A DNA stretch of 64,000 nucleotides from an uncultured Bifidobacteriaceae bacterium (GTDB lineage Bacteria; Verrucomicrobiota; Verrucomicrobiia; Limisphaerales; UBA11358), in assembly GCA_964475285.1 (NCBI GenBank), contig CAYYWB010000001.1, forward strand, positions 6,529 to 70,528, in the 5' to 3' direction. Shown in pieces: positions 1-64,000 of the stretch. The notes below the pieces were generated by a model that was given only the letters and a program-made list of their open reading frames with translations, was not told where the DNA came from and ran no database searches. Numbering within the stretch: the stretch's first letter is position 1; each line of letters begins with the position of its first letter. Both the position numbers and the translations under genes were made by a program.

Positions 1-1
1 T

Positions 2-997
2 CAAGACGGCAGCGGTCGTTACTGGGGCGTTACCCCGCTCAACCTGCCGGAATTATCGCCGGGAACCTTGCAATTGACACTTCACCGGGGCGGTTACGAA
101 CCCGTGCCGGTGTTGCTGGAAATCACCGCCAACGAGACTGCCACGTTCCGCACCAATCTGGTCAGCACCGGCTACACCGGGGCGATGAAATCAGCCCGGA
201 TGTATATGGACGCGGCGGATTACGAAAAAGCAATGCAAGCGCTTGGCGATGCCATTATCGCCAAGCCTGGTGATGCGGACGCCATAGCCTTGCAACGCGA
301 AGCGTCGGGACTTGGAAAAATTCAAAACGCAAAAAAGCTGGCAGCAGAGGGCGATTACATTGGCGGCGGTAAGGAACTGACACTGGCACTCCAATCGTTG
401 CCGGACAACGCGGAAGCCAAGCAATTGATTCCAGACTACAAGCAACATGAGCCGGAACAAATCGAACGGGAGCGGGTGGAACGGTTAAACCGTCCGAAGC
501 AGGTTTTCGATAATGCACTGAGAAATTACATAGATGCCAATTTATTTGACGAACACGAACTCAAGACCAGCAAACCGGCAAAAGATGTGGCCTCTGCCAT
601 TGCCAGCGCATTGCTGTATGTGCAACCCACATACAAGATTGACAAAAACGACTCGCCGAAACCGGAAACATACCGAATTGCCGGAATGCAGGATGTGTCC
701 GGTGTCTTCGTCAATAGCGGCCTGCGACGGTGCATCATCGTCTGCGGCCAGACGACGGATAACGAAACAGAGATTCTTTACAAAGTCATGGAATATAAGG
801 CCAAGCACAACGTATCCATGCACGGTTTGCTGGATTGGCAGTCTGACACGGAATTCATTCCGATTCATCCGTCAACGATTACGAACATGACGGATAAACT
901 GAAAGTCCAGCTTCAAGCCGGTGTGTCAAATTTGACAGTGCGCATTCAAGGGGCGATTGGCCAGAGCCCGGTAGATCAATCAAACGCTCCAAAATAA
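2..997 (+). CDS. hypothetical protein, 5' end off-window; PEGA-like segment followed by helical repeat region
   Basis: The frame is open from base 2 (QDGSGRYWGVTPLNLPELSPGTLQLTLHRGGYEPVPVLLEI, a PEGA-like pattern) into track ORF 68..997. There is no ATG in the window, so the gene probably starts left of it. Confidence 0.5.
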   Translation, partial: QDGSGRYWGVTPLNLPELSPGTLQLTLHRGGYEPVPVLLEITANETATFRTNLVSTGYTGAMKSARMYMDAADYEKAMQALGDAIIAKPGDADAIALQREASGLGKIQNAKKLAAEGDYIGGGKELTLALQSLPDNAEAKQLIPDYKQHEPEQIERERVERLNRPKQVFDNALRNYIDANLFDEHELKTSKPAKDVASAIASALLYVQPTYKIDKNDSPKPETYRIAGMQDVSGVFVNSGLRRCIIVCGQTTDNETEILYKVMEYKAKHNVSMHGLLDWQSDTEFIPIHPSTITNMTDKLKVQLQAGVSNLTVRIQGAIGQSPVDQSNAPK

Positions 998-1099
998 TTG
1001 AGAGCCAACAAATGCATCAAAAGCGGACAGTGTAAAACAGACAAATGATTTTTACTTGAGCCATGACAACATAACTGGCATAGATTTTAACACTAAATT

Positions 1100-1618
1100 A
1101 TGCAGACTCATTTTCAAACCCCAAGCGATATGAATCAAGGTCTGCTGGATTCTGCTTTTTTACTTATCGCAAGTGGGGGGGAAGTGAGGAAAGAAACGCT
1201 TTGGGATCACCTATTAAAAGTTGCTTTACTTGGGTATGTGTTGGACGACAGTAAAATTATTGCCACGGCAGCCATCAAAAGGCCCATGGATACGTATGCA
1301 GATAGTGTTTTCACAAAGGCAATGTCGGATTATGACTATAATGATTTCAACCATGAATTGGGCTATGTTGTGATTGATCCAGATTTTAGAAATAAGAGGA
1401 TTGCTTCGCGGCTATGTGAACAACTTTGTGAGCGATTTTTTCATTGTAGTTTATATGCGACTGTTAGAACAAATAATCCTCATATGCTATCAATTCTTTA
1501 TAGAAATGGCTTTACTGATTCAGGTAATATCTTTAAGGGTAGAGTTGAGACAGATTGCTTAAAGCTTTTAATCCGACTTAAACGTTCTACAATTCCAGCA
1601 ACAAGCTCATATTTTTAA
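1100..1618 (+). CDS. GNAT-family N-acetyltransferase-like protein
   Basis: 172 aa. It has a motif-A-like segment (VVIDPDFRNKRIASRLCEQLCE) and a C-terminal YRNGF. It is the first gene of a tight four-gene operon (gaps of 19, 36 and 11 nt) in a visibly AT-rich segment. Confidence 0.5.
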   Translation: MQTHFQTPSDMNQGLLDSAFLLIASGGEVRKETLWDHLLKVALLGYVLDDSKIIATAAIKRPMDTYADSVFTKAMSDYDYNDFNHELGYVVIDPDFRNKRIASRLCEQLCERFFHCSLYATVRTNNPHMLSILYRNGFTDSGNIFKGRVETDCLKLLIRLKRSTIPATSSYF

Positions 1619-1637
1619 TAAAACCAATTAAATCAAA

Positions 1638-3965
1638 ATGATCGGAAAGAAAGAATCCGAACACAAATCGCCAACGCTTTTAGCATTGGCGACGGTTACT
1701 CGGCGCGCGGCTCAGCAATGTATGGACTTAAGTGATATTGCACGCTTTGGTTCCTGCCTCCTTTGTTCGTTTGCAATTAGCCCAATTTTAGAAGTGGCTT
1801 GGGCAGCCGCAATAATCAGCCTTCTCCTTAAATTGATTTCTTCGGTTCTTGTTGGCCGGGGTAAGCGTATGCACCATGTGTCCAGAGAGGCCCAGAGACT
1901 TGCCTTGTTGGAAGATTCCTTTGGAAAAATAGCGGAGAACTTTCAGCTAGTGGAACTAAAGCGGCGAGTTGGGCCAAAGTTTGAAGCGGCCGCACGCTTT
2001 GCTAGCTTTGAACAACCATATTACAGCTCTAGCCATAAAACTGGGCCTGATAGACTAAAAGAAAGCGTTCAACAAAGCACGTTTTGGAGTAGGCACTTGC
2101 TTGAGCTTTATGCAAAGCGTATACGGAATACAGTCACTATTTTATTTGCCACAGTGATATGCGTGAGCCTTTTCTTCTTCGGCATAGATTTATGGAGTCA
2201 CAATAACAGTATCAACATATATCCGTTGGTTCTAGCTAGTGTAATATTTGCTTGGGGAATGATTGACTATATGTATGTCTATTCACATTGTAAATCTTCC
2301 GCCATACTACTGCATGAAGTTGACCAAAGGCTCGATAATGTTGATGTGTGGAGCCACGACGCATTACTTGCTAATTTTGCGGACTACTCAATTGCCACCC
2401 TTACGGCACCACCAATTCCTTACAAACTTTATCTAAAGCATCACTCATATTTAAAGGGTTTGTGGAGTCAGCGTCTTAGCGGGAAAAATGACATTACTCA
2501 TAATGAAGGCGTCGATTTAAATGATCTATTAATTGACTTCGAGAAATATATTATTCCACCGTGGATTGAGGAAAATGCATTTTTAAACCTTTTGCAATCT
2601 GCGGCTATAGAAATGTCGAAGATATCTGATAAACCACTACCATCAAAAATGGCCGTTAATAGGCAGCCTGGTTATAGTGGCACTCCTGTTTTCGAGATCA
2701 AATTGTATCAGGGAAATATGCTGTGGCGGCAATTAATTCTGCGACTCCATAAGACTCCAGAAAAAGCAAAGGCAGAACTGGATATAGTCCGAAAAATCAG
2801 CAATGAAATGGTGGATGTCGTTTCTTATTGCCCATTAGAGGAGCCATTTATTTCTCAGGGAGCGCTGTTTTATTACCACGCTAATATACAGACTAACGAT
2901 CAACTTTATTATGTAAATGAATTTGTCGAGAATTATATTACGACTGGTGCTGTAGATTTCGATAGCTACTTCAACAAAATGTTCCAAGGCTTTCGAAGCG
3001 TTTCGAAGGCGTATAATAATATTCGCGATTGCAAACTCGAAACCTTTGCCAACTCGTTTTCAACTATAAATTGGGGAATGCCGCCTGCTTACATATTGGA
3101 TCTTAGACAAGTTAAATATGAATTGCTTGATAATGTTTTAAAAATTCCAAATTATGGGCGTTTCCCATCTGAAACCGATCAAGTCTTGAGTTCCCCTGTT
3201 AGTGTATCAACTGAAGCCTGGACTCAATGCACATTCCAGGTCCTTGAAATAAGGAACTATTCAGGGACGATATATGAAATCGACATCAGTTTTCCAAGTG
3301 GGATATGCAGGATTTTGATAGATAGTGATCGGGTTAAGGATCACATCTCTGCGCTTAGCAGAAAAGTCGAGTTGCTTTTAGTTCCTAAAAATTGTTTGCA
3401 AACACTTCAAGAGTATTTTCTTCTTGAGTTCAAAATTGTTCTTCCACAACTTGATCCAGTTAAGAACCTTTTGGAATTAAAAGCAAAAAGTCCCAGAGAG
3501 GGTTTGCATTTTGGATTTAGGCACACCGATTTGCACTGCCGGAATTGCCTCGTTTCAAGGTCAAATTTCAAAGTGATTGATGTGGGGGACTCGTGCGAAG
3601 CGATGATTTGCAGTGACATCGCACGATTGGAAATTTCGTTAATTTCCAGTTTGGTGCGATGTCGTAAACTCGAAATTGGGGAAGTTAAAGAAATGCTTGA
3701 GTTAATCGACGGACTCAACCTGCCAACAGCTTCACCTAAAGCAGTGACGGTAGCTAAAATCATTCAACAGATAAGAACGAGCCTCATTTCAGAGTTTAAA
3801 GCAAATCCTACCGAATTTGACTTTATTTTGAGTTATTATATCGAATGTTGTCGGCAAATATCGTATTCAACGTCGTCACCGATGAGTTTGAGCAGGGGCA
3901 TAGACCCCTTGATCCAATATTGGAACAGCAAATTGACCACACAATTGACAAAATATGCAAATTGA
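1638..3965 (+). CDS. multi-pass membrane protein with C-terminal kinase-like (APH / protein-kinase fold) domain
   Basis: 775 aa. There are 3-4 hydrophobic helices in the first ~215 aa (CLLCSFAISPILEVAWAAAIISLLLKLISSVLV; VTILFATVICVSLFFFGIDLW; IYPLVLASVIFAWGMIDYMYVY). Near the C-terminus, HTDLHCRNCLV...KVIDVGDS fits the HxDxxxxN catalytic loop plus the downstream metal-binding Asp. Confidence 0.45.
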   Translation: MIGKKESEHKSPTLLALATVTRRAAQQCMDLSDIARFGSCLLCSFAISPILEVAWAAAIISLLLKLISSVLVGRGKRMHHVSREAQRLALLEDSFGKIAENFQLVELKRRVGPKFEAAARFASFEQPYYSSSHKTGPDRLKESVQQSTFWSRHLLELYAKRIRNTVTILFATVICVSLFFFGIDLWSHNNSINIYPLVLASVIFAWGMIDYMYVYSHCKSSAILLHEVDQRLDNVDVWSHDALLANFADYSIATLTAPPIPYKLYLKHHSYLKGLWSQRLSGKNDITHNEGVDLNDLLIDFEKYIIPPWIEENAFLNLLQSAAIEMSKISDKPLPSKMAVNRQPGYSGTPVFEIKLYQGNMLWRQLILRLHKTPEKAKAELDIVRKISNEMVDVVSYCPLEEPFISQGALFYYHANIQTNDQLYYVNEFVENYITTGAVDFDSYFNKMFQGFRSVSKAYNNIRDCKLETFANSFSTINWGMPPAYILDLRQVKYELLDNVLKIPNYGRFPSETDQVLSSPVSVSTEAWTQCTFQVLEIRNYSGTIYEIDISFPSGICRILIDSDRVKDHISALSRKVELLLVPKNCLQTLQEYFLLEFKIVLPQLDPVKNLLELKAKSPREGLHFGFRHTDLHCRNCLVSRSNFKVIDVGDSCEAMICSDIARLEISLISSLVRCRKLEIGEVKEMLELIDGLNLPTASPKAVTVAKIIQQIRTSLISEFKANPTEFDFILSYYIECCRQISYSTSSPMSLSRGIDPLIQYWNSKLTTQLTKYAN

Positions 3966-4001
3966 TGTAAGCTTAACTCGTGTAACTATAAATATACTAA
4001 T

Positions 4002-4631
4002 ATGAACGATAACTTAGCCAATTTAAGTAGTGTTGTAGAAACCATCTTTTCAAATTCAACTCAGAAGAAATACTGGGGTCACACGTTGCGCGTTCTTAAG
4101 TTCGCAAAAAGTATTGGGCTGAAGGAGGGCGCGAGCATGAATATTTTGCTGCCAGCGACGTTACTGCACGACATTGGAAACACGGTTGATGCAAGTTTTA
4201 GTGGGCACGTAAAAAAATCACAATTGCTGGGTAAATACATACTGCAAGGATTCGGATATGATGAACATTCAATAACTTCAATTCTTAAAGTAATTGGGTC
4301 TCACCACCCGGACCCTGGACTTCCTTTAGAAACAATCGAAGAAAAGGTTCTTTTTGATGCTGATAATATGGAAATCATTGGGGTTTTTGGCTCCTTGCGT
4401 TGGATTGGCAGCCTTCCGCAAACAATGACTGAATTGAATTCTTCGATGGATCTATTTATTGGTATTGTTGATAAATGTGTAGCCGCTAGAGGCTCACTTT
4501 TCTACACGGAGTCTGCAAAGAAACTCGGCGGTGAGGCGCTTCGTTCAACATTGGATTACTACAAGAAAATGAAGCAGTATATTTTACAATTTGATGATAA
4601 CGACGAAAATCCGCGACCAATGGTGTTTTAA
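4002..4631 (+). CDS. HD-domain metal-dependent phosphohydrolase
   Basis: 209 aa. The H..HD..H..D ligand pattern is present: HTLRVLKFA, LLHDIGN, GSHHP, FDADNME. Confidence 0.6.
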   Translation: MNDNLANLSSVVETIFSNSTQKKYWGHTLRVLKFAKSIGLKEGASMNILLPATLLHDIGNTVDASFSGHVKKSQLLGKYILQGFGYDEHSITSILKVIGSHHPDPGLPLETIEEKVLFDADNMEIIGVFGSLRWIGSLPQTMTELNSSMDLFIGIVDKCVAARGSLFYTESAKKLGGEALRSTLDYYKKMKQYILQFDDNDENPRPMVF

Positions 4632-4642
4632 CGGGGGGAGCT

Positions 4643-5215
4643 ATGCAAAGTGACCACACGGACGCTAAAGTATTAATTGGATTGGTGGGATTTCGCTGCT
4701 GTGGGAAAAGTGAGTTGCGCAAAATAATAAGTGGTCTTGGTTATCCGGTCTTTGATACCAATTCCGTCAAAACAGGTGATTCAGACGCGGATCAAATTCC
4801 CATGGACGAGATTCTCCATCGATACGGAAATAATACTTCATACCTTCTATTCCTTAAAAGCGCTCTCGAAGTATTTGCTAATTCAAATAGGGGGATTCTT
4901 TTTATCGATAGCCTCAAAGCTGCAAAGGATTCACACGTTCTAAAAAGTCTGTTCCCGAATTACCATCAAGAAATATGGTATCTGCATGCTTCATTTAAGA
5001 CCCGTATGTCTAGGTATACAAATCGAGATATTCGGACAAATATTCGCACTGGGAAACTTGAGGATCATGATAGCGCACTCGAAAAATATGGAATCTTAGA
5101 ATTAATCAAAGAATCAAATGAGATTTTGAATATGGAGTTAGAGCTTTCAGAGGTGCGTGGCCTTGTAACGGGGTTAATAGCTAAGGTCGCAAAAGAGCAT
5201 CATGTGCAGGATTAA
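4643..5215 (+). CDS. P-loop nucleotide/nucleoside kinase-like protein (dephospho-CoA kinase-like layout)
   Basis: 190 aa. An N-terminal Walker A (LVGFRCCGKSE) is followed by GYPVFDTN. The size fits small P-loop kinases. Confidence 0.4.
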   Translation: MQSDHTDAKVLIGLVGFRCCGKSELRKIISGLGYPVFDTNSVKTGDSDADQIPMDEILHRYGNNTSYLLFLKSALEVFANSNRGILFIDSLKAAKDSHVLKSLFPNYHQEIWYLHASFKTRMSRYTNRDIRTNIRTGKLEDHDSALEKYGILELIKESNEILNMELELSEVRGLVTGLIAKVAKEHHVQD

Positions 5216-5402
5216 CAAAATGGAAACCGAGAACTTTTAGGGTGGAACATTAATAGGCCGGATGGGATGCTAGTTGCCAGTTGCGGGTAAAACGAGGCAC
5301 GTGGCTGTGGACCGGCTGCTGGACGCGCCCAACTTCTCGGTCGCGTTGAACACACTGGGCAAAGATGCCAGCGCTTTGGGACGCAAGGAGGAAATTGATA
5401 AC

Positions 5403-5434
5403 AAAAAAGCCCCGGCCATTTCTGGGCGGGGTTG
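5403..5434 (-). terminator. rho-independent terminator closing the leftward backbone operon
   Basis: The minus strand reads CCCCGCCCAGAAATGGCCGGGGCTTTTTTGT (GC stem plus T-run), immediately after the stop at 5438. Confidence 0.55.
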
Positions 5435-5437
5435 TTT

Positions 5438-5617
5438 CTATGCCATTTCAACTTGAAACAATGCGGGCTGCGCCGCTGCTGCAAGCAGGCGTGCTTTCTC
5501 GGCTTGTTCACGCTCGCGGGTAATGCGCTCGCCGTCTTTGGTGCAATCTCCAAACAAGTTGAACGTGCTTGGTGTGAAGCCGAATTCATTTTGCGGAATC
5601 GGCATGGGTTGAGCCAT
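5438..5617 (-). CDS. small hypothetical protein (59 aa, below ORF-track cutoff)
   Basis: Hand translation gives MAQPMPIPQNEFGFTPSTFNLFGDCTKDGERITREREQAEKARLLAAAAQPALFQVEMA. It lies 11 nt downstream of the RadC-like gene and just before the terminator. No clear RBS. Confidence 0.3.
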   Translation of the reverse strand: MAQPMPIPQNEFGFTPSTFNLFGDCTKDGERITREREQAEKARLLAAAAQPALFQVEMA

Positions 5618-5628
5618 TTCATAACCGA

Positions 5629-6114
5629 TTAGCCGTAAAAATACCCAGCTTCTCGTAACGATGAACGCCCAGGGTTTCCCATAATAACGTGGTCAATCAC
5701 CTCAATTTTCAGCAACTGGCCGGCGCGAATGAGATCGCGTGTCACTTTAATGTCAGCCTCGCTCGGCGTTGGGTCGCCGGAAGGGTGGTTGTGCATGAGC
5801 ACGATGGCTGACGCGCAGCCAACCACTGCAACCCGGAACACCTCGCGCGGATGCACCAACACCGTGTCCATCGTGCCAATGGTCACAAGCTGATGTCCTT
5901 TCACCCGGCGGCGCGTGTTCAGTAGGATGACCACCAAACACTCGCGTTCCGGGTCGAAATACGGATGCGTCGCAATGTGCATCCGCCAGTAGTCGGCAGC
6001 CTGATCCGGCGTCTCGCAAGTGAGCATATACTCCGGCACCGGACAATCCCGCAGGGCAACCACCTTGAATTCCTTCGGATTGAAGTCATTCATGGGCGGC
6101 CTCGCTTTCCGCAA
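5629..6114 (-). CDS. radC: RadC-like JAB/MPN domain protein
   Basis: JAMM motif HNHPSGDPTPSEADIKVT. The size and context (next to ArdC) are typical of mobile-element RadC. An alternative start MNDF lies at 6093. Confidence 0.8.
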   Translation of the reverse strand: MRKARPPMNDFNPKEFKVVALRDCPVPEYMLTCETPDQAADYWRMHIATHPYFDPERECLVVILLNTRRRVKGHQLVTIGTMDTVLVHPREVFRVAVVGCASAIVLMHNHPSGDPTPSEADIKVTRDLIRAGQLLKIEVIDHVIMGNPGRSSLREAGYFYG

Positions 6115-6940
6115 ACGTCCGGCCCAGAATGAAGTCCGCCGCCCTCTGCGCCTGCGCCGCCGCAGAGACGATGAGCGTCCGGTCGTTTTGTAACTGCTTC
6201 AGCCAGCCTTCAAGGTAAGCGGCCGAGTTGTCAATCGTCCGATCAACGATGCCGGCGTAACCGCACAGAAACGCACTGCCGAGTTCGGCGATCAATTCCT
6301 CTTTGCAGTAGGGATCGGAGCCGAAACCGTTGCGCTCGGCGATGCTGGCGCGATTCAGCCGCTTTTCACTGCCGGTGGAGTGAATGAGTTCGTGGAAAAG
6401 CGTGGCATAATAGCCGGCTTCGCTGTCGAACCGTTCCCGCTCCGGCATTCCGACGCAATCTTCGCGCGGGGAATAGAATGCCTGGGCCATGCCGTGCTTT
6501 ATGACGGGCGGCTGCGGCATACCTGCCACAATCTCCGCCGGTTTGGTGACGGGCATTTGAATTTCTCCCGGCGCGTCTTTCAAGCCTTCGCATTGTGCGA
6601 CATTGAAGACGTGATACAGGCGGAGCAGCGGAGCTTTCTTCGGCTCGTCTGATTCCTCGTTCTCATTCTTCATCCGTTTCCAGAAAACTACGGGACAGGC
6701 TTTCTCGCCCTTCTTCACGTTGCCGCCAAGCTGGATGGCCTGACGGAATGTGAGCCAATGGGGCGATTCGTAGCTCGTGGCCATGAGCAGGAATACATTG
6801 ATGCCGCGATACGGCTTTTTGCTGATGAGATTCCGGGGCAGGCCAGTTTTGACCGTCCACGGTTTGTGCCAGGGAACCGTGCCTTGCTCCAGCAAGGACA
6901 CGATCCGTTCGGTGATGCGCTCATACGAGTGAATATTCAT
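6086..6940 (-). CDS. ardC: ArdC-like antirestriction protein (ssDNA-binding N-domain + zincin metalloprotease)
   Basis: N-terminal GTVPWHKPW and C-terminal HELIHSTG (HExxH). I chose the start MNIHSYERI at 6940 because it is preceded by GGAG; the longer track ORF reads through the upstream repeat cassette. Confidence 0.8.
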   Translation of the reverse strand: MNIHSYERITERIVSLLEQGTVPWHKPWTVKTGLPRNLISKKPYRGINVFLLMATSYESPHWLTFRQAIQLGGNVKKGEKACPVVFWKRMKNENEESDEPKKAPLLRLYHVFNVAQCEGLKDAPGEIQMPVTKPAEIVAGMPQPPVIKHGMAQAFYSPREDCVGMPERERFDSEAGYYATLFHELIHSTGSEKRLNRASIAERNGFGSDPYCKEELIAELGSAFLCGYAGIVDRTIDNSAAYLEGWLKQLQNDRTLIVSAAAQAQRAADFILGRTFAESEAAHE

Positions 6941-7086
6941 GTGATTTCTCCTATTATTGGTTTGAAAAAGAACCCTGTGAACCCACTGTGAAGCGTATGG
7001 CAGCACACGAAATCGCCATAGACGGGACGACTTGCCAGATATGGCAAGTGAGAAAAAAGGGCGACCCGGATGGATCGCCCTTGTGT
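6941..7086 (-). repeat. intergenic cassette copy 1 (hairpin/T-run + 20-bp palindrome 7030-7049 + conserved leader)
   Basis: In gene direction it reads GGGCGATCCATCCGGGTCGCCCTTTTTT, then ACTTGCCATATCTGGCAAGT, then CGTC-CCGTCT, then GCCATACGCTTCAC..GGGTTCACAGGGTTC, then RBS and ATG. It is about 85 percent identical by eye to copies 2 and 4. Confidence 0.8.
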
Positions 7087-7200
7087 TTAGTCATCTTCGG
7101 GCATCAAAACCGATGTCGCGGAGCGATCTGCCCCGGTGATGAATTTGGCGCCATTGGAGGTGTGATATACCCACCTCGTTTTTCGTCCGGTCTTGTTCAT
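7087..7200 (-). pseudogene. C-terminal fragment of a paralog of the 9728..10015 gene
   Basis: Hand translation gives ..MNKTGRKTRWVYHTSNGAKFITGADRSATSVLMPEDD*, versus ..RLWSAYHTGNGVKFWLITEADRSVTSVLMPEDY* in the full copy. The DNA is alignable with a 6-nt in-frame gap. There is no upstream Met in frame beyond 37 codons. Confidence 0.4.
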
Positions 7201-7213
7201 CCACGTCACCCGA

Positions 7214-7495
7214 TCACCCGCCTGATGGCATTTGTTGCCTTCGAGGCTGTCCGGGCTGGTTGCCGATCCACTCGAAAGCCCGGGCGGCGATCAGGCTGAC
7301 AACCAAAAGGTTGTTGCGGCCGAAGCTTGTGGAATTCTTCCAGGAATCGCCGTCCTTGTAGGACCGCTGGAAGGTGACGTTGAACATCTGGCCTTTATCC
7401 GTCTCCTGGCGCCAGATGCTGGCGCTGACGGCACCGTGGCGGATCTTGTGGACGGGTTGACTGTTTGATGCACTAACTGGCGTTTGATTTTCCAT
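7214..7495 (-). CDS. hypothetical protein (93 aa)
   Basis: The start MENQTPVSASN at 7495 is preceded by AGGAG. The longer track ORF reads through cassette copy 2. Confidence 0.5.
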   Translation of the reverse strand: MENQTPVSASNSQPVHKIRHGAVSASIWRQETDKGQMFNVTFQRSYKDGDSWKNSTSFGRNNLLVVSLIAARAFEWIGNQPGQPRRQQMPSGG

Positions 7496-7650
7496 GTAAT
7501 ACTCCTGTGGTTGTTTGTTGATTTGAAAGAACCCTGTGAACCCTCGACCAAGCGTATGGCAGCGCACGAAATTGCCAAAGACGGTCTGACTTGCCAGATG
7601 TGGCAAGTGAGAAAAACGGCGACCCATTGAGTCGCCCTTGTGTTTTCTTC
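7496..7650 (-). repeat. intergenic cassette copy 2 (palindrome 7589-7608)
   Basis: Same architecture and near-identical leader as copy 1: ACTTGCCAGATGTGGCAAGT plus the hairpin GGCGACCCATTGAGTCGCC. Confidence 0.8.
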
Positions 7651-7680
7651 GATATAACGAGCGGTGCTGGCGGTAAATGA

Positions 7681-7712
7681 AAAAACCGGTCACACTGGCT
7701 GGGTGTGACCGG
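7681..7712 (-). terminator. rho-independent terminator after the ligase gene
   Basis: The minus strand reads CCGGTCACACCCAGCCAGTGTGACCGGTTTTT (9-bp stem plus T-run), 13 nt after the stop at 7725. Confidence 0.65.
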
Positions 7713-7724
7713 CTGATATGCCCC

Positions 7725-8801
7725 TTACTCCGCCTTGAATTTGAGTTGCGACATCAGGCATTCGCCGGGTTCAACGTCATCGCGTGGCCCCAGATACACG
7801 GGCTGATACAGGGATAGGCTGTCCCGGTAGGCGTAGAGATAACGCACCTCCACGACCGCGCCGACCGGCGGAATTTGATGGTTGGCCGGGATGGTGACGT
7901 TGCCGCACGAAACCAGGCTCCGTCCCTGAAACAAACTCACCTCCACGCTGCGCCGCATGTTCACATTGGCCACTATCGCCGACACCGTGGCGACAAATTT
8001 GAACTTCAACTGCGGCCCGCCCCGGTTGGGTTTGCCCGGGACATGGGGCGCATCGAGCCGTTTGAACACGATGCCCTCCCGGTTCTCCCGCCGCAACCGT
8101 TCCCAAAGTTCGGTCTTTTGCCGGGTCTTGAACGCGGTTTCGACCAGCCGGACATGCTTGAGTTCCGGACTGGATGACAAGAGGAGATCCGCCAGCCGCG
8201 CGAATCGCTCCCGATACGGCAACGGACGCAAGTTGTCGCCATGGAGTTCAAGCAAGTCGAAGGCGTGGTAGTCGTCACCGACGGATTCGCCGTCGGGGAT
8301 GAAGCTGCCGGATAAACAACGGAGCTCGTTGGCCACGGTCTGCGGCAAGCCGACGATCAATCCCTTTTTGTTTATCCCCTCAATCCGTTCGTCCTCTTTG
8401 CGGATCAACAGGTGCCGCCCGTCGAATTTTTCCTGCGCACAATAGCTGTCGTCGCGCAAAAGGGCTTCGACCTCGGCTTCCTCGACCGGATTCGGCAGTT
8501 GGGGCAGGATGCCCGATGGCTGCCTGCCGGCGTGCTCATACGGCGTGCCGTCCGGGCCCTCGGTATAACCCTTGGCTTTCTTTTCGCCGACGAGCTTGGC
8601 GTGGATTTTCCTGGCCGTGTCATAATCCACCGGCGAAGAGGTCTTCGTCCCAGTCGAGAGGGTGGCGCCCCGCCGTCCATAGGCGAAGTTGACGACGAAA
8701 TTGCCGCCGGCCGCTTCAATCGCGGCCTGATAGACCTTGTCCGACGTGCCGGCCCGGTAATATAACGTCACGCGATCTGGTGTTGTGCTGACTGCATTCA
8801 T
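7725..8801 (-). CDS. WGR domain fused to ATP-dependent DNA ligase
   Basis: The N-terminus has a WGR-like pattern (VTLYYRAGTSDKVYQAAIE..FAYGRRGATLSTGTKT). The adenylation motif I is EKFDGRHLL (KxDG). Confidence 0.75.
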   Translation of the reverse strand: MNAVSTTPDRVTLYYRAGTSDKVYQAAIEAAGGNFVVNFAYGRRGATLSTGTKTSSPVDYDTARKIHAKLVGEKKAKGYTEGPDGTPYEHAGRQPSGILPQLPNPVEEAEVEALLRDDSYCAQEKFDGRHLLIRKEDERIEGINKKGLIVGLPQTVANELRCLSGSFIPDGESVGDDYHAFDLLELHGDNLRPLPYRERFARLADLLLSSSPELKHVRLVETAFKTRQKTELWERLRRENREGIVFKRLDAPHVPGKPNRGGPQLKFKFVATVSAIVANVNMRRSVEVSLFQGRSLVSCGNVTIPANHQIPPVGAVVEVRYLYAYRDSLSLYQPVYLGPRDDVEPGECLMSQLKFKAE

Positions 8802-8951
8802 GTTGTTCCTTTCTTTTGGTTGTTGTTTGTGAAGAACCTGTGTTCCCAGGATAAATACTGGGGCCAGACGGCGATGGAGTGGAGACGGCAGGACTTGCCA
8901 AATACGGCAAGTGAGAAAAAGGGCGATCCTGATGGATCGCCCTTGTGCCAG
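8802..8951 (-). repeat. intergenic cassette copy 3 (palindrome 8893-8912, diverged leader)
   Basis: ACTTGCCAAATACGGCAAGT plus the hairpin GGGCGATCCTGATGGATCGCCC. The leader is more diverged than in copies 1, 2 and 4. Confidence 0.7.
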
Positions 8952-9254
8952 TCACCTCTTCCTGCGGTTCAGGATGGGGAGTTCGGAATGCGGCGAGATG
9001 TGGAACAGCTTGGGCGGCTGCTCAAACCGCACTGGCTTGTCGAAGCGGGTTTTGAAGGTCCGCACGCGCTGGTTCATGATGATGACCGCCGAGCATTCGT
9101 TGACGCGGATGACGCGGCAGAGCCGTTCGTTGAGCCGGATGACATCCCCGGCCCGCAGCTTGAACGGATACTCCGGCAGCCGCCAGAGGATGCCAAACTC
9201 GGACTGGTCCGGGTCGCGGCCGTTCTGCTTCCCGCCGGACAGTTTGGTTTTCAT
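8952..9254 (-). CDS. hypothetical protein (100 aa)
   Basis: The start MKTKLSGGK at 9254 forms an ATGA overlap with the stop of the upstream gene (9251-9253). Confidence 0.5.
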   Translation of the reverse strand: MKTKLSGGKQNGRDPDQSEFGILWRLPEYPFKLRAGDVIRLNERLCRVIRVNECSAVIIMNQRVRTFKTRFDKPVRFEQPPKLFHISPHSELPILNRRKR

Positions 9255-9580
9255 ACGCCGCAATCCTCCATCGCGTCAACGATGGCGTCCTCGTCGTCGC
9301 CCAAGAGCTCGACGATGCCGGCCTTGAGCGCGGCCTTGTCGGGATCGGGCCTGGCGTCCTTGGGACACGCCGGGCAGCGCATGACGTTTAGAACCGAGCC
9401 GCCGAATTCAAAGCCGACGGCCTTGAACTTCTCGCGGTAGCGATCCAGCAACTTCACGTTCGGCGACAACTGCGTCCATGCCTTCGCCTCGGCGTGGGAC
9501 AGGTCGGTTTCAAAGATGGCGTCATGCCGCAGGTGATACGCATCCCACGGCTCGCCACAGGTGGTGCAATGAACATCCAT
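9251..9580 (-). CDS. hypothetical Cys-rich (possible zinc-ribbon) protein (109 aa)
   Basis: The start MDVHCTTCGEPW at 9580 follows GGAG. CxxC...CPAC pairs are present. Confidence 0.5.
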   Translation of the reverse strand: MDVHCTTCGEPWDAYHLRHDAIFETDLSHAEAKAWTQLSPNVKLLDRYREKFKAVGFEFGGSVLNVMRCPACPKDARPDPDKAALKAGIVELLGDDEDAIVDAMEDCGV

Positions 9581-9727
9581 GATGAATCTCCTTTCTGTGT
9601 GTGGTTGAAAAGAACCCTGTGAACCCGGGGTGAAGCGTATGGCACCGTGCGAAGGCACCAAAGACGGTCTGACTTGCCAGATGCGGCAAGTGAGAAAAAA
9701 GGCGACCCGTATGGATCGCCCTTGTGT
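9581..9727 (-). repeat. intergenic cassette copy 4 (palindrome 9672-9691)
   Basis: ACTTGCCAGATGCGGCAAGT plus the hairpin GGCGACCCGTATGGATCGCC and the conserved leader GGGTTCACAGGGTTC. Confidence 0.8.
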
Positions 9728-10015
9728 TTAGTAGTCTTCAGGCATCAAAACCGATGTCACGGAGCGATCTGCCTCGGTGATGAGCCAGAATTTGACGCCA
9801 TTGCCGGTGTGATACGCCGACCAAAGGCGCGTGCCTTCGACAAGCGCACGCTCGTTGGCTGCGCGGTCGTCTTCGCTGACATCGCCCCAATCACCGGCTT
9901 GGTGCCGTCCGATGGCAAGCAGGATGTCCTCTTGCGTCAATCGGTCGAGCGCGTTCGGCGTGGATACGATCCTGCCAAGCCGAAACTTGGCAATGGGCTG
10001 GGTATTCGCGGTCAT
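9728..10015 (-). CDS. conserved plasmid-associated hypothetical protein (GDWG motif)
   Basis: 95 aa, containing HQAGDWGDVSEDDRAANERAL. It has an ATGA overlap with the upstream gene at 10012-10015. The family name is not recalled with certainty. Confidence 0.5.
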   Translation of the reverse strand: MTANTQPIAKFRLGRIVSTPNALDRLTQEDILLAIGRHQAGDWGDVSEDDRAANERALVEGTRLWSAYHTGNGVKFWLITEADRSVTSVLMPEDY

Positions 10016-10338
10016 ACCGCAATTCCTTCCGCCTCGAAATTGCGGATGTTTTGGAGTGTCTGGTCAATTACCTGACCGGTCAGCGTCCAGCTTCGTTTCC
10101 GTGGCAGTTCGACGATCACCGCCCACTTGAAGCGCTGATACATGTCCAGCGCCTGCCGATCGTCGGTCAGATGGTCGGCGAGAATGGCCAGCGCCAGTTG
10201 TGCCGGGCCGCTGCCGCAATATCCCCATTCAAACCCCGTCGGACTGTGGTTATACAAATCCAGCCGGGGATTGAGCGGACGGCCGTCCACGGTGACGATG
10301 ACAGCGTAACCCTGCCGCCTTCCTTCGTATGTTTTCAT
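10012..10338 (-). CDS. hypothetical protein, DUF6166-like
   Basis: 108 aa containing YNHSPTGFEWGYCGSGPAQLALAIL. The family assignment is from memory only. Confidence 0.45.
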   Translation of the reverse strand: MKTYEGRRQGYAVIVTVDGRPLNPRLDLYNHSPTGFEWGYCGSGPAQLALAILADHLTDDRQALDMYQRFKWAVIVELPRKRSWTLTGQVIDQTLQNIRNFEAEGIAV

Positions 10339-10362
10339 GTGATCCTCCTTTCCGGTTGATTT

Positions 10363-10797
10363 TCAGAGTTCGAGGCAATGATCCTCGACGGCGTTACCCG
10401 CCACCTTGGTGATGCCCTTGAAGCCCATGCCCATTTCCTCGTAATCAAGGAGGAAGATGAGAGCGGGCCAATCGGGGGCGATTTTTGACAGGAACGGAAC
10501 GGGCGGGGTCCAGGCTGTCTCGAAGGCATATTCGAGACGCCCCTCCCATTCATCCACCAGTGCGGCGGAACAGGCACCCCATTTGCAGCCCCAGTTTCTG
10601 AGTTCCCATTCGTAGCCAGCCTGCTCATAGCCTGTGGAGAGGATCTCCGGCGGGATGGGCAGGAGGCTGTGGAAGTTGAGGGCGTTCTTTTCTCCTTCCG
10701 CGTGCCACGGTGAATGGCCGATGGCTTTTTCCTTGAACCGTTTAATGTCCTCGTCCGGTCCATGGACCACGAGTTTGTTGTTGCACCAATTGGGCAT
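10363..10797 (-). CDS. hypothetical protein, DUF1281-like
   Basis: The start MPNWCNNKLVVHGP is at 10797. This N-terminal signature recalls plasmid DUF1281/YubB-like proteins, from memory only. Confidence 0.45.
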   Translation of the reverse strand: MPNWCNNKLVVHGPDEDIKRFKEKAIGHSPWHAEGEKNALNFHSLLPIPPEILSTGYEQAGYEWELRNWGCKWGACSAALVDEWEGRLEYAFETAWTPPVPFLSKIAPDWPALIFLLDYEEMGMGFKGITKVAGNAVEDHCLEL

Positions 10798-10807
10798 AAT
10801 TCTCCTT

Positions 10808-11833
10808 TCAGGCGAACAATGCCGCCACGTCCTCGGCGGACAGTTGATCCGGTTGCGCACCGGGCTGGTCGAAAACGTGCATTTTGACGAAACAGAATTT
10901 CGCCAGACGAACGGCAATGTCCTCCCGTCCCGCTTCGCCCGCCTCGTCCTCGTCGAGCATGACGATGACCTGGCTATGGCGGTCGGTGTGTCTCTTGATC
11001 AACTCCTCCTGCGCGGCTGACATGGTGCTGCCCATCAAGGCAACCACCTTGCGATAGCCGGACTGGTGGAGTTTCATGCAATCGAAGAATCCCTCGACGA
11101 TGACAAGCGGCATATCCCTCGGTTCCTTGATGGCCCGGTCAATGTTGAACAACTCCTGCGATTTGCGGAATCCCTGGGGCAGTTTGTATTTGGGCGTGTC
11201 CTCGGCTGGTTCACCGGGGAAGCGGCCTGCATACGCTACGACATTGCCTTCCGGGTTTTGGATGGGAATGGCAATCCGGTCCGCCATCATGCCTTTGGCG
11301 CAGAAGCCGATGCCGAAATCCACGATGGTTTCGAGCGTCAGGCCGCGTTCGGCCAGATATGGATGGCTGCGCTCAAGCTTGTCCAAGCGGAACTTCAATG
11401 GCTTGTTGGGTGTGCCGTTTTCCTGAACCGGTGATGGTTTTGCGGCCGGTTTCGGTTTGGGCGCGTCCCCGGCCTTCGGCGCGTCGCTTGTCTCTCCGGC
11501 TTCCTCGTGGGAATCCGCCGACATGGCTTCGGGGTCGAGGTTGAACCATTCAATGGCTTTCAACGCCGCCGCGTGGACGCTCACGTCCTCCATCCGAACG
11601 ATGAAATCGAGGACGTTGCCGCCGTGCTTACATTCAGAAAAACAGTTCCAGATGTTTTTGCTGATGCTCACCCGGAACTGCGTCGGGTTGCTGCCTTTGT
11701 GGATCGGACACGGGCCGCTCAAGCTGTCGCTGCCGCGCTTGAACTTGTCCAGGATGCCGTAGTGCTCAAGCACCTGCTCCATTGTGATGGCCGCTTTGAC
11801 GGCCTTGAAGTCAACGAACGATGATTTTGGCAT
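10808..11833 (-). CDS. DnaG-type DNA primase (CHC2 zinc finger + TOPRIM)
   Basis: The zinc finger is CPIHKGSNPTQFRVSISKNIWNCFSECKHGG. The TOPRIM signature is VIVEGFFDCMKL...VMLDEDEAGEAG. I chose the start MPKSSF at 11833, after GGAG. Confidence 0.8.
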   Translation of the reverse strand: MPKSSFVDFKAVKAAITMEQVLEHYGILDKFKRGSDSLSGPCPIHKGSNPTQFRVSISKNIWNCFSECKHGGNVLDFIVRMEDVSVHAAALKAIEWFNLDPEAMSADSHEEAGETSDAPKAGDAPKPKPAAKPSPVQENGTPNKPLKFRLDKLERSHPYLAERGLTLETIVDFGIGFCAKGMMADRIAIPIQNPEGNVVAYAGRFPGEPAEDTPKYKLPQGFRKSQELFNIDRAIKEPRDMPLVIVEGFFDCMKLHQSGYRKVVALMGSTMSAAQEELIKRHTDRHSQVIVMLDEDEAGEAGREDIAVRLAKFCFVKMHVFDQPGAQPDQLSAEDVAALFA

Positions 11834-11924
11834 ATTTCTCCTGTGGTTATTTGGTTGTGATGAACTGGTGCGGCTCCAAAATTGAGCTGCATCTAAAGGC
11901 AAGCCTATCCGTCTCAATGAAAAC

Positions 11925-12860
11925 CTAGGAGACGGGACCACTTGCCAAATTTGGCAAGTCCAGGATGCCTGCCGTTTCGCTGGATTTGCCGCGCCGCCAG
12001 ACCGCAGAGAACGGGTCTTTCTCCAAAACCGTCCGGTCGGCAAACAGAAACAGACCATGACCGCGTTTCAATTGGGAACAGGCTTCAAGAAGCGATGTCA
12101 CCCGCGCGGCAACCGTGGTGACGGTCAGAACACGGAAACGATGGATGCCGAGACGCCGCTGGTGAATCTTCTGCGTCCAGGTTGCTTCGTATGCGATGAG
12201 TTTGCGGTAAAAGGATGTTTGCGTCAGTCCGCTTCGCACAACCGGCATGGTGCCCCGGTCGGCTTCGAGGAAAAAATGCACCCGCTCTGGTCGGCCGTTC
12301 TGATCCCTGTATTCCAAGGCGAATACCCGGTCGGGGATGACGCCGAGCCTGATGCCGCCCGGCGTCTTTACGCGCCACTGAAACGGCTCTCGTTCCGAGC
12401 GGAGCGCAAGCTGGTCCTCGTAGAGCGGTTTGATACCGCCATGTTTTCGGCAGGCGAGTTCAAGGGACACCATCATGTCTGAAACCAAGAGCGCGTGTTC
12501 AAGGAATATCCGGCCTACGGCGCGGTTCTTCTCGCCCCAGGACACTTCCCGAAAATCCACGTTAAGTTCCTGCTTCAAAAACGCCCGGCTTTTGCTTCCT
12601 AACCCGTAAATGATGTGTTGCGAACCGCCGTTGCCGTAGCGGTCAATTTGCGCGCGGGGCCGCTCCAAATATCCGTGGTGGTAAAGCAATTTCAGCCGCC
12701 GCAATAGCTGCTGCGGGCTGCCGCCGATGAGCGCCACAATTTGCGTTGAACGGAGAAAACGATGCCGGTGAACGAGCCGGATGATTCGGTGGTCGCGTTC
12801 CGTGAGCCGCATGGGAGCGACTGTGGGAGCGCGTTTGAAGCGGGGAAGGCGGGATACCAT
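11925..12860 (-). CDS. replication-relaxation (Replic_Relax) family protein
   Basis: N-terminal winged-helix-like LTERDHRIIRLVHRHRFLRSTQIVALIGGSPQQLLRRLKLLYHHGYLER. An alternative start MRLTERD is possible. The 3' end overlaps palindrome 11940-11959. Confidence 0.65.
   Translation of the reverse strand: MVSRLPRFKRAPTVAPMRLTERDHRIIRLVHRHRFLRSTQIVALIGGSPQQLLRRLKLLYHHGYLERPRAQIDRYGNGGSQHIIYGLGSKSRAFLKQELNVDFREVSWGEKNRAVGRIFLEHALLVSDMMVSLELACRKHGGIKPLYEDQLALRSEREPFQWRVKTPGGIRLGVIPDRVFALEYRDQNGRPERVHFFLEADRGTMPVVRSGLTQTSFYRKLIAYEATWTQKIHQRRLGIHRFRVLTVTTVAARVTSLLEACSQLKRGHGLFLFADRTVLEKDPFSAVWRRGKSSETAGILDLPNLASGPVS
11940..11959 (-). promoter_or_regulatory. palindrome copy 5 upstream of primase gene
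   Basis: ACTTGCCAAATTTGGCAAGT, followed in gene direction by GGTC-CCGTCT. Confidence 0.6.
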
Positions 12861-12904
12861 CCTGCCACATTGCCGGAGCTACAAGAAACGAAGAAGACAT
12901 GACG

Positions 12905-12924
12905 ACTTGCGATTTTGGGCAAGT
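12905..12924 (-). promoter_or_regulatory. palindrome copy 6 (degenerate) upstream of Replic_Relax gene
   Basis: ACTTGCGATTTTGGGCAAGT, followed in gene direction by CGTC-ATGTCT. Confidence 0.5.
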
Positions 12925-13101
12925 GCGAATACTCATGCCGCAAAACTTGGAGGCGAACTGCCCGGCGCGCTGCGCCGGTGTGACATTCTAAAAAACCTTG
13001 GGCATTCTCTCGACACCCAGCGGTAACGCTTTGAACAGGAAAAGCAAGCTCGACAGCATTGGCAAAAAAACATAACCTTTTCGGAAAACCGTAATACGTG
13101 T

Positions 13102-14049
13102 ATGATGGTTCAGAGAGGTTATCGGATTGCAGGCCACGAGTCTTTTCCGTGCCGCTACACATGGCTGCCCAAGACCATGCGCGGGTTGCAGGGGAATCCC
13201 AAACTTTTTTCAGACGACGAGAGCGCAATGGTGAGCTTGGGTGTTGGCAAAAATATGGTTCGGTCGATTCGTTTTTGGGCGCAAGTGACCGGGATGGCCG
13301 AGCCTTTGGTGCGAAACGCCGGGTATCAGCCAACGACAATTGGCCAGCTCGTGCTGGGTGCCAACGGACGCGATCCATTTCTCGAAGATATTCGGACGCT
13401 GTGGCTCATTCATTGGAATTTGTCCACGGACATTGAAACCCCCCTTCTGGCCTGGGATTATTTGCTGAACAAATGGCAGGAAACCGACCTCGTGCAGAGC
13501 CGTATTTTGAAAGAATTGGAACAGGAGGTTTCAAAGCTGGACGACAAGTTTTCCATCGTAACGCTGGAGCAGCATTTTGAAACCTTCCTCCATACCTACA
13601 TCCCCACGCGCGGGCGGAAAGGCGAAGTGCAGGAGGACAATCTTGATTGCCCGCTTGTTGAATTGGGACTTCTTATGAGGGTCGGTGAGCGCGAAACTGA
13701 TAAAATCGCGGGCCGGCGCGAGCCAATTTACAACTTTAATCGTGAAGAAAAGCCCGAAATCACTTCTGACCTTTTCGTTTATTGTTTGAACGATTTTTGG
13801 CGGAAACGCCATCCAAACGATGAAACACTCCAGTTCAGGGAGGTTGCTCATGGACATGGCAGCCCGGGTCGTGTTTTCAAATTGGCAGAGGAGGACGTTC
13901 GAGTGAGGGTTGAGCGTTTGGCGCGAGAAACCGAAGGGTATTTCAGCTACAACGAATCATCCGTTTTGCAACAAGTCCGTCGAAGAGGTTGGCGTGACCA
14001 AGAAGTCTTGCTGAAAGCGATTTACATAAACGAGGTGCAGTATGCGTGA
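13102..14049 (+). CDS. sspB: SspB-like DUF4007 protein (phosphorothioation nickase family)
   Basis: 315 aa. The N-terminal signature is GHESFPCRYTWLPK. It lies directly upstream of, and overlaps by 8 nt, a large P-loop gene that is followed by a PAPS-reductase-like gene. Confidence 0.6.
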   Translation: MMVQRGYRIAGHESFPCRYTWLPKTMRGLQGNPKLFSDDESAMVSLGVGKNMVRSIRFWAQVTGMAEPLVRNAGYQPTTIGQLVLGANGRDPFLEDIRTLWLIHWNLSTDIETPLLAWDYLLNKWQETDLVQSRILKELEQEVSKLDDKFSIVTLEQHFETFLHTYIPTRGRKGEVQEDNLDCPLVELGLLMRVGERETDKIAGRREPIYNFNREEKPEITSDLFVYCLNDFWRKRHPNDETLQFREVAHGHGSPGRVFKLAEEDVRVRVERLARETEGYFSYNESSVLQQVRRRGWRDQEVLLKAIYINEVQYA

Positions 14050-17000
14050 TAAACACGTTCTCGACCTGTTTCAGATAAAAACCAGATTTCTTCGCTCCGC
14101 GCAATTGGAACGCGACTTCGGTGACCCTGACGCGTTTGCAGGTTACGTCATGACAGATTTTGCACACTCGTGCTTGGGACGCGTAGCCGCCGGTTTGAGG
14201 CCAAAATCCAGTCAGCGAGCCTGGCGCATGACTGGTGATTATGGATCGGGTAAATCCAGTTTCGCATTATTGCTGGCGCATTGGTTTGCTGGCAACGATT
14301 CCGTATTTCCGCCTCAAATTCGTAAAGCGGTTAACTTTCATCAATTCGGCGTCTCGAATCCGCATTTCGTTCCAGTTTTGCTGACATGCTCCCGGCAGGC
14401 TTTGGGCACGACTATTTTGAAGTCGTTGCATCAAACAGTTAGTGAAGTTTACGGCAAAGGGGAAAAATCTCGTCTGGCAGTCGAGTTGGGAAAACTTCTA
14501 AACGGCAAAAACGAGCCGTCCGACGAACAGGTTCTAAACGCCCTGTTGGAGGTGAATTCACGGATCATCGCTGATTGCAAAGGCAACGGCCTAATTTTGA
14601 TTCTCGACGAATTGGGGAAGTTTTTTGAATTCGCCGCGCTTCATCCTCAACGCCAAGACGTGTTCCTTTTACAGCGGCTCGCCGAAACCGCCTCGCGCAG
14701 CGGCAACGAACCGCTGTTTGTTGTCTGCCTGCTCCACCAAGGATTCAATGCTTACGCCGATTATTTGAATCAATCGGCCCAACGTGAATGGGAAAAAGTC
14801 TCAGGGCGATTTGACGAAATTGTTTTCAATCAGCCCGTCGAGCAAATTGCTTACTTGATAGGCTCAGCCCTAAACATCAATACCGATCAAATTCCTAAGC
14901 CGCAGGCCCACGACCAGAAACATGCGATGGAACGATCCCTCGCACTTGGCTGGTTCGGTTCCGCGAATGCCGAGGGATTACAGAACCTGGCGGTTGATCT
15001 TTACCCGTTGCATCCAGCCATGCTGCCGGTGCTCATTCGCACATTCCGACGATTTGGTCAAAACGAACGGTCGCTTTTCAGTTTCTTGTTGTCGAATGAG
15101 CCATTCGGTTTGCAGACATTTTCCGCCAAGAGCCTCCAAGGAGCCGAGCCGTATCGTCTTCACGATTTTTATGATTATGTTCGCACGAACTTTGGTCATC
15201 GCCTTGTCGCCCAGAGCTATCGTAGTCATTGGAATTTAATTGATTCACTCATTGAGAGTTTTGCCACCGAAGACCCGGTGCAGGTCAAAATCCTCAAAAC
15301 AGTTGGCATTTTAAATCTCTTGAACGATAGCGACCTTGTGCCAACCGAGGAAGCCATCGTGTGCGCACTTGCCGGAACGGACTGCAACGGCCAAAAGCGA
15401 ATTCGCGCAGCCTTGGAAAAACTTCGCACAGGCCGTCGAGTGCTTTATGACCGGGGCCAAGCGCGCGGCCTTTGCCTCTGGCCGCATACCTCAGTTGATC
15501 TTGAAAAGGCATACGAAGATGCACGGCGGGCCATTGAAGTTCCCAAGCGCGTCGCCGGTTTAATCAAAGATTACCTCGAAACACGTCCCATTGTGGCTCG
15601 CCGGCATTACATCGAAACTGGTAATCTGCGGCATTTCGATGTTCGTTATTGCTCAATCACCGAAATGCCGGCAGTGGTTCAGAATCAGACAACAGATTCG
15701 GACGGTTCAATTGTCATTCTGCTTTGTGAAACCGAGCAAGAACGCGATGTCGCTCTCAACTTGGCAACAGCCGCAGAACTTCGGGATAGGATAAATTGGC
15801 TGGTAGCCGTCCCAAGGCCATTGAACAACTTGGCGGGCTTGGTGCAGGAAGTTCAGCGGTGGGATTGGATCGCATCTCAAATCCCCGAATTGAACGCCGA
15901 TAAATACGCCCGCGAAGAAGTGACGCGCCAGAAGATGGATGCACGTTCGCAACTAGAGCGCCGCATTCAAAGCGTTATTGGCTTCAAACAAATGGGCGGA
16001 CAGATGACTCTTGATTGGTTTCATCAAGCCCAACCGCTCGAAATTAGGCACGGCAGACATTTATTGGAGGAACTTTCACGTCTTTGCGACGAGACATACT
16101 CTGAAGCCCCGCGTATTCACAACGAGTTGGTCAACCGGCGTGCATTGAGTTCGGCGGCGGCGGCGGCGCGGATGCGGCTCATTGAGCGAATGTTCACGTC
16201 TGCCAGCCTAGAATGGCTTGGGATGAATCCAGCCAAGAAGCCACCGGAAATGTCTATGTATCTATCGGTGCTTCAGCATACCGGATTTCACCGCAAACAC
16301 CATGAGACATGGCGCATAGACGAACCCGACCATAAAACCGATGAGAATTGTAAAGTCCTTCCGGCGTTGAGACGGATACAAAGTGTCGTCTGTAAAGAAG
16401 CAGATGGCCGCGTGAACGTAGCCACCCTTTTCGATGAGTTGCGGCGTCCTCCCTATGGATTGCGAAATGGCGTTATTCCGATTTTACTCACGGTCTTCGC
16501 CATTGCACACGAACAGGAAGTCAGCTTTTTCAAAGACGGAACGTTCTTGCGCGAGCTAACCGGCGAAATGATGTTGCTGCTTACCAAAGCACCAGATAAA
16601 TTTGAAATCCAATACTGCAAGGTCGAAGGTATTCGCGCCGAACTTTTTGACAAATTGCTTGCGGTTATGGAAGTCAAACACTCGGTGAATCGGAAAACCG
16701 AACTGTTAGACGTTGTAAGACCGCTATGCGCTTTTGTCGCACAACTGCCAAGTTACGTTCTAAACACCAAGAAGTTGAATCCTACCGCCGCCGCCGTGCG
16801 CGATACCATCCTTAACGCCCGTGAGCCAGCAAGCCTTTTGTTCACTGATTTGCCGAAGGCGTGCGGCTTTGAGCGTTTTACTACCGACGCAGCCGCCAAC
16901 AAAACGGTGCAGCTTTTTGTAAAGACATTGAAGGCTGGAATTGACGAACTGCGTGCCGCATTCCCCGAATTGCAGGACCGTCTTCGGAAAAAGTTACGTG

Positions 17001-17497
17001 ATGCCTTCGATCTTCCTGGGACATTTCAGCAATTCAGAACTGCGCTTGCTGGACGCGCTCAACAGGTCGTGTTCGGTGTGACCGAGCCAAAACTAAAAGC
17101 ACTTTGCTTACGCTTGCTTGATGACAATTTGCCTGAAGCTGAATGGCTGGAATCATTGGGCAGCTATCTCGCGCTCAAGCCGCCGTCGAAATGGCATGAT
17201 GCCGAGGAAGATTTGTTCAGCCAGGAACTTGCTGAATTGGCAACACGATTTCATCGTGTCGAAAGTATTATGTTTGTCCGCGGCAAGCCACCCAAGGATG
17301 GTGTTGGCATCCGGTTGGCCATCACCCAAGCCAACGGCACGGAATACGAACAAGTAATTCATGTTGCCGCCGGTGAAGAGCAAAGATTGCATGTGCTACA
17401 AGGCCAATTTGAGGCATTGCTGACAAAAGACAGAAGGCTTGGTTTGGCGGCGGCATCGCGCGCGCTTTGGTCTTCATTGGAAAAAGAGGAGAAATAA
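14042..17497 (+). CDS. sspC: SspC-like large P-loop ATPase (DUF499-like)
   Basis: 1151 aa. The Walker A is GDYGSGKSSFALLL. The position between DUF4007 and PAPS-reductase genes matches the Ssp gene order. Confidence 0.6.
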   Translation: MRDKHVLDLFQIKTRFLRSAQLERDFGDPDAFAGYVMTDFAHSCLGRVAAGLRPKSSQRAWRMTGDYGSGKSSFALLLAHWFAGNDSVFPPQIRKAVNFHQFGVSNPHFVPVLLTCSRQALGTTILKSLHQTVSEVYGKGEKSRLAVELGKLLNGKNEPSDEQVLNALLEVNSRIIADCKGNGLILILDELGKFFEFAALHPQRQDVFLLQRLAETASRSGNEPLFVVCLLHQGFNAYADYLNQSAQREWEKVSGRFDEIVFNQPVEQIAYLIGSALNINTDQIPKPQAHDQKHAMERSLALGWFGSANAEGLQNLAVDLYPLHPAMLPVLIRTFRRFGQNERSLFSFLLSNEPFGLQTFSAKSLQGAEPYRLHDFYDYVRTNFGHRLVAQSYRSHWNLIDSLIESFATEDPVQVKILKTVGILNLLNDSDLVPTEEAIVCALAGTDCNGQKRIRAALEKLRTGRRVLYDRGQARGLCLWPHTSVDLEKAYEDARRAIEVPKRVAGLIKDYLETRPIVARRHYIETGNLRHFDVRYCSITEMPAVVQNQTTDSDGSIVILLCETEQERDVALNLATAAELRDRINWLVAVPRPLNNLAGLVQEVQRWDWIASQIPELNADKYAREEVTRQKMDARSQLERRIQSVIGFKQMGGQMTLDWFHQAQPLEIRHGRHLLEELSRLCDETYSEAPRIHNELVNRRALSSAAAAARMRLIERMFTSASLEWLGMNPAKKPPEMSMYLSVLQHTGFHRKHHETWRIDEPDHKTDENCKVLPALRRIQSVVCKEADGRVNVATLFDELRRPPYGLRNGVIPILLTVFAIAHEQEVSFFKDGTFLRELTGEMMLLLTKAPDKFEIQYCKVEGIRAELFDKLLAVMEVKHSVNRKTELLDVVRPLCAFVAQLPSYVLNTKKLNPTAAAVRDTILNAREPASLLFTDLPKACGFERFTTDAAANKTVQLFVKTLKAGIDELRAAFPELQDRLRKKLRDAFDLPGTFQQFRTALAGRAQQVVFGVTEPKLKALCLRLLDDNLPEAEWLESLGSYLALKPPSKWHDAEEDLFSQELAELATRFHRVESIMFVRGKPPKDGVGIRLAITQANGTEYEQVIHVAAGEEQRLHVLQGQFEALLTKDRRLGLAAASRALWSSLEKEEK

Positions 17498-17498
17498 A

Positions 17499-18308
17499 AT
17501 GAGTAAGCCAATGAGACACATTCTCTGTATGTCAGGGGGGAAAGACAGCACCGCTTTGGCGCTGTATATGCGCGACCGTGTGCAAAACATGGAATATGTT
17601 TTTTGTGACACAGACAAGGAGCTCTCGGAAACTTATGAATATTTGAACCGGGTTGAGGCTTTCTTGGGCAAGAAGATCATTCGCTTAAATGACAAGGCGG
17701 GCTTTGACCATTGGTGGGAAGTTTTCGGTGGGTATTTGCCGTCTCCTCAAATGCGCTGGTGCACCAAATTGCTCAAATTGAAACCGTTTGAGGAATTTGT
17801 CGGTGATAATCCCGTTACCAGTTACGTTGGTATTCGAGCGGACGAAGATCGCACCGGCTACATTAGCACAAAAGAAAATATCAAAGCTGTTTTTCCGTTC
17901 AAAGAAGATGGAATTGATTATGTGGGCGTGATGAAGATTTTAACGGATAGCGGCATCGGGATGCCGCCTTATCTTAAATGGGGCAGGACTCATTCGGGTT
18001 GTTTCTTCTGTTTTTTTCAACGTCCGATTGAGTGGGTGCGCCTGCTTGAGAATCATCCAGAACAGTTCAAACAGGCGATGAAGTATGAAAAAATCAGCGA
18101 TGATCCCGGAAAAACATTTACTTGGGTTCAGGGAATGCCTTTGAGCGATCTCCGCAAACCGGAAAACATCGCTGCGATTAGGCGTCGCTACGCAGAATTC
18201 GAGGAGCGAAGAAAGCAAAACCGAGGCAATAAAAAGCTAGTTGAAATTTTGGCTGATATGGAGCAAGAAGATGACGGACCAAAGGCGTGTCTGATATGCC
18301 AATTGTAG
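17499..18308 (+). CDS. sspD: SspD-like PAPS reductase / PP-loop ATP pyrophosphatase
   Basis: PP-loop SGGKDS in MSKPMRHILCMSGGKDSTALAL. The ATG at 17499 lies 1 nt after the sspC stop. Confidence 0.7.
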   Translation: MSKPMRHILCMSGGKDSTALALYMRDRVQNMEYVFCDTDKELSETYEYLNRVEAFLGKKIIRLNDKAGFDHWWEVFGGYLPSPQMRWCTKLLKLKPFEEFVGDNPVTSYVGIRADEDRTGYISTKENIKAVFPFKEDGIDYVGVMKILTDSGIGMPPYLKWGRTHSGCFFCFFQRPIEWVRLLENHPEQFKQAMKYEKISDDPGKTFTWVQGMPLSDLRKPENIAAIRRRYAEFEERRKQNRGNKKLVEILADMEQEDDGPKACLICQL

Positions 18309-18317
18309 TATTTGCTT

Positions 18318-20687
18318 ATGTTAAAAGTTTCCGCACGAATTGTTTTGGAGCTTGGCTCGGAGTTAATTAGTTCTGATATCATTGCGCTTTATGAACTGAT
18401 AAAAAATGGATTTGACGCCGGAACCACAAATGGCGTAGAAATTCGTTTTAACGTCATTTTAAGGCGCAACGCCTACCTGACGTTAATAAATCAAATAGAG
18501 AAGGGGGGTGGTAGTTTAGAAAACTTGCGAGATGCGACACGGAAAGTGTTTAACTCGAAATCTCCCAACGTATTATCAGATCAGGCCTTAAAAATTCTTG
18601 AGAACGTCAAATCGGCAGCGAGCTTCCCAAAGGCATTACAGGAGATATACAAACTAAACAACATCGTCGTCTCTGACTCGGGATCAGGTATGTCAACCTC
18701 CGACCTGAACAAGAATTTTCTGGTTCTTGGCACCCCTTCACGCAAGCGGGTGGTTGAGCAGGCTTTATTCAATGGATCTTCCAAAGCGCCGTTTTTAGGA
18801 GAAAAAGGTATAGGACGGCTGTCCGCGATGCGGATCGGAAATCACTTGCGAGTCGAAACGGCGCGTTCCAGCGATTCGAATATCAATCTGCTCGAAATCG
18901 ACTGGTCAGATTTTGCCAGTCTTGACGCCATGATCGAAGACATTGATGTGAAACCTACACAAGGAGGGGCAAAGCCGACTCCAGCTTGGTCTGGGACAAG
19001 AATAGTCATGAGCGATTTGGCCGAGGATTGGACGGAACAGCGGATTAAGGACATGGTTGAAACCGGATTTGCTCGTCTGACTGATCCGTTCTTGGATCAA
19101 AAAAGGCGACCGAGGGTCGTAATATTTTGGAATGAGGAACGACTTACTATTCCTTGGATGGAGCAGAGCTTACTCGACAATGCCCATGCGCGCGTCACCG
19201 GTTCCTATGAAATCGTTGACGGCAAGCCCCGGCTTTCCTGTTCATTGGAAGCCCTCAACTTGGGATTTGAACACCCTAAAGAAGTGGAACAGGTTTTGTT
19301 ATCAGCTCCTGATCTTGAGGGTGCATTAATTGGGGCATCTCAAAACCAGAATATCCATGATGATGCACTGTTGAGTATTGGCCCTTTCAAATTTGAGGCT
19401 CATTGGTTTAATCGCCGTCGGCTGGGCAACATTGACGGTATTGGTGAGATGAAGGTTGTGCGTGAACTCCAGCAAAAATGGTCGGGTATCCTTCTGTTCC
19501 GCGATGGTTTTCGGGTGTTTCCTTACGGCGAGGATGAAGACGATTGGCTTGCGTTGGATCGGCGTGCTCTCGGGCGTTCCGGTTATGCATTGAATAAAAC
19601 TCAGTTTGTGGGTCGAGTTATAATTTCACGAGCAGCGAATCCAGAATTGGTTGATCAGACCAATCGAGAAGGTCTGCGTGTAACGCCTGAACAGCAAGTT
19701 CTTATCGGCGTTATGCAATATGTTATTAGCAGTTTGTTATTCAATTTTCTCAAAGATGTAGAGAAACAGTATAAAAGCCAAAAGATCGACCTCTCGGACG
19801 CAAAAACCGAGATCACAGGACTAGAAGATCGTGCTAATATTGCACTCAAACGGCTAAAGCAAATCGCACCAAAGGAAGGACAGGAAGTCGTGGAAGACTT
19901 GCAGCAAACAATACTTGAGTTCACTGATTTTGCTGAACGTGCGCGACAACGCATATCCGAGGTTGAGCAAGAAAGTCGTCAAATGATTGAGATGGCCGGT
20001 GTCGGTCTTATGATCGAAGTGGTTGCACACGAGTTGGCGCGAGCGTCAGAAAACGCTTTGGAAAATCTTGAACTTCTGCGTAAGAAGGCAGTTCCGGAAG
20101 AGGTAAAGGCTACACTTGAATCATTGCGGGCGCAGATGAAGAGCCTTTCGAAGCGGGTGCGTGTTTTGGACCCGTTGAGCATATCTGGTCGTCAACGCGT
20201 AGAAATATTCACCTTGGACGATCTTCTCCGCGATACAATCGAAGCGCATGAGGCGCAATTTAGGCGACATCAGATTTCCATAAACCTTGATTTGCCGAAA
20301 AAACCAGTCCGTGTTAGGGCAGTAAAGGGAATGATCGTTCAAATTATTGAAAATCTGATTTCCAATTCCAAGTACTGGATGCAAATGCGGCGCGAGCGAG
20401 AATCTAATCTGCGACCAGCGATTACTATCGCAATTCACGATGGCCCGCCGACAATCATTTATGAAGATAATGGACGGGGTATTGCACCGGAAAATCGAGA
20501 GAAAGTTTTTAAGGCGTTCTTTTCCCTAAAAGAAAAAAGTAAGAGACGTGGACTCGGTCTTTTTATTGCACGTGAATGCGCGCAGTTTAATGGCGGAACG
20601 CTTGTTCTTGATGAAAGTGTCAATCCGGAAACTGGCCGTCTTCATCGTTTCACGTTAGAACTCCCTCCCAACGCTTCAGTCCAATGA
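18318..20687 (+). CDS. cytoplasmic dual-GHKL protein: N-terminal MORC/HATPase_c_3-like ATPase + C-terminal histidine-kinase core
   Basis: N-terminal motifs: ELIKNGFDAG, VSDSGSGMS, GEKGIGRLS. C-terminal motifs: H-box VVAHELARA, N-box ENLISNSKYW, G1 EDNGRGI, F FKAFF, G2 RGLGLFIARE. No TM segment. The ATG at 18318 is 9 nt after the sspD stop; the track start is a TTG at 18312. Confidence 0.7.
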   Translation: MLKVSARIVLELGSELISSDIIALYELIKNGFDAGTTNGVEIRFNVILRRNAYLTLINQIEKGGGSLENLRDATRKVFNSKSPNVLSDQALKILENVKSAASFPKALQEIYKLNNIVVSDSGSGMSTSDLNKNFLVLGTPSRKRVVEQALFNGSSKAPFLGEKGIGRLSAMRIGNHLRVETARSSDSNINLLEIDWSDFASLDAMIEDIDVKPTQGGAKPTPAWSGTRIVMSDLAEDWTEQRIKDMVETGFARLTDPFLDQKRRPRVVIFWNEERLTIPWMEQSLLDNAHARVTGSYEIVDGKPRLSCSLEALNLGFEHPKEVEQVLLSAPDLEGALIGASQNQNIHDDALLSIGPFKFEAHWFNRRRLGNIDGIGEMKVVRELQQKWSGILLFRDGFRVFPYGEDEDDWLALDRRALGRSGYALNKTQFVGRVIISRAANPELVDQTNREGLRVTPEQQVLIGVMQYVISSLLFNFLKDVEKQYKSQKIDLSDAKTEITGLEDRANIALKRLKQIAPKEGQEVVEDLQQTILEFTDFAERARQRISEVEQESRQMIEMAGVGLMIEVVAHELARASENALENLELLRKKAVPEEVKATLESLRAQMKSLSKRVRVLDPLSISGRQRVEIFTLDDLLRDTIEAHEAQFRRHQISINLDLPKKPVRVRAVKGMIVQIIENLISNSKYWMQMRRERESNLRPAITIAIHDGPPTIIYEDNGRGIAPENREKVFKAFFSLKEKSKRRGLGLFIARECAQFNGGTLVLDESVNPETGRLHRFTLELPPNASVQ

Positions 20688-22633
20688 ATGAGCTAATCAG
20701 CCTTCTTCGAACAGCTAATATTAGGAGCGCCACGATCATCGACGATGCTTTCGACCGGACGCCACTAGCAAGAGACTTATCACAGGACGGGGAAAAATGG
20801 GGGCAGTTTTTTGAAGATCTGAGTGGAGCGGATATTGAGATCATCAAAAGAATGTTTCCGGCCTACGATGATTTGCGTGGGGACCAGCTTCGAAGCAGCG
20901 ACGAGTTCGTGGCAATTCTTTGGAACTCACAGGAGAAGCTGCGGAGTGAAATAATTCATCCATTGTTTGAAAGATATAAAATGGACAAGTCCCAGGATTT
21001 GGCCTACCTCCAAACGCTGAAAACAAACCTTGAAGGATATGAAATAAAACTCACGACAGCGGGAAGAAAGTTCAATAAAGCGGCGGCAGAGGCCGACCTT
21101 ATCATCATTGACCTTTACCTTGGCTCAACTCAAGATGATGAGGCGATGAGGAGTTCTGTGGATGGATTAAGAACGGTCATTCAACAACGGATGGCGAATC
21201 CACCGCTTGTTGTGTTGATGTCTCGAAGTGCACGTTTAGAGGAGAAGCGCAAGGAGTTCCGCGACAAGTCGGGATTATTTGAATCTGCATTTCGCATTAT
21301 CCGGAAAACCGATCTCGCTGAGGAAGGAAAATTGCCGCGCCTATTGACTAGACTTGCAGAACACTATCAAGATTCCCTTAAATTGGCGACATTTTTGAAT
21401 GCATGGCAAACAGGGTTGCGCAGTGCATGTGGGCGAACGGCCGATTTGATTCGGACCCTTGATCTTGCGGATCACGCGCAAATCCGGCAACTCCTTTTGA
21501 CAGAAGAAGGAGAACCTCCGGGAAGCTATCTCGTCGATGTTTTTGACCTAGTTCTTCAACATGAGATAGAGCGTGAAGAGCTAATTATCGACGCGGCTAT
21601 CAAACTAAACGGCCTCAACAGCGAGGCCTATCCTCCTCCCTACGTGGCAGGATCGCCCGATTTGCAAGCTTTGGTGTATCGGTCTTTATTTCAGAACAAT
21701 GGCCGGCTACGGTTGAGGAATCCAAACGGCAGCCCCGTCATGTTTGGAGATGTCTTGCGTCGCAAACCTGCCCCTGCTGCTGACGCACCACCAGCCATCG
21801 TCAACCTCCCATTCGCTACTATCGGGCCTCTTGATGTATTTGTCGTAATGACCCCCGCCTGTGATTTGCAACGGCTCGCGGCCAAACGGGTGTTGCTGCT
21901 TAAGGGTTCGCTCGTCCCTCTGACTCCCGCCAATTGGTCTTACAAAGAAACACCCATTCGCACGGCCGTATTTGAAACAACGCTAAACGAACGATTTCAG
22001 ATCAAGTGGGACTTCAAACATATCGAGGCAATTTCCAACGATGAATTGAACCACATTTTAGAAGCACCGAGTGGTTTTCAGATAATAGCTCGCTTGCGCG
22101 AGACACACGCAAGGGAGCTACAGCAAAAGTTGCTCTCTAACTTAGGCCGCGTCGGGCTTATTGCGCCCATGCCTGCAACGTTTCCAGTGACCGTCGAAGC
22201 TTACCTGCCAGGCACAAATGCAATATTGTTCAAGATTTTGGTTTCGGCGCTTACGGATAACCAGGGGGTCTGCTTTATAGGTCGCAAGAATAACGAGCAG
22301 GCAAGGACCCTTGTTCTATGTGAGGACGCGTGTGAGGCTTTGTGCCAGGTTGTTCAGTCAATTGATCTCAAGATTATTCATCCCACGACACAGGCGACAA
22401 TTCTTGAATTACGGACCAGTGGTGAACTGTTGATCCTTCAGAACGGAGTAGATTATCCGAGTATGACCGACCAAGATTTTCTTGAAATTGTTTCAGTGAG
22501 CGCGGCGACGGCAGAGAAGCCCGAAGAGAAGCGTGTGGTTGGGCTTATCCGTCGGAGCGGACCATGGATCGAAAAGCCTCTCAAGGGCAAATACCTTAAG
22601 ATGGCTGGAATAGTTCTTGTCGTTTCGGATTGA
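20684..22633 (+). CDS. receiver(REC)-like N-terminal region + ~450-aa domain of unknown function
   Basis: There is an ATGA overlap with the kinase gene. ATIIDDAFD ... ADLIIIDLYLG ... PLVVLMSRS resembles the beta1 acidic pair, the beta3 phospho-Asp and the beta4 Ser/Thr, but with a long insert between beta1 and beta3. The C-terminal part has no motif I recognise. Confidence 0.4.
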   Translation: MNELISLLRTANIRSATIIDDAFDRTPLARDLSQDGEKWGQFFEDLSGADIEIIKRMFPAYDDLRGDQLRSSDEFVAILWNSQEKLRSEIIHPLFERYKMDKSQDLAYLQTLKTNLEGYEIKLTTAGRKFNKAAAEADLIIIDLYLGSTQDDEAMRSSVDGLRTVIQQRMANPPLVVLMSRSARLEEKRKEFRDKSGLFESAFRIIRKTDLAEEGKLPRLLTRLAEHYQDSLKLATFLNAWQTGLRSACGRTADLIRTLDLADHAQIRQLLLTEEGEPPGSYLVDVFDLVLQHEIEREELIIDAAIKLNGLNSEAYPPPYVAGSPDLQALVYRSLFQNNGRLRLRNPNGSPVMFGDVLRRKPAPAADAPPAIVNLPFATIGPLDVFVVMTPACDLQRLAAKRVLLLKGSLVPLTPANWSYKETPIRTAVFETTLNERFQIKWDFKHIEAISNDELNHILEAPSGFQIIARLRETHARELQQKLLSNLGRVGLIAPMPATFPVTVEAYLPGTNAILFKILVSALTDNQGVCFIGRKNNEQARTLVLCEDACEALCQVVQSIDLKIIHPTTQATILELRTSGELLILQNGVDYPSMTDQDFLEIVSVSAATAEKPEEKRVVGLIRRSGPWIEKPLKGKYLKMAGIVLVVSD

Positions 22634-22752
22634 AGATATGAATGCAAGTGTAATATTCTCACAATTCATTGCGAGCCAGCCTCCCGGTAACGAGCTTTAC
22701 AGGGACAAATGTCGTAGATATCCGAATTCAAATAATATAGCCCTATAGTGGC

Positions 22753-25194
22753 ATGAAAGAAAACGTTAAGGACATATTTATTCAATTGTTTAAAGCACCA
22801 ACTGAAGAAGGTGTGGATGAAATTCTGCAAAACAACGCAACACTTTTTGCCCCTCAAGAGCGTTGGCATCCACTGGATGGAAATGAGAGCAATTTTGGAG
22901 TTATTGAAAACCAGCAATCTTCGCCGATAGCGGCACTGATTGAGAAGATTACCAACTCCATTGATGCGATATTGATGCGCAAATGCTATGAAGCCGGCAT
23001 TGACCCGAAATCACCCAAGGCACCCAAGTCGATGGAGGATGCTGTCGCTAGGTTGTTTCAATCAGAAAGCGAAACGTGGTATTTAAGCCCAAACCGCCAA
23101 AGGCAAGCAGAAGATATTCAGATTCTTGCAGACGGGCCTCGCATGAACACATCTCTGGTAATTTACGATAATGGAGAGGGGCAGCACCCAGAAGATTTTG
23201 AAACAACTTTCCTCTCGCTTCTGAAAGGCAACAAGAACGAAATCCCATTTGTCCAAGGCAAATATAACATGGGTGGAACCGGTGCCATCGTATTCTGTGG
23301 TAAGAAGAGGTATCAATTAATAGCCTCAAAGAAATATGATGGGACGGGACATTTTGGCTTCACGTTGATCCGCAAGCATCCGCTTTCCGAAGCTGAAATG
23401 CTCACGAAAAAGAACACTTGGTATGAATATTTAAAAGTAGACAGAGAGATTCTTAATTTTCCAATCGAGACACTGAATCTTGGGCTAAAAGACCGTCTAT
23501 TCAAGACGGGAACAGTCATAAAACTTTACAGCTATGACCTGCCAGGAGGAGCGCGTTCAGTTATTTCGCGTGACCTCAACCAAAGCATCAACGAGTTTCT
23601 TTTCGAGCCCGCCTTGCCTATCTACACGATTGACAAGCCGGAACGTTATCCGCTCGACAAGAATCTGGCTCGTGAGTTGTTTGGCTTAAAGCGTAGGCTG
23701 GAACAGGATGATTCGAAATACATTGAAGATTCGTTTTCAGAAGACTATGAATCCACTGAAATTGGTAAAACAAAAGTTACCTGTTACATCTTTAAAAACA
23801 AAGTCGAGGGGAAGACTGTTAAAGAAAGCCGTGAGACCATTGAGCGGGAATTCTTCAAGAACAACATGTCGGTCATGTTTTCTGTGAACGGACAGGTCCA
23901 TGGTCACTATACCTCCGAGTTCATCACGCGCTCATTGAAGATGCCTTTACTGAAAAGCCATCTTCTGATTCATGTTGATTGCACCCATATGAGGATGAAT
24001 TTCAGGAATGAGCTATTCATGGCCTCGCGAGACCGACTGAAGGGTGCCGATGAAACTCGAATACTTCGCGAACTGCTCATTGAGCTTCTTGTTAAGAGTA
24101 AACTTCAGGAAATCTACAAGCGGCGCAAAGACTCCATTTCCTTGGAAAGCGGAGACACAAAAGACACAGCGGAACTTTTAAGGGGATTCACCAAATCAAT
24201 GCCGTTGAACAGTGACCTTTTTAAGCTTTTGAGCAATACATTCAAACTCGACTTGCCGAAAGAGAAAACCAAAGGAGAAATAGAAAAGAAGAAGGACGAG
24301 CCAAAGGAGAAAGAGGAATCCTTCAAGCCAAATCGATTCCCATCATTTTTCAAACTGCGGAGTCAGGGCACAGAAAATAAACCGGCTGCCAAGATTCCTT
24401 TGAACGGTGCTCGATCAGTGAGGTTTTTGACCGATGTGGAAAATCAGTATTTCGACCGGACGGAAGACCCCGGGGACCTGCGAATCTCATTGGTGAGCTT
24501 CAAGCGAAATGACATAACTGGGGGGACAGGGCCCGGAGAACCAAAGCAATTATCAGACTTGTTGAACCTCCGAAAAGCTAGTCCAAATGATGGCACCATA
24601 AAAATCGTGCTAAACCCAACAAAAGAAGCCAAAGTGGACGACTTGATTCAAATTCGAGCCGAGCTTGACGGCCAAGGCGTCGAATACGAGGAGTGTTTTT
24701 GGGTGAGGATCGTTGATGAAGAAAAGCCGAAGGAAAACACGCAAAAGGAAGAAGAAAATAAACAGGAGAATTTTGGCTTGCCGCAACCAAAGTTAGTTTA
24801 CCAGGGGAAAAAAGAAGGTTTTGTTTCATGGGAAGAATGTGCAAGCGGCGGGATCGAAATGGATTTCAACACAACCATGCATCCCTATGTTGCTGGAGAA
24901 CAGTTGGAAGCAATTTATATCAACATGGACAGCCACGTTTTGAAGAGTCACAAAGGCAGAATCAAATCAATCACCGAAGAGCAAATCAAACTAGCGGACA
25001 AAAAATATATCAGTTCCGTTTACTTCCACACTCTCTTCTTGTTTGCCACAGCCAAAAGCAAGAATTACAGCATGAAGCAAGGCGAAAACGAGAAGGACAT
25101 AACGGATTTCTTGAAGGATATATTTTCCTGTTCATACTCGGAATTCCTGCTAAATTTCGGCACCGAGCAATTAATGGAGAGTTTGGAGCTATAG
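22753..25194 (+). CDS. GHKL (Bergerat-fold) ATPase-like large protein
   Basis: 813 aa. Motifs: IEKITNSIDA (N-box-like), VIYDNGEGQ (G1), GKYNMGGTGAIVF (G2). A Lys/Glu-rich linker follows. It is on the same strand, 119 nt after the previous gene. Confidence 0.55.
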   Translation: MKENVKDIFIQLFKAPTEEGVDEILQNNATLFAPQERWHPLDGNESNFGVIENQQSSPIAALIEKITNSIDAILMRKCYEAGIDPKSPKAPKSMEDAVARLFQSESETWYLSPNRQRQAEDIQILADGPRMNTSLVIYDNGEGQHPEDFETTFLSLLKGNKNEIPFVQGKYNMGGTGAIVFCGKKRYQLIASKKYDGTGHFGFTLIRKHPLSEAEMLTKKNTWYEYLKVDREILNFPIETLNLGLKDRLFKTGTVIKLYSYDLPGGARSVISRDLNQSINEFLFEPALPIYTIDKPERYPLDKNLARELFGLKRRLEQDDSKYIEDSFSEDYESTEIGKTKVTCYIFKNKVEGKTVKESRETIEREFFKNNMSVMFSVNGQVHGHYTSEFITRSLKMPLLKSHLLIHVDCTHMRMNFRNELFMASRDRLKGADETRILRELLIELLVKSKLQEIYKRRKDSISLESGDTKDTAELLRGFTKSMPLNSDLFKLLSNTFKLDLPKEKTKGEIEKKKDEPKEKEESFKPNRFPSFFKLRSQGTENKPAAKIPLNGARSVRFLTDVENQYFDRTEDPGDLRISLVSFKRNDITGGTGPGEPKQLSDLLNLRKASPNDGTIKIVLNPTKEAKVDDLIQIRAELDGQGVEYEECFWVRIVDEEKPKENTQKEEENKQENFGLPQPKLVYQGKKEGFVSWEECASGGIEMDFNTTMHPYVAGEQLEAIYINMDSHVLKSHKGRIKSITEEQIKLADKKYISSVYFHTLFLFATAKSKNYSMKQGENEKDITDFLKDIFSCSYSEFLLNFGTEQLMESLEL

Positions 25195-25268
25195 GCTATC
25201 AAATTAACAAAGTAGCGGGCGCAGCTTGTATGTTTTGTTACTAGCACATCCAATAAAGCCGACAGAAG

Positions 25269-25333
25269 CATGACACAACCATGACACAACCATGACACAA
25301 CCATGACACAACCATGACACAACCATGACACAG
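25269..25333 (+). repeat. 11-bp tandem repeat CATGACACAAC x5 plus a diverged sixth unit
   Basis: Read directly. Units start at 25269, 25280, 25291, 25302, 25313 and 25324. Confidence 0.95.
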
Positions 25334-25489
25334 ACTGAACTTAAGGAATGTGTTTACGAGATTATTGACACAGAACCCACTCCATCCTTTGAAGGATTAA
25401 CTTTAGGTTGCAAGCTTGAAGACGAAGAGGCCTTCATCAGCAGAATGATTAAGTTCAAAAAGGCCAAAAGGAAAAACCACAAAGCCTAA
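25325..25489 (+). CDS. possible small ORF (54 aa) initiated from the last repeat unit
   Basis: Hand translation gives MTQTELKECVYEIIDTEPTPSFEGLTLGCKLEDEEAFISRMIKFKKAKRKNHKA*. It is below the track cutoff and has no homology evidence. Confidence 0.2.
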   Translation: MTQTELKECVYEIIDTEPTPSFEGLTLGCKLEDEEAFISRMIKFKKAKRKNHKA

Positions 25490-25532
25490 CATACACCGCA
25501 ATGCCAATTACAATTGGGTTTCTAGGGGCTAA

Positions 25533-26663
25533 TTAACCACGCAAGGCGATCACGTTCCGAATCAGTGTGTCCACGCAAATTTGAACTTCATCCTCCCGCG
25601 AATGTATCCCCAACGAGAAACGCAGGGAATGACGGGACGCAACGCCATCAGATTTCATGGCCTTGATGACATACGAAGGTTCGTCAGAGTTGCCGAGACA
25701 GGCTGAACCTTTAGACGCACAGATCCCCGCCTGATCTAATAAGGCGAGAAGTGCATCAGACTCGACGCCATGAAATGTGATGTTCGTAGTGTTGGCTAAT
25801 CGCAAGCCCAAGTGTCCGTTAATTTCTGCGTTTGAAATCTTGGTGAGAATACTCGTTTCTAACATGTCTCGCAAAGGGCGCACTTTAGCGTCGTAGTTAT
25901 GCAAATACCGAGTTGCAAGTTCGGCGGCTTTACCTAAACCGACGATGAGCGGAACATTCTCTGTTCCGCCACGCAATCCGTTTTCTTGATGTCCGCCGTG
26001 CAAGAAGGGAATAAAGGGCGAATTCCGTCGAACATAAAGAGCGCCCACTCCCTTCGGAGCATAAAATTTGTGACCCGACAGCGACAGATAATCCACTTGC
26101 GTTTGGCGAACGTTGATTTCCTTTTTGCCTGCCGCTTGCACTGCGTCACAATGAAAAAAGATTTTGCGTTTACGGCATAGTTCTGCGATTTCTTGAACAG
26201 GAAATAGCACGCCAGTCTCGTTATTTGCCCACATCAACGACACTACCGCCGTTTGATCGGTGAGTGCGTTCTCCAAGTCTGCTGTTTTCAGCAATCCGTC
26301 ACGGTTGACCCGCAAATATGTTACGCGGTAGCCCTCCTTTTCCAGTGCCAAACAATAATTTAAAACCGAGGAATGTTCGACAACCGAAGTGACAATGTGA
26401 CGTTTCGCGGGACATGATTTTAGCGCAGCCTGAATCGCAGCATTGTTGCTCTCTGTCGCGCAAGAGGTGAACAGGATTTCCTCCGGCAAAGCGCCCACCA
26501 TATCTGCTACTTGCTCGCGCGCCGCCCCAATCAACGTTTTGAGCTTTGAACCAAACCGATAGGCGCTTGATGGGTTGCCCCATTCGTCACAAAAATATGG
26601 GCGCATTGCCTCGAACACTTCAGGCAAGACCGGCGTAGTTGCGTTGTGGTCAAAATAAATCAT
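25533..26663 (-). CDS. sspA: cysteine desulfurase (NifS/IscS class), SspA-like
   Basis: The PLP-lysine region is LSLSGHKFYAPKGVGALYVRR, and the N-terminus reads MIYFDHNATTP. I chose the start at 26663; the track ORF extends to 26726. Confidence 0.75.
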   Translation of the reverse strand: MIYFDHNATTPVLPEVFEAMRPYFCDEWGNPSSAYRFGSKLKTLIGAAREQVADMVGALPEEILFTSCATESNNAAIQAALKSCPAKRHIVTSVVEHSSVLNYCLALEKEGYRVTYLRVNRDGLLKTADLENALTDQTAVVSLMWANNETGVLFPVQEIAELCRKRKIFFHCDAVQAAGKKEINVRQTQVDYLSLSGHKFYAPKGVGALYVRRNSPFIPFLHGGHQENGLRGGTENVPLIVGLGKAAELATRYLHNYDAKVRPLRDMLETSILTKISNAEINGHLGLRLANTTNITFHGVESDALLALLDQAGICASKGSACLGNSDEPSYVIKAMKSDGVASRHSLRFSLGIHSREDEVQICVDTLIRNVIALRG

Positions 26664-26885
26664 CAAGCCAACGAATTTTGCCGGAAAGGAGAAATATATG
26701 CAACCAATGCAACGCAAATATTTCATACGCGTTGAACAGTGAATGCACGAAATGCCAAAAATCCACGCATACTACGTATGTAATCAGTCACACTATTTGC
26801 GGAGGAAAATTCGGCAAAGCCAATGCGACATATTTTTCATGGCGCTGAAACGGCATCAACTGGGAAAGGCGTGGGGGCTTGCGAT

Positions 26886-28196
26886 TTAGGGCAAATTCTT
26901 CACGGCTTCATTCTTTTCCGTGGATTTTGAATCCATCCAGAGATTCAGCTTATCCTCAATGACGGCGCGCGGCATGGCAAAGCGTTGCCGCGACAGGGCG
27001 ACAAGCTTGTCCCGCCGCCCGATGCGGTTTTCAAGTGGCGGTAGCATTTTCGCCCGGAATGGTTCCTGGTTGGTCCCGTCCTCAAGCAACTTCACCGCCG
27101 CCTCATATCGCTCAAGATCGGCAAGGGCAGAGGCCGTGAATGTCTTGCCGAATTCCTTTTCCATCACCTCCGCATCCGCATAGCCAATGCGGAACGCGAT
27201 CAAGGTTCCGACATTGCCAAATACCGCCTGCCGCACCGGTGGCGAAAGCTGCTCAACGTATTGATGGGAAAGCGTCAGGCACAACCGATACTTGCGGGCT
27301 TCCGCCAGAATTGACGCAAACGCATCCGTGGAAAAGTTCTGAAACTCGTCAATGAACAGGTAGAAGTCGCGGCGTTTGTCTTCCGGCTGATCCGACCGCG
27401 CCATTGCGCCAAGCTGGAATTGCGTCACCAAAAGGGAGCCAAGCAGATTCGCCTTGTCGTGGCCAAGCTGGCCTTTGGACAGGTTGGCGACGAACAGCCG
27501 GCCGTTGTCCATGATGAAGCGGATGTTCACTTTGGCTTTTACCTGCCCCAGAATGTTGCGAACGACGGGATTCAATAGGAACTGGCCGATTTTGTTCTGG
27601 ATCGGCGCGATGGCCTCCCGTTGGAAACGTTCGTCATAATTCTCATATTCCTCCGCCCAAAATGCCCGGATGAACGGGTCTTTGATCTGCCGGACCACCT
27701 TGGCCCGGTATGCGTCATCCGTAAGCAGCCGGTTGACGCCCAAAAGAGTGGCGTTCCGGCAGTCCAAAAGGGCAGACACGGCGTTGTAGAGGATGTATTC
27801 CAGCCGTGGCCCCCAGGAATCGCGCCAGATGCCCTTGAAGGCGCTCACAATGCCGGATGCCACAAGGTGCCGATCATCCGGCGCCACATTGCCAATGACG
27901 TTCAATCCGGTGGGGAATTCAAGGTCGCCGGGATTGAAATACACCAAATGGTCGGCTCGCTTCGGCGGAATATGATTCAACAACTCCTCGGCCAAGTCCC
28001 CGTGGGGGTCAATGACGCCAACGCCATGTCCAAGGGCGATGTGCTGCAAAATCAAGTTTCGTAGCAATGTTGTCTTGCCGGAGCCGGTTTTGCCGATGAT
28101 GTAGAGGTGCTGGCGCTGATCTTTGGCAGATATGCCAAAGCGCCGGGATTCGCCCCAGCCTTCGCGTTCGCCAATTGTGATGGTGTGGTCGTTCAT
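26886..28196 (-). CDS. TraD/VirD4-like coupling-protein-type P-loop ATPase (no TM segment)
   Basis: Walker A GKTGSGKTT, then VIDPHGDL, Walker B FYLFIDEFQNF, and ARKYRLCLTLSHQY. The chosen start is MNDHTITIG at 28196. Confidence 0.65.
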   Translation of the reverse strand: MNDHTITIGEREGWGESRRFGISAKDQRQHLYIIGKTGSGKTTLLRNLILQHIALGHGVGVIDPHGDLAEELLNHIPPKRADHLVYFNPGDLEFPTGLNVIGNVAPDDRHLVASGIVSAFKGIWRDSWGPRLEYILYNAVSALLDCRNATLLGVNRLLTDDAYRAKVVRQIKDPFIRAFWAEEYENYDERFQREAIAPIQNKIGQFLLNPVVRNILGQVKAKVNIRFIMDNGRLFVANLSKGQLGHDKANLLGSLLVTQFQLGAMARSDQPEDKRRDFYLFIDEFQNFSTDAFASILAEARKYRLCLTLSHQYVEQLSPPVRQAVFGNVGTLIAFRIGYADAEVMEKEFGKTFTASALADLERYEAAVKLLEDGTNQEPFRAKMLPPLENRIGRRDKLVALSRQRFAMPRAVIEDKLNLWMDSKSTEKNEAVKNLP

Positions 28197-28557
28197 GGTG
28201 CCAGAACCAGCCGCCACCCCTGACACCAGACAAATCCCTGGTTGAGGTGGATTTTGCCGGTGGTTTGCCGCCGGCAGTAGTGCTGGGAGCACGCCGGGCG
28301 GGGTAATGGCGGCTGGTTTCGGAATCCGAACGGGCCGTCATCATATCACCGGCTGCGAAAAATTGGCGCGCCAACCGGCGCGGCTGTTTCATGGAAGCGC
28401 CCAGTAGGGCGGCGCTTTCTCCCTCAAGGGCGCAAGTCGTGGTGTCTTGGCCAGTATGGTCGTGGCCAAAGTAAAAGCGGTCGTCCTCCGCCTTCAGGCG
28501 AACAGGTCGCGATAGCGTGTTCCGGTCGTTGGGCGATAGCCCTTATCTTAAAACCAG

Positions 28558-28689
28558 TCCCCAACGTGTCGGCGGATATTGGCCGACTTATCGCTTTTTG
28601 GTAAAGGACAACGGCTAGTTGGCCAGCACCCGGATAGCCCGAAGGGAGAAAGCGATAAGTCGGGCGGTAGCCGACGACACGTTGGGGAG
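28558..28689. other. long imperfect hairpin inside a ~600-bp noncoding, GC-rich region (candidate oriT/ssi or structured RNA)
   Basis: CCCCAACGTGTCG..CCGACTTATCGCT (28559-28596) pairs with AGCGATAAGTCGG..CGACACGTTGGGG (28651-28687). Nearby are GCGATA(G/A) repeats, the TTGGCCA/TGGCCAA hairpin, and CCTACATAC-CAT-GTATGTAGG. Confidence 0.5.
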
Positions 28690-28801
28690 CTAGTGGTGCG
28701 GCGGTTAAGCCGTGGAAGTCAATCGTGACGGGCGTTCAGCCCCTACATACCATGTATGTAGGCCGTGATAGTGAGGCTCTTACCATTTAGTTGGTGAAAT
28801 A

Positions 28802-29254
28802 TTAAAGGAGTGGCTTTCCGTCAGCATACCAGCGGGGTGTTAATTTAGGAAGAAATGACAGCGCTAGTCCATATTGATATTGAAATTGCCGGTCGCCGGC
28901 AGGTAGACGAGTAAATTCCTTAACTTTCCGATCGTCTGCTATCTCATCGAGCTTTAGCTCGACGAGTAAGAGATTGTGCTCCGGTAAGGATTGTCCCCGA
29001 TGGTGTAGTATGATGTCAGGGCGAGTGTTTTCCGTAACGCGGCCAGTTTGGGCGTTAGTCTTTGTGTCACCTTTTTCTCCTTGTTTGTTGTATTCGCAGT
29101 CCACATTCCATCCCGGTATTTCCTGTTCCAAATATACGGCTAAACGATGGGCTATAGCCCATTCGGATACCTTAATCTCAAAAAGTTTTGAGTCACGAGC
29201 ATAGAGGGTATTAATTGCCCTTTGCATACGCGCCTTTAATTCGGGAAGATTCAT
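28802..29254 (-). CDS. small PD-(D/E)xK nuclease-fold protein (putative)
   Basis: 150 aa. RPDIILHH...NLLLVELK fits the PD...ExK spacing. It lies 13 nt downstream of the exonuclease I gene. Confidence 0.45.
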   Translation of the reverse strand: MNLPELKARMQRAINTLYARDSKLFEIKVSEWAIAHRLAVYLEQEIPGWNVDCEYNKQGEKGDTKTNAQTGRVTENTRPDIILHHRGQSLPEHNLLLVELKLDEIADDRKVKEFTRLPAGDRQFQYQYGLALSFLPKLTPRWYADGKPLL

Positions 29255-29267
29255 AGCGCAATTATGG

Positions 29268-30674
29268 TTAATTCACGTGTGCAAGTGCCTGTCTATGGCG
29301 CTCGCGAAGATACTGCTCATGTTCCCGGAGCAGTTCCAACTTCGGCCCAGACGCATCCTCTAACATTCCTTCAAGCTCCACAAGAGCCTGGGGTAAGGTC
29401 AGCCACGATATATCTTTGCCCTGCCCCAGAAGCCGCTTTGCAGAGGCCAAATTATATTCTCGGCACATAGCTTCGTCCAAAAGGTGGGGTTGTTCGAGAT
29501 GAATCAACTGCCTGCCAATCGCCCTCAAGCGCGAGTCTTGAAATTTTTCAACTATTGCACAACGCTCAGGCCATGTCGCTTCGTGGAATGCGTCCATTAG
29601 TATTTCGTCTGGCTTCTCAATAAATCCATCATAAATCTGTTTCTCTACATGAGGCGAAGGGGGATACTCCTCTTTCTGGGACTCCAAAGCAGAAATCAAC
29701 CGCTGACACAGTGCAGTATCCGTCTGAACCATGACTGCGCGGCGTTCTAATTCTTCCAAGCCACATTCCCGGCCATTGCAGATTTCCGGGGCATCTTCGG
29801 CAGGAAAAAGCATAGGTGCGGCATTGGATTTTACTCTGCGCACTGGTTTTGGTGATTCCGCAAGTCGTGTTGCGAGTTCAGCTTCGGAGAGCGATAACAA
29901 TGATTCTGGTTCAACACTCAGATCATAGACATACCATTCGGCCTTATTCTCTTGGTTCTGTCCGATTGTCGTAACAATATAGGAATAAGGTTTACCAAAG
30001 AAAAAGTCACTCACACAGAACACGCGCTCATCGTTGATGTAATCAACAACAGCAGTTTTCTTGCTGAAGCGCATGAAGGACGACCAAATATGTGGTGCTT
30101 TCTCAATGAGAAGTTTGCAGAGAAAAATTGTGGCAGCAACGTCGCCCATCGCATCGTGCGCTCGGTCATGTTTGAACCCATTGGCAGGCGCAATCTGCTC
30201 TAGTTTGAATACCCTTTGGCCATTGTCGTCGGTAGGGAATGTAAGCGCGTCAGGTGCAAAAAGACTGCACGCCTGAACAATGCGCATGACATCTGAACGA
30301 CTATTTCCGACGCTATTGGTTAGATATGGGTTGTGCAAAGTTTTGTAGAGGGCTTGACGAACCAAATCCTCGTCAAATCTTATGGAATTCCACCCAATGA
30401 ATAAAGCCGGAGACCATGACAGCAACTTTGCGCGAATGGCACGAACCATTTCATAATGAGACGGGGAGGACGGATCGGTTAGCTGAGAAACCTTCACACC
30501 CGTAACACTAATCGCGCCGGGTGCCGGAACTATATGAGGCAAGAGGCGGCAGCGAATCTCAATGCGATCAATTTCATTGAGTTTATCGTCCGTCTGAACG
30601 GCGGCAAATTGCAAAATCTGGTCAAAGAACGTTTCAGTCCCAGTGGTCTCTGTGTCGTAGAAAACGAGACTCAT
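29268..30674 (-). CDS. sbcB: exodeoxyribonuclease I (SbcB-like DEDDh 3'-5' ssDNA exonuclease)
   Basis: FYDTETTG (Exo I), GWNSIRFDEDL (Exo II) and AHDAMGDVAAT (Exo III) are collinear with E. coli ExoI as I recall it. It is 468 aa, like ExoI. Confidence 0.8.
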   Translation of the reverse strand: MSLVFYDTETTGTETFFDQILQFAAVQTDDKLNEIDRIEIRCRLLPHIVPAPGAISVTGVKVSQLTDPSSPSHYEMVRAIRAKLLSWSPALFIGWNSIRFDEDLVRQALYKTLHNPYLTNSVGNSRSDVMRIVQACSLFAPDALTFPTDDNGQRVFKLEQIAPANGFKHDRAHDAMGDVAATIFLCKLLIEKAPHIWSSFMRFSKKTAVVDYINDERVFCVSDFFFGKPYSYIVTTIGQNQENKAEWYVYDLSVEPESLLSLSEAELATRLAESPKPVRRVKSNAAPMLFPAEDAPEICNGRECGLEELERRAVMVQTDTALCQRLISALESQKEEYPPSPHVEKQIYDGFIEKPDEILMDAFHEATWPERCAIVEKFQDSRLRAIGRQLIHLEQPHLLDEAMCREYNLASAKRLLGQGKDISWLTLPQALVELEGMLEDASGPKLELLREHEQYLRERHRQALAHVN

Positions 30675-31234
30675 GGCTTGTTCGAGTTAGCCGGAGGTTG
30701 AATATGATTGCGAATCTTATACTCTAATGCCTGCTTGCTGACTCGAAATTTCTTCGCTAATTTTTCAATAGGGGCGTCGTCATCTATGTCAAATTGTTTC
30801 CCGGCCAACTCTTGTTCAATAAGCGCGCTAGGCATCAATAATTCTGCTGCAAATTGATTAGCTCGAATTTCAATCTGCTCTGTTCCGGTTGCCGAAATTG
30901 AATTACGCATTAGCACTGGAAAACCTTTATCCACATGTATGCTACTCGTAATCATGTCTCTATCATATTCGAAATGCCCTAGCTCATGCGCAATTGTAAA
31001 TCGCTGGCGATTGGGGTGATGCATCGAGTTAACCCCGATGATTGGAACTCCATCTTTAACATAAATCATTCCAGCCAATTCATCATCGAACGGCGCAAAT
31101 CGCACCTGAACACCTAATGCCTTGGCGATTTTCTCCACTGGAGTCGGCGATGACTTTATAGATAGGCTAGCAAGAAGTTCCTGTGCCTGAATATATGGAT
31201 TATCGTTTGGTGGTTTTGACATGGCCTGCATCAT
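30671..31234 (-). CDS. ImmA/IrrE-family zinc metallopeptidase (CapP-like)
   Basis: HEXXH in FTIAHELGHFEYD. It lies directly downstream of an XRE HTH gene, and its stop overlaps the ExoI start (ATGA at 30671-30674). Confidence 0.75.
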   Translation of the reverse strand: MMQAMSKPPNDNPYIQAQELLASLSIKSSPTPVEKIAKALGVQVRFAPFDDELAGMIYVKDGVPIIGVNSMHHPNRQRFTIAHELGHFEYDRDMITSSIHVDKGFPVLMRNSISATGTEQIEIRANQFAAELLMPSALIEQELAGKQFDIDDDAPIEKLAKKFRVSKQALEYKIRNHIQPPANSNKP

Positions 31235-31248
31235 TGTTTTGTTTTTGA

Positions 31249-31659
31249 TTAGTGTCTATCTGCAAAGAGATTAGCCACTTGCTTTTTCTGCTGTTCCTTC
31301 AGGTCATCAGGAACAGGCAACTCGGTGCGCTCAACCTCCAAATCATCATTTGACCGTGGCGGCAGTAGATCAAAAGGCGTCAACTTTAATGCAGCGGCGA
31401 ACTTGTAGAGATTGTGAACCAGAACGTTCTGCCGTCCAGTTTCGATGTTGGCCAGCGACCCCCTTGAAATCCGTAACGTCCTCGCCAGAGTTTCTTGCTT
31501 CAGCCCAAGTGTTTTGCGCCGAGTTTTGATTAACGCGCCAATGTGTTTATAAATTGGATCAATAATCACAGGCCAATAATAAACCCGGACAAACCGAATG
31601 TCAACGTCATACGCAATGCGTGTAATACACGCAAATATATTGCGTGCTTTGTTTGACAA
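31249..31659 (-). CDS. XRE-family HTH transcriptional regulator (CapH-like)
   Basis: The HTH is LGLKQETLARTLRISRGSLANIETGRQN. The true start may be the GTG at 31569 (MIIDPIYKHIG..), because a TTGACA-17-TATTAT promoter and palindromic operators lie inside the longer ORF. Confidence 0.7.
   Translation of the reverse strand: MSNKARNIFACITRIAYDVDIRFVRVYYWPVIIDPIYKHIGALIKTRRKTLGLKQETLARTLRISRGSLANIETGRQNVLVHNLYKFAAALKLTPFDLLPPRSNDDLEVERTELPVPDDLKEQQKKQVANLFADRH
31576..31604 (-). promoter_or_regulatory. sigma70-like promoter for the XRE/ImmA/ExoI operon
   Basis: The minus strand reads TTGACA (31604-31599), a 17-nt spacer, then TATTAT (31581-31576). Confidence 0.5.
31611..31646. promoter_or_regulatory. 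two related palindromic operators (ACGCA-A-TGCGT and CACGCAA-ATATA-TTGCGTG)
   Basis: Read directly at 31611-31621 and 31628-31646. They sit between the two divergent promoters. Confidence 0.55.
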
Positions 31660-31680
31660 AACATCCTTTTTGGTTACAAT
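31653..31680 (+). promoter_or_regulatory. sigma70-like promoter for the ubiquitin-like operon
   Basis: TTGACA (31653-31658), a 16-nt spacer, then TACAAT (31675-31680). ACAATTAAC is repeated at 31676 and 31720 in the leader. Confidence 0.5.
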
Positions 31681-31770
31681 TAACCCGTGGTCAACTTACA
31701 CGGTCCGTGTCCGCTGACGACAATTAACAATTCGCCTGCCAATGCGGCGGCGAGCAACAAAAAATATAAC

Positions 31771-32235
31771 ATGAAGCACGAAAAAGACATCCACATTGTC
31801 GTGGAAATCAAGAAAAACGACCTGCGCGAAGTGACATTCCATCATGATCGTGTCACTGGCGGGGAAGTAAAAGAATTGGCCCACGTATCTTTGGAAGAGA
31901 GGCTCTTCGTTTTCCGCAACGGAGACTTTCATCCTGTGGGCAACAACGAAACCACGATTATTAAGGACAAGGAACATTTCGTCGTCGTTCCGCACGGCGA
32001 GATCTACTACTCGGTTGATGACGAGCCGCAGTGGACGCGTGAAAAGATCCTGACGCCAAAGAAAATCATGGAGGACGCGGGAATCGACCCTGCCACGAAT
32101 TATTTGAGCGAGATAAAGGGGGACGGTCAGCCACCCGAATCTTTTAAGGACAAACCGGATGAACCCATACATATGCATGATGGAATGAAGTTTTTATCAA
32201 CCTTCGTCGGGCCAAAACCTGTATCGAATCATTAA
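31771..32235 (+). CDS. multiubiquitin-like (tandem beta-grasp) protein
   Basis: 154 aa from MKHEKDIHIVV. It has two repeats of a short beta-grasp-like pattern (..VTGGEVKELAHV.. and ..ILTPKKIMEDAGIDP..PIHMHDGMKF). It is followed by E2-like and JAB-E1 genes. Confidence 0.5.
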   Translation: MKHEKDIHIVVEIKKNDLREVTFHHDRVTGGEVKELAHVSLEERLFVFRNGDFHPVGNNETTIIKDKEHFVVVPHGEIYYSVDDEPQWTREKILTPKKIMEDAGIDPATNYLSEIKGDGQPPESFKDKPDEPIHMHDGMKFLSTFVGPKPVSNH

Positions 32236-32240
32236 TTATT

Positions 32241-32600
32241 ATGGGCAGGGATAAATTCAAACAAGGATTGGAAGACCTCAATTACCTGGTGGAGACAAAG
32301 GATGAGGACAAGGCAATCATTCCATTTGTAATTACGGCAGGTAAGTTTGCCGGTCAACAAGTTAAAGTCGGATTTCAAGTGCCAGTGGATTTTGAGATGA
32401 CTTGTCCGGGCGGCCCTCACGTATCGCCGCGCTTGATTCCAATTAATACCGGCGGTCCAGATCATTCTACGCGAGCAGCCGAAAGCCCGCAGTTTGGCCC
32501 CGAATGGGAGTATCTGAGTCGGCCATTCAACCAATGGGCTCACAAACGAACTGTAAAGCGATACATGGAATACGTGGCAGATTTGCTGAATACATTATGA
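32241..32600 (+). CDS. prokaryotic E2-like (UBC-fold) protein
   Basis: 119 aa. The candidate catalytic Cys lies in FEMTCPGGPHVSP. Its position between the Ubl and E1 genes supports the call, and its stop overlaps the E1 start (ATGA at 32597-32600). Confidence 0.45.
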   Translation: MGRDKFKQGLEDLNYLVETKDEDKAIIPFVITAGKFAGQQVKVGFQVPVDFEMTCPGGPHVSPRLIPINTGGPDHSTRAAESPQFGPEWEYLSRPFNQWAHKRTVKRYMEYVADLLNTL

Positions 32601-34102
32601 TTTACGGCGTCGCTCTTACATCAGATACGCACGAGCAACTTCGTGAACATCTCTTGCAAACCTTTGACCAAGAGGATTTGTGTTTTGCTCTCTGGTATCC
32701 AAGTAATGGAGCAACGCGCTTTTCTGCTTTAATCCACAAAGTAGTAATGCCGAAAGAGGGGGAGCGACTTCTCCATGGAAACGCTTCGGTAACTCCCGAA
32801 TACTTCAACCGTGCTTTAAACGAAGCGATGGAAAGCGGTGCCGGATTGGCTTTTTTGCATAGCCATACTGGACCTGGGTGGCAGGGTATGAGCGATGATG
32901 ATATTGATACCGAACGGGCAATGGCCGCTCAAGCAAAGGCCGCTACCAGTCTGCCTTTGGTTGGCATGACTATTGGAACGGACGGTGCATTGAGCGCGCG
33001 TTTTTGGGAAAAGGTTGGACCCAAATCATACAAACGGAAATGGTGCCACGCCGTGCGAATTGTCGGCCATGGCGGTCTTGAAGCTACATTTACAGATGAC
33101 CTTTGCCCTCCGCCGGGATTTCGAGAGGAATTGAAACGAACAATTTCTGTATGGGGAATTGAAAAGCAGCAAAAGCTTGCCCGTCTTAAAGTTGGCGTTA
33201 TCGGTGTCGGAAGTGTCGGAAGTATTGTTGCCGAGACTTTGGCACGGATGGGTATACAAGAAATCACTCTCATTGATTTTGACGTTGTTGAAAAACACAA
33301 CCTCGACCGCCTTCTTCATGCGACACAAGAGGATTACCTAAAAAAGCATCTGAAAGTTGACGTTTTGAAGGATGCCTTGAAAAAGAGTGCAACTGCTGAA
33401 CATTTTACCATAAAACCAATTCCGTGTAGCGTTACGGAAGAAGACGGATTTCGCGAAGCATTGGATTGTGACGTTTTGTTTAGTTGCGTCGACCGGCCTT
33501 GGGCGCGTTATATTTTGAATCTTATTGCCTATGCTCATTTGATTCCTGTAGTCGATGGTGGAATTGCAGTCCATACAAAGCCGAACGGCGATTTGCGTGG
33601 AGCGGATTGGCAGGCCCACATTGCGTGTCCGACCCGCAGGTGTTTGGAATGTTTGGGGCAATACGATTCGGGCTACATTGAAACGGAAAGGAGGGGTGAT
33701 TTGGATAACCCGTCGTACATCCAATCCCTGGCGCGGGATCATGTGCTTAAGCGAAATGAAAATGTTTTTCCGTTCAGCTCAAATCTCGCGTCGCTTGAAG
33801 TGTTGCAGATGCTCTCAATGGTTATCGCCCCATTTGAAATTTCAGACGTAGGAACACAACATTTCCACTTTGTTCCAGGAATAATGGATGTTGAGCATCT
33901 CGGAATTTGTCACAATTATTGCCTATTTCCGGGCCTGACTGCAAAAGGTGATAAGTGCGGATACCTGGCTACGGGTGAGCACCCGAAAGCTCGTGAAATT
34001 AGGCAGCAGCAGGCTGCTTCACAAAAAAGAATTTTGCCGCGCATAATATCAGCAGTGCGGCGATTTGCAGACAAAATAAAATATAAAATAAAAAAACCAT
34101 GA
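32597..34102 (+). CDS. JAB/MPN deubiquitinase-like domain fused to ThiF/E1-like adenylating enzyme
   Basis: The JAMM-like motif is FLHSHTGPGWQGMSDDD. The E1 Rossmann signature is VGVIGVGSVGSIVAETLARMG..DFDVVEKHNLDRL, followed by Cys clusters (CPTRRCLECL). Confidence 0.7.
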   Translation: MIYGVALTSDTHEQLREHLLQTFDQEDLCFALWYPSNGATRFSALIHKVVMPKEGERLLHGNASVTPEYFNRALNEAMESGAGLAFLHSHTGPGWQGMSDDDIDTERAMAAQAKAATSLPLVGMTIGTDGALSARFWEKVGPKSYKRKWCHAVRIVGHGGLEATFTDDLCPPPGFREELKRTISVWGIEKQQKLARLKVGVIGVGSVGSIVAETLARMGIQEITLIDFDVVEKHNLDRLLHATQEDYLKKHLKVDVLKDALKKSATAEHFTIKPIPCSVTEEDGFREALDCDVLFSCVDRPWARYILNLIAYAHLIPVVDGGIAVHTKPNGDLRGADWQAHIACPTRRCLECLGQYDSGYIETERRGDLDNPSYIQSLARDHVLKRNENVFPFSSNLASLEVLQMLSMVIAPFEISDVGTQHFHFVPGIMDVEHLGICHNYCLFPGLTAKGDKCGYLATGEHPKAREIRQQQAASQKRILPRIISAVRRFADKIKYKIKKP

Positions 34103-34305
34103 GTAATAAATATTATCCCAAAGGGCTTGATGGCCGCGAGCGTGACAGAGACGGCCAAATCCGTGAAAAGCGCGGCGACACTAAAGTTGGCACATTGCGG
34201 AAAGAATACGGCCATGATTTTGCCAAAGGCTACCGTTCCGACACCAAATTGGAAACGATCCGAGAAGATACCGGAAAAAGTTTAAGCCAAATCTTAAAAA
34301 AATAG
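34099..34305 (+). CDS. small basic hypothetical protein (68 aa), translationally coupled to E1
   Basis: ATGA overlap at 34099-34102. It is Lys/Arg/Asp-rich and has no recognisable motif. Confidence 0.4.
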   Translation: MSNKYYPKGLDGRERDRDGQIREKRGDTKVGTLRKEYGHDFAKGYRSDTKLETIREDTGKSLSQILKK

Positions 34306-34390
34306 GTTGATAAACAAGTTCCGCCGGCAGACCGGTTTGTCCGCCCGTGAATCACGCGCCACGTTTCGTGCGAACAGCAAATTACAATAT

Positions 34391-34693
34391 ATGGAAAATT
34401 TCAGCATTGAGCGAGCTGGCATTGCCAACCTCGATTTTACCGGTGAATTGATCGGTCAGAGCAGCGGCCCGACGCCACGGATAAAGATTTACCGCACCAA
34501 AGCCAACAAGTATGTCGGCGAGATGAGCGCCAATCTGAAGATGGCACAGGCGCAGCACTTCGACAATCCGACGGTTTTGATCAATTGGTTCAAAAACACC
34601 GCTGGCATCACCGGCGAGATCCAAGACGCCATTGAGGACGCCGCGAAGAATGACGAGGCGTTCAAAGCGGCGTGGAACGAGCATGTGGATTAA
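34391..34693 (+). CDS. hypothetical protein (100 aa)
   Basis: ATG at 34391 (MENFSIERAG..). The track ORF starts at a TTG at 34307. Confidence 0.35.
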   Translation: MENFSIERAGIANLDFTGELIGQSSGPTPRIKIYRTKANKYVGEMSANLKMAQAQHFDNPTVLINWFKNTAGITGEIQDAIEDAAKNDEAFKAAWNEHVD

Positions 34694-34701
34694 ACCGATA
34701 T

Positions 34702-34923
34702 ATGAAAACATCAACTTTGATATTTATCTGTATAATCGCTGTCATGGCGGCGTATGTATTGGGACGGTATATTGAACGGCTCACTACGGTTCAGGGCGAA
34801 GTGGGCGACCTAAAAATGCGGGTGGTCAAATTGGAGAACCACAAAATGCGCGGTGAAGTGCGCTGGGAATGGTTTTATCGTATCGCCTCACATATTCCGG
34901 TTGTGAGAGGTCTTTTACGCTGA
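34702..34923 (+). CDS. small single-pass membrane protein (73 aa)
   Basis: MKTSTLIFICIIAVMAAYVLG is a hydrophobic helix, followed by a coiled-coil-like segment. Confidence 0.35.
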   Translation: MKTSTLIFICIIAVMAAYVLGRYIERLTTVQGEVGDLKMRVVKLENHKMRGEVRWEWFYRIASHIPVVRGLLR

Positions 34924-34978
34924 TGACAAATATGTCGGGTCAATATCTATTTAACTCAATCAACAACTCCTAAAACAT

Positions 34979-35317
34979 ATGGCAATTTACATGGTAACAA
35001 ATACCCCAAATAAATTGTTGGCGGCTTTCAAAAAAGCCATTGATGACGGCCATGTAGCTACATGGTCTTATGATAAAAACGGCGATTTCACACATACGGC
35101 AACACAATGGAAAGGTCTGGCATGGCTTCGACCATCGGTGGTAGAAAAAGAACGCCTCGTATTAAACATTATGCCACCTCAAAAATCACAAATGTCGTCT
35201 GAGGTGTATGCCATATATCATGGACGTTTCATTGAGTCTATGCTTGCGCACTGTGACAAGCTTTTCACCACCGGAAGTGCGACAGCATTACCCGAAGGCG
35301 ACGATTCTGTTGGATAA
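34979..35317 (+). CDS. hypothetical protein (112 aa)
   Basis: ORF with an ATG start. No recognisable motif. Confidence 0.35.
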   Translation: MAIYMVTNTPNKLLAAFKKAIDDGHVATWSYDKNGDFTHTATQWKGLAWLRPSVVEKERLVLNIMPPQKSQMSSEVYAIYHGRFIESMLAHCDKLFTTGSATALPEGDDSVG

Positions 35318-35324
35318 TAACTAT

Positions 35325-35344
35325 ACTTGCCAAATATGGCAAGT
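35325..35344 (+). promoter_or_regulatory. palindrome copy 7, oriented toward the 3' end of the recombinase gene
   Basis: ACTTGCCAAATATGGCAAGT, followed on the plus strand by CGGA-CCGTCT. Confidence 0.55.
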
Positions 35345-35409
35345 CGGACCGTCTTCCATCAGCTTGTTGGACTCATAATACTGGCCGCATGATATAAAAA
35401 TATCATTCA

Positions 35410-37197
35410 TCACAGCTGACCAGGGGACCCAAACTCGTTTTTGAAGTGAGCGTATATGAGTGCGGCCGCACGCTTGGCTTTACGCACCGAGGTTCTAACA
35501 TCGTCTAAGTCTCCCAGCATGTAAGGACGCATGAAGATAGTTTGCATTTTCTGTCTTTGCGTCACAACGACATTTTCAGGTTCGATTGGCGATATTATGG
35601 GCTTTTCAGGGTATATCACGTTCTCAAGTATCAAGAACGGTTTTCTGGCTTCAAATAACAGCTTTTTGTCTTTCAAAGTTAGGTTCGATTGGACGGTGGT
35701 AAAAATCTCTTTTTTGACACTGGGATCACCTTCGGCGAACCGCTTCTGTGCGGTGCAGGCGACTTCAAAGGTTTCCTCTGACATTTTTAATTGCTGCTCC
35801 AAGCGCTTGTCGGCGTCGTTAATCAATTTCTCCAAAGCCGCCTTTTCACCAAGCAGCTTGCCCCTGAGTTGCGCGTATTCGTCATCGGACAGTAAAATCC
35901 CGTTCTTGTTGCCGGACGATGTCTTGAGATTCAAAAGACCGTCAATCGCTTCCAGGCATTCATGATGCGCCTTCCGTTGGACCTTGATAATCTCATCCTG
36001 CAAGGATTTCTCCTGTTCGTGCAATTCATGCAGGTGTTTGACGGCCCACTCCTTGAACTTCTTGGAAATGGTGATCCACGCAAGGCGTTCGCTAATTTGA
36101 TCCTCCAATTCTTTTCCTGTCACCCCTTTCTGTGGACACAATGGCCTTCGGCTTTTGGAGCAATGGTAATAGGTGTAATGAAGAAACAGCGGGTTCACCA
36201 TCTTTTCAATCGTCGTCTTGCAACGCGGGCAGGCATCGCGGTGTCGGTAGGCAAACTTGAATTTGCAATTGCTGCAAATGACCTGATGTCTTTCATCGGC
36301 CGTCACCATCCGGGCACACTCGCCGCAGCGGATGAGGCCGGTGAATGGAAATTCGTGATGCGCTTGCGGGCGGGGGCTTCCTTTTCGGCCAAGCAACGTC
36401 TGCACCCGGTCATATTCCGCCTCCGTGACCATCGGCTCGTGCTTCCCCTGATACCATTGGCCGCTCCCGCTCGGATATTCAAACCTGCCGCAATAGAACG
36501 GTTTGGTGAAAATTTGGTAGATGGCGCTTCGGGCCAGCGGTTTGCCGCCCATGCGCCGGGTTGGCCGGGTGCGAAAGCCCCATTCAGTGTTGGCCATTTC
36601 CAGAATCTTTGGCGGCGTGTGGAGGCCGGTTAGCATCGTTTCCCACATTTTCCGAATTATCGGGAAACGCTCCGGGTCTTTGATGAGGGTGTTTTGACCT
36701 GTCAGCCTGTCGGTGTGGTTCAAATAGCCCGCCGGGGCCACGCCCGGATACCAGCCGTTCTCAATCTTGGTTTTGAGGCCGCGTTTGACGTTCTTGCTCA
36801 AGTCGTCAACGTATTTTTGAGCCATGCCGAATTCGATATACATGAGGATGATGTTGTCATCCTCGCGGGCATAGCTTTGGGCCGGGGTCATCACTTTGAT
36901 GCCATGTTGCTTGATGGCCCAGATGATGGCGCCGCCGTCAACCGAGTTGCGGGCCAAACGATCCAGTTTCCAGCAAATGACGCCGGCAGCTTCGCCCCGG
37001 TAGAGCCGTTGCATCATTTCATTGAATACGGGTCTTCCTGGGGCTTTGGCGGATTTTGATTCGGTCAATATCTCGGCCACGGGCAGATTGAGTTTTGCGG
37101 CCAACTGCTCCAGTTCGCGGGTTTGCGATTCAATGGAAAGAACCTGCCGGTCTTCGGCTTCTGATGATTTGCGGCAGTAAATGAAATATCCTGGCAT
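35410..37197 (-). CDS. large serine recombinase (resolvase + recombinase + zinc-ribbon domains)
   Basis: The catalytic region is YFIYCRKSSEAEDRQVLSIESQ..WKLDRLARN. The Cys clusters are CGECARMV..CSNC..CPRC. Start at MPGYF (37197), or at 37230. Confidence 0.85.
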   Translation of the reverse strand: MPGYFIYCRKSSEAEDRQVLSIESQTRELEQLAAKLNLPVAEILTESKSAKAPGRPVFNEMMQRLYRGEAAGVICWKLDRLARNSVDGGAIIWAIKQHGIKVMTPAQSYAREDDNIILMYIEFGMAQKYVDDLSKNVKRGLKTKIENGWYPGVAPAGYLNHTDRLTGQNTLIKDPERFPIIRKMWETMLTGLHTPPKILEMANTEWGFRTRPTRRMGGKPLARSAIYQIFTKPFYCGRFEYPSGSGQWYQGKHEPMVTEAEYDRVQTLLGRKGSPRPQAHHEFPFTGLIRCGECARMVTADERHQVICSNCKFKFAYRHRDACPRCKTTIEKMVNPLFLHYTYYHCSKSRRPLCPQKGVTGKELEDQISERLAWITISKKFKEWAVKHLHELHEQEKSLQDEIIKVQRKAHHECLEAIDGLLNLKTSSGNKNGILLSDDEYAQLRGKLLGEKAALEKLINDADKRLEQQLKMSEETFEVACTAQKRFAEGDPSVKKEIFTTVQSNLTLKDKKLLFEARKPFLILENVIYPEKPIISPIEPENVVVTQRQKMQTIFMRPYMLGDLDDVRTSVRKAKRAAALIYAHFKNEFGSPGQL

Positions 37198-37287
37198 TGA
37201 AGTGTGTTCGTAACGAAGGGGAAGCGGCAACCAACGGGGAATACAAGGCCATGCTACCCCGCCAACATGGAAGCGTCAACGAAGCTG

Positions 37288-37440
37288 CTATTTTCCCTTG
37301 TTCAAAATCCCGAAAAAACGAAGCAGGCGCATAGCAATCTCCTGCACTTCATCGTCTGATAATATCTCGCCGAATTCCTCTTGATAAATGGCTTTGAACT
37401 CCTCGATGGCCTCGCGGCTCAATTGATTTGGTGTTTTCAT
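37288..37440 (-). CDS. small hypothetical protein (50 aa) upstream of the recombinase
   Basis: Hand translation gives MKTPNQLSREAIEEFKAIYQEEFGEILSDDEVQEIAMRLLRFFGILNKGK*. It is below the track cutoff and sits 45 nt downstream of palindrome copy 8. Confidence 0.4.
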   Translation of the reverse strand: MKTPNQLSREAIEEFKAIYQEEFGEILSDDEVQEIAMRLLRFFGILNKGK

Positions 37441-37484
37441 GCCGCCACTTTATCGGCTTGTCGCTTCCGGACAAAGACGGTCTG

Positions 37485-37504
37485 ACTTGCCAAATCTGGC
37501 AAGT
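37485..37504 (-). promoter_or_regulatory. palindrome copy 8 (drives the small ORF and recombinase)
   Basis: ACTTGCCAAATCTGGCAAGT. In the minus direction it is followed by CAGA-CCGTCT. Confidence 0.6.
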
Positions 37505-37521
37505 GCGGGCTTCCCGTGTCT

Positions 37522-37550
37522 TTGACAGAAATGTAATAACGTGTTATAAT
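37522..37550 (+). promoter_or_regulatory. perfect-consensus sigma70 promoter
   Basis: TTGACA (37522-37527), a 17-nt spacer, then TATAAT (37545-37550). Confidence 0.6.
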
Positions 37551-37562
37551 ACATCATTGAAT

Positions 37563-37589
37563 GCCGAGCCGGACTGGTTCGGCTTTTTT
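37563..37589 (+). terminator. rho-independent terminator about 13 nt after the promoter -10
   Basis: GCCGAGCC-GGACT-GGTTCGGC followed by TTTTTT. Confidence 0.6.
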
Positions 37590-37594
37590 ATGCC

Positions 37595-37614
37595 ACTTGC
37601 CAGATTTGGCAAGT
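37595..37614 (+). promoter_or_regulatory. palindrome copy 9 (drives the HTH / RuvC-like genes)
   Basis: ACTTGCCAGATTTGGCAAGT followed by GGAC-CCGTCT. The leader contains CACAGGGTTC, as in copies 1, 2 and 4. Confidence 0.6.
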
Positions 37615-37690
37615 GGACCCGTCTTCGATAATTTACGGCACCCGGCTATTGTGGCTCTGTTCGCGCACAGGGTTCGTTCGCATTGCCACC

Positions 37691-38044
37691 ATGTCTTCGC
37701 CTCAACTTACAAATTATCTGAGAACCAACCGAAACCGCCTCGCACTTTGGCAGGAGGAAACGGCCTTTTTGCTGGGCTTCAAGGGCGAAGACAAAGGAGG
37801 CAAGGTGTGCCGTGATGAGAAGTTCACCCGCGAGCCAAGCCTCCGGTCGGCACTGGCGTATGAGGCGATTTACGGTAAACCGATTCGCGAACTATTTGCC
37901 GGCCTGTATCAGCAGATCGAACAGGAGGTGGCGGAAAGAGCCAAACTTCTCACTTATAGGAAAGCTGGGAATCAAAACCCCAAGAGGCATCAGGCGCTTG
38001 CCAGTCTGGTTTCAAGGGTATTGCATAATCCATCACAAATATGA
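37691..38044 (+). CDS. HTH (XRE-like) regulator, putative
   Basis: 117 aa from MSSPQLTNYLRTNRNRLALWQEETAFLLG. It has a 4-nt overlap with the next gene. Confidence 0.4.
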   Translation: MSSPQLTNYLRTNRNRLALWQEETAFLLGFKGEDKGGKVCRDEKFTREPSLRSALAYEAIYGKPIRELFAGLYQQIEQEVAERAKLLTYRKAGNQNPKRHQALASLVSRVLHNPSQI

Positions 38045-38538
38045 ATCAAACACCATTAAAACATTTTCGCATCTTGGCTGTCGCGCTTTCTGCCGGGGGC
38101 TTTGGCTTTGTCGTCATGGAAGGGCAGAGAACGATTATTGAATTTGGTCGCCGGGTGGCGGATGGGGACAAAAACGCCCAATCCTTAGCCAAGCTGGAAA
38201 AATTGCTTAATTTTTACCAGCCTGACGTTTTGGTGCTTCAAGATGTGGAGGCCAAAGGCTCGCGTCGCTATCCCAGGATCAAAACGCTCAACCGGCAAAT
38301 CAAACGGATGGTGGAGAAGCACAAAATTAAGGTGAAACTGATTTCAAAAGGGCAATTGCAGACCTTGCTGCTTGACAATGCAAGGGGAACAAAACAGGAA
38401 ATGGCTGAAATGCTCGCGTCTCAATTTCCAGATGAACTGGCTTCGCGTTTGCCGCCGAAACGCAAACTGTGGAAAAGCGAGGACAGCCGCATGGACATTT
38501 TTGATGCGATGGCGCTGGCCGTGGTGTTTCAGATGTAG
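38041..38538 (+). CDS. RuvC-like / RNase H-fold protein, putative
   Basis: FRILAVALSAGGFGFVVME .. DVLVLQDVE .. DIFDAMALAVV resembles the RuvC strand order. However, the first catalytic Asp position reads AVALS. Confidence 0.3.
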   Translation: MNQTPLKHFRILAVALSAGGFGFVVMEGQRTIIEFGRRVADGDKNAQSLAKLEKLLNFYQPDVLVLQDVEAKGSRRYPRIKTLNRQIKRMVEKHKIKVKLISKGQLQTLLLDNARGTKQEMAEMLASQFPDELASRLPPKRKLWKSEDSRMDIFDAMALAVVFQM

Positions 38539-38853
38539 GATGAAATTAAATGTCAGCCAGGCTTGATTTGATCAAGCGTTGAGTCGTGGGTCATGGTGCG
38601 CCAAATTGTTGCCGTGCAGAAAGGGGCGTTGTGAACAACTTCAATAGAAATCCCGTGAGCGGCGGGAGGCTGCACTGTCAGCTTCTCGGGGCGCTCTTAG
38701 CAGCCTTTTGGACAGATTGCCAAAGGAAGTGTCGGAAACGAAAAGTTAAGCAATAAAACAAGGAAGCCGCCGTGCGTTAACACAGCGGCTTCGCAACTAA
38801 AGGCCATAGACCTAAAGTTGCGTATCGGGTAGATACAAAGTTTAGTTTACGTC

Positions 38854-39123
38854 TTGGCCGCGAAAGGTCAAGCGAACTGTTACTGCTGCGATGGCGAGGT
38901 TAAGAATTTTGGCCGATTCACAAACAAAAACTTCACAGTGCAACGCTGCCGCTGTTTGCGTTGTGGAGAATTATTGTCAGACAAACAGCATTTGGACGGT
39001 ATGCGGGTGGATTTCAACAAGGCGCGCCAAGCGGTGAACCTGCTCTGTGAGACCCCGGCCCAGGCCGCAAATCTTACTGACACTTTAGCATACACAAAAC
39101 CCCGTGTTAGTAAGGGAAAATGA
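38854..39123 (+). CDS. zinc-ribbon ORF, possibly a transposase N-terminal remnant
   Basis: CYCCDG..RCRCLRCGE Cys pairs and a TTG start. It lies in a decayed region. Confidence 0.2.
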   Translation: MAAKGQANCYCCDGEVKNFGRFTNKNFTVQRCRCLRCGELLSDKQHLDGMRVDFNKARQAVNLLCETPAQAANLTDTLAYTKPRVSKGK

Positions 39124-39839
39124 AATCTTGACAAACCCCTTCCCCTTATTATACTGTATGACGCTATGGCCGCTGGGAAAGTGATATTGGATACGGTAAT
39201 CGTATCATTTGTGAGGTTCACCAAGCGCTCCACTGGGGAACTTTTATATGAATGTTTATTATGGGAGTCCGAACAAATTGACCCTTTGCTTTGTCAACTA
39301 GCTTCAAAGCATAAACTTCAGGCAAAGGATATTCAACCTGTTACAGTTGACACAAGGACGTTCACATTCCAAGCAAGTGTTACAACGGAGATGAATGTTC
39401 AATGCCCCCCCCCGACAGCAAGAGTTCCATCAGGGTTAATCACAAGGGAAAAGCCATAAGTCCATTGCCTTGATCACCCTCATTTATTCTTGCCTAAATC
39501 TGCATCCATACCCCGCCTGATTATTTGCCATTGTCACCTTGAAAGACGGGAGCCATTTGTTTTCTAAATCAATGTCAACCCTCGCGGGGGCGATGTGATG
39601 ATTACCGCGCATCTTCCGTATGGAGGATCTGAAGGTCCGGAACCGGCATGTTGGTCGGGCGGTTTGAAATTGCTTTTCTCATCATCCAAGCAAAGCTGGG
39701 GTTGTTAGTTGAGTAAAACATTGTAACTCCGACCACAACAAGGGGGCCCTGCGAAAAAACTTAAGGGGAATAATTTTTTCCAGCCCGGATGTCTTGGTGG
39801 TTGTAAATCCACGATTGGTTGATGGCAACGGCCGCACTT

Positions 39840-41696
39840 TCATTCAGACTGTCGCCGGTCAGGAATCGGGGAGTTGATCATTCCCAGTGCTGTGGAAAGC
39901 AGCTGCTGCTCTTCCGGCAACAAATGGCCTTTGGTTTGAGCGATCTGAAGCCATGGGCTGGCTTGGTCGGCTTTTCCGGCGGCCGCGAGCAATACCCCAT
40001 AATGAAGCGCCACGGATGGCTCGGCGAGTTCCGTTGGCCGGAGTTTCTGTAGCACAGCGACGCCCTGCCTGTCCCAGCCCTGCATGTGCAGGGCAAAGGC
40101 GTAAGTGGAAGCCGCCATTGGATTGCTAGGATTCTTGGTGTAAAGTTCCTCCGCCGACTGGTAGGCCTCGCGCACATCGGTTTTCAACAGCAACGACGTG
40201 ACCACCAGATCATTTTTATAGGATGTCTCGTCGGGGAAATGCGAATTCAAAAAGGCATAAAGCTGGTGCAGGCCAAGGGTGTTGCCGCTGTTGAAATACA
40301 GCAATTCCAGTTCCTTCTGCGCTCCGCGTTCCTCGGGAAAGTCCTGAACCATCTGTAGGAGTAAAGCCTCCTGTTTTTGTTGAAGATGCCAGCTTTCCGC
40401 CAGTTGCAATAATTGTGTCATGGCTTCGCGGTGTCCAGCGGTTGCGCCCATGGCGGCATTCCAACTGGTGTCGGCTTCTCCCGCCGCCCCCAGTTGCGAC
40501 CAGGCCCGGAAAACCAGGGCAAGCCGGAGAAATTCCAATTCATCCCAGTTGCCCTGGGAGGCGCTGTTCAGCAGCGCCGTCCATTGGCCGCTTTGGAGGT
40601 AACCCTGCGCCAAGGCTATCTCGACCGGCCGCTGATGTAGGAGGGGGACGGCCAAACCCGTCAGCCAGTCGAGATTTTCCGCCACGAGGTTGTTCGTCTG
40701 CATCCATTCGGACACTGTCGCAATGGCTGGCGCATTGGTCGCCACCTGTTGTTGCACGGTTTGCAGGCGGTAGTTGAATTCATCGCTTTTCAGCTGACGT
40801 AAAATGTCCAGATTTTGCAACTGGTCAGCCAGGGTTGCGTGCGGGTTGGCCGCCAATTGGCTGGAATAAACATTTGCCGCTGCCACATCATTGTGCAACA
40901 ACCGGTCTGCCACCATGGTTCTAAAAGCCAGCAGACCGAGACTGTCGTCCGACCGCATTTTCTCCAAGATTGCCCGTGATTGAACTTGCTCCGTCTTGTT
41001 CGTCGAGGTCATCCGGAGGATGGCGGCGTTCATCCTAAAAAGTCCATTGTTCGGCTCCAGTGTGGCTGCCGCCTCAAAGTGGGACTCCGCCTCTGCCAGA
41101 TGATAGGTGTGCATGGCTAAGCTGGCGGCGACCACCTGATAGCCGGCAGTGTTGGTGGCGATTGGAGCGAGTTCTTTCAATATCTTAACGGTGAGCGGAT
41201 ACGGCGGCTTTTGATAATTCAATCCCGCCGTCGCCAGACTTAATTTATTTTCCACGGTGGGCTCATTGATCACAATGCGCAGCAGCCATTCCAACGTCAG
41301 TGGCGAATGGTCACGGTCGTCGAGTATGGCGATAACGCGGCAGGCTGGCAGGTTGTTGGGATTAAGCATGAGCGCCTGCTTGGCACTCAAGTCTGCGTTG
41401 TGATAATCTCCGCGGGCCAGAAACGCCTGAGACTCCTTTTGCCAACGAATTTCCTTGTAGTGCCGGTAATGACGCAACCCAAACCTGAACGTCCCGGCCA
41501 GCGCAACCGCAACCACCAGGATGAGGGCGGTTGCTACCAGCCAAGAATAAAAACGGTAATATATCTCGCTCCAGGTGCGGTAACGATCCATGTGCCGGAA
41601 ACCGAGCTGGCGAAACCAAGCAATTGCGTCGAGCGCTTTCCGACCGACGACATTTCCTTCCATCCAATTCCAAAAACGATTTTCGTTTTCGTCCAT
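39840..41696 (-). CDS. membrane-anchored TPR-repeat protein
   Basis: The TM helix is FYSWLVATALILVVAVALAGTF, followed by many TPR-like repeats. I chose the start MDENENRF at 41696; the 801-aa track ORF reads into an IS remnant. Confidence 0.55.
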   Translation of the reverse strand: MDENENRFWNWMEGNVVGRKALDAIAWFRQLGFRHMDRYRTWSEIYYRFYSWLVATALILVVAVALAGTFRFGLRHYRHYKEIRWQKESQAFLARGDYHNADLSAKQALMLNPNNLPACRVIAILDDRDHSPLTLEWLLRIVINEPTVENKLSLATAGLNYQKPPYPLTVKILKELAPIATNTAGYQVVAASLAMHTYHLAEAESHFEAAATLEPNNGLFRMNAAILRMTSTNKTEQVQSRAILEKMRSDDSLGLLAFRTMVADRLLHNDVAAANVYSSQLAANPHATLADQLQNLDILRQLKSDEFNYRLQTVQQQVATNAPAIATVSEWMQTNNLVAENLDWLTGLAVPLLHQRPVEIALAQGYLQSGQWTALLNSASQGNWDELEFLRLALVFRAWSQLGAAGEADTSWNAAMGATAGHREAMTQLLQLAESWHLQQKQEALLLQMVQDFPEERGAQKELELLYFNSGNTLGLHQLYAFLNSHFPDETSYKNDLVVTSLLLKTDVREAYQSAEELYTKNPSNPMAASTYAFALHMQGWDRQGVAVLQKLRPTELAEPSVALHYGVLLAAAGKADQASPWLQIAQTKGHLLPEEQQLLSTALGMINSPIPDRRQSE

Positions 41697-41953
41697 AGGA
41701 GGAAAAAATATCAGTTGGGATTTCCCATATGGTTGTTTTCTAGTCCACGACCACGACCAGTATAGGTCTCTTTCGCGATTCTCGTCTTGCTCGACCAATT
41801 TGCAAGAACTTTTTGCGGTCGTTTTTCCAGTCCGCCCTTGGTTTTCTCCGGCACCGGGGGTGTTTCGGAGCGACTTGCGCCTTTTCACACGCTTTTCCAC
41901 CCTATGCGAAGCCCCCTCCTCCGTGGCTTCCGTTGGTTTGACATGGTCGGCCT

Positions 41954-42605
41954 TCATCCTGACATCGCGGGTGTCAATCTCAGCCGGCCAATGCTTTCCA
42001 GAATGGCCCGGAATAACTCTCGCGGAACCGCCGCTTCCGCCATTTGGAAGATGATCTGCCGGGAATGGCGCACGACCTTCGCCCCGATCTTGATCAATTT
42101 CTCCCGTAGCGGCGTCAAGGTCCAGTGACGCACAGCCCGGGGCAACACCGCCTGCCGCAGGAAACTGCTCAAGTTGTAAGTCTGCACGAACAGTTGCAGC
42201 TGCATCTGGTTGTCCACAAAGTCGTGACAGGGCAGACGGGTTCATTTGACGGCGTTCTTGCCTTCCTTAATCCACTGCTCCGCCATGCCCCGTTGGTTGT
42301 AGGACCGCACTACCCGTTTGGTGGGCTGAATTTGATTGGTCACGATAAACCCGACGCGAGGGACAGTTCGCCGCAGTGCCGCTCAACCTTCGTCACCACG
42401 TACTGGGCACTGGACCAACTCTCGGCCTACTACAAAAACCCGGCATACCAAACCACCGGCATGTTCGAGGGGCGCCCACCGGTCGGGTCAACGCTGGCTC
42501 GATGTCCCGCAACAGCGCCTCATCGCCCCTATAGGCCAACAACACGGCATTAGACGTGACCTTGGAACCGTGAAGCTCCAACTTCAAACGACGATCGAAA
42601 CTCAC
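41954..42605 (-). pseudogene. IS1380-family transposase remnant (internally deleted, in-frame stop)
   Basis: ..YNQRGMAEQWIKEGKNAVK*TRLPCHDFVDNQMQLQLFVQTYNLSSFLRQ.. matches the family hallmark ..AEQWIKEGKNAVKWTRLSCHxF... TGA replaces the Trp codon near 42240. Only about 650 bp remain. Confidence 0.6.
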
Positions 42606-42641
42606 ATTCGCAGAGCCTGCTTTTTACCCGCACCCGCACCT

Positions 42642-44624
42642 TCATGAAGGCCTTGTTTCAATGATTTTTAGCACATCTTCCAAGGCATCGTGCATCGCTT
42701 GTGCCGATGCATAGCGCTTTGTGGCATCGGCCTGACAAGCTTTGAGAATGACCGCGTTCAATGGCAGGAAATCCGCCGGCTCCGCCGTGTCAACCAACGT
42801 TGTCGCAATTTCTGGAAACAGTGCGGCAGTTCGTCCGGTGCTGATGACATAAAGCAGCATGCCCAAGGCATAAATGTCCGCTTGCGGTGTGCCGGGGCTT
42901 TCCGGTGGCGGCGGCATAAAACCTGGCGTGCCGACATAGGTTCCCATTTCATCCGGCGGACGGATTTCGGTGATGAGACCCAAATCCGCCATTTTGGGTT
43001 GTCCGTCCACAAAGATGATGTTTTGCGGTTTGAGATCGCGGTGGGTCAATCCGTGCCGATGGAGAAATTGCAATGCGTCAGTCAGGGCGAGGCCGATGCG
43101 CACACATTCGCGCACCAGAAGCCGATGGCCCTGCAGACGGACACGCTCATTGAGCAAATCGCGGGGTTTGTATTTTGCTGGCTCGCGCTCCCAGTCCCGC
43201 TCAACCGAATCGCCAAGTTCCATCACATAATAGAAATAGCCGTCCAGTTTTTCGCTGATGAAATCTATCCGCAACAAACCGGGATGCTGGTCGGAAATGG
43301 GTTTGTAGCGGCTGATGCCATTGAATTCGCGTTCATAGGGGGCGGTGCGATTGTCGAATTTCGCCATGTAAATTACCTTTAATGCACGCCACTCCCTCTT
43401 CGCATTCCGGGCCAGCCAGACTTTGCCGTAAGCGCCTTCGCCAAAGGGCGGATGGAACAACTTATAACCGGGAATTTTGGGAGGTTTTTCGGCTGCGCTG
43501 GCTTCTACAGTGCGGGAGGGTTTTACCGCGACTGCCCATGCCAGGGCAAACGGCACCTGGCCCCCGGCAATCACCAGCCAGGGAAACCAATAGTTTGTAA
43601 AATAACTCCATGCGACCGCCACGACCGCGACGGCTGTTGCAACGGTTGTTCCCCATACAAGGGCCGGCAGCAATTTCATCCGGCATAATCCGCCACCGAG
43701 AAATAATCCTCCTGCTGCCACAACCAGCGCTTCCATCCACCACGCCGGTCGTCGCAGCCAATCGCCATTCATCAGATTCAAAAATGAAGTGGCCATTATT
43801 TCCACCCCGCCGGCGGATTCGCCCGTCCAGCGTGTGTAAGGGGTCTTGAATTCGTCCGGTTCATCGCCTGGCAGGGATGTTTTGGGTTGCGTTCCGATGA
43901 ACACGATCTGATCGCGGAAATAATTCTTCGGCTGGGTCAACGCGAACTGATAGCTCATCCGCTTCCACGAGCCCTCTCGGCCGTAGTAACGAAACCATCG
44001 TTCCTGCTGGTTGCCGTTTAACTGTGCGCCGGCCAGCCGCGCGGTTGTTTCCGGCAGGCTTGGATACGGTCCGGGCGAGGGAAATGGCCAATGCCGGCGC
44101 ACAATCGAATCGTTCACCGAATCCGGGTCAAGATTGGCGACGCCCCAATTTCCCCTGGCTGCGTCCAGAAACATCGCGTCGGGGGGTGTCGGTTGCGCGC
44201 CAATCAACCCCGGTCGGGTTATTTGCGACTGTTCCGCCATCAACACCACGCGCGGCAGCCGCCTCATTGCATCGGCCAGTGCCTTATCAGAAGCCGGCTC
44301 GCGTCGCTCGCGGAAAAAGGAATCAAATGTCACCAACGGACAACCATCATCGGCCAGCTTGTTCAGCAACTGGGCATGCAGTCCCCGGTCCCAGGGTTGT
44401 CCGCGCGTTTGATGAAATTGGCTGAACGCTTCATTGTCCATCAGGATGAGTGTGACTTGGTTGGTGACGGCACGCGCACCAAATCGGAACAGGTAATCGT
44501 AGCTGGCATTTACCCACGGCTCACCCACCGGGGTTTTCCACAGCATCAGGCCGCAAAGAATCGCCAACACCGCGCCTGCCGCGGATTTGAGGACGTTTTT
44601 TTGCCTGCCGATTTTGCCCTTCAT
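42642..44624 (-). CDS. CHASE2 sensor domain + Ser/Thr protein kinase
   Basis: The kinase motifs are HRDLKPQNIIF, MADLGL and GTPGFMPPP. The N-terminal extracytoplasmic region is followed by several TM helices. The chosen start is MKGKIGRQ at 44624. Confidence 0.75.
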   Translation of the reverse strand: MKGKIGRQKNVLKSAAGAVLAILCGLMLWKTPVGEPWVNASYDYLFRFGARAVTNQVTLILMDNEAFSQFHQTRGQPWDRGLHAQLLNKLADDGCPLVTFDSFFRERREPASDKALADAMRRLPRVVLMAEQSQITRPGLIGAQPTPPDAMFLDAARGNWGVANLDPDSVNDSIVRRHWPFPSPGPYPSLPETTARLAGAQLNGNQQERWFRYYGREGSWKRMSYQFALTQPKNYFRDQIVFIGTQPKTSLPGDEPDEFKTPYTRWTGESAGGVEIMATSFLNLMNGDWLRRPAWWMEALVVAAGGLFLGGGLCRMKLLPALVWGTTVATAVAVVAVAWSYFTNYWFPWLVIAGGQVPFALAWAVAVKPSRTVEASAAEKPPKIPGYKLFHPPFGEGAYGKVWLARNAKREWRALKVIYMAKFDNRTAPYEREFNGISRYKPISDQHPGLLRIDFISEKLDGYFYYVMELGDSVERDWEREPAKYKPRDLLNERVRLQGHRLLVRECVRIGLALTDALQFLHRHGLTHRDLKPQNIIFVDGQPKMADLGLITEIRPPDEMGTYVGTPGFMPPPPESPGTPQADIYALGMLLYVISTGRTAALFPEIATTLVDTAEPADFLPLNAVILKACQADATKRYASAQAMHDALEDVLKIIETRPS

Positions 44625-44758
44625 AACGTGCCGAATGCCTTGCGCTTGAATGTAAAAGAAAGGCGGGAAAGAAAAACGCAAATCTTTTGAAAGATTTGCC
44701 GGTGCTGGCCGTATTCCATTATTGAGAGCTAAACCCACCCTCACCCTGTTGACCCACT

Positions 44759-45472
44759 ATGAATAGACAGATCCTATCCTTTGCTGTCTTGACCGCCATT
44801 GCAACCTCGGTTGCGGTCGGTCAGGACTCCGGCTATCCGATTCAGCCTGATTTTCCAAAAATCCTGCTACAGCCGGAAAACCAACTGGTTCCCATCGGCT
44901 CAAACGCGGTGTTCTTCGTAATCGCAACCAACGGCCCCCTGGCCTACCAGTGGTTTCGCAACGGCGATCCCATGAACGAACAAACCAATGAGACGCTCGC
45001 CATCTCAAACGCCCAGGTCAGTGACGTGGCGTCATATTCCTGCGACATTTACAGGGGCTTGGAAATGGTGCCGACCCGCGCCGCTTCCCTGATGGTGTTC
45101 ACCAGCAGCATAGACCCGCAGACCGGCGTGGATCCGGTTGTCGTGTATGGTTCGCCCGTGTATGGCAGCGGTTCACAAGGCACCTGTCCTGGATCTTCTT
45201 TGGGACACGTCAGCTACACCAAGACAACTCAACAAGGCTGGGGCTGGGCGCCGGATACCAGCAATGGCAACACCCTCTTCACCGCCACCGACACCAACCG
45301 GACAAACACTAACATTCAATTTGCCGGGGCATATGGGGACACCGGCTGCAACACGACCACTGTCACCGTCCCGAATCCGCCCATCAGCCCGGTCTATGAG
45401 TTCGCCATCTTTTTCACCAACAATGTTCCGACGAACCCCTACGCCATCACCTTGAATGGATTTAAACCCTGA
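44759..45472 (+). CDS. secreted protein with Ig-like domain
   Basis: The signal-like N-terminus is MNRQILSFAVLTAIATSVAVG. The Ig-like module (PENQLVPIGSNAVFFVIATNGPLAYQWFRNG..ASYSCDIY) resembles repeats in the 54722 gene. Confidence 0.55.
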   Translation: MNRQILSFAVLTAIATSVAVGQDSGYPIQPDFPKILLQPENQLVPIGSNAVFFVIATNGPLAYQWFRNGDPMNEQTNETLAISNAQVSDVASYSCDIYRGLEMVPTRAASLMVFTSSIDPQTGVDPVVVYGSPVYGSGSQGTCPGSSLGHVSYTKTTQQGWGWAPDTSNGNTLFTATDTNRTNTNIQFAGAYGDTGCNTTTVTVPNPPISPVYEFAIFFTNNVPTNPYAITLNGFKP

Positions 45473-45575
45473 CGGCTGCATGCGATGGATTTTGAAGTAA
45501 CAAACCCGATTTGTTGGCACACCGGGAAAGATATCTTCGTCGCCCGTGCTGTAGACGGCGGGGGGAAAGTGAAAT

Positions 45576-45839
45576 GTGTTCGAAAGAGTCACTTGCATCG
45601 TTAGAAGCGAAGCGTTTCCGTATGCGGATTGCCGCTCGATAATCCTGCTCAAAACCAATCAGTGGAGGGTCTATTCCCCGGAACAGGCGCACGAAAAGGT
45701 TAAGGCGCTTTCGGGATCAATAGTCGTGGTGTGCGAAGGTCAGATTGTGCCGCTCATTCCGGCCGAATGGGAAGGGAAAAAATACGTTCGAACCATGCTC
45801 AACGACACGCCCGACGACTATCTGTTAAAAGTCAAATAA
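45576..45839 (+). CDS. hypothetical protein (87 aa)
   Basis: ORF only. Confidence 0.25.
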   Translation: MFERVTCIVRSEAFPYADCRSIILLKTNQWRVYSPEQAHEKVKALSGSIVVVCEGQIVPLIPAEWEGKKYVRTMLNDTPDDYLLKVK

Positions 45840-45963
45840 TGCCGTTAAAATGAAGCGTATCAAGCCGCCGATTGCACGGTTGTTCATTCTCCCTCCGGTT
45901 CATCCCGTTAAAGAAGCCTACTCCGCGATAATCCATGTAATTCACGGATGAAAAGCTCTTGCC

Positions 45964-48900
45964 CTAAAAATTAATCTGAAATCGCATGGTCAGTGTGCGC
46001 GAGCGCGGCAGTTCGTTGTAAATGTTGAGCGGGTTGAGCTGGTAATCCTGTCCGGCAAGGTTGAGCAGGCCCACGGACAGTTCCGCCTTCCGGCGCGGGA
46101 AGTGGTAGCCGGCAAACAGGTTGAACTGCCAGAAGTCGCCGCCCGGTTCGGCGGGTGTGGTTGCGTTGGGGTAACCTCCGTTGCTCTGGTCGAACCATAG
46201 GGCTTCTCCCTCGGCAAAAAAACCGCAGGGATGATTGTAAATGGCGGTCATGTCCACCTGCTGCAATGTGCCCCGAGTCCGTGACCGGGGCTGGAAATTG
46301 TAAATGCCGCCCAGCAGCGAGTCTGGCACGTCCACAAAATTGTCGTTCAAGACGGCCTCGCTCACGCGGTAGTTTGCGCCAAGGGACCAGTTCCGGCCCA
46401 GCAATTGGTTGGCGGTGAACTGGAGCGTTTTCTCTTGATAATCCAGATTTTCGCGCATACCGGCGGGAATTGCCGGCGGGTTGAGGAAATTGAAGTCAAA
46501 TGCCCCGTCAACCCGGTCAACGATTGAGTTCAAAATCTCGCCGGAAACGCCCAAATAGGTTCCGGTTTGAAATTTCTGTTCTATGGAAAGATCGAAGGTC
46601 TCAAACTTGGCCCCGGCATTTTCCCCGGCGATGGATTCGGGAATGACGCTGCGGTAATTCTGGATGAAACCTGCAACCTGCGACGGCTCAATCTGGTAAC
46701 TTTGGTCCACGCTAGCACCGGACAACGAGCGCGTGTAGGCAAAGCGGGCGGTTGTGTCTTCCAGCGGTGTCCAAATCATGCCGGCCTTGGGGGAAATCTG
46801 ATCCTCCGTCTTTTCATTCCCGGAAATCGGTGCGGTGCGGAAGTTTTCGGGAAAGGTGATGCGGTCGTAGGTTAGCCCGCCAATCAATTGCAACGGGTCG
46901 AAAATTTGCCATTGATGGTAGCCGTAAAAGCTGAAACGATTGAATAAGGAGGTAATGTCCTGATCTGCTGCTGGTGATGAGAAAAAAAGTGGCAAAGCTA
47001 GCGGCTGTTCCTGCAGGCTGGCCGTGTCAAAATGGCCATATTGAATGCGCGTGCCGATAATGGTCGTATGCGCCGCCTGTTCCCAGATTTGTTGCAACTC
47101 CCCGGAATAAATCGTCAGCCGGCCGTCAAATTGCTCTGGTGCCGTAAGACCATGCACGGAAGTCAGACCAAGGCCGGCGGGCATAACGGCAAGCAAACTC
47201 GCCTGCGCCGGATTGGTGAATGAAAGTGTATCATTCAAGCGGGCCGCAAAAAACAGAGTGTGAACACCGGGATTCCATTGGTGGTCATAGCCAAGGCTCA
47301 AAATCGGATTTTGCGTTTCTTTCGAACGAGCAGATGAATTTGCCATGCTTTGGTTGTAATGCTGCGCAAGATCGCCAAAGGTCGCATCATATTGTTCGGC
47401 CTGCAAAAAAACGTTGTCCTTGGGGGTGAGTTGTTGCTTGAGCGTTAGGGAAAGCTGCCGCTGTTCAATGTCGTTATTCGCCCGCTGGCCGGGGTCGGAG
47501 TGATAAAGTGTCTCCATGTCGTAGCTGAAATCTCCAAACACGCCGAATTGAGCGCCGGATTCCGTCCACGCGCCACGGCTCAAATATTCCGTGTCCGAAA
47601 CCACGCCAAAGCCGTCGTGCGTGAACAGCCGGGAATATTCCCCCTGCGAAATCACGGAAGAAAGCGGGCCGGCGCTCACCGGGGCGAGCAAATTCGCCAC
47701 CAGATACTCGCTTTCTGACGGGGTCTCGTAACGGAGGTTGATCTCGTTCGGGTCGCGACGCTCGTTGTAACTGTCCGCCAGAAAAAGATGCGCGGAATAA
47801 TTTGCGTAATCGTCATTTACCGCGCGTGCTGCCTCGCGCACGCTCACGTCAAACATCCCCGCGTCTTTATACATCGTTGCCAGGTTGGCGGCACGGACGG
47901 CCTGATCCTGGTCCAGCAGCAGTTGTGAGCGAAAAACACCCCGGTTGTCGTTCAAGGCTTTGGACTTTTCCAGATCGCGAATGGCGTCGTCTATGAGATT
48001 TTCCTGCTGGTCGAGCAGGGCGGAATAAAACCATGCGGTAGGGTCGTTCGGATCCAGCCTCTTCGCCAGTTGAAGCTCTTTTGCAGCGTGCGCGGAATCG
48101 CCCGCGTTCGCATATGTTTTGCCCAGATAACTTCGCAACCCGGCGCGCTGGGGTTCCAGCGCTGCAGCCACCAGTAAATCTTCACGACCGCCGGTTGTAT
48201 CACCACTGCGAATGCGGCAAAGGCCGCGGCCGAGCCATGCATTGCCAAGCGCGGAATCCACGGCGAGCGCGCGATCAAATGCCTGGATGGCTGCGCGAGT
48301 TTGATTTTGCGCGGCCAGTAGAAACCCCTTCATGGCGAGCGCTTGGGCGTTCCGTGGCGCGAGCATGATGCTCTTGTCCAAGGCATCGGACGCATCCTGT
48401 GTGCGGCCGAAGCTGAACTCCAATTCCGCAACGCGTTCCCAGGCGAATCCGAATTGCGGGGAATTGGTCACGGCCTGTTGTGCAAGGCGCAGGGCGTTTT
48501 CAAGCGAAGTTTCGCGGATGGCGCGCGATTGCTCGAAATAAGAGGCGGCGAGGGATTCGGTTGAGAGTTGAGGGTTGAGGGTTGAGGGCGGTGGCTGCCG
48601 TTTCACCGCCGCGATGAGTTCGCGCAAAGCGGCGGCCAGGCGTTGCGGGCGTTCGGATTTGTCGGAGATCAAAGAAAGGATGGATTCCGCCCGTTCCACC
48701 TCACCGACGGCAAGCAGCAGGGTGGCGTGATAGACGCGTTCATTGTCCGAGATGTTCGGATGGCCTGCGGGGTATTGGGTGAGCGCGGCCAGCAAGTCGC
48801 CACTGCGATAAGCGGCAAGCGAAGCGGCGAGTTCTTTTTGCTCGTCTGCCGCGAGTTGCAGTTCGTCAGGATCGAGCACGGCTGGATAATAAAAACACCA

Positions 48901-49533
48901 TTGTAAAAGATTGTTGGCGATGAAACCGGCGGCCCGTGCGGGCGCCTTGCCAAGTTCAACGATCGCTTCTTCGCCATTGGTCAGCGAAAGCGTGCCAAAG
49001 GTGTTGCCGATTTTCACCCGACCGTCCACGACGGAAAGCGTCGTGAGGTCAGCGTCATCCACGGCGAGGACGAATTCAGTGCCTTCGACACCGGCAACGG
49101 CGCCACGTGTGATGATCTGGATGCGCCCCGGCCGGTCACGGTGGAAAAAAGACACAATACCACGAAGCAGATGCAGGCCGGATTGCGTGTCAGCCGATTG
49201 CTGCGGCAGAATTTCCAGTTCGGTTGAAGCGCCGAACCGCACCACGCTGTTGTCGGACCAAAGCAGCGCGCCCCGGCTGTCCGCGCCGGAACGCAGGCGG
49301 TCAAAAGGGTGCAAGATTTGATTGGCGTGGATGGATGACCAAACGGTTGAACCGGCAAAAGAAACCTCCACCGTGCCATGAAACTCCACGACTTGGGTTT
49401 CGTTCGTGGCCGGAGTGGGTGCCGAAGATTGGCCATGGCAAATCCCGGCCCAAGCTGAAAACAGTCCCCAGATTACACCCTGAAGAATGCCTCGAACTAT
49501 TTTATGGAACGGATTCAAGTGTTTCCGATACAA
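45964..49533 (-). CDS. FecR-domain / TPR / C-terminal beta-barrel outer-membrane protein
   Basis: The N-terminus has a signal-like sequence plus a FecR-like segment (GTVEVSFAGSTVWSSIHANQILHPFDRLRSG..), then TPR repeats. The C-terminus ends ..LTMRFQINF (terminal Phe, OMP-like). It is divergent from an ECF sigma gene. Confidence 0.65.
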   Translation of the reverse strand: MYRKHLNPFHKIVRGILQGVIWGLFSAWAGICHGQSSAPTPATNETQVVEFHGTVEVSFAGSTVWSSIHANQILHPFDRLRSGADSRGALLWSDNSVVRFGASTELEILPQQSADTQSGLHLLRGIVSFFHRDRPGRIQIITRGAVAGVEGTEFVLAVDDADLTTLSVVDGRVKIGNTFGTLSLTNGEEAIVELGKAPARAAGFIANNLLQWCFYYPAVLDPDELQLAADEQKELAASLAAYRSGDLLAALTQYPAGHPNISDNERVYHATLLLAVGEVERAESILSLISDKSERPQRLAAALRELIAAVKRQPPPSTLNPQLSTESLAASYFEQSRAIRETSLENALRLAQQAVTNSPQFGFAWERVAELEFSFGRTQDASDALDKSIMLAPRNAQALAMKGFLLAAQNQTRAAIQAFDRALAVDSALGNAWLGRGLCRIRSGDTTGGREDLLVAAALEPQRAGLRSYLGKTYANAGDSAHAAKELQLAKRLDPNDPTAWFYSALLDQQENLIDDAIRDLEKSKALNDNRGVFRSQLLLDQDQAVRAANLATMYKDAGMFDVSVREAARAVNDDYANYSAHLFLADSYNERRDPNEINLRYETPSESEYLVANLLAPVSAGPLSSVISQGEYSRLFTHDGFGVVSDTEYLSRGAWTESGAQFGVFGDFSYDMETLYHSDPGQRANNDIEQRQLSLTLKQQLTPKDNVFLQAEQYDATFGDLAQHYNQSMANSSARSKETQNPILSLGYDHQWNPGVHTLFFAARLNDTLSFTNPAQASLLAVMPAGLGLTSVHGLTAPEQFDGRLTIYSGELQQIWEQAAHTTIIGTRIQYGHFDTASLQEQPLALPLFFSSPAADQDITSLFNRFSFYGYHQWQIFDPLQLIGGLTYDRITFPENFRTAPISGNEKTEDQISPKAGMIWTPLEDTTARFAYTRSLSGASVDQSYQIEPSQVAGFIQNYRSVIPESIAGENAGAKFETFDLSIEQKFQTGTYLGVSGEILNSIVDRVDGAFDFNFLNPPAIPAGMRENLDYQEKTLQFTANQLLGRNWSLGANYRVSEAVLNDNFVDVPDSLLGGIYNFQPRSRTRGTLQQVDMTAIYNHPCGFFAEGEALWFDQSNGGYPNATTPAEPGGDFWQFNLFAGYHFPRRKAELSVGLLNLAGQDYQLNPLNIYNELPRSRTLTMRFQINF

Positions 49534-49629
49534 TTGTGGGGAAAATATGAAACAACGATATGCGGTTCAAGGCCTTTCCTGTTTGCAAGAGCCGTCCTCA
49601 AACGACATTTATTGATCATGATACGGCCA

Positions 49630-50247
49630 ATGAATGAATTGATTCCAACGCGGACGACACTGCTTGAACGCCTCAAAGATTGGCGGAATGAATCGAGTTG
49701 GCAGGTTTTTTTCGACACTTATTGGAAGCTGATTTACGGCGTTGCGATCAAAGGCGGATTGACCGAGACCGAGGCCGAGGATGTCGTTCAGGAAACCATG
49801 ATTTCCGTTGCCAAACATATCCCCACGTTCAAATACAACCGGAAAATCGGATCCTTTAAAGGCTGGCTTTTGAACATGACCCGCTGGCGCATCACTGACC
49901 AGTTTCGCAAACGTCAGCCCGCGCTCGTTCACCCATTGCCTTTCGGTGATGCCGATACGGATGTTCAATCCACCAGCCAAGTGGCTGACCCAGCAAGTCT
50001 GGATTGGAATGCCCTCTGGGATGCCGAATGGGAGAAAAATTTGCTCGAAGCCGCGATTGTCAGGGTGAAGCGGCGTCTTGACCCTGAAAAATTCCAAATC
50101 TTCGATTTCTACGTGAACAAGGAATGGCCGCCGGACAAGGTCGCAAAAGCTTTTGGGATTTCCGTTGACCAAGTTTATCTGGCCAAGCATCGCGTTTTGG
50201 AGATCATCAAAGAAGAAGTTCAGCGGCTGCAGAAGGAGACGGTCTGA
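49630..50247 (+). CDS. ECF-type RNA polymerase sigma-70 family factor
   Basis: Region 2 is EAEDVVQETMISVAKHIPTF. Region 4 HTH is DKVAKAFGISVDQVYLAKHRVLE. The chosen start is MNELIPTR at 49630. Confidence 0.75.
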   Translation: MNELIPTRTTLLERLKDWRNESSWQVFFDTYWKLIYGVAIKGGLTETEAEDVVQETMISVAKHIPTFKYNRKIGSFKGWLLNMTRWRITDQFRKRQPALVHPLPFGDADTDVQSTSQVADPASLDWNALWDAEWEKNLLEAAIVRVKRRLDPEKFQIFDFYVNKEWPPDKVAKAFGISVDQVYLAKHRVLEIIKEEVQRLQKETV

Positions 50248-50677
50248 ATCATTCGGTTGCCCTGAACGGGTTTCCCCGCTTCAAGCTGGACAATTTTCCA
50301 GACGTTTTGGGTGATTTAGCTTCACGGGTTCTGTTTTGAACATTTTTTGAAAGATTTCGCATTCTCCAACGTATTTCTATTGATTGCTTCCGGTTTGAAA
50401 AGCCGTTAGTGCGATACATTTTGCCAGCCCCGACCTCGTTCATAGGGTTAGGGTATCGGGTTTGGATAGGGGGTGGGTGGGGCGGGGCTGGTTTTAATGC
50501 AATCATTGAAGGAAAAGTTACAAAAATGCGAGACTTTTGCTGCTTGTGGACAATCCCGCTGATTGCTGGTTTAAGAAGTATAAATGCCGACGAACGACGG
50601 GTTGGAGTCCAGTTCTCCGTGCGGGAACCAAAGAGAAGTTTCGGATGGCACTGGAGACAAACAGATTTGATTTGGTT

Positions 50678-53600
50678 ATGAAAACAAGCTCATGGGCAAT
50701 CCATAACGTCCTGTTAATGGCGGGACTTTATCTGGCAACCATTCAACTTCAGGCCCAAACCATTGCCTATGATGCGCCCAAAGGAACCTTGGGGAACGAG
50801 GCCGTGCCCAATTTGGTTGTGGGCAACGACTTCGATGTTGAAAGCCCCGTCACGATATCGCAATTGGGTGTGTTTAACAGCGGTGGGAATGGCATCCAGG
50901 GCAGTTCGGAACTGACGGTTCAACTATACGAGCGCAACGGAAATTCAGGGATGCTGTTGGAAACGCTGAACTTTGACGCCGCCAGCCCCGGCAGGCAAAT
51001 CACCGGCAATTTATTCAAGCCGCTGGCCAACCCGGTGACACTGCTGCCGGGATCCTACACCATTGTCGCGTATGGATTTGACGCCGCCAACCCCGAAGGC
51101 AACGCCGGGGTTCCCCCCTACTTTGGGTCACAACTGCCGTGGAGCGGAAACAATGGCGGAGGATTGATACAATTTACCGGCAGTGGCCGCTATGGAACCA
51201 ATGGCGTCAACCAGTTTCCATCGGAGCTGGCCCAGGGGCCGGCCAACTGTTACGCGGCGGGAACATTCATGTTTAGTGGCACGACATTGCCAAGCCCGCC
51301 GTGTGCGGCGGATTATGCCGCGCTGACGGCCGGCGTCAGCAGTTTTCCAATTGAAGACATCCGGCATCTGGGGAGCGTGGCCGTGTTGAACGACGGGTCG
51401 TTTCCGGTGCTGGTGGAACACGGTGGCAACCGGTTGGTGTTGGAGGCGGGGGGTTATTACAACGACAACCCTGCCGGGGCGCGTGCGGTGGTTTTTGCGC
51501 ACGCGCAATGGGAAAACTCCGCGAACGACAGCCGGATGACGCTGTTTGAAAATGCCGTCAAGTGGGCCGCCCGGAAAAGCAATCCGGCGGACATCGTGAT
51601 GGGGGTGACGACGAATTTGCCGGCGAATGATCTGCCGGGGATTGACATCAATTATTTCACCAGCCGGGGGTATACGGTGATTCCGCTTTCCTTGTTGCCG
51701 CATGATCGGACCGATCAACTGCCGCCGATGGATGTGCTGGTGGCCGACTGGCACACGCACTACAACAAGACCTCCCTGGCCCAGATTCAAGAATTCACCG
51801 CCGGGGGCGGCGGGCTGGTGATGAGCGTGTTGACGAAGCATCTCGTTTATCCAAAAATCCGCCCGTCGTTCCTGCATGCCAACAACATTCTCCAGCCGTT
51901 TGGTTTGGCGTATCGTTCCAGTCTGGCAACCCCGGCGGATTATGGATTTACCAACATCCAGTCCATTCCCTATCCGGCCTATTTCAGCGCCTATCCTGCC
52001 GCCCAAATGCTGCACGCGGACCGCGTCGGCCAGTTTCAGATGGACAGCCTTTCCAAGGCCATCGCGCTCAACACGATCAACTATGCCGGCGGCAATGACC
52101 CTGATTTGTTGTCCGCACTGATGGCGGTGTATTCGGGAACAACCAACAACGGCACGGTGCAGCTGCCTTCGGGCGAGAACGTCAACTTCATGGACGCGGT
52201 GACGATGACCGGGGTGCAGGCCGGCACGAACCGTCTTGGCAATTGGACGACCAACGGGACCGACCTGGTGGCTGCGAATCGGCGCGGCAGCGTGGAATAT
52301 GACTTCAACGTGTCGACGGCAGATCTCTACAAGTTGAGGATTGAGGCCACGCAGAATGTGCCGTTCAATAAATCCGACACCTTTCCATTGTTGCTGACAC
52401 TGGATGGCCAGAGCCTGGGCCGGCAAAATCTCACGGTGCAGCCTGGGGTGGTCAGCGCGGTGGAATGCTGGACGCCCTACATTCTCCCCGGGCCGCACAG
52501 CCTGCGGATATTCTGGGACAACGCCGAAAGTTACACCGCCCTGGAGCTGGTGGCGGTGCATGTGCAGACCGGGCTGGGGCCGGATGAAAATGGAAACGGC
52601 ATAAAGGATTGGGTGGACCAGCTGGTGCAAACCCAGTCAGGGATGGACAACACCAACAGCGTCATCGGCAGCTATACCTCGCCGCTGTGTCTGGAAGGGC
52701 GCGATCCCTATCCATCGCTCATGCAAATGCAGATTGTCGGAGCGGACAACAAGACCTACAGCGCGTCGCCCAACACCACCTCCGACAATCGCTGGTTCAT
52801 CAACGTGCCATTGTCGGCTTATGTCAACGCCCAGACCCTGGCGGAAGCCACCTATCAGAATGGTGCATTGTCTGAAACCCGGAGCTTGCAATGGCTGCCG
52901 CTCAATCTTCTGACGGCAACCAACAACATGACCATCCGCAAAGGCGACAGCCTGTTGTTGAATGCGGTTCCTACCAATGCCGGCAACGGCAATATCACCA
53001 TCACCATCGGAACCAACATCTACACCGGCCGGGCCAACCAGCCCATTGCATGCAAATTTCCGGTGGCCGGCACTTATACCGTGACTGGCACCTATACTTC
53101 AGCCAAGGGTGTGGCCAGCAGCGGCAACATTGCGGTTGACGTGGTTGAACAAAGCCTGCCCAACACCCCGGCGTGCTGGGTGGGAATGGAACGGACGTGG
53201 GATTTGCCGCATCTGGCACCGGAAGCCGTGTTGGAGGCTGATTCACGCTTGTTTGTTGAACCGGTTGCGACCCTGACCAACAACGGGGAACGCTATGGCC
53301 TGTTGGCGGATGCAAATGAACCGCGCTCAATCATCGCGCGGCTGGGGCAGAACGGGCCGATTCTGGACGCGACCCGTGCGCGAGGCTTTTATCTGTGGTC
53401 GGGCAGCCAGGCATATACCAAGGTCATTCAGGTCTATCCCGACGGCAGCGAGCTGGTGGAGATGCTGGTGATTTGCAGCCCGGTCTTGCCGGATGTGACC
53501 TTCGAAATCGACACCATCGTTGGCGGCATCACCTTCGACGACGGCACGACGACCAAGATTTTGACTCCATCGAGTTTTGACGCCCTGGGCCGTTGCCCAG

Positions 53601-53692
53601 TTCGCTTCATCCGTCCGGCCTCGGCCCGAACCTCCGTCTGTCATTCCATCAAGGCGTTCCAAGGCTCGGATCTGGCGGGCTATCTTCCATGA
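50678..53692 (+). CDS. large secreted protein of unknown function
   Basis: The signal peptide is MKTSSWAIHNVLLMAGLYLATIQLQAQ. It is 1004 aa with no motif recognised. The 500-aa minus-strand ORF 51128..52630 is treated as its shadow. Confidence 0.55.
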   Translation: MKTSSWAIHNVLLMAGLYLATIQLQAQTIAYDAPKGTLGNEAVPNLVVGNDFDVESPVTISQLGVFNSGGNGIQGSSELTVQLYERNGNSGMLLETLNFDAASPGRQITGNLFKPLANPVTLLPGSYTIVAYGFDAANPEGNAGVPPYFGSQLPWSGNNGGGLIQFTGSGRYGTNGVNQFPSELAQGPANCYAAGTFMFSGTTLPSPPCAADYAALTAGVSSFPIEDIRHLGSVAVLNDGSFPVLVEHGGNRLVLEAGGYYNDNPAGARAVVFAHAQWENSANDSRMTLFENAVKWAARKSNPADIVMGVTTNLPANDLPGIDINYFTSRGYTVIPLSLLPHDRTDQLPPMDVLVADWHTHYNKTSLAQIQEFTAGGGGLVMSVLTKHLVYPKIRPSFLHANNILQPFGLAYRSSLATPADYGFTNIQSIPYPAYFSAYPAAQMLHADRVGQFQMDSLSKAIALNTINYAGGNDPDLLSALMAVYSGTTNNGTVQLPSGENVNFMDAVTMTGVQAGTNRLGNWTTNGTDLVAANRRGSVEYDFNVSTADLYKLRIEATQNVPFNKSDTFPLLLTLDGQSLGRQNLTVQPGVVSAVECWTPYILPGPHSLRIFWDNAESYTALELVAVHVQTGLGPDENGNGIKDWVDQLVQTQSGMDNTNSVIGSYTSPLCLEGRDPYPSLMQMQIVGADNKTYSASPNTTSDNRWFINVPLSAYVNAQTLAEATYQNGALSETRSLQWLPLNLLTATNNMTIRKGDSLLLNAVPTNAGNGNITITIGTNIYTGRANQPIACKFPVAGTYTVTGTYTSAKGVASSGNIAVDVVEQSLPNTPACWVGMERTWDLPHLAPEAVLEADSRLFVEPVATLTNNGERYGLLADANEPRSIIARLGQNGPILDATRARGFYLWSGSQAYTKVIQVYPDGSELVEMLVICSPVLPDVTFEIDTIVGGITFDDGTTTKILTPSSFDALGRCPVRFIRPASARTSVCHSIKAFQGSDLAGYLP

Positions 53693-54705
53693 AACCCAGA
53701 CTGATATTTTGGATGATGCTGACGGTGGCAACCGCCGCCATGGTTCTTATTGTCTGGTTTCATCGTTCCGCCGTGCCGCCTGCAAAGCCAGAGGCGCAAA
53801 ATCAGTCAACCTCAACGGTCGCACAACCTGTTGCAAAAACACCTTCCGCAATCGTTTCATCTGCTCCTCAACCCACAGCCAGCGCCACACAGACAGAAAA
53901 ACAACCACCTTCAGCTGCACAGATGGTGGCGAATGAGAAGGCTGGTTACCAACAACGGCAGGAGGCCATTCAGAAACTGGCAACAGTCAAATTGACCGAT
54001 TCAGACCGTGACATTCTTTACAACTTTCTGCGCCAGCACACCGCCGCTGATGACGGTCAACCGGGGCAGGTGTTGAAGAACGAATTGCTGGATGCACTGT
54101 GCGCGATGCAACCGCCGCCGCAGGGTCTGGGCGAACTGCTGGCGCAAATCTACCGTGATTCAGGCCAGAACATCGTGCTGCAGGATTATGCCGTTCAACA
54201 CATGGCGGCATATTACCGGCAAATGACGGCCGCAACCGGTGTGGACGATCAAATCCGCAATGATGAACTCAAACTGACGCAGCAAACGATGTGGGACGCA
54301 TTGAACAACACGGGCAGCAGCATTGCGGGCACGGCGTTGCTGGATCTGACCCGCCTGTCTCAGGGCGGCTATTCGGGGTTTGACCAAAACAAGATCGCCG
54401 ACAAGGCGTTGGATTTGGCCGGTCAAAACGGCGATGAACTGACCCGGATCACCGCCATGCAGGTGTGTGCTAGCCTCAATGTCAAACTTGCCCTGCCCAT
54501 CGTCTTGGGGGCGGCAGAGCAGGGGGAGACGAAGTCGGTGGAGATTTCGGCGATCGGGGCGCTGGGTTCGTTGGGCGGGTTGGGTCAAATCCCGTTCCTG
54601 AACACGGTGCTGCAAGGGAATGACGACCGGTTGAAGCTGCCGGCGCAACAGGCATTGAATCAAATCCACCAACGGTTGCGCCAGCAGGCGCAGAAAGCGG
54701 GCTGA
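53689..54705 (+). CDS. membrane-anchored HEAT-repeat-like protein
   Basis: ATGA overlap with the previous gene. The TM helix is IFWMMLTVATAAMVLIVWF. The C-terminal region is HEAT/PBS-lyase-like (ISAIGALGSLGG..LPAQQAL). Confidence 0.5.
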   Translation: MKPRLIFWMMLTVATAAMVLIVWFHRSAVPPAKPEAQNQSTSTVAQPVAKTPSAIVSSAPQPTASATQTEKQPPSAAQMVANEKAGYQQRQEAIQKLATVKLTDSDRDILYNFLRQHTAADDGQPGQVLKNELLDALCAMQPPPQGLGELLAQIYRDSGQNIVLQDYAVQHMAAYYRQMTAATGVDDQIRNDELKLTQQTMWDALNNTGSSIAGTALLDLTRLSQGGYSGFDQNKIADKALDLAGQNGDELTRITAMQVCASLNVKLALPIVLGAAEQGETKSVEISAIGALGSLGGLGQIPFLNTVLQGNDDRLKLPAQQALNQIHQRLRQQAQKAG

Positions 54706-54721
54706 ACTTTTTGAGGCAAAC

Positions 54722-57700
54722 ATGAAAAATCAGATGGCTAAAATTTATGGGTGGCTGGCATTGGCGGGATTGCTGACTTACACTGTTCTTGCCGACAACC
54801 CGTGCGCCGAGAACGGCCCGTATACCAATGGATGGTCTTGTTATCAGTCGATCAGTGTGTCTTCTTCAACTTATATTAGTCCGGCCAACATCAATGTTTT
54901 TGCCGGGCAGACGATTCCCCGGCCCCAGCTCTATAATTTGATCATCACCAACGGCGTGGAATACAGGTCGATAACCTATGATTGCTCGGTGGATCTGAAT
55001 CATCAAGAGTTTCAAAATCAAGTCAACACGGCCGGCAGTCTTTACTTTGTGCCGCCAATTCCCAGCGTTATCCAGACTTCGGGCACCTACATTTACAACG
55101 GCAACATTGACGTTACATCATCGGACGGTCTCTGCCCCACGACAGTCACGGTGGGGAAATTGACGGTTCAGGTGGACAGTTCGTTGATTGATGTGGACTT
55201 TGGAGGTGGCGCCACGAGTGACAAGGTGGGTTACGCGGCGATTGGCATCTCCACCAATGATTTCTGGAACGAGGTTGGCACAAACAACGTCACAAATTTG
55301 AAAAATGTCGATGGAGTTGTTTTTCAGGTGGGTTTGCAGGTCAATAATATGATAGGGGTTTCAAACAACGGGGCATCGGATCCGATGTTCAATGATTACG
55401 TCTTTGGGGCGCCGACCCTGCCAGTGGGACAGGTGGTCACCGTTACCCTGACCAACCTGCCGACGGGAACGTGGCAAGTATATCTTTATGCCAGCGACGG
55501 GAGCTTTGATTTGAACGCGGGCGGCACTGATTATGGAATACAAACTTGTTTCGACTCGTTCCCGGCCAATCGGTTCATCCAAGGGGTGCATTATGTGCTC
55601 TATTCAAATGTGACGGTGATCAACGGCCAGAACATGACGATCAAGGTGCAACCAGGCACCAGTGGTTGCGCCATGATTTCTGGCTTGCAAATCACAACGT
55701 CACGCTCGCCGACGCTCCCTGGTTTGCCGCAGATTCCAGGTTTAGTGGGCTGGTGGCAGGGGGAGAACAACGCCATGGACAGCACCGGCCTCAATCCCGT
55801 TGGAATATTGGAGGGTGGCAATGTGACATATGCCCCGGGAGAAGTGGGGCAGGCATTCAGCTTCGGTGGAGACAGTGATGTTCATGTTGCCGCGTCTCCG
55901 GCTCTGGATGTGGGCGGCAACGGTGGCGGTTTGACGATAGAATGCTGGATCAACCCCAGTGGCACCAATTTTGGCAATGATGCTTATTCTCTTGTGGAAT
56001 CAGATGCCGGGAATCTGGATGAACCAGTGGTTGGATTTTTGACTTCCGTGTATTCCGCCGGGGATCTTTATGCTTACTTTGTGGACACAAACGGAAACTC
56101 GTATGAAATTTCGACGGGTGCCGGCGGCCTGATAAACACGAATGGTTTTTATCATGTGGCTGTGACCTATGATCCTGCCAGCAGCAACGCCTGTCTTTAT
56201 TGCAACGGAATGCTGGTGGTTTCTCAAAATATTGGCTGTTTCACCCCGCAAAAATGTCGCGATCTGTATTGGGGTTACAGTGATTCCTGGGGAATAGATT
56301 ATCGGGGGCTGATTGATGAGCTTTCAATTTACAACCGGGCCCTGACCGCATCAGAGGTGGCGTCGATTTACAACAGCGGCAGTCTGGGCAAATACCCCAT
56401 CGCCGCGTATATCGTCTCCCAGCCAACCGATCAGGCGGCTGCGGTCGGAGGCTCGGCAACTTTCACGGTCGGCGCGGGCGGGTCGCCGCCTTTGTGCTAC
56501 CAGTGGTATTACAACTCGACAAATCCGCTTGCGGGCGCGACCAATGCCACCCTGACTCTGGCAAACATTCAAGCAACCAGTCCTACAAATTATTCAGTGG
56601 TTGTCAGTAATGTCCTGGCCGTCGTGACCAGTTCGAATGCGACCTTGACGCTGGGTGCGCCGCCCGTCATCACTGTGCAGCCAACGGACCAAACGGTGGT
56701 GGTCGGTGAAACAGCCCTGTTTACGGTAACGTCCAGCGGCACCATGCCGTTGAATTATCTCTGGTATTTCGGTGTGACAAATCTGCTTGTCAGCTCAACA
56801 AATGCCACGTTGACGCTGACGAATGTGCAGTGGGCGAATGCCGGCAATTATCATGTGGTGGTGACCGATATCTACGGTTCAACCGTCAGTTCGAATGCGA
56901 TGTTGACCGTGACATTGCCGCCATCCTGTGTTCCGGTTCCATCCAACATGATTTCATGGTGGCGGGCTGAAAATAATGCCCTTGATAGTGTGGGTGCCAA
57001 TAACGGAACTTTTGTGGGGGCTGCCAGCTACGCCAACGGCGAAGTGGGCCAGGCATTCAATTTAAGTGGAACCAACTATGTATCAGTGCCGGATAGTCCG
57101 ACACTAAACTTCAGCAATGCAATGACCATAGAATGTTGGTTGTATCGCAATGCTGTGGTCGGCACATGGGATCCCGTGGTTAAGAAGGAAAATATTGCAA
57201 ACAACTATGGATACGCGTTTGAATTCAACAACAACAACCTGCTCTTTTGGATCTATCAAGGCGGCGGCAGCCCGGGCTGGATATCTTCCGGAGGTGCTGT
57301 CCCCATTGCCTTGAGTCAGTGGTATCATGTCGCCGCGGTTTACGACGGAGGGAATCTCCTCTGTTACACCAATGGCTGTCTGGCGGCGGCTTATCCGGCA
57401 ACGGGTGGTATTTTGGCATCAACCAACCAATTGTGCATAGGCAATGACCCCGGCAATCGCACCAGCCGCTTCTTCAACGGTTTGTTGGACGAGGTTTCGA
57501 TTTACAACCGCGCCCTCTCTTCAAACGAAATCGCAGGCATTTACAACGCGGGAAGAGGAGGCAAGTGTTCTTCCACAGGCGTGCCGGTTATTGTTTTGCA
57601 GCCAACAAGCCAGGTGGTGCTTCTGGGCAATACGGCGACGTTTAGTGTCATGGCTGAAGGCGCCGGGCCATTGAGTTATCTGTGGTATTTTAACGCGACA

Positions 57701-59986
57701 AATATCCTTGTAACAACGAATGGTTTGCTGGCACTCACGAATGCCCAGTCCACAAACGCAGGCAGCTATTTTGTGGTGGCGACCAATATGATGGGCAGTG
57801 TGACCAGTTCGATTGTCACCTTGACGGTCATGGCCTCATTGGACTCTGACTATGACGGCCGCAATGACAGCCAGGAACTTGCCGATGGCACCGATCCATT
57901 CGATCCGGGCAGTGTTTTACAGGTGGCTTTTGGCCGCTGGCGCTTTGATGACACCAATACCTGGATTGGCGACTTGGGGCAGTTGCCGCTTGTCGCCAAC
58001 AACGTCATTGGAGTGCCTGGTGTGATGACCAATGCAGTGCTGATTGATTCCTGCAACCCGGCCACCTTGGAGTATCGGGATGTGGAAACCAGCGGCAATG
58101 CCAACATCAATTGCCGCAACGGCACGGTGCGGTTCTGGTTCAAGCCGGATTGGAGCAGTGCCAATCAGGGGGGAACCGGACCGGGCAGCAACGGAAGATT
58201 GATCGAAGTGGGCAATCATAATCCGGCCAACACCAGCGGCTGGTGGGCGTTGTATCTCAGTTCTGATGGGACCCAACTGTTGTTTGGGTCATCCACCAAC
58301 GGTGCGGGCGCGACAATGCTTGCGGCCAATATTTCATGGACTTCCAACCAATGGCATCAAATCGTCTTGACTTACACCCCGACAAACAGCGTTCTTTATC
58401 TCGATCTTCAACTTGCGACCAACGGTGCGGGCGTGGCCTATTATCCGAATGTCATTGAGCGTGCTGCCAGCGGGTTCAGGCTCGGCAGTGATGCGAATGG
58501 AAACAATCAGGCCCGGGGTGCTTTCGATGAATTGGATACATACAATTATCCGTTGAACACCAATGCAATTAGTTATGTGGCATCGGCTACGGAATTATCC
58601 AATGCCAGTCGCGCAGCGCTTTTAAAAGGTGGCGGCTTTGGCACAACGATTTCCGCGCCCATTAGCCCGGTGGGTGGGGGTGGGACAACGTCCGGCGGTG
58701 GCGGTGGCACGCCTGCCCCCATTACTTGTTCCGCCCACTATAGCCCTTGGGCGCCCTATATCTACCCTGTAATTAGTGATTCGTTTTATTTGCCGGAACC
58801 AGGTTTGGTAAACGAACCCATGATGATTAGTGGGGGGATCACAAAAACGGATGGGAAGGTTTATGCGGAGCAAATAGGGAATACATGCATACAGTATCCA
58901 TTGGTCATATACGGGTTGTGGGGGCTGGGCAATCCCGCGGTGTTGTGTTCAATCGAATCGGAACCGGCCCAGTCCTCCATCCCCTGCCAATATTCAAATC
59001 CGCAATATGGCTCGGGAAACATTTCATTCACCCCAACCGAGCCGGGAAATGAAATCGCCAGCGTTTTCGTATCTGCAACCACCGGCAATCCGTTTCCATT
59101 GGTCATACTACCAACGCTAAATCCTTGCATACTCCCTATTTCCGTGTTGCCGCCGGAACAACTGGCCCATTGGCCGTTTGACAACAACGCTCTGGCGGGC
59201 GACGGGGGCCAGATGCCGGTTGTTGAAAACAACGTGTCGGTCGTTCCATCCCCCTTCGGTCAGGCGGTGGAATTTGACAGCACCGGCGATGTGGAGCTGG
59301 AATATCCCGCGTTCCAGGACGATGCCTTTTCGGTCACCGAAGCAGACGGCTCCACGGTTTATTCCACCGGCACGCCCAACATTCGGAGGAACGAAGGCAC
59401 CATCAGTTTTTGGTTCAAGCCCAATTGGACGAGTGGCAACGGCCCGGCGAATGGGGGGGTATTCCTTGATATGATCAATGCGGGATGGACCCTGCAGGTT
59501 ACCCATAATGGTGGAACGATTGAACTGGATTCGGGCAGTTCAATTCTGCTTTCCTCATCCATCACATGGGCAAATTCATTGCTCTGGCATAAAATTGCCG
59601 TGACTTACTCCACAGCCGGAACGACTCTTTATTTGGATGGAGTGCAGGTCGCCGCCGGAAGCGGAATTCCTCCCCTCACTTGTGTTAATTCTTTTACGGG
59701 TTTCCACGTCGGCAGCGATGGTCTCGGCCGCCAGGTCCACGGCATCATGGATGAATTGAAAACCTACAACTACGTTCTGCCATTGTCCCAGATAACTTCT
59801 GATTACAACGCAGACTGTGCAATCGATGCTGATGGGGACGGCATTCCCGATCTGATTGAATTTGAAATGGGCATTGATCCATCGGATCCGCCGGCGCAAA
59901 CCGGGGGGGGGAGCAATTCCCCCACAGACCCCAATGGCCCTTCAATTCAACTCCTTGAGCCAGTCAATGCAAACGGTCCCTTGTAA
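54722..59986 (+). CDS. giant secreted LamG (concanavalin-like lectin) / Ig-like repeat protein
   Basis: 1754 aa. It has repeated LamG-type modules ending ..DELSIYNRALTASEVASIYN and ..DEVSIYNRALSSNEIAGIYN. It also has three ~90-aa Ig-like repeats (QPTDQ..YQWYYN.., QPTDQ..YLWYF.., QPTSQ..YLWYF..). Confidence 0.7.
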   Translation: MKNQMAKIYGWLALAGLLTYTVLADNPCAENGPYTNGWSCYQSISVSSSTYISPANINVFAGQTIPRPQLYNLIITNGVEYRSITYDCSVDLNHQEFQNQVNTAGSLYFVPPIPSVIQTSGTYIYNGNIDVTSSDGLCPTTVTVGKLTVQVDSSLIDVDFGGGATSDKVGYAAIGISTNDFWNEVGTNNVTNLKNVDGVVFQVGLQVNNMIGVSNNGASDPMFNDYVFGAPTLPVGQVVTVTLTNLPTGTWQVYLYASDGSFDLNAGGTDYGIQTCFDSFPANRFIQGVHYVLYSNVTVINGQNMTIKVQPGTSGCAMISGLQITTSRSPTLPGLPQIPGLVGWWQGENNAMDSTGLNPVGILEGGNVTYAPGEVGQAFSFGGDSDVHVAASPALDVGGNGGGLTIECWINPSGTNFGNDAYSLVESDAGNLDEPVVGFLTSVYSAGDLYAYFVDTNGNSYEISTGAGGLINTNGFYHVAVTYDPASSNACLYCNGMLVVSQNIGCFTPQKCRDLYWGYSDSWGIDYRGLIDELSIYNRALTASEVASIYNSGSLGKYPIAAYIVSQPTDQAAAVGGSATFTVGAGGSPPLCYQWYYNSTNPLAGATNATLTLANIQATSPTNYSVVVSNVLAVVTSSNATLTLGAPPVITVQPTDQTVVVGETALFTVTSSGTMPLNYLWYFGVTNLLVSSTNATLTLTNVQWANAGNYHVVVTDIYGSTVSSNAMLTVTLPPSCVPVPSNMISWWRAENNALDSVGANNGTFVGAASYANGEVGQAFNLSGTNYVSVPDSPTLNFSNAMTIECWLYRNAVVGTWDPVVKKENIANNYGYAFEFNNNNLLFWIYQGGGSPGWISSGGAVPIALSQWYHVAAVYDGGNLLCYTNGCLAAAYPATGGILASTNQLCIGNDPGNRTSRFFNGLLDEVSIYNRALSSNEIAGIYNAGRGGKCSSTGVPVIVLQPTSQVVLLGNTATFSVMAEGAGPLSYLWYFNATNILVTTNGLLALTNAQSTNAGSYFVVATNMMGSVTSSIVTLTVMASLDSDYDGRNDSQELADGTDPFDPGSVLQVAFGRWRFDDTNTWIGDLGQLPLVANNVIGVPGVMTNAVLIDSCNPATLEYRDVETSGNANINCRNGTVRFWFKPDWSSANQGGTGPGSNGRLIEVGNHNPANTSGWWALYLSSDGTQLLFGSSTNGAGATMLAANISWTSNQWHQIVLTYTPTNSVLYLDLQLATNGAGVAYYPNVIERAASGFRLGSDANGNNQARGAFDELDTYNYPLNTNAISYVASATELSNASRAALLKGGGFGTTISAPISPVGGGGTTSGGGGGTPAPITCSAHYSPWAPYIYPVISDSFYLPEPGLVNEPMMISGGITKTDGKVYAEQIGNTCIQYPLVIYGLWGLGNPAVLCSIESEPAQSSIPCQYSNPQYGSGNISFTPTEPGNEIASVFVSATTGNPFPLVILPTLNPCILPISVLPPEQLAHWPFDNNALAGDGGQMPVVENNVSVVPSPFGQAVEFDSTGDVELEYPAFQDDAFSVTEADGSTVYSTGTPNIRRNEGTISFWFKPNWTSGNGPANGGVFLDMINAGWTLQVTHNGGTIELDSGSSILLSSSITWANSLLWHKIAVTYSTAGTTLYLDGVQVAAGSGIPPLTCVNSFTGFHVGSDGLGRQVHGIMDELKTYNYVLPLSQITSDYNADCAIDADGDGIPDLIEFEMGIDPSDPPAQTGGGSNSPTDPNGPSIQLLEPVNANGPL

Positions 59987-59993
59987 ATCCTTT

Positions 59994-62900
59994 ATGAAAA
60001 TGAAATGCCATTGGTCCTTGCGCACAATCTCGCTCGTGCTGGCGTCCGTCCAGGGTCTCTGCACCATGATTCCTGTCTCGGTTTGGGCGGGCCAACTGCC
60101 TGAAACCGTGCAGCCCGGCATAAATTCCCAGCCCCGACAGGTCACTCGCCGCCCTGCTTTAGACGAAGCCTCTTCATCGCTGCCCGAATTTTCGTCGCAA
60201 CCGACCCCGGCCGAAATTTTCGCCGTGCGGGTTTTCCCCTTCGCGCTGGTGCCGGTCGGAAATCCCTCACCCGCAGAGAACGCGGCGCTGGCCCTGGCGC
60301 TGACCGGTTATGCTCAACGCAGCGATCTGGAAGATCAGTCCATCCTTCTGAATTTTCTGACCCAATATCCAAGCTCTGCCTGGAAACCCGCGTTGCTGCT
60401 CAACATGGGGATTTACTGGCGGCAAACAGGCCATTTTTCAAAGGCCATGGATGCCTGGGAACAGGCGTGGGAATCCAGCAAAAATGCAACCGGCGCGAGG
60501 GAAAAGGCCGTGGCCGACCGCGCCCTTGGCGAATTGCTTCAGATTGACGCATGGGTGGGCAGGTATGAACATCTGGAACCGCTTCTCGCCGAAGTGGGCA
60601 ACCGCCAACTCATTGGTGGCGCCGCTGAAATGCTGGCTGATGCGAAAGACGGACTGTGGATCATGGATCATAAGTCGGGAAGCGGCTTTCTGTGCGGCCC
60701 TTCTGCATTGCGGTTGATTGCCTTGGCAACCAAGGCCAAGGTGGATTTGGACAAACTGGTTGCGGCGAAATCTACCCGGCAGGGTTTTTCCCTGGCCCAG
60801 TTGAAACAATTGGCCGATGAATCGGGCATGTCATATCAGATGGCCAGGCGCGCACCCGGCAGTGCAATTCTGACCAACTCGGTTGTCCACTGGAAGCTAA
60901 ATCACTATGGTGCGCTTCTTCGGGAGGACAATGGACGATATCTGGTTAAGGATTCGACCTTCAGCCATCTCTTCGGGCAGGATCTTTGGATCAGCCAGGC
61001 CACCCTCGAAGAGGAATCCGACGGTTACTTTATTGTGCCGGCGGGACCCCTGCCGCCGGGTTGGACAAGCGTGGGGACGGAGGAAGGCCAGACCATATGG
61101 GGCAAGGGGGCAACATATGGACGGGATGGAAATGATTTTACTCCCAACGACCCTTGCATCCCTTGCGATGTCTTGAACGGGCTGGAAAGTATTTTTGGAA
61201 TGACACGATATACCGCCAGCCTCATGCTGGTCAGCTTAAAGTTGGAGGATATGCCCCTTCGTTACAATCCCCCGGTCGGCCCGCCGGTGGAATTCAAGGT
61301 CACCTACAACCAGAGGGACCCCTATTCCCAGGCATTCCCCAATTATTCCAATCTGGGCGCTCAATGGACCTGCGACTGGTTCACCTACATTGAAGATGAA
61401 GGGCAGGTTTGGTCCGTGTATTATGCGCGCAAGCCCGTTCCAGGGCTTGGGAGTGATGTGCAGCGTTACGTCAGCGGAGGCGGATTGATCAACTATACCG
61501 TAACCAACTCTTCCACAGGCCTTTTCATGCCGGACCGGGATGGAAACATTTTGCAGTGCAACCTCACAAACAACACCTATGAGTTGACATCCTCCGATGG
61601 CAGCAAGGAGATTTATGAGTGCGATGCGTTAAAACCTTGCACAAATTGTGCTTATAAGTTGATTGTTTGCCTAACCTGTCCTCCTCCCCTGCCGCAGCCG
61701 CGCAGATTTCATTTGCAGGCAATCGTTGATCCGGCTGGCAACGCCCTAAATTTTTACTATGATAATCTGGGACGGCTGGCCTTTGTTAATGATGCCGTCG
61801 GCCAGACGACCGTGCTTAGTTACGGGCTGCCGGAAGATCCTTACAAGGTGACCGGCGTGGTCGATCCGTTTGGACGGACTGCTTGTTTGCATTATGATGA
61901 GAACGGCCGATTGCAGAAAATTGACGACGTGATCGGCATGAGTTCATCATTCACCTACAATTCCGCCGACTTCGTAACCCGGTTGACAACGCCGTATGGT
62001 GCAACCGTGTTCAGCATGATGGATGGCGGCAGCGCCACGGGAGACAGGGCATTGTATATCACAGACCCAAACGGAGATCATGAATATGTCTATTCGCCCG
62101 CCACCACGAGTTTAATAGATTTTTATGGTGGTGGCAGCGAAGAAGCTCCGAACGGGTTCACGACCATTCACCTTACAGAGCAAAATACTTTTTATTTTGA
62201 CAAGAAGGCGATGAGTCTTTTGGGTTCCCAACTTTTGAGCAGTCCACCATCCGCAGCTTTTAATGGTTCGGTATTTGCCAGCGGCATAATGACCAACGCG
62301 ATCATTTATCACTGGCTGAAAGATGATGAGGTGCAGCCTGGCAATCCGACCATGTCCGGCATTGTGGGGAGCATAAAGCAACCCCTGGAAAGCCGGATTT
62401 GGTTTGAATATCCCAACCAACTGCAAACCGAATACTCTTCAGGCATTACGTTGCGACAGCCAAATACTGTCGCGCGCTTTGTTGACAATCCGGGCAATCC
62501 CAGCCTTCCGCTTACCCAAACCCATCAATATTCGTATAACAATAATGGTCGAATAGCCGAGTTCATTGATCCTGTCGGACGCCATACTGACTTTGATTAT
62601 TACACCAACGGCATTGACCTCTATCGTGTGCGTCAGGCAACCAATGACATTCTTGCGGAGTTTGGGCCTTACAACTTGCAGCATCGGCCATCCACCTATA
62701 TTGATGCCGCGCGCATGACCTATTCGCTTTCCTGGAATTCCGCCGGCCAGCTCTCCCAGGTGACCAATCCCAGAAGTGAAGTCACCCAGTTGAATTATGA
62801 TTCCTATGGCTACTTGCGTAGCACAATACGCTCAAAGTCCGGCCTTTCCGCGACGAATTCATTCGGCTTTGATTTCTACGGCCGGGTCAATGCCGTCACC

Positions 62901-64000
62901 AATGCTGAAAGTTATCATGCCGCCTGCACTTACGATGCCCTCGACCGCCCGACCCAAATCACTTATGCCGATGGCACAACTGAAAAATATGTCTATAACC
63001 GGCTGGATTTATTTCTGGCCTATGACCGTGCCGGAAGCCGGACGGTTTATCAGTATGACAATACCGGCCGCCCGATCTCTGTCAAAGATCGGTTGAATCA
63101 AGTCACACACTTTGACTGGTGCGGTTGCGGCAGTCTGGCCGGTATCACGGATCCGCTGGGACACGTTACCGCCTGGGACAGGGATTTGGAGGGGCGTGTC
63201 ACGCAAAAGACCTACGATAATAGTGCGACAGTTGCCTACGCCTACGAGGCTTACGGTGGCCAACTTAAATCCATCACGGATGCCAAAAATCAGATCAAAT
63301 ATTACACCTATAATCTCGACAACACGATTTCCAACATCATTTACTCCGGCGCGGTTGTTTCCACGCCAGGCGTGACGTTTAATTACGATTCAAATTATCG
63401 GCGCCTGACCTCCATGGCGGATGGCACGGGAATGACCACCTTTGCTTACAATCCTGTCACCGGCTCGGTTTCGCCCGGAGCGGGACAACTGGCGACTAAT
63501 TATCAGCCGCTGGCTGGTGCAACGATCAATTATAAATACGATGAATTGGGCCGCGCAACCAACCGCGCGATTGACGGTGTCAGCGAAGAGGTCGCCTTTG
63601 ACGCCTTGGGGCGCGTCAGCAGCCATGCCACGGCGCTGGGTGTGTTCACGCCGGGTTACGTCAACAACACCTACCAGCTGGCCTCGCTGGCCTATCCCAA
63701 CGGCCAGAGCGCGAATTTCTCCTGGTTCAACAATGCAGGCGACCAGAACCTGCAGGAAATCTGGAACAAGAATTCCGGCGCGACCATCTCGAAATTCGAT
63801 TATCAATATGATGTGAACAGCCGGGTCAAGCAATGGACGCAGCAAGCCGGGGCGGGTGGCGCGAATGTGCTGAATCTTGGGTATGATTATGAAGACCAGT
63901 TGACGGATGTCACGATTTTGTCCAACAATGTGGCGGTGAAAGCCTATGCGTATGGCTATGACGGTGCGGGTAACCGAACCAACGCACAGTTTGAAATCAG
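59994..64000 (+). CDS. RHS/YD-repeat polymorphic-toxin protein with N-terminal C39-like peptidase region, 3' end off-window
   Basis: It is not in the ORF track because no stop lies in the window. By hand the frame is open from the ATG at 59994. It has a signal-like N-terminus and SGFLCGPSAL...HWKLNHYGALL (Cys/His peptidase-like). Many YD repeats follow (YDNLGRLAFVND, YDENGRLQKIDD, YQYDNTGRPISVKD, ..). Confidence 0.7.
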   Translation, partial: MKMKCHWSLRTISLVLASVQGLCTMIPVSVWAGQLPETVQPGINSQPRQVTRRPALDEASSSLPEFSSQPTPAEIFAVRVFPFALVPVGNPSPAENAALALALTGYAQRSDLEDQSILLNFLTQYPSSAWKPALLLNMGIYWRQTGHFSKAMDAWEQAWESSKNATGAREKAVADRALGELLQIDAWVGRYEHLEPLLAEVGNRQLIGGAAEMLADAKDGLWIMDHKSGSGFLCGPSALRLIALATKAKVDLDKLVAAKSTRQGFSLAQLKQLADESGMSYQMARRAPGSAILTNSVVHWKLNHYGALLREDNGRYLVKDSTFSHLFGQDLWISQATLEEESDGYFIVPAGPLPPGWTSVGTEEGQTIWGKGATYGRDGNDFTPNDPCIPCDVLNGLESIFGMTRYTASLMLVSLKLEDMPLRYNPPVGPPVEFKVTYNQRDPYSQAFPNYSNLGAQWTCDWFTYIEDEGQVWSVYYARKPVPGLGSDVQRYVSGGGLINYTVTNSSTGLFMPDRDGNILQCNLTNNTYELTSSDGSKEIYECDALKPCTNCAYKLIVCLTCPPPLPQPRRFHLQAIVDPAGNALNFYYDNLGRLAFVNDAVGQTTVLSYGLPEDPYKVTGVVDPFGRTACLHYDENGRLQKIDDVIGMSSSFTYNSADFVTRLTTPYGATVFSMMDGGSATGDRALYITDPNGDHEYVYSPATTSLIDFYGGGSEEAPNGFTTIHLTEQNTFYFDKKAMSLLGSQLLSSPPSAAFNGSVFASGIMTNAIIYHWLKDDEVQPGNPTMSGIVGSIKQPLESRIWFEYPNQLQTEYSSGITLRQPNTVARFVDNPGNPSLPLTQTHQYSYNNNGRIAEFIDPVGRHTDFDYYTNGIDLYRVRQATNDILAEFGPYNLQHRPSTYIDAARMTYSLSWNSAGQLSQVTNPRSEVTQLNYDSYGYLRSTIRSKSGLSATNSFGFDFYGRVNAVTNAESYHAACTYDALDRPTQITYADGTTEKYVYNRLDLFLAYDRAGSRTVYQYDNTGRPISVKDRLNQVTHFDWCGCGSLAGITDPLGHVTAWDRDLEGRVTQKTYDNSATVAYAYEAYGGQLKSITDAKNQIKYYTYNLDNTISNIIYSGAVVSTPGVTFNYDSNYRRLTSMADGTGMTTFAYNPVTGSVSPGAGQLATNYQPLAGATINYKYDELGRATNRAIDGVSEEVAFDALGRVSSHATALGVFTPGYVNNTYQLASLAYPNGQSANFSWFNNAGDQNLQEIWNKNSGATISKFDYQYDVNSRVKQWTQQAGAGGANVLNLGYDYEDQLTDVTILSNNVAVKAYAYGYDGAGNRTNAQFEI

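What the first reader, a model, noticed from the sequence alone, without database searches (positions are those of the whole stretch)
6941..12924. Repeated promoter/operator cassette: 20-bp palindrome ACTTGCCA-N4-TGGCAAGT with a fixed CCGTCT extension before nearly every backbone operon
**Seen in sequence**
- There are nine copies in the window: 7030, 7589, 8893, 9672, 11940, 12905, 35325, 37485 and 37595.
- In eight of the nine, the palindrome is followed on one side only, after exactly 4 nt, by CCGTCT. The 12905 copy has ATGTCT.
- That side always points toward the downstream gene start, except for copy 7. The copy 7 exception is described in the finding at 35325-35409.
- The geometry TTGCCA + 17 nt + CGTCT is promoter-like. 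The palindrome occupies the -35 region and the spacer.
- Copies 1, 2 and 4 are embedded in ~140-bp intergenic cassettes that are near-identical by eye. Each has a GGGCGAnCC..GGnTCGCCC hairpin plus T-run, then the palindrome, then a conserved leader (GCCATACGCTT..GGGTTCACAGGGTTC), then the RBS.

**Inference**
- The backbone is wired as a regulon of self-contained terminator-promoter-operator-leader modules.
- A single element-encoded dimeric regulator probably controls it. Candidates are the HTH at 37691 or the Replic_Relax winged-helix protein.
- The CGTC -10-like element hints at an alternative (ECF-like) sigma, but the -35 does not fit the usual AAC core.
Basis: partly seen in the sequence, partly recalled or inferred. 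Interest (0 to 1): 0.65.

Follow-up and report, generated by a model that had tools for sequence, protein, structure and literature searches.

The report
Shared promoter box of a mobile element
A 30-base signal repeated nine times in this window is real.

Summary
Nine copies of ACTTGCC-N6-GGCAAGT occur where none is expected by chance. Eight carry CCGTCT exactly 4 nt away on the gene-proximal side; the ninth has ATGTCT.

The promoter reading is wrong in its geometry. Across 237 non-identical instances from this window and 134 related loci, a TAnnnT hexamer lies exactly 22 nt after CCGTCT (155 instances, plus 28 at 21 nt, against about 4 expected). Two gene families start their ATG 6-7 nt after that hexamer, so their mRNAs are leaderless. 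This puts the transcription start about 35 nt downstream of CCGTCT.

CCGTCT therefore lies at about -41 to -36, and the palindrome at about -64 to -45. There is no consistent -35 and no TGn.

The box marks a conserved regulon: Replic_Relax, primase, ArdC/RadC, WGR-ligase, the serine recombinase and an XRE regulator. The regulon belongs to an integrative, probably mobilisable, element family of Verrucomicrobiota and Acidobacteriota. The box is not a genome-wide repeat.

The most likely mechanism is an upstream box for an element-encoded XRE helix-turn-helix protein (37691-38044) that activates these -35-poor promoters. A Kor/ArdK-type repressor role is the main rival. The ECF-sigma idea is not supported.

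This is a new member of a known kind of system. Interest is moderate.

The parts
7020..7049 (-). Box copy 1 (palindrome 7030-7049, CCGTCT 7020-7025). The -10 hexamer TACGCT is at 6992-6997 and the inferred start at about 6984-6985. It drives ArdC (6086-6940) and RadC (5629-6114).
7579..7608 (-). Box copy 2 (CCGTCT 7579-7584). The -10 hexamer TACGCT is at 7551-7556. It drives a 93-aa gene (7214-7495).
8883..8912 (-). Box copy 3 (CCGTCT 8883-8888). The -10 hexamer CAGTAT is at 8855-8860. It drives the WGR-domain ATP-dependent ligase gene (7725-8801).
9662..9691 (-). Box copy 4 (CCGTCT 9662-9667). The -10 hexamer TACGCT is at 9634-9639. It drives a 109-aa gene (9251-9580) and a 100-aa gene (8952-9254).
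11930..11959 (-). Box copy 5, inside the 3' end of the Replic_Relax gene (CCGTCT 11930-11935). The -10 hexamer TAGGCT is at 11902-11907. It drives primase (10808-11833), DUF1281_C, DUF6166 and a 95-aa gene.
12895..12924 (-). Box copy 6, a degenerate variant (ACTTGCCCAAAATCGCAAGT, ATGTCT 12895-12900). The -10 hexamer CAATGT is at 12867-12872. The leaderless ATG of Replic_Relax is at 12860 (gene 11925-12860).
35325..35354 (+). Box copy 7 (CCGTCT 35349-35354). The -10 hexamer AATACT is at 35377-35382 and the inferred start at 35389. It points antisense into the 3' end of the serine-recombinase gene and has no gene downstream.
37475..37504 (-). Box copy 8 (CCGTCT 37475-37480). The -10 hexamer TAAAGT is at 37447-37452. 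The leaderless ATG at 37440 opens a 50-aa gene (37288-37440), which is followed by the large serine recombinase (35410-37230).
37595..37624 (+). Box copy 9 (CCGTCT 37619-37624). The -10 hexamer TATTGT is at 37647-37652. It drives the XRE-type helix-turn-helix gene and the RuvC-fold gene.
37691..38044 (+). XRE-family helix-turn-helix protein (117 aa). It is the best candidate for the protein that reads the box.
38041..38538 (+). RuvC-fold protein (165 aa). Its start overlaps the stop of the XRE gene. It accompanies the XRE gene in most loci (39 with the RuvC-fold gene against 47 with the XRE gene), but is absent where a short 21-25%-identical XRE takes the place of the 117-aa one (L031, L130).
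37522..37589 (+). Consensus sigma70 promoter (TTGACA 37522-37527, 17-nt spacer, TATAAT 37545-37550) followed by a hairpin and T6 (37563-37589). It lies between the two divergent box promoters and is conserved in related hubs.
7057..7082 (-). Terminator-like hairpin plus T-run directly upstream of box copy 1. Equivalent hairpins precede copy 2 (7618-7636), copy 3 (about 8921-8942), copy 4 (about 9701-9720) and copy 9.
26877..26896 (-). Degenerate tenth palindrome (ATTTGCCCTAAATCGCAAGC on the minus strand). It contains the stop codon of the coupling-protein-like gene and is a duplicate of the copy-6 variant on the far side of the 13-26.8 kb cargo block.

Best explanation
The 30-bp element (a 20-bp palindrome, 4 nt, then CCGTCT) is an upstream regulatory box. 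It is fused at a fixed distance to weak sigma70-type promoters that lack a consistent -35.

**Geometry.** Take the A of ACTTGCC as position 1.
- The -10 hexamer (TAnnnT) lies at positions 53-58.
- Transcription starts at position 65 or 66.
- The palindrome therefore spans about -64 to -45, centred near -54.5.
- CCGTCT spans about -41 to -36, immediately upstream of where a -35 hexamer would lie.

**Regulon.** Nine such promoters form one regulon. Five of them are insulated by a terminator that abuts the box. The regulon covers the element's integration genes (a 50-aa gene plus the serine recombinase), Replic_Relax, the primase operon, the ArdC/RadC and ligase establishment genes, and the regulator operon itself.

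**Mechanism (inferred).** A dimer of the element's XRE helix-turn-helix protein (37691-38044) binds the palindrome. It may act together with the co-transcribed RuvC-fold protein. It recruits host RNA polymerase to these otherwise weak promoters, so the regulator feeds back positively on its own gene.

**What is shown and what is not.**
- Shown by sequence statistics: the geometry, the start site and the regulon.
- Inferred: the identity of the binding protein and the sign of regulation.
For: **The box is real and rigid**
- 9 copies against 0 expected.
- of 216 distinct palindromes, 178 carry CCGTCT at N4 on exactly one side. The other 37 carry near-variants at the same place, and no other spacing is seen.

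**The -10 hexamer**
- T53 0.66, A54 0.83, T58 0.84.
- TAnnnT sits at position 53 in 155 of 237 instances and at position 52 in 28. Other offsets hold 0-6 each.
- The spacer (positions 31-52) carries little information.
- different gene classes use different hexamers and spacers (TACGCT, TATTGT, TAAGGT, CAATGT, TAGGCT) at the same distance. The signal therefore does not come from copies of one cassette.

**The start site**
- the ATG of the 50-aa gene begins at position 65 or 66 in 23 of 23 cases.
- The ATG of Replic_Relax begins at position 65 in 18 of 20 cases, with a conserved N-terminal peptide RLPRFKRA.

**The promoters are weak on their own**
- the match to TTGACA is only slightly above control, and TGn occurs in 3 of 237.
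- the standard consensus scan finds no excess of promoters at 5-13.2 kb.
- the same element carries a perfect TTGACA-N17-TATAAT promoter in the hub, so its hosts use canonical promoters.

**The XRE protein as reader**
- an XRE gene is the commonest gene downstream of the box (60 of 248 downstream ORFs, 53 of 134 loci).
- in Acidobacteriota loci the only box in 8 kb is the one in front of the XRE plus RuvC-fold pair. In L008 that pair lies next to a tyrosine rather than a serine recombinase.
- sources name relatives XRE-family regulators, and the (non-significant) fold matches are nearly all XRE-type helix-turn-helix proteins.

**Precedent**
- An upstream position suits activation. XRE-type C proteins activate weak promoters of leaderless genes (PMC2632904).
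- AcaCD activates 17 backbone promoters of IncA/C plasmids as a class-2 activator (PMC4207636).
Against: - No transcript, binding or reporter data exist for this element.
- A centre near -54.5 is not a classical class I or class II activator position.
- Nothing explains what reads CCGTCT. It does not resemble a palindrome half-site.
- XRE genes that follow the exact box diverge down to 21-25% identity. This is surprising if the XRE protein alone fixes a 20-base specificity.
- The structural model of the XRE protein is poor (pLDDT 69) and its fold matches are not significant.
- About a quarter of instances have a partial -35, such as TTGGCA in copy 2. Some of these promoters may therefore fire unaided.
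Confidence: 0.55

Rival explanations
1. The box is a global repressor operator, as in the Kor or ArdK systems. The XRE protein, or another element protein, binds the palindrome and keeps all backbone promoters off in the integrated state. The promoters fire briefly on entry into a new cell, before repressor accumulates. The consensus promoter in the hub supplies the repressor.
For: - Leading-region genes such as ArdC and primase are repressor-controlled and transiently expressed in well-studied plasmids such as R388 and RK2 (established knowledge; the R388 network is cited in PMC4207636, reference 26).
- XRE proteins next to recombinase genes are usually repressors.
- A constitutive promoter lies just upstream of the XRE gene.
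- Partial -35 hexamers occur in about a quarter of instances.
Against: - The operator lies upstream of the core promoter, at -64 to -45. It does not overlap the -35, the -10 or the start site.
- The promoters have weak -10 hexamers and mostly no -35. They would be poor at an unaided burst on entry.
- A terminator separates the constitutive promoter from the XRE gene.
- The rigid spacing between the box and the -10 is what is expected of a factor that touches RNA polymerase.
Confidence: 0.25
2. The box answers to a regulator supplied in trans by a helper conjugative element. SGI1 and MGIVmi1 carry AcaCD boxes in this way. The element has no mating-pore genes in the window and would time its excision and mobilisation to the helper's transfer.
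For: - No type IV secretion genes were found in the element. It has only a coupling-protein-like gene and Replic_Relax.
- There is precedent in PMC4207636.
- The box is better conserved than the XRE protein.
Against: - An XRE gene directly follows a box copy in 53 of 134 loci, and in distant loci it is the only gene that does.
- The genome scan found the box almost only in elements of this type.
Confidence: 0.08
3. TTGCCA is the -35 and CGTCT the -10 of an ECF-like promoter, transcription starts 7-10 nt after CCGTCT, and the palindrome is an overlapping operator.
For: - TTGCCA-N17-CGTCT is literally present.
- CGTC resembles ECF -10 motifs (established knowledge).
Against: - A positioned TAnnnT lies 22 nt further downstream.
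- Leaderless ATGs lie 34-35 nt after CCGTCT.
- CCGTCT tolerates CCCCCT and CCGCCT variants that destroy CGTC.
- There is no AAC core in the -35.
- No sigma-factor domain was found in the proteins scanned.
Confidence: 0.04
4. The palindrome acts as a nucleic-acid structure rather than a duplex protein site. Candidates are a single-strand promoter or priming signal in transferred DNA, a nick or recombination site, or an RNA hairpin.
For: - Positions 8 and 13 co-vary, A-T against G-C.
- An 8-bp hairpin forms in single strands, with z-scores of -2.7 to -4.2.
- The cargo block is flanked by two copies of the copy-6 palindrome variant.
- Copy-7-type palindromes are repeated together with recombinase 3' fragments in L031, L038 and L130.
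Against: - Only the short palindrome folds. The -10 hexamer is not placed in a duplex, unlike known single-strand promoters.
- The palindrome lies upstream of the inferred start, so it is absent from the RNA made by its own promoter.
- Nine oriented copies, each in front of an operon, fit promoters rather than a transfer origin.
- The co-variation is equally expected for a symmetric protein site.
Confidence: 0.05

Closest known systems
Master-activator regulons of conjugative and integrative elements (AcaCD of IncA/C plasmids, SetCD of SXT, BisDC of ICEclc)
   Same: One element-encoded factor has a box upstream of many backbone operons. The box abuts or replaces the -35 of weak promoters. It controls recombinase and transfer genes together. 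AcaCD has 17 sites and class-2 geometry (PMC4207636).
   Different: Those activators are FlhD/FlhC-type heteromers, and no such domains are found here. The candidate here is an XRE protein, possibly with a RuvC-fold partner. The box is a perfect 20-bp palindrome plus an asymmetric hexamer, centred further upstream. Activation is not shown here.
Controller (C) proteins of restriction-modification systems and their C-boxes
   Same: They are small XRE-type helix-turn-helix dimers that bind palindromes upstream of weak promoters, regulate their own genes and often drive leaderless mRNAs (PMC2632904, PMC2175313).
   Different: C-boxes are two tandem palindromic operators that end 17-18 nt before the start codon, with no recognisable -10 (PMC2632904). 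Here there is one palindrome plus CCGTCT, 34-35 nt before leaderless start codons, with a clear TAnnnT. The targets are nine promoters of a mobile element, not a restriction operon.
Global repressor networks of plasmid backbones (KorA/KorB operators of IncP RK2; ArdK, StbA and KorA of IncW R388)
   Same: Short palindromic operators are repeated before most backbone operons, including anti-restriction and primase genes (established knowledge).
   Different: Those promoters are strong, and the operators usually overlap or abut the core promoter. KorB is a ParB-type protein. Here the promoters are weak and the site lies upstream of the core promoter.
Phage late or middle promoters that need an activator in place of a -35 (P2 Ogr with a dyad near -55; T4 MotA box)
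   Same: They combine a sigma70-type -10, no usable -35, and a conserved upstream element at a fixed distance.
   Different: The proteins are unrelated (a zinc-finger protein; MotA with AsiA) and so are the sequences. These are phage systems, not an integrative mobilisable element.

Membership tests
Sigma70-type (housekeeping) promoter | A -10 hexamer of the form TAnnnT placed 6-8 nt upstream of the start | tested here: met
   TAnnnT lies at positions 53-58 in 155 of 237 instances, plus 28 shifted by one. Leaderless ATGs lie at position 65 or 66. All nine window copies keep A at hexamer position 2 and T at position 6.
Sigma70-type (housekeeping) promoter | A -35 hexamer close to TTGACA, 16-18 nt upstream of the -10 | tested here: not met
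   The best match is 2-3 of 6 in most instances and 4-5 of 6 in about a quarter. There is no consensus at positions 30-36. The consensus scan shows no excess of promoters.
ECF-sigma promoter | A -35 with an AAC core, 16-17 nt, a CGT(C) -10, and a start 6-8 nt after it | tested here: not met
   There is no AAC core. CGTC is replaced by CCCC or CGCC in many functional-looking copies. The start inferred from leaderless genes lies 34-35 nt after CCGTCT.
ECF-sigma promoter | A cognate sigma factor (Sigma70_r2 and Sigma70_r4 domains) encoded nearby | tested here: not met
   No such Pfam hit was found in about 39 window proteins.
C-protein / C-box autoregulation | A small XRE-type helix-turn-helix regulator encoded directly downstream of its site | tested here: met
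   The 117-aa protein has relatives named XRE-family, and some of them hit PF01381. The box lies 96 nt before its ATG.
C-protein / C-box autoregulation | Two tandem palindromic operators, with the site ending 17-18 nt before a leaderless start (PMC2632904) | tested here: not met
   There is one palindrome plus an unrelated hexamer. The distance to a leaderless ATG is 34-35 nt. The XRE gene itself has a leader of about 30 nt.
FlhDC-type master activators (AcaCD, SetCD, BisDC) | FlhC-like and FlhD-like subunits | tested here: not met
   There are no such Pfam or NCBIfam hits. The two-gene operon encodes an XRE protein and a RuvC-fold protein.
FlhDC-type master activators (AcaCD, SetCD, BisDC) | Boxes upstream of many backbone operons, adjacent to the -35 | tested here: met
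   There are nine oriented copies in the window, and the same gene classes follow the box in related loci.
REP-like or MITE-like genomic repeat | Many copies spread over the host chromosome, irrespective of gene starts | tested here: not met
   No copies occur in the flanking chromosome or the cargo of the window. There were 16 loci in 185,579 species genomes, with a single exact match on each of a 2.25-Mb and a 3.0-Mb contig.
Single-strand promoter or priming signal of transferred DNA (Frpo / ssi type) | A long imperfect hairpin that places the -35 and -10 in a duplex | tested here: not met
   Only the 8-bp palindrome folds, on either strand.
Any described RNA family | A match to an Rfam covariance model | tested here: not met
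   There were no matches at gathering threshold in the whole window.

The most novel reading that the evidence does not exclude
The box is a portable module that replaces the -35. It is read by a previously undescribed two-protein master regulator: an XRE helix-turn-helix dimer on the palindrome, plus a catalytically disabled RuvC-fold partner on or near CCGTCT. This pair switches on a whole family of integrative elements in Verrucomicrobiota and Acidobacteriota. The conserved consensus promoter and terminator in the hub act as the trigger or timer of a bistable switch.
Probability: 0.15. Interest if true: 0.65.

Novelty: new member of a known kind. Interest (0 to 1): 0.42.

Why it matters
- **A regulon and start sites from sequence alone.** The analysis gives a complete, testable regulon and nine inferred transcription starts for an uncharacterised family of integrating mobile elements. 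The host phyla (Verrucomicrobiota, Acidobacteriota) have almost no promoter or regulator data.
- **What it shows about the hosts.** These hosts use canonical TTGACA/TATAAT promoters and leaderless mRNAs. The element's establishment, replication and recombination genes are tied to one signal.
- **Practical uses.** The 30-bp box plus the XRE gene is a candidate orthogonal expression switch for these poorly tractable bacteria.

Tried and rejected
**Searches that found nothing**
- Rfam scan of the whole window: nothing.
- tRNA scan for an integration site: nothing.
- Standard promoter consensus scan at 5-13.2 kb: no excess.
- Plasmid collection searched with the backbone DNA: only scattered gene-level similarity.
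- IMG/VR searched with the RuvC-fold protein: none.
- PDB sequence searches with profiles of the XRE and RuvC-fold proteins: nothing significant.
- NCBIfam and PHROGs for the small backbone proteins: nothing useful.
- Literature searches for the motif and the element type: no description found.

**Tests that were inconclusive**
- Fold search with the XRE model gave only non-significant XRE-type hits.
- The RNA-hairpin test of the conserved leader GGGUUCACAGGGUUC was inconclusive. It gave 82% paired against 80.5% in shuffles, and sliding by +1 did as well.
- The search for direct repeats marking the element ends gave only chance-level 11-12-mers.
- Distant XRE homologues on Bradyrhizobium and Sulfitobacter plasmids have a similar gene layout but not this box. 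They could not settle whether protein and box co-evolve.

**Readings considered and rejected**
- Sigma54: the spacing from GG to GC does not fit.
- A CRP/FNR-type host site and a LexA box: there are no chromosomal copies.
- A transfer origin: nine oriented copies in front of operons do not fit.

Full report
**1. The observation**

None was found in 100 dinucleotide-preserving shuffles.

- Oriented copies show CCGTCT exactly 4 nt beyond the palindrome, on one side only, in eight copies. The 12905 copy has ATGTCT.
- The genes between 5.6 and 12.9 kb are on the minus strand. The extended side faces the next start codon in every case except copy 7 (35325), which faces the 3' end of the serine-recombinase gene.
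- Copies 1, 2 and 4 lie in 148-bp cassettes: a terminator hairpin and T-run, the box, a leader and a ribosome-binding site. These are 75-78% identical. Copy 3 is 61-66% identical. 'Near-identical' overstates this.
- A tenth, degenerate palindrome lies at 26877-26896.

**2. What the surrounding element is**

Pfam scans and synteny in related loci define a conserved backbone.

- One arm encodes a coupling-protein-like ATPase (26886-28292), Replic_Relax, a DnaG-type primase, DUF1281_C, DUF6166, three small proteins, a WGR-domain ligase, a 93-aa protein, ArdC and RadC.
- At the other end lies a hub. A 50-aa gene and a large serine recombinase point one way. An XRE-type helix-turn-helix gene (37691-38044) and a 165-aa gene point the other way.
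- The blocks at 13.1-26.8 kb and 28.8-35.3 kb are not conserved in relatives. They include DUF4007, a PAPS reductase, HATPase proteins, a cysteine desulfurase, an ImmA-like protease with an HTH_3 protein, an exonuclease and a ThiF protein. They are cargo.
- No mating-pore genes are present. The element looks like an integrative mobilisable element. This is an inference.

**3. Distribution of the box**

- A scan of one genome per species for ACTTGCC-N6-GGCAAGT-N4-CCGTCT gave 16 loci. Most are Verrucomicrobiota (Limisphaerales) genomes assembled from metagenomes. Some are Acidobacteriota, and a few carry other labels.
- Large contigs of 2.25 Mb and 3.0 Mb carry a single exact match each. The window has no copy in its chromosomal flank or in its cargo. 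The box is specific to the element and is not a genomic repeat.

**4. Where transcription starts**

I aligned 237 non-identical instances on the box, taking the A of ACTTGCC as position 1.

- Besides the palindrome (positions 1-20) and CCGTCT (25-30), only one other strongly conserved feature appears: T53 (0.66), A54 (0.83) and T58 (0.84).
- TAnnnT starts at position 53 in 155 instances and at position 52 in 28. Every other offset between 44 and 63 holds 0-6. This is the signature of a sigma70-type -10 hexamer.
- It is not an artefact of one duplicated cassette. Gene classes differ in hexamer and in spacer sequence but keep the distance. Examples are TACGCT for ArdC and the 109-aa and 93-aa genes, TATTGT for the XRE gene, TAAGGT or TAAAGT for the 50-aa gene, CAATGT or CATTGT for Replic_Relax, and TAGGCT for primase.
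- Independent support comes from two gene families. The ATG of the 50-aa gene begins at position 65 or 66 in 23 of 23 cases. The ATG of Replic_Relax begins at position 65 in 18 of 20 cases, with a conserved N-terminal peptide RLPRFKRA that confirms the start codon. No Shine-Dalgarno sequence can fit in the 6-7 nt after the hexamer, so these must be leaderless mRNAs that start at the A of the ATG.
- In the window this moves the Replic_Relax start to 12860.

With the start at position 65 or 66, CCGTCT lies at about -41 to -36. The palindrome lies at about -64 to -45, centred near -54.5.

**5. Strength of the core promoters**

- There is no consensus at the -35 position. The best match to TTGACA is 2-3 of 6 in most instances and 4-5 of 6 in about a quarter. 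An extended -10 (TGn) occurs in 3 of 237.
- The generic consensus scan finds no excess of promoters in 5-13.2 kb.
- By contrast, the 90 bp between the two divergent hub boxes holds a perfect TTGACA-N17-TATAAT promoter (37522-37550) followed by a hairpin and T6. This is conserved in the related hubs examined.
- The hosts therefore read canonical promoters, and the box promoters are intrinsically weak.
- The box is rigid. Among 216 distinct palindromes, CCGTCT or a near-variant (CCCCCT, CCGCCT, ACGTCT, ATGTCT) always lies at N4, on one side in 178 and on both sides in one. No other spacing is seen.
- Rigid spacing to the -10 across variable spacer sequence is what is expected if the factor bound at the box touches RNA polymerase.

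**6. Who reads the box**

- An XRE-type gene is the commonest gene directly downstream of a box copy (60 of 248 downstream ORFs, 53 of 134 loci).
- In Acidobacteriota-type loci the only box in 8 kb is the one in front of the XRE plus 165-aa pair, which is 40-45% and 34-37% identical to the window proteins. In L008 that pair lies next to a tyrosine integrase rather than a serine recombinase. The promoter geometry, including TAnnnT at position 53, is kept there.
- The minimal travelling unit is therefore the box plus an XRE gene.
- Sources name relatives of the 117-aa protein XRE-family regulators. Its model is poor (pLDDT 69), and its fold matches are non-significant. They are nonetheless almost all XRE-type proteins: C proteins, Stl, lambda cI, SinR and antitoxins.
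- The 165-aa protein has a confident RuvC fold (pLDDT 83; Foldseek E = 7e-9, TM about 0.7). Read by eye against the RuvC beta-1 motif, the first catalytic aspartate would be an almost invariant alanine. This is an inference with no residue-level structural alignment behind it.
- One caveat applies. XRE genes that follow the exact box range down to 21-25% identity, and some lack the RuvC-fold partner. Either the DNA-contacting residues are kept, or another factor reads the box.

**7. Most likely mechanism and its rivals**

Best explanation (confidence 0.55): the box is the binding site of the element's XRE protein, which activates -35-poor promoters, including its own.

- The sub-claims carry different confidence. 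'A regulatory box at a fixed distance upstream of a sigma70-type core, with the start at position 65 or 66' is about 0.85. 'Read by the XRE protein' is about 0.6. 'Net activation' is about 0.6.
- Main rival (0.25): the same protein is a Kor/ArdK-type repressor.
- What reads CCGTCT remains unexplained.

**8. The conserved leader**

- In the leadered classes the inferred 5' end reads GGGUUCACAGGGUUC, followed by a U-rich and then an A/C-rich stretch before the ribosome-binding site.
- CAGGGTT occurs at positions 73-76 in about 20% of instances and nowhere in the control windows.
- Variants such as GGAACC..GGUUC and GGAUU..AAUCC suggest a 5'-terminal hairpin. The pair-count test was inconclusive: 82% paired against 80.5% in shuffles, and a register shifted by +1 did as well.

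**9. Comparison with known systems and novelty**

- In kind, this is a global cis-element regulon of a mobile-element backbone. Examples are AcaCD, SetCD and BisDC activators (PMC4207636) and KorA/KorB or ArdK repressors.
- In protein type it is closest to XRE-type C proteins, which activate weak promoters of leaderless genes (PMC2632904).
- It fails the defining features of each of these families: no FlhDC-type proteins, no tandem C-boxes and a different distance to the start.
- No description of the motif or of the element family was found.
- I rate it a new member of a known kind, with moderate interest (0.42). The geometry and regulon are unusually well defined from sequence alone. The mechanism is untested, and the concept is familiar.

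Noticed in passing
window 37522-37589 (+): A perfect sigma70 consensus promoter (TTGACA, 17-nt spacer, TATAAT) is followed about 12 nt later by a terminator-like hairpin and T6. It is wedged between the two divergent box promoters and is conserved in the related hubs examined. It would make an RNA of only about 30 nt, or leak into the XRE gene. Its function is unknown.
   Followed up: partly
window 35325-35409 (+): Box copy 7 has a correctly placed -10 (AATACT) and an ATG at the predicted start, but the ORF is only two codons long. The transcript would run antisense into the serine-recombinase gene. In L031, L038 and L130, copy-7-type palindromes recur together with fragments of about 100 bp from the recombinase 3' end. 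This looks like the trace of repeated integration or recombination at this spot.
   Followed up: partly
window 26877-26896 and 12905-12924: The stop codon of the coupling-protein-like gene lies inside a degenerate copy of the copy-6 palindrome variant. The two copies bracket the 14-kb cargo block. In relatives without this cargo, the two flanking genes are adjacent. The palindrome region may be where cargo is exchanged.
   Followed up: partly
window 7088-7200 (-): About 100 bp upstream of cassette 1 is 79% identical to the 3' end of the 95-aa gene plus its terminator (9692-9800). It is a gene remnant carried along with a duplicated cassette. Gene order between cassettes differs among relatives (for example L053), which suggests that the cassettes mediate module shuffling.
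   Followed up: partly
window 11925-12860 (-): The Replic_Relax gene most likely starts at the leaderless ATG at 12860 (MVSRLPRFKRA...), not at the internal ATG at 12812. The N-terminal peptide is conserved in 19 relatives.
   Followed up: yes
window 38041-38538 (+): The 165-aa partner of the XRE protein has a confident RuvC fold. By eye, aligning beta-1 to the RuvC motif, the first catalytic aspartate appears to be replaced by a nearly invariant alanine. The XRE plus RuvC-fold gene pair also occurs on a Bradyrhizobium plasmid (L135).
   Followed up: partly
window 6940-6985, 7495-7544, 8801-8848, 9580-9627 (-): The leadered mRNAs would begin with GGGUUCACAGGGUUC followed by a U-run and an A/C-rich stretch. 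This could be a 5'-terminal stem-loop built from G-U pairs. The covariation test was inconclusive.
   Followed up: partly
window 13102-26726: The cargo block holds DUF4007, a 1151-aa protein, a PAPS-reductase-like protein, two HATPase-domain proteins and a class-V aminotransferase (cysteine-desulfurase-like). It resembles a DNA-modification or defence island and has lower GC (45-51%) than the backbone (56-60%).
   Followed up: no
window 28802-34102: A second cargo block holds an ImmA/IrrE-type metalloprotease next to an HTH_3 regulator (30671-31659), an ExoX/RNase T-like exonuclease and a ThiF-family protein. None is conserved in related elements and none is preceded by the box.
   Followed up: no
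L043 9058-9087 (+): In a related metagenome contig the box drives a leaderless 82-aa protein that looked HicA-like to me from its sequence; this was not checked against any family library. Its ATG is again at position 65. Accessory genes can therefore be plugged into the same promoter module.
   Followed up: no

What the first reader, a model, noticed from the sequence alone, without database searches (positions are those of the whole stretch)
31771..35317. Multiubiquitin - E2 - JAB/E1 conjugation operon on the mobile element, with four extra downstream small genes
**Seen in sequence**
- A tandem beta-grasp-like protein is followed by a 119-aa E2-like protein.
- Next comes a fused JAMM (HSHTGPGWQGMSDDD) plus ThiF/E1 (GVIGVGSVGS..DFDVVEKHNLDRL) protein.
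- The E2-E1 and E1-next gene junctions are ATGA overlaps.
- Four more small ORFs, one with a TM helix, fill the space up to the backbone boundary.

**Established knowledge**
- Operons of this composition were predicted computationally as prokaryotic ubiquitin-like systems.
- Related Bil/Bub-type and CBASS Cap2/Cap3 systems act in antiphage defence.

**Inference**
This is a defence-type Ubl conjugation module regulated by the adjacent XRE/ImmA pair. The trailing small proteins may be targets, adaptors or effectors.
Basis: partly seen in the sequence, partly recalled or inferred. Interest (0 to 1): 0.6.

Follow-up and report, generated by a model that had tools for sequence, protein, structure and literature searches.

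The report
Bub-like ubiquitin-type conjugation operon lacking BubE
This is a real three-gene bacterial ubiquitin-like tagging system (modifier, E2, and a peptidase fused to an E1) from a widespread, uncatalogued branch of the known Bub systems; the small genes after it are separate passengers.

Summary
Window 31771-34102 encodes three proteins:
- a tandem beta-grasp Ubl of 154 aa;
- a cysteine-less UBC-fold E2 of 119 aa;
- a JAMM peptidase-E1 fusion of 501 aa, whose best solved relative is Citrobacter BubCD.

Both ATGA gene overlaps are present.

The trio is conserved in at least 80 species-level genomes across many phyla. About 70% of loci carry a CapH/CapP (XRE/ImmA) pair.

It is a relative of Type I Bub (6E), but it fails several Bub hallmarks:
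- No DUF6527/BubE in the window or in any related locus.
- The Ubl tail motif ends in Ser, not Gly. In 50 of 78 loci the ORF stops exactly at that Ser; the window adds the dipeptide NH.
- The E2 keeps the invariant catalytic Ser, but the partner His two residues on is replaced (SRP). A conserved His sits elsewhere.
- The E1 has an invariant crossover-loop Tyr at a shifted position.

The trailing genes are not core parts. The 68-aa, 128-aa and TM-helix genes form an independent module that often has its own CapH/CapP pair. The 112-aa gene occurs in unrelated plasmid contexts.

An antiphage role is unproven, even for canonical Bub.

Verdict: new variant of a known kind, of moderate interest.

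The parts
30671..31234 (-). capP-like ImmA/IrrE (M78) metallopeptidase with an HELGH motif. Inferred DNA-damage-activated protease of the regulator pair.
   Evidence: Pfam Peptidase_M78 2.8e-27; PADLOC capP 9.5e-35; CapP-like gene in 70 of 96 sources.
31249..31569 (-). capH-like XRE-family HTH repressor. 106 aa from GTG 31569; the longest ORF runs to 31659.
   Evidence: Pfam HTH_3 1.4e-10; PADLOC capH 3.6e-8; JGI gene call of 106 aa on the identical contig.
31570..31770 (.). Divergent control region. Sigma-70-like promoter on + at 31653-31680 (TTGACA-16-TACAAT) and on - at 31604-31576. Overlapping ACGCA/TGCGT palindromes at 31611-31646 are candidate CapH operators. An imperfect inverted repeat at 31687-31721 lies in the leader.
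   Evidence: Consensus matches only; the total of promoter-like sites in the region is no higher than in shuffles.
31771..32235 (+). Ubl with two beta-grasp domains (BubA-like 'multiubiquitin'). Tail GPKPVS-NH: inferred mature C-terminus Ser152, with the NH dipeptide removed by the JAB domain.
   Evidence: Pfam Multi_ubiq E = 4e-4, below cut-off; AF2 plus Foldseek hits to 9d5b and 9d59 at E about 1e-5; hhalign to Oscillatoria BubA probability 87%, E = 4e-6; C-terminus survey.
32241..32600 (+). E2-like protein, a divergent Prok-E2_E/BubB relative. No conserved Cys; invariant Ser93 in the W-x-Y-L-S-R-P motif; conserved His60.
   Evidence: AF2 pLDDT 92.6; Foldseek E2 hits including BubB 9eae_C, TM 0.62; Pfam Prok-E2_E E = 0.2 here, 26.6 bits (cut-off 25) for the L006 homologue; hhalign to Oscillatoria E2 E = 5e-5; residue counts.
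32597..34102 (+). JAB/JAMM peptidase fused to a ThiF-type E1 (BubCD-like). Four-Cys cluster C349/C352/C438/C442; invariant Tyr374 in the crossover region; basic C-terminal tail.
   Evidence: PDB 9ea4 Citrobacter BubCD E = 1.7e-25, profile 4.3e-36; Pfam ThiF 1.1e-31; conservation in 82 sequences.
34099..34305 (+). 68-aa highly charged protein ('D68'). Its start overlaps the E1 stop (ATGA). Member of a broad unannotated family; a passenger module, not a core part.
   Evidence: 647 clusters at E <= 1e-3; follows the JAB-E1 in L010, L011/L012 and L091; tblastn finds a JAB-E1 directly upstream in 4 of 76 D68 loci and HMM or Pfam scans find a ThiF-type gene near D68 in 8-9, while about 25 have their own CapH/CapP.
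34307..34693 (+). 128-aa ORF ('E128'; likely 100 aa from ATG 34391). Recurrent partner of D68, in either gene order.
   Evidence: Found with D68 in 17 of the 82 D68 loci, and in L010 and L091; no Pfam, NCBIfam or PHROG match.
34702..34923 (+). 73-aa protein ('F83') with an N-terminal hydrophobic helix. Third member of the D68 module.
   Evidence: Found with D68 in 10 loci; sequence.
34979..35317 (+). 112-aa protein ('G112'). An unrelated mobile small gene.
   Evidence: Linked to the trio only on contigs carrying a 100%-identical JAB-E1; plasmid homologues of 33-61% identity in other contexts.

Best explanation
**What it is.** A stress-inducible ubiquitin-like protein conjugation system of the Bub/'6E' lineage. 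It belongs to a widespread three-gene clade (Ubl, E2, JAB-E1) that has no BubE.

**Proposed working; only the sequence and fold features are shown here, every step is inferred.**
1. CapH represses the divergent promoter. On DNA damage or infection, CapP cleaves CapH and the operon is transcribed.
2. The JAMM domain of the E1 fusion trims the two-residue NH extension of the tandem beta-grasp Ubl. This exposes the conserved ...G-P-K-P-V-S tail.
3. The ThiF-type domain adenylates that C-terminus.
4. The Ubl passes to the invariant crossover-loop Tyr374, then to the invariant E2 Ser93. Both intermediates are oxyesters, as shown for Citrobacter Bub. His60 is the likely catalytic partner, in place of the canonical His two residues after the Ser.
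5. The Ubl ends on lysines of unknown target proteins.
6. With no BubE present, the always-intact JAMM domain probably also removes conjugates.

**The trailing genes.** The downstream small genes are co-transcribed passengers. D68, E128 and F83 are an independent CapH/CapP-type module, and G112 is unrelated.
For: **Homology of all three proteins to characterised Type I Bub**
- E1 against the Citrobacter BubCD structure: E = 1.7e-25 for the single sequence, 4.3e-36 for the profile.
- Ubl model against Citrobacter, Methylobacterium and E. coli multi-ubiquitin structures: E about 1e-5.
- E2 model against E2 enzymes and BubB.
- hhalign to a canonical Oscillatoria Bub operon: E = 5e-5 for the E2, 4e-6 for the Ubl.

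**Conservation**
- JAMM and adenylation residues, four Cys and Tyr374 are invariant or nearly so in 82 E1 sequences.
- E2 Ser93 is present in 81 of 81. It aligns with the Ser of the 'WSRH' motif of two canonical Bub E2s, which I equate with the published S333/H335 from the spacing alone. No Cys is conserved.
- Tyr374 lies 22 residues after the CxxC. From my knowledge of human UBA5 numbering, that resembles the spacing of its catalytic Cys250.
- The Ubl tail ends in Ser in 71 loci and in Ala in 5, of 76 scored. ORFs stop there in 50 of 78 loci, carry 1-10 extra residues in 14, or fuse to the E2 right after it in 12.
- JAMM residues stay intact even where no trimming is needed.

**Regulation and context**
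- CapP-like gene in 70 and CapH-like gene in 62 of the 96 sources; promoter-like sites and palindromes.
- Published basis for the Bub oxyester mechanism and for the CapH/CapP association: 10.1101/2024.11.21.623953.
- Defence-island context: Ssp system and a PD-Lambda-3_A-like gene.
Against: - There is no biochemical evidence for this clade.
- The canonical E2 partner residues (His two after the Ser, and the Asp) are not conserved here.
- The invariant Tyr of canonical BubCD aligns with a non-conserved position about 9 residues downstream of Tyr374.
- A Ser C-terminus is unprecedented for an E1-activated Ubl. Activation chemistry and cleavage site are therefore inferred from ORF ends only.
- I could not inspect model coordinates, so the proximity of His60 to Ser93 is untested.
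- Foldseek E-values for the E2 are weak, and the Ubl model is only moderately confident.
- Canonical Bub has given no phage protection so far (PMC13373217), so the biological role is open.
- The count of promoter-like matches in the region is no higher than in shuffles.
Confidence: 0.7

Rival explanations
1. It is an ordinary Type I Bub operon that has simply lost bubE. The differences (split Ubl and E2, Ser end, SRP motif) are neutral drift or decay in this one element.
For: All three proteins are homologous to Type I Bub. RefSeq also annotates the canonical Oscillatoria operon with separate Ubl and E2 genes. One canonical-type Mesorhizobium plasmid locus also shows no DUF6527 gene in the PLSDB table.
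Against: - The BubE-less architecture with the same distinctive motifs recurs in the 80 species-level genome loci kept, out of 369 relatives found, from many phyla.
- Catalytic residues in these loci are fully intact. That is a stable clade under selection, not decay.
- E1 identity to the two canonical Bub E1s aligned is only about 21-26%, against 46-75% within the clade.
Confidence: 0.12
2. All seven genes form one functional system. The trailing small proteins are dedicated targets, adaptors or effectors of the Ubl cascade.
For: - The E1 stop overlaps the D68 start (ATGA).
- D68 follows a JAB-E1 in several independent lineages: L010, L011, L091, L102, L104, L111, L115.
- ThiF is the commonest Pfam family among D68's upstream neighbours, 8 of 66.
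- D68 has an invariant Lys24.
Against: - D68 is absent from 77 of 78 distinct trio loci.
- tblastn places a JAB-E1 directly upstream in 4 of 76 D68 loci, and HMM scans find a ThiF-type gene near D68 in 9 of 82. About 25 instead have their own divergent CapH/CapP with D68, E128 or F83 as the only cargo.
- F83 and G112 are linked to the trio only on contigs carrying a 100%-identical JAB-E1.
- G112 relatives sit in unrelated plasmid contexts.
Confidence: 0.12
3. It is not a protein-conjugation system. The E1-like enzyme adenylates the Ubl C-terminus for sulfur transfer or for a peptide or small-molecule modification (ThiS/MoaD-like or MccB-like). The Cys-less E2-like protein is an inactive RWD-type adaptor, as originally suggested for 6e operons.
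For: - Weak sequence matches to MoeB, ThiF and MccB.
- The E2 lacks Cys, which Iyer et al. 2006 read as inactivity (PMC1779556).
- The non-Gly C-terminus recalls MccB substrates (my own knowledge).
Against: - The closest solved relative by far is BubCD, which does conjugate its Ubl to lysines via Tyr and Ser (10.1101/2024.11.21.623953).
- Invariant E2 Ser93 and E1 Tyr374.
- An always-intact JAMM peptidase.
- No sulfurtransferase or biosynthetic partners in 80 loci.
- Mobile, defence-island and CapH/CapP context.
Confidence: 0.06

Closest known systems
Type I Bub (bacterial ubiquitination-like; '6E.1'/DUF6527 operons) of Citrobacter sp. RHBSTW-00271 (Ye, Gong, Chambers, Corbett; bioRxiv 10.1101/2024.11.21.623953; PDB 9ea4, 9eae)
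   Same: - JAB/JAMM-E1 fusion with a single ThiF-type adenylation domain.
- Multi-beta-grasp Ubl.
- Cys-less Prok-E2_E-type E2 with an invariant Ser at the aligned catalytic position.
- An invariant Tyr in the E1 crossover region.
- Frequent CapH+CapP regulators and mobile-element location.
- Some clade members have the Ubl-E2 fusion.
   Different: - No DUF6527/BubE.
- Ubl and E2 are separate genes here.
- The Ubl tail ends in Ser (PVS) instead of Gly.
- The E2 motif is S-R-P instead of S-R-H. The canonical Asp position is Gly or Ser, and a conserved His60 replaces the canonical Tyr.
- The crossover Tyr is about 8-9 residues earlier.
- Identity of the E1 to the two canonical Bub E1s aligned here is only about 21-26%.
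Operon type 6e of Iyer, Burroughs and Aravind 2006 (PMC1779556); Pfam Multi_ubiq PF14452 and Prok-E2_E PF14462
   Same: A central JAB-E1 gene with a poly-Ubl and a Cys-less E2/RWD-like protein, sporadic and mobile across bacteria.
   Different: - The described type also includes a Zn-finger protein (now DUF6527), which is absent here.
- The window's Ubl and E2 fall below the Pfam cut-offs: 21 against 24.5 bits, and 11.8 against 25 bits.
Bil (bacterial ISG15-like) systems, Type I and II
   Same: A Ubl, E2, JAB and E1 gene set, with trimming of a Ubl precursor by the JAB peptidase and a defence-island context.
   Different: [quoted passage not shown]
- The JAB peptidase is a separate protein.
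- The E2 uses Cys thioesters.
- Antiphage activity has been demonstrated for Bil, not for this system.
Type II CBASS Cap2/Cap3 with CapH/CapP regulation
   Same: - An E1-type adenylation domain; PADLOC E1-E2 models hit only residues about 190-310.
- A JAB-type deconjugating peptidase.
- A CapH/CapP promoter switch.
   Different: - No CD-NTase and no effector.
- The E2 is not fused to the E1.
- A dedicated beta-grasp modifier is present.

Membership tests
Type I Bub (6E.1) | JAB/JAMM peptidase-E1 fusion homologous to BubCD, with intact JAMM and adenylation residues | tested here: met
   PDB 9ea4 E = 1.7e-25 over residues 6-330; profile 4.3e-36. E26/H88/H90/S99/D102, GxGxxG, R238 and D299 invariant in 82 sequences.
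Type I Bub (6E.1) | Ubl with 1-3 beta-grasp domains (multiubiquitin) | tested here: met
   AF2 model plus Foldseek: 9d5b and 9d59 at E about 1e-5, probability 1.00. hhalign to Oscillatoria BubA E = 4e-6. Pfam Multi_ubiq E = 4e-4, below cut-off.
Type I Bub (6E.1) | Cys-less Prok-E2_E-type E2 with a catalytic Ser | tested here: met
   Ser93 in 81 of 81 and aligned with the Ser of 'WSRH' in canonical E2s. UBC fold by AF2 and Foldseek, including BubB. Pfam score is sub-threshold for the window protein but passes for homologue L006.
Type I Bub (6E.1) | E2 catalytic partners: His two residues after the Ser, and an Asp (S333/H335/D299 in Citrobacter) | tested here: not met
   The motif is S-R-P in 60 of 81 and S-x-N in 14. 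The Asp position is mostly Ser or Gly. A different His (His60, 73 of 81) is conserved.
Type I Bub (6E.1) | DUF6527/BubE serine protease gene in the operon ('all Bub operons possess bubE') | tested here: not met
   No Pfam hit in the four downstream ORFs. phmmer and a motif scan of all ORFs in the 64-kb window and 95 loci find only the Oscillatoria control. A Pfam scan of 98 downstream ORFs finds DUF6527 only in that control.
Type I Bub (6E.1) | Ubl-E2 fusion (BubAB) cleaved after a conserved C-terminal Gly of the Ubl | tested here: not met
   Separate genes with a stop codon between them. The conserved tail ends in Ser (71) or Ala (5) of 76 scored. 12 of 78 relatives are fused right after that Ser. 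Two canonical controls end in Gly.
Type I Bub (6E.1) | Invariant Tyr in the E1 crossover loop, with no catalytic Cys | tested here: inconclusive
   Tyr374 is invariant in 82 of 82, and the only invariant Cys nearby form a CxxC...CxxxC cluster. The canonical invariant Tyr aligns about 9 residues downstream, at a variable position. HMMER alignment to 9ea4 stops before the loop.
Type I Bub (6E.1) | Oxyester-based, ATP-dependent conjugation of the Ubl to lysines | not testable with these tools
   This needs biochemistry.
Bil (Type I/II) | E1 with inactive plus active adenylation domains and a Cys domain; separate JAB; E2 with catalytic Cys | tested here: not met
   A single ThiF domain at residues 181-353 with an N-terminal JAB. 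The E2 has no conserved Cys; Cys55 occurs in only 11 of 81.
Type II CBASS (Cap2/Cap3) | E2-E1 fusion Cap2 next to a CD-NTase and an effector | tested here: not met
   PADLOC E1-E2 models match only the adenylation core, residues about 190-310. No CD-NTase in the operon.
CapH/CapP regulator pair | Adjacent XRE-type HTH and M78 (HExxH) peptidase genes at the promoter of the regulated operon | tested here: met
   PADLOC capP 9.5e-35 and capH 3.6e-8. HELGH motif. Divergent arrangement with promoter-like sites and palindromes. Recurrent beside the trio. Cleavage and DNA-damage response were not tested.

The most novel reading that the evidence does not exclude
This clade is a third, BubE-less type of bacterial ubiquitination-like pathway.
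- Its modifier is activated and conjugated through a C-terminal serine rather than glycine.
- It uses a rewired all-oxyester relay: E1 Tyr at a new loop position, and E2 Ser with a His at the position I take to be that of the classical HPN histidine.
- A single fused JAMM domain does both precursor trimming and deconjugation.
- It is present in hundreds of species across more than 15 phyla, including some archaeal genomes assembled from metagenomes, and is switched on by DNA damage through CapH/CapP.
Probability: 0.35. Interest if true: 0.7.

Novelty: new variant of a known kind. Interest (0 to 1): 0.55.

Why it matters
Bub systems are the most diverged ubiquitination-like pathways known, and their biological role is still open.

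**What this clade adds**
- It is large and phylogenetically broad, and the existing catalogue misses it because that catalogue was built from DUF6527-containing operons.
- It shows that BubE is dispensable for the lineage.
- It gives natural variants of each catalytic element (Ubl C-terminal residue, E2 partner residues, E1 Tyr position). These make the oxyester mechanism and the 'Gly-only' rule for E1-activated modifiers directly testable.
- Pfam and RefSeq largely fail to recognise its Ubl and E2 ('hypothetical protein'), so annotation would benefit.

**Side result**
- D68, E128 and F83 emerge as a separate small CapH/CapP-associated module of unknown function.

Tried and rejected
**Searches that led nowhere**
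- Sequence search of the E2 against PDB: no hit at E <= 10. The Ubl gave only chance hits.
- A profile of the Ubl C-terminal domain against PDB: the top two hits were bacterial multi-ubiquitin proteins, but at E about 0.2.
- HMMER alignments to BubCD stop at about residue 330, so the crossover loop could not be aligned that way. I used MAFFT with two canonical BubCD homologues instead.
- The word-index protein search found only 2 Ubl homologues. The Ubl structure was therefore predicted from a 3-sequence alignment, giving moderate confidence.
A narrower alignment worked.
- Pfam, NCBIfam, PADLOC and PHROGs gave nothing for the four small ORFs.

**Readings considered and rejected**
- Bil or CBASS membership, because the architecture and the catalytic Cys are absent.
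- The GTG 31687 start for the Ubl, because homologues start at the ATG.
- Gly147 as the mature Ubl end. That Gly is not conserved across the clade, whereas the terminal V-S is at least 90% conserved and marks the ORF ends and fusion junctions.

Full report
**1. Observation.**
The + strand of window 31771-35317 carries seven consecutive ORFs:

| Gene | Coordinates | Length |
|---|---|---|
| Ubl | 31771-32235 | 154 aa |
| E2-like | 32241-32600 | 119 aa |
| JAB-E1 | 32597-34102 | 501 aa |
| D68 | 34099-34305 | 68 aa |
| E128 | 34307-34693 | 128 aa from TTG; more likely 100 aa from ATG 34391 |
| F83 | 34702-34923 | 73 aa, N-terminal hydrophobic helix |
| G112 | 34979-35317 | 112 aa |

- The E2/E1 and E1/D68 junctions are ATGA overlaps.
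- The quoted JAMM and ThiF motifs are present.
- The JAB-E1 protein is 100% identical on 11 metagenome contigs. The whole locus was seen on the five that were fetched.

**2. Identity of the three core proteins.**

*E1*
- Pfam ThiF scores 1.1e-31.
- The best solved relative is Citrobacter BubCD (9ea4). E = 1.7e-25 over residues 6-330, covering both the JAMM and adenylation domains. A family profile gives 4.3e-36.

*E2*
- No PDB sequence hit, and Pfam Prok-E2_E scores only E = 0.2. A 44%-identical homologue passes the Pfam cut-off (26.6 bits against 25), and the canonical Oscillatoria Bub E2 scores 9e-50.
- hhalign of the E2 family against that canonical E2 gives E = 5e-5 over 107 columns.
- An AF2 model from 30 homologues is confident (pLDDT 92.6).
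- Its full-length Foldseek matches are E2 enzymes (UbcH5, UbcH7, UBE2L6) and BubB 9eae_C, with TM about 0.6. E-values are weak, 0.03-0.15.

*Ubl*
- Pfam Multi_ubiq is sub-threshold, E = 4e-4.
- An AF2 model from a shallow alignment has pLDDT 75. The N-terminal domain is the more confident, and the tail 148-154 is disordered.
- It matches the Methylobacterium, Citrobacter and E. coli multi-ubiquitin structures at E from 1e-5 to 6e-4, probability 1.00. Linear di-ubiquitin and ISG15 follow.

**3. What is known.**
- Iyer et al. 2006 (PMC1779556) predicted operon type '6e': a JAB-E1 gene, a poly-Ubl, a Cys-less E2/RWD-like protein and a Zn-finger protein.
- Ye et al. (10.1101/2024.11.21.623953) renamed it Bub.
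[quoted passage not shown] - Conjugation runs through an E1 Tyr370 and E2 Ser333 (with His335 and Asp299) oxyester relay.
  - BubAB is cleaved after a conserved Gly.
  - 31% of the 544 operons have CapH+CapP.
- The catalogue was built from DUF6527-containing operons (10.1101/2024.11.21.623966).
- No phage protection has been found for Bub (10.1101/2024.11.21.623953; PMC13373217).
- An earlier paper noted that 70% of PF14452 genes sit beside a COG2856/XRE pair (PMC4963859).

**4. The clade.**
- The JAB-E1 protein search returned 4057 hits at E <= 1e-5, which include other ThiF-type proteins. The best 120 are all at least 55% identical to the query.
The best 80 come from many phyla. They include Verrucomicrobiota, Acidobacteriota, Gemmatimonadota, Chloroflexota, Bacteroidota, Planctomycetota, Actinomycetota, Myxococcota, two Candidate Phyla Radiation (CPR) genomes and two archaeal metagenome-assembled genomes.
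- In local HMM searches of all ORFs in 96 sources, the Ubl was found in 91, the E2 in 93, CapP-like in 70 and CapH-like in 62.
- In 12 of 78 distinct loci the Ubl and E2 are fused, as in BubAB.
- DUF6527 was found only in the canonical Oscillatoria plasmid control:
  - by iterated phmmer;
  - by a Cys-motif scan;
  - by a Pfam scan of 98 downstream ORFs.
- Those downstream ORFs are otherwise heterogeneous: DUF3892, helicases, DUF2188, caspase-like and others.
- The BubE-less three-gene architecture is therefore a stable, widespread clade.

**5. Catalytic anatomy.**

*E1 (82 sequences)*
- JAMM residues E26/H88/H90/S99/D102 and adenylation residues are invariant.
- C349, C352, C438 and C442 are invariant and look like the usual structural Zn site.
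- Tyr374 is invariant and lies 22 residues after the CxxC.
- In a MAFFT alignment with two canonical BubCD homologues, the Tyr they share falls about 9 residues later, at a position that varies in this clade.

*E2 (81 sequences)*
- Ser93 is invariant. It aligns with the Ser of the canonical 'WSRH' motif, which I equate with S333/H335.
- The residue two positions on is Pro (60) or Asn (14), not His.
- The canonical Asp position is mostly Ser or Gly.
- His60 is conserved (73 of 81) where canonical E2s have Tyr. By sequence pattern (H-[VI]-S-P against H-P-N) I infer that it corresponds to the classical HPN histidine.
- No Cys is conserved.

*Ubl*
- The tail motif is G-P-[TK]-P-V-S.
- 50 of 78 ORFs stop exactly after the Ser. 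14 add 1-10 residues (the window adds NH). 12 continue into the E2 domain at that point.
- The end residue is Ser in 71 and Ala in 5 of the 76 scored. One further locus ends in Gly.
- The upstream Gly is not conserved across the clade.
- Both canonical controls end in Gly.

I therefore infer a mature C-terminal Ser.

Because the JAMM residues stay invariant where no trimming is needed, I also infer that the JAMM domain deconjugates as well, standing in for BubE.

**6. Regulation and context.**
- capH (31249-31569) and capP (30671-31234) are divergent from the Ubl gene.
- The 200-bp intergenic region has promoter-like sites on both strands, each matching 11 of 12 consensus positions. Overlapping ACGCA/TGCGT palindromes lie between them.
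- capP is co-operonic with an ExoI/SbcB-like exonuclease and a PD-Lambda-3_A-like protein.
- An SspABCD-type system lies upstream. A TrwB-like ATPase and a large serine recombinase flank the region.
- G+C is lower from about 13 to 39.8 kb.
- This supports a mobile defence-island setting, but not a demonstrated function.

**7. The trailing genes.**

*D68, E128 and F83*
- D68 follows the JAB-E1 in a few independent lineages: L010, L011/L012, L091, L102, L104, L111, L115.
- D68 belongs to a broad unannotated family of 647 clusters.
- Among 82 loci of close D68 relatives:
  - tblastn places a JAB-E1 directly upstream in 4 of the 76 with enough upstream sequence;
  - HMM scans find a ThiF-type gene near D68 in 9;
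  - Pfam finds ThiF in 8 of 66 upstream neighbours;
  - about 25 have their own CapH/CapP pair directly upstream, with D68, E128 or F83 as the cargo;
  - E128 accompanies D68 in 17 and F83 in 10.

*G112*
- It has plasmid homologues in unrelated contexts, beside an NYN-domain gene or TIR-domain genes.

These genes are best read as an independent CapH/CapP-type module plus a stray gene, co-transcribed here. An accessory or substrate role for D68 is not excluded.

**8. Verdict.**
- The locus is a new variant of a known kind: a BubE-less Bub-like system with a Ser-ended Ubl and a rewired active site.
- The biological role is unknown.

Noticed in passing
window 34099-34923; loci L096, L114, L121-L124, L133-L139, L143, L147, L148, L162: D68, E128 and F83 recur as a small module with their own divergent CapH/CapP pair and no E1 nearby. 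This looks like an undescribed CapH/CapP-controlled cassette. One D68 domain is fused to an RNase_T exonuclease (P0208).
   Followed up: partly
window 13102-26726: An SspABCD-type DNA phosphorothioation system: SspB 13102-14049, SspC 14042-17497, SspD 17439-18308, and SspA/DndA-like 25533-26726 on the - strand. Three large ORFs lie between them at 18312-25194; two match GHKL-type ATPase domains and the third (20684-22633) has no Pfam match.
   Followed up: partly
window 28802-30674 (- strand): capP overlaps by 4 nt an ExoI/SbcB-like exonuclease (PADLOC RTasSbcB 3e-116; NCBIfam exodeoxyribonuclease I 2.4e-66). A 150-aa PD-Lambda-3_A-like protein follows (4.5e-17). This second cargo of the regulator pair was found only on three of the contigs that carry the identical operon, besides the window.
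   Followed up: partly
window 35325-35344, 37485-37504, 37595-37614: Three copies of a 20-nt palindrome, ACTTGCCAAAT[AC]TGGCAAGT, flank the large serine recombinase gene (35410-37230, - strand). They may be recombinase or regulator binding sites.
   Followed up: no
window 25250-25337: A tandem array of about seven copies of an 11-nt unit (GACACAACCAT), downstream of the 813-aa ORF at 22753-25194 that has a sub-threshold GHKL-ATPase match.
   Followed up: no
window 34979-35317; L178 (Acidithiobacillus pGT2), L179 (Komagataeibacter pKOB3): G112 has plasmid homologues of 33-61% identity, beside an NYN-domain gene or among TIR-domain genes. On pGT2, a D68-like segment and a G112-like segment lie about 1.5 kb apart inside larger proteins.
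   Followed up: partly
plasmid hits H7-H13 and H27: Haloarchaeal plasmids encode ThiF-family proteins about 26-31% identical to the JAB-E1. Six align over 86-93% of its length and two over 65-82%, which suggests a further archaeal branch of this lineage.
   Followed up: no
window 33930-34102 (E1 residues about 445-501): The E1 ends in a poorly conserved but consistently basic tail (KAREIRQQQ...RRFADKIKYKIKKP), present in most clade members. Its function is unknown.
   Followed up: no
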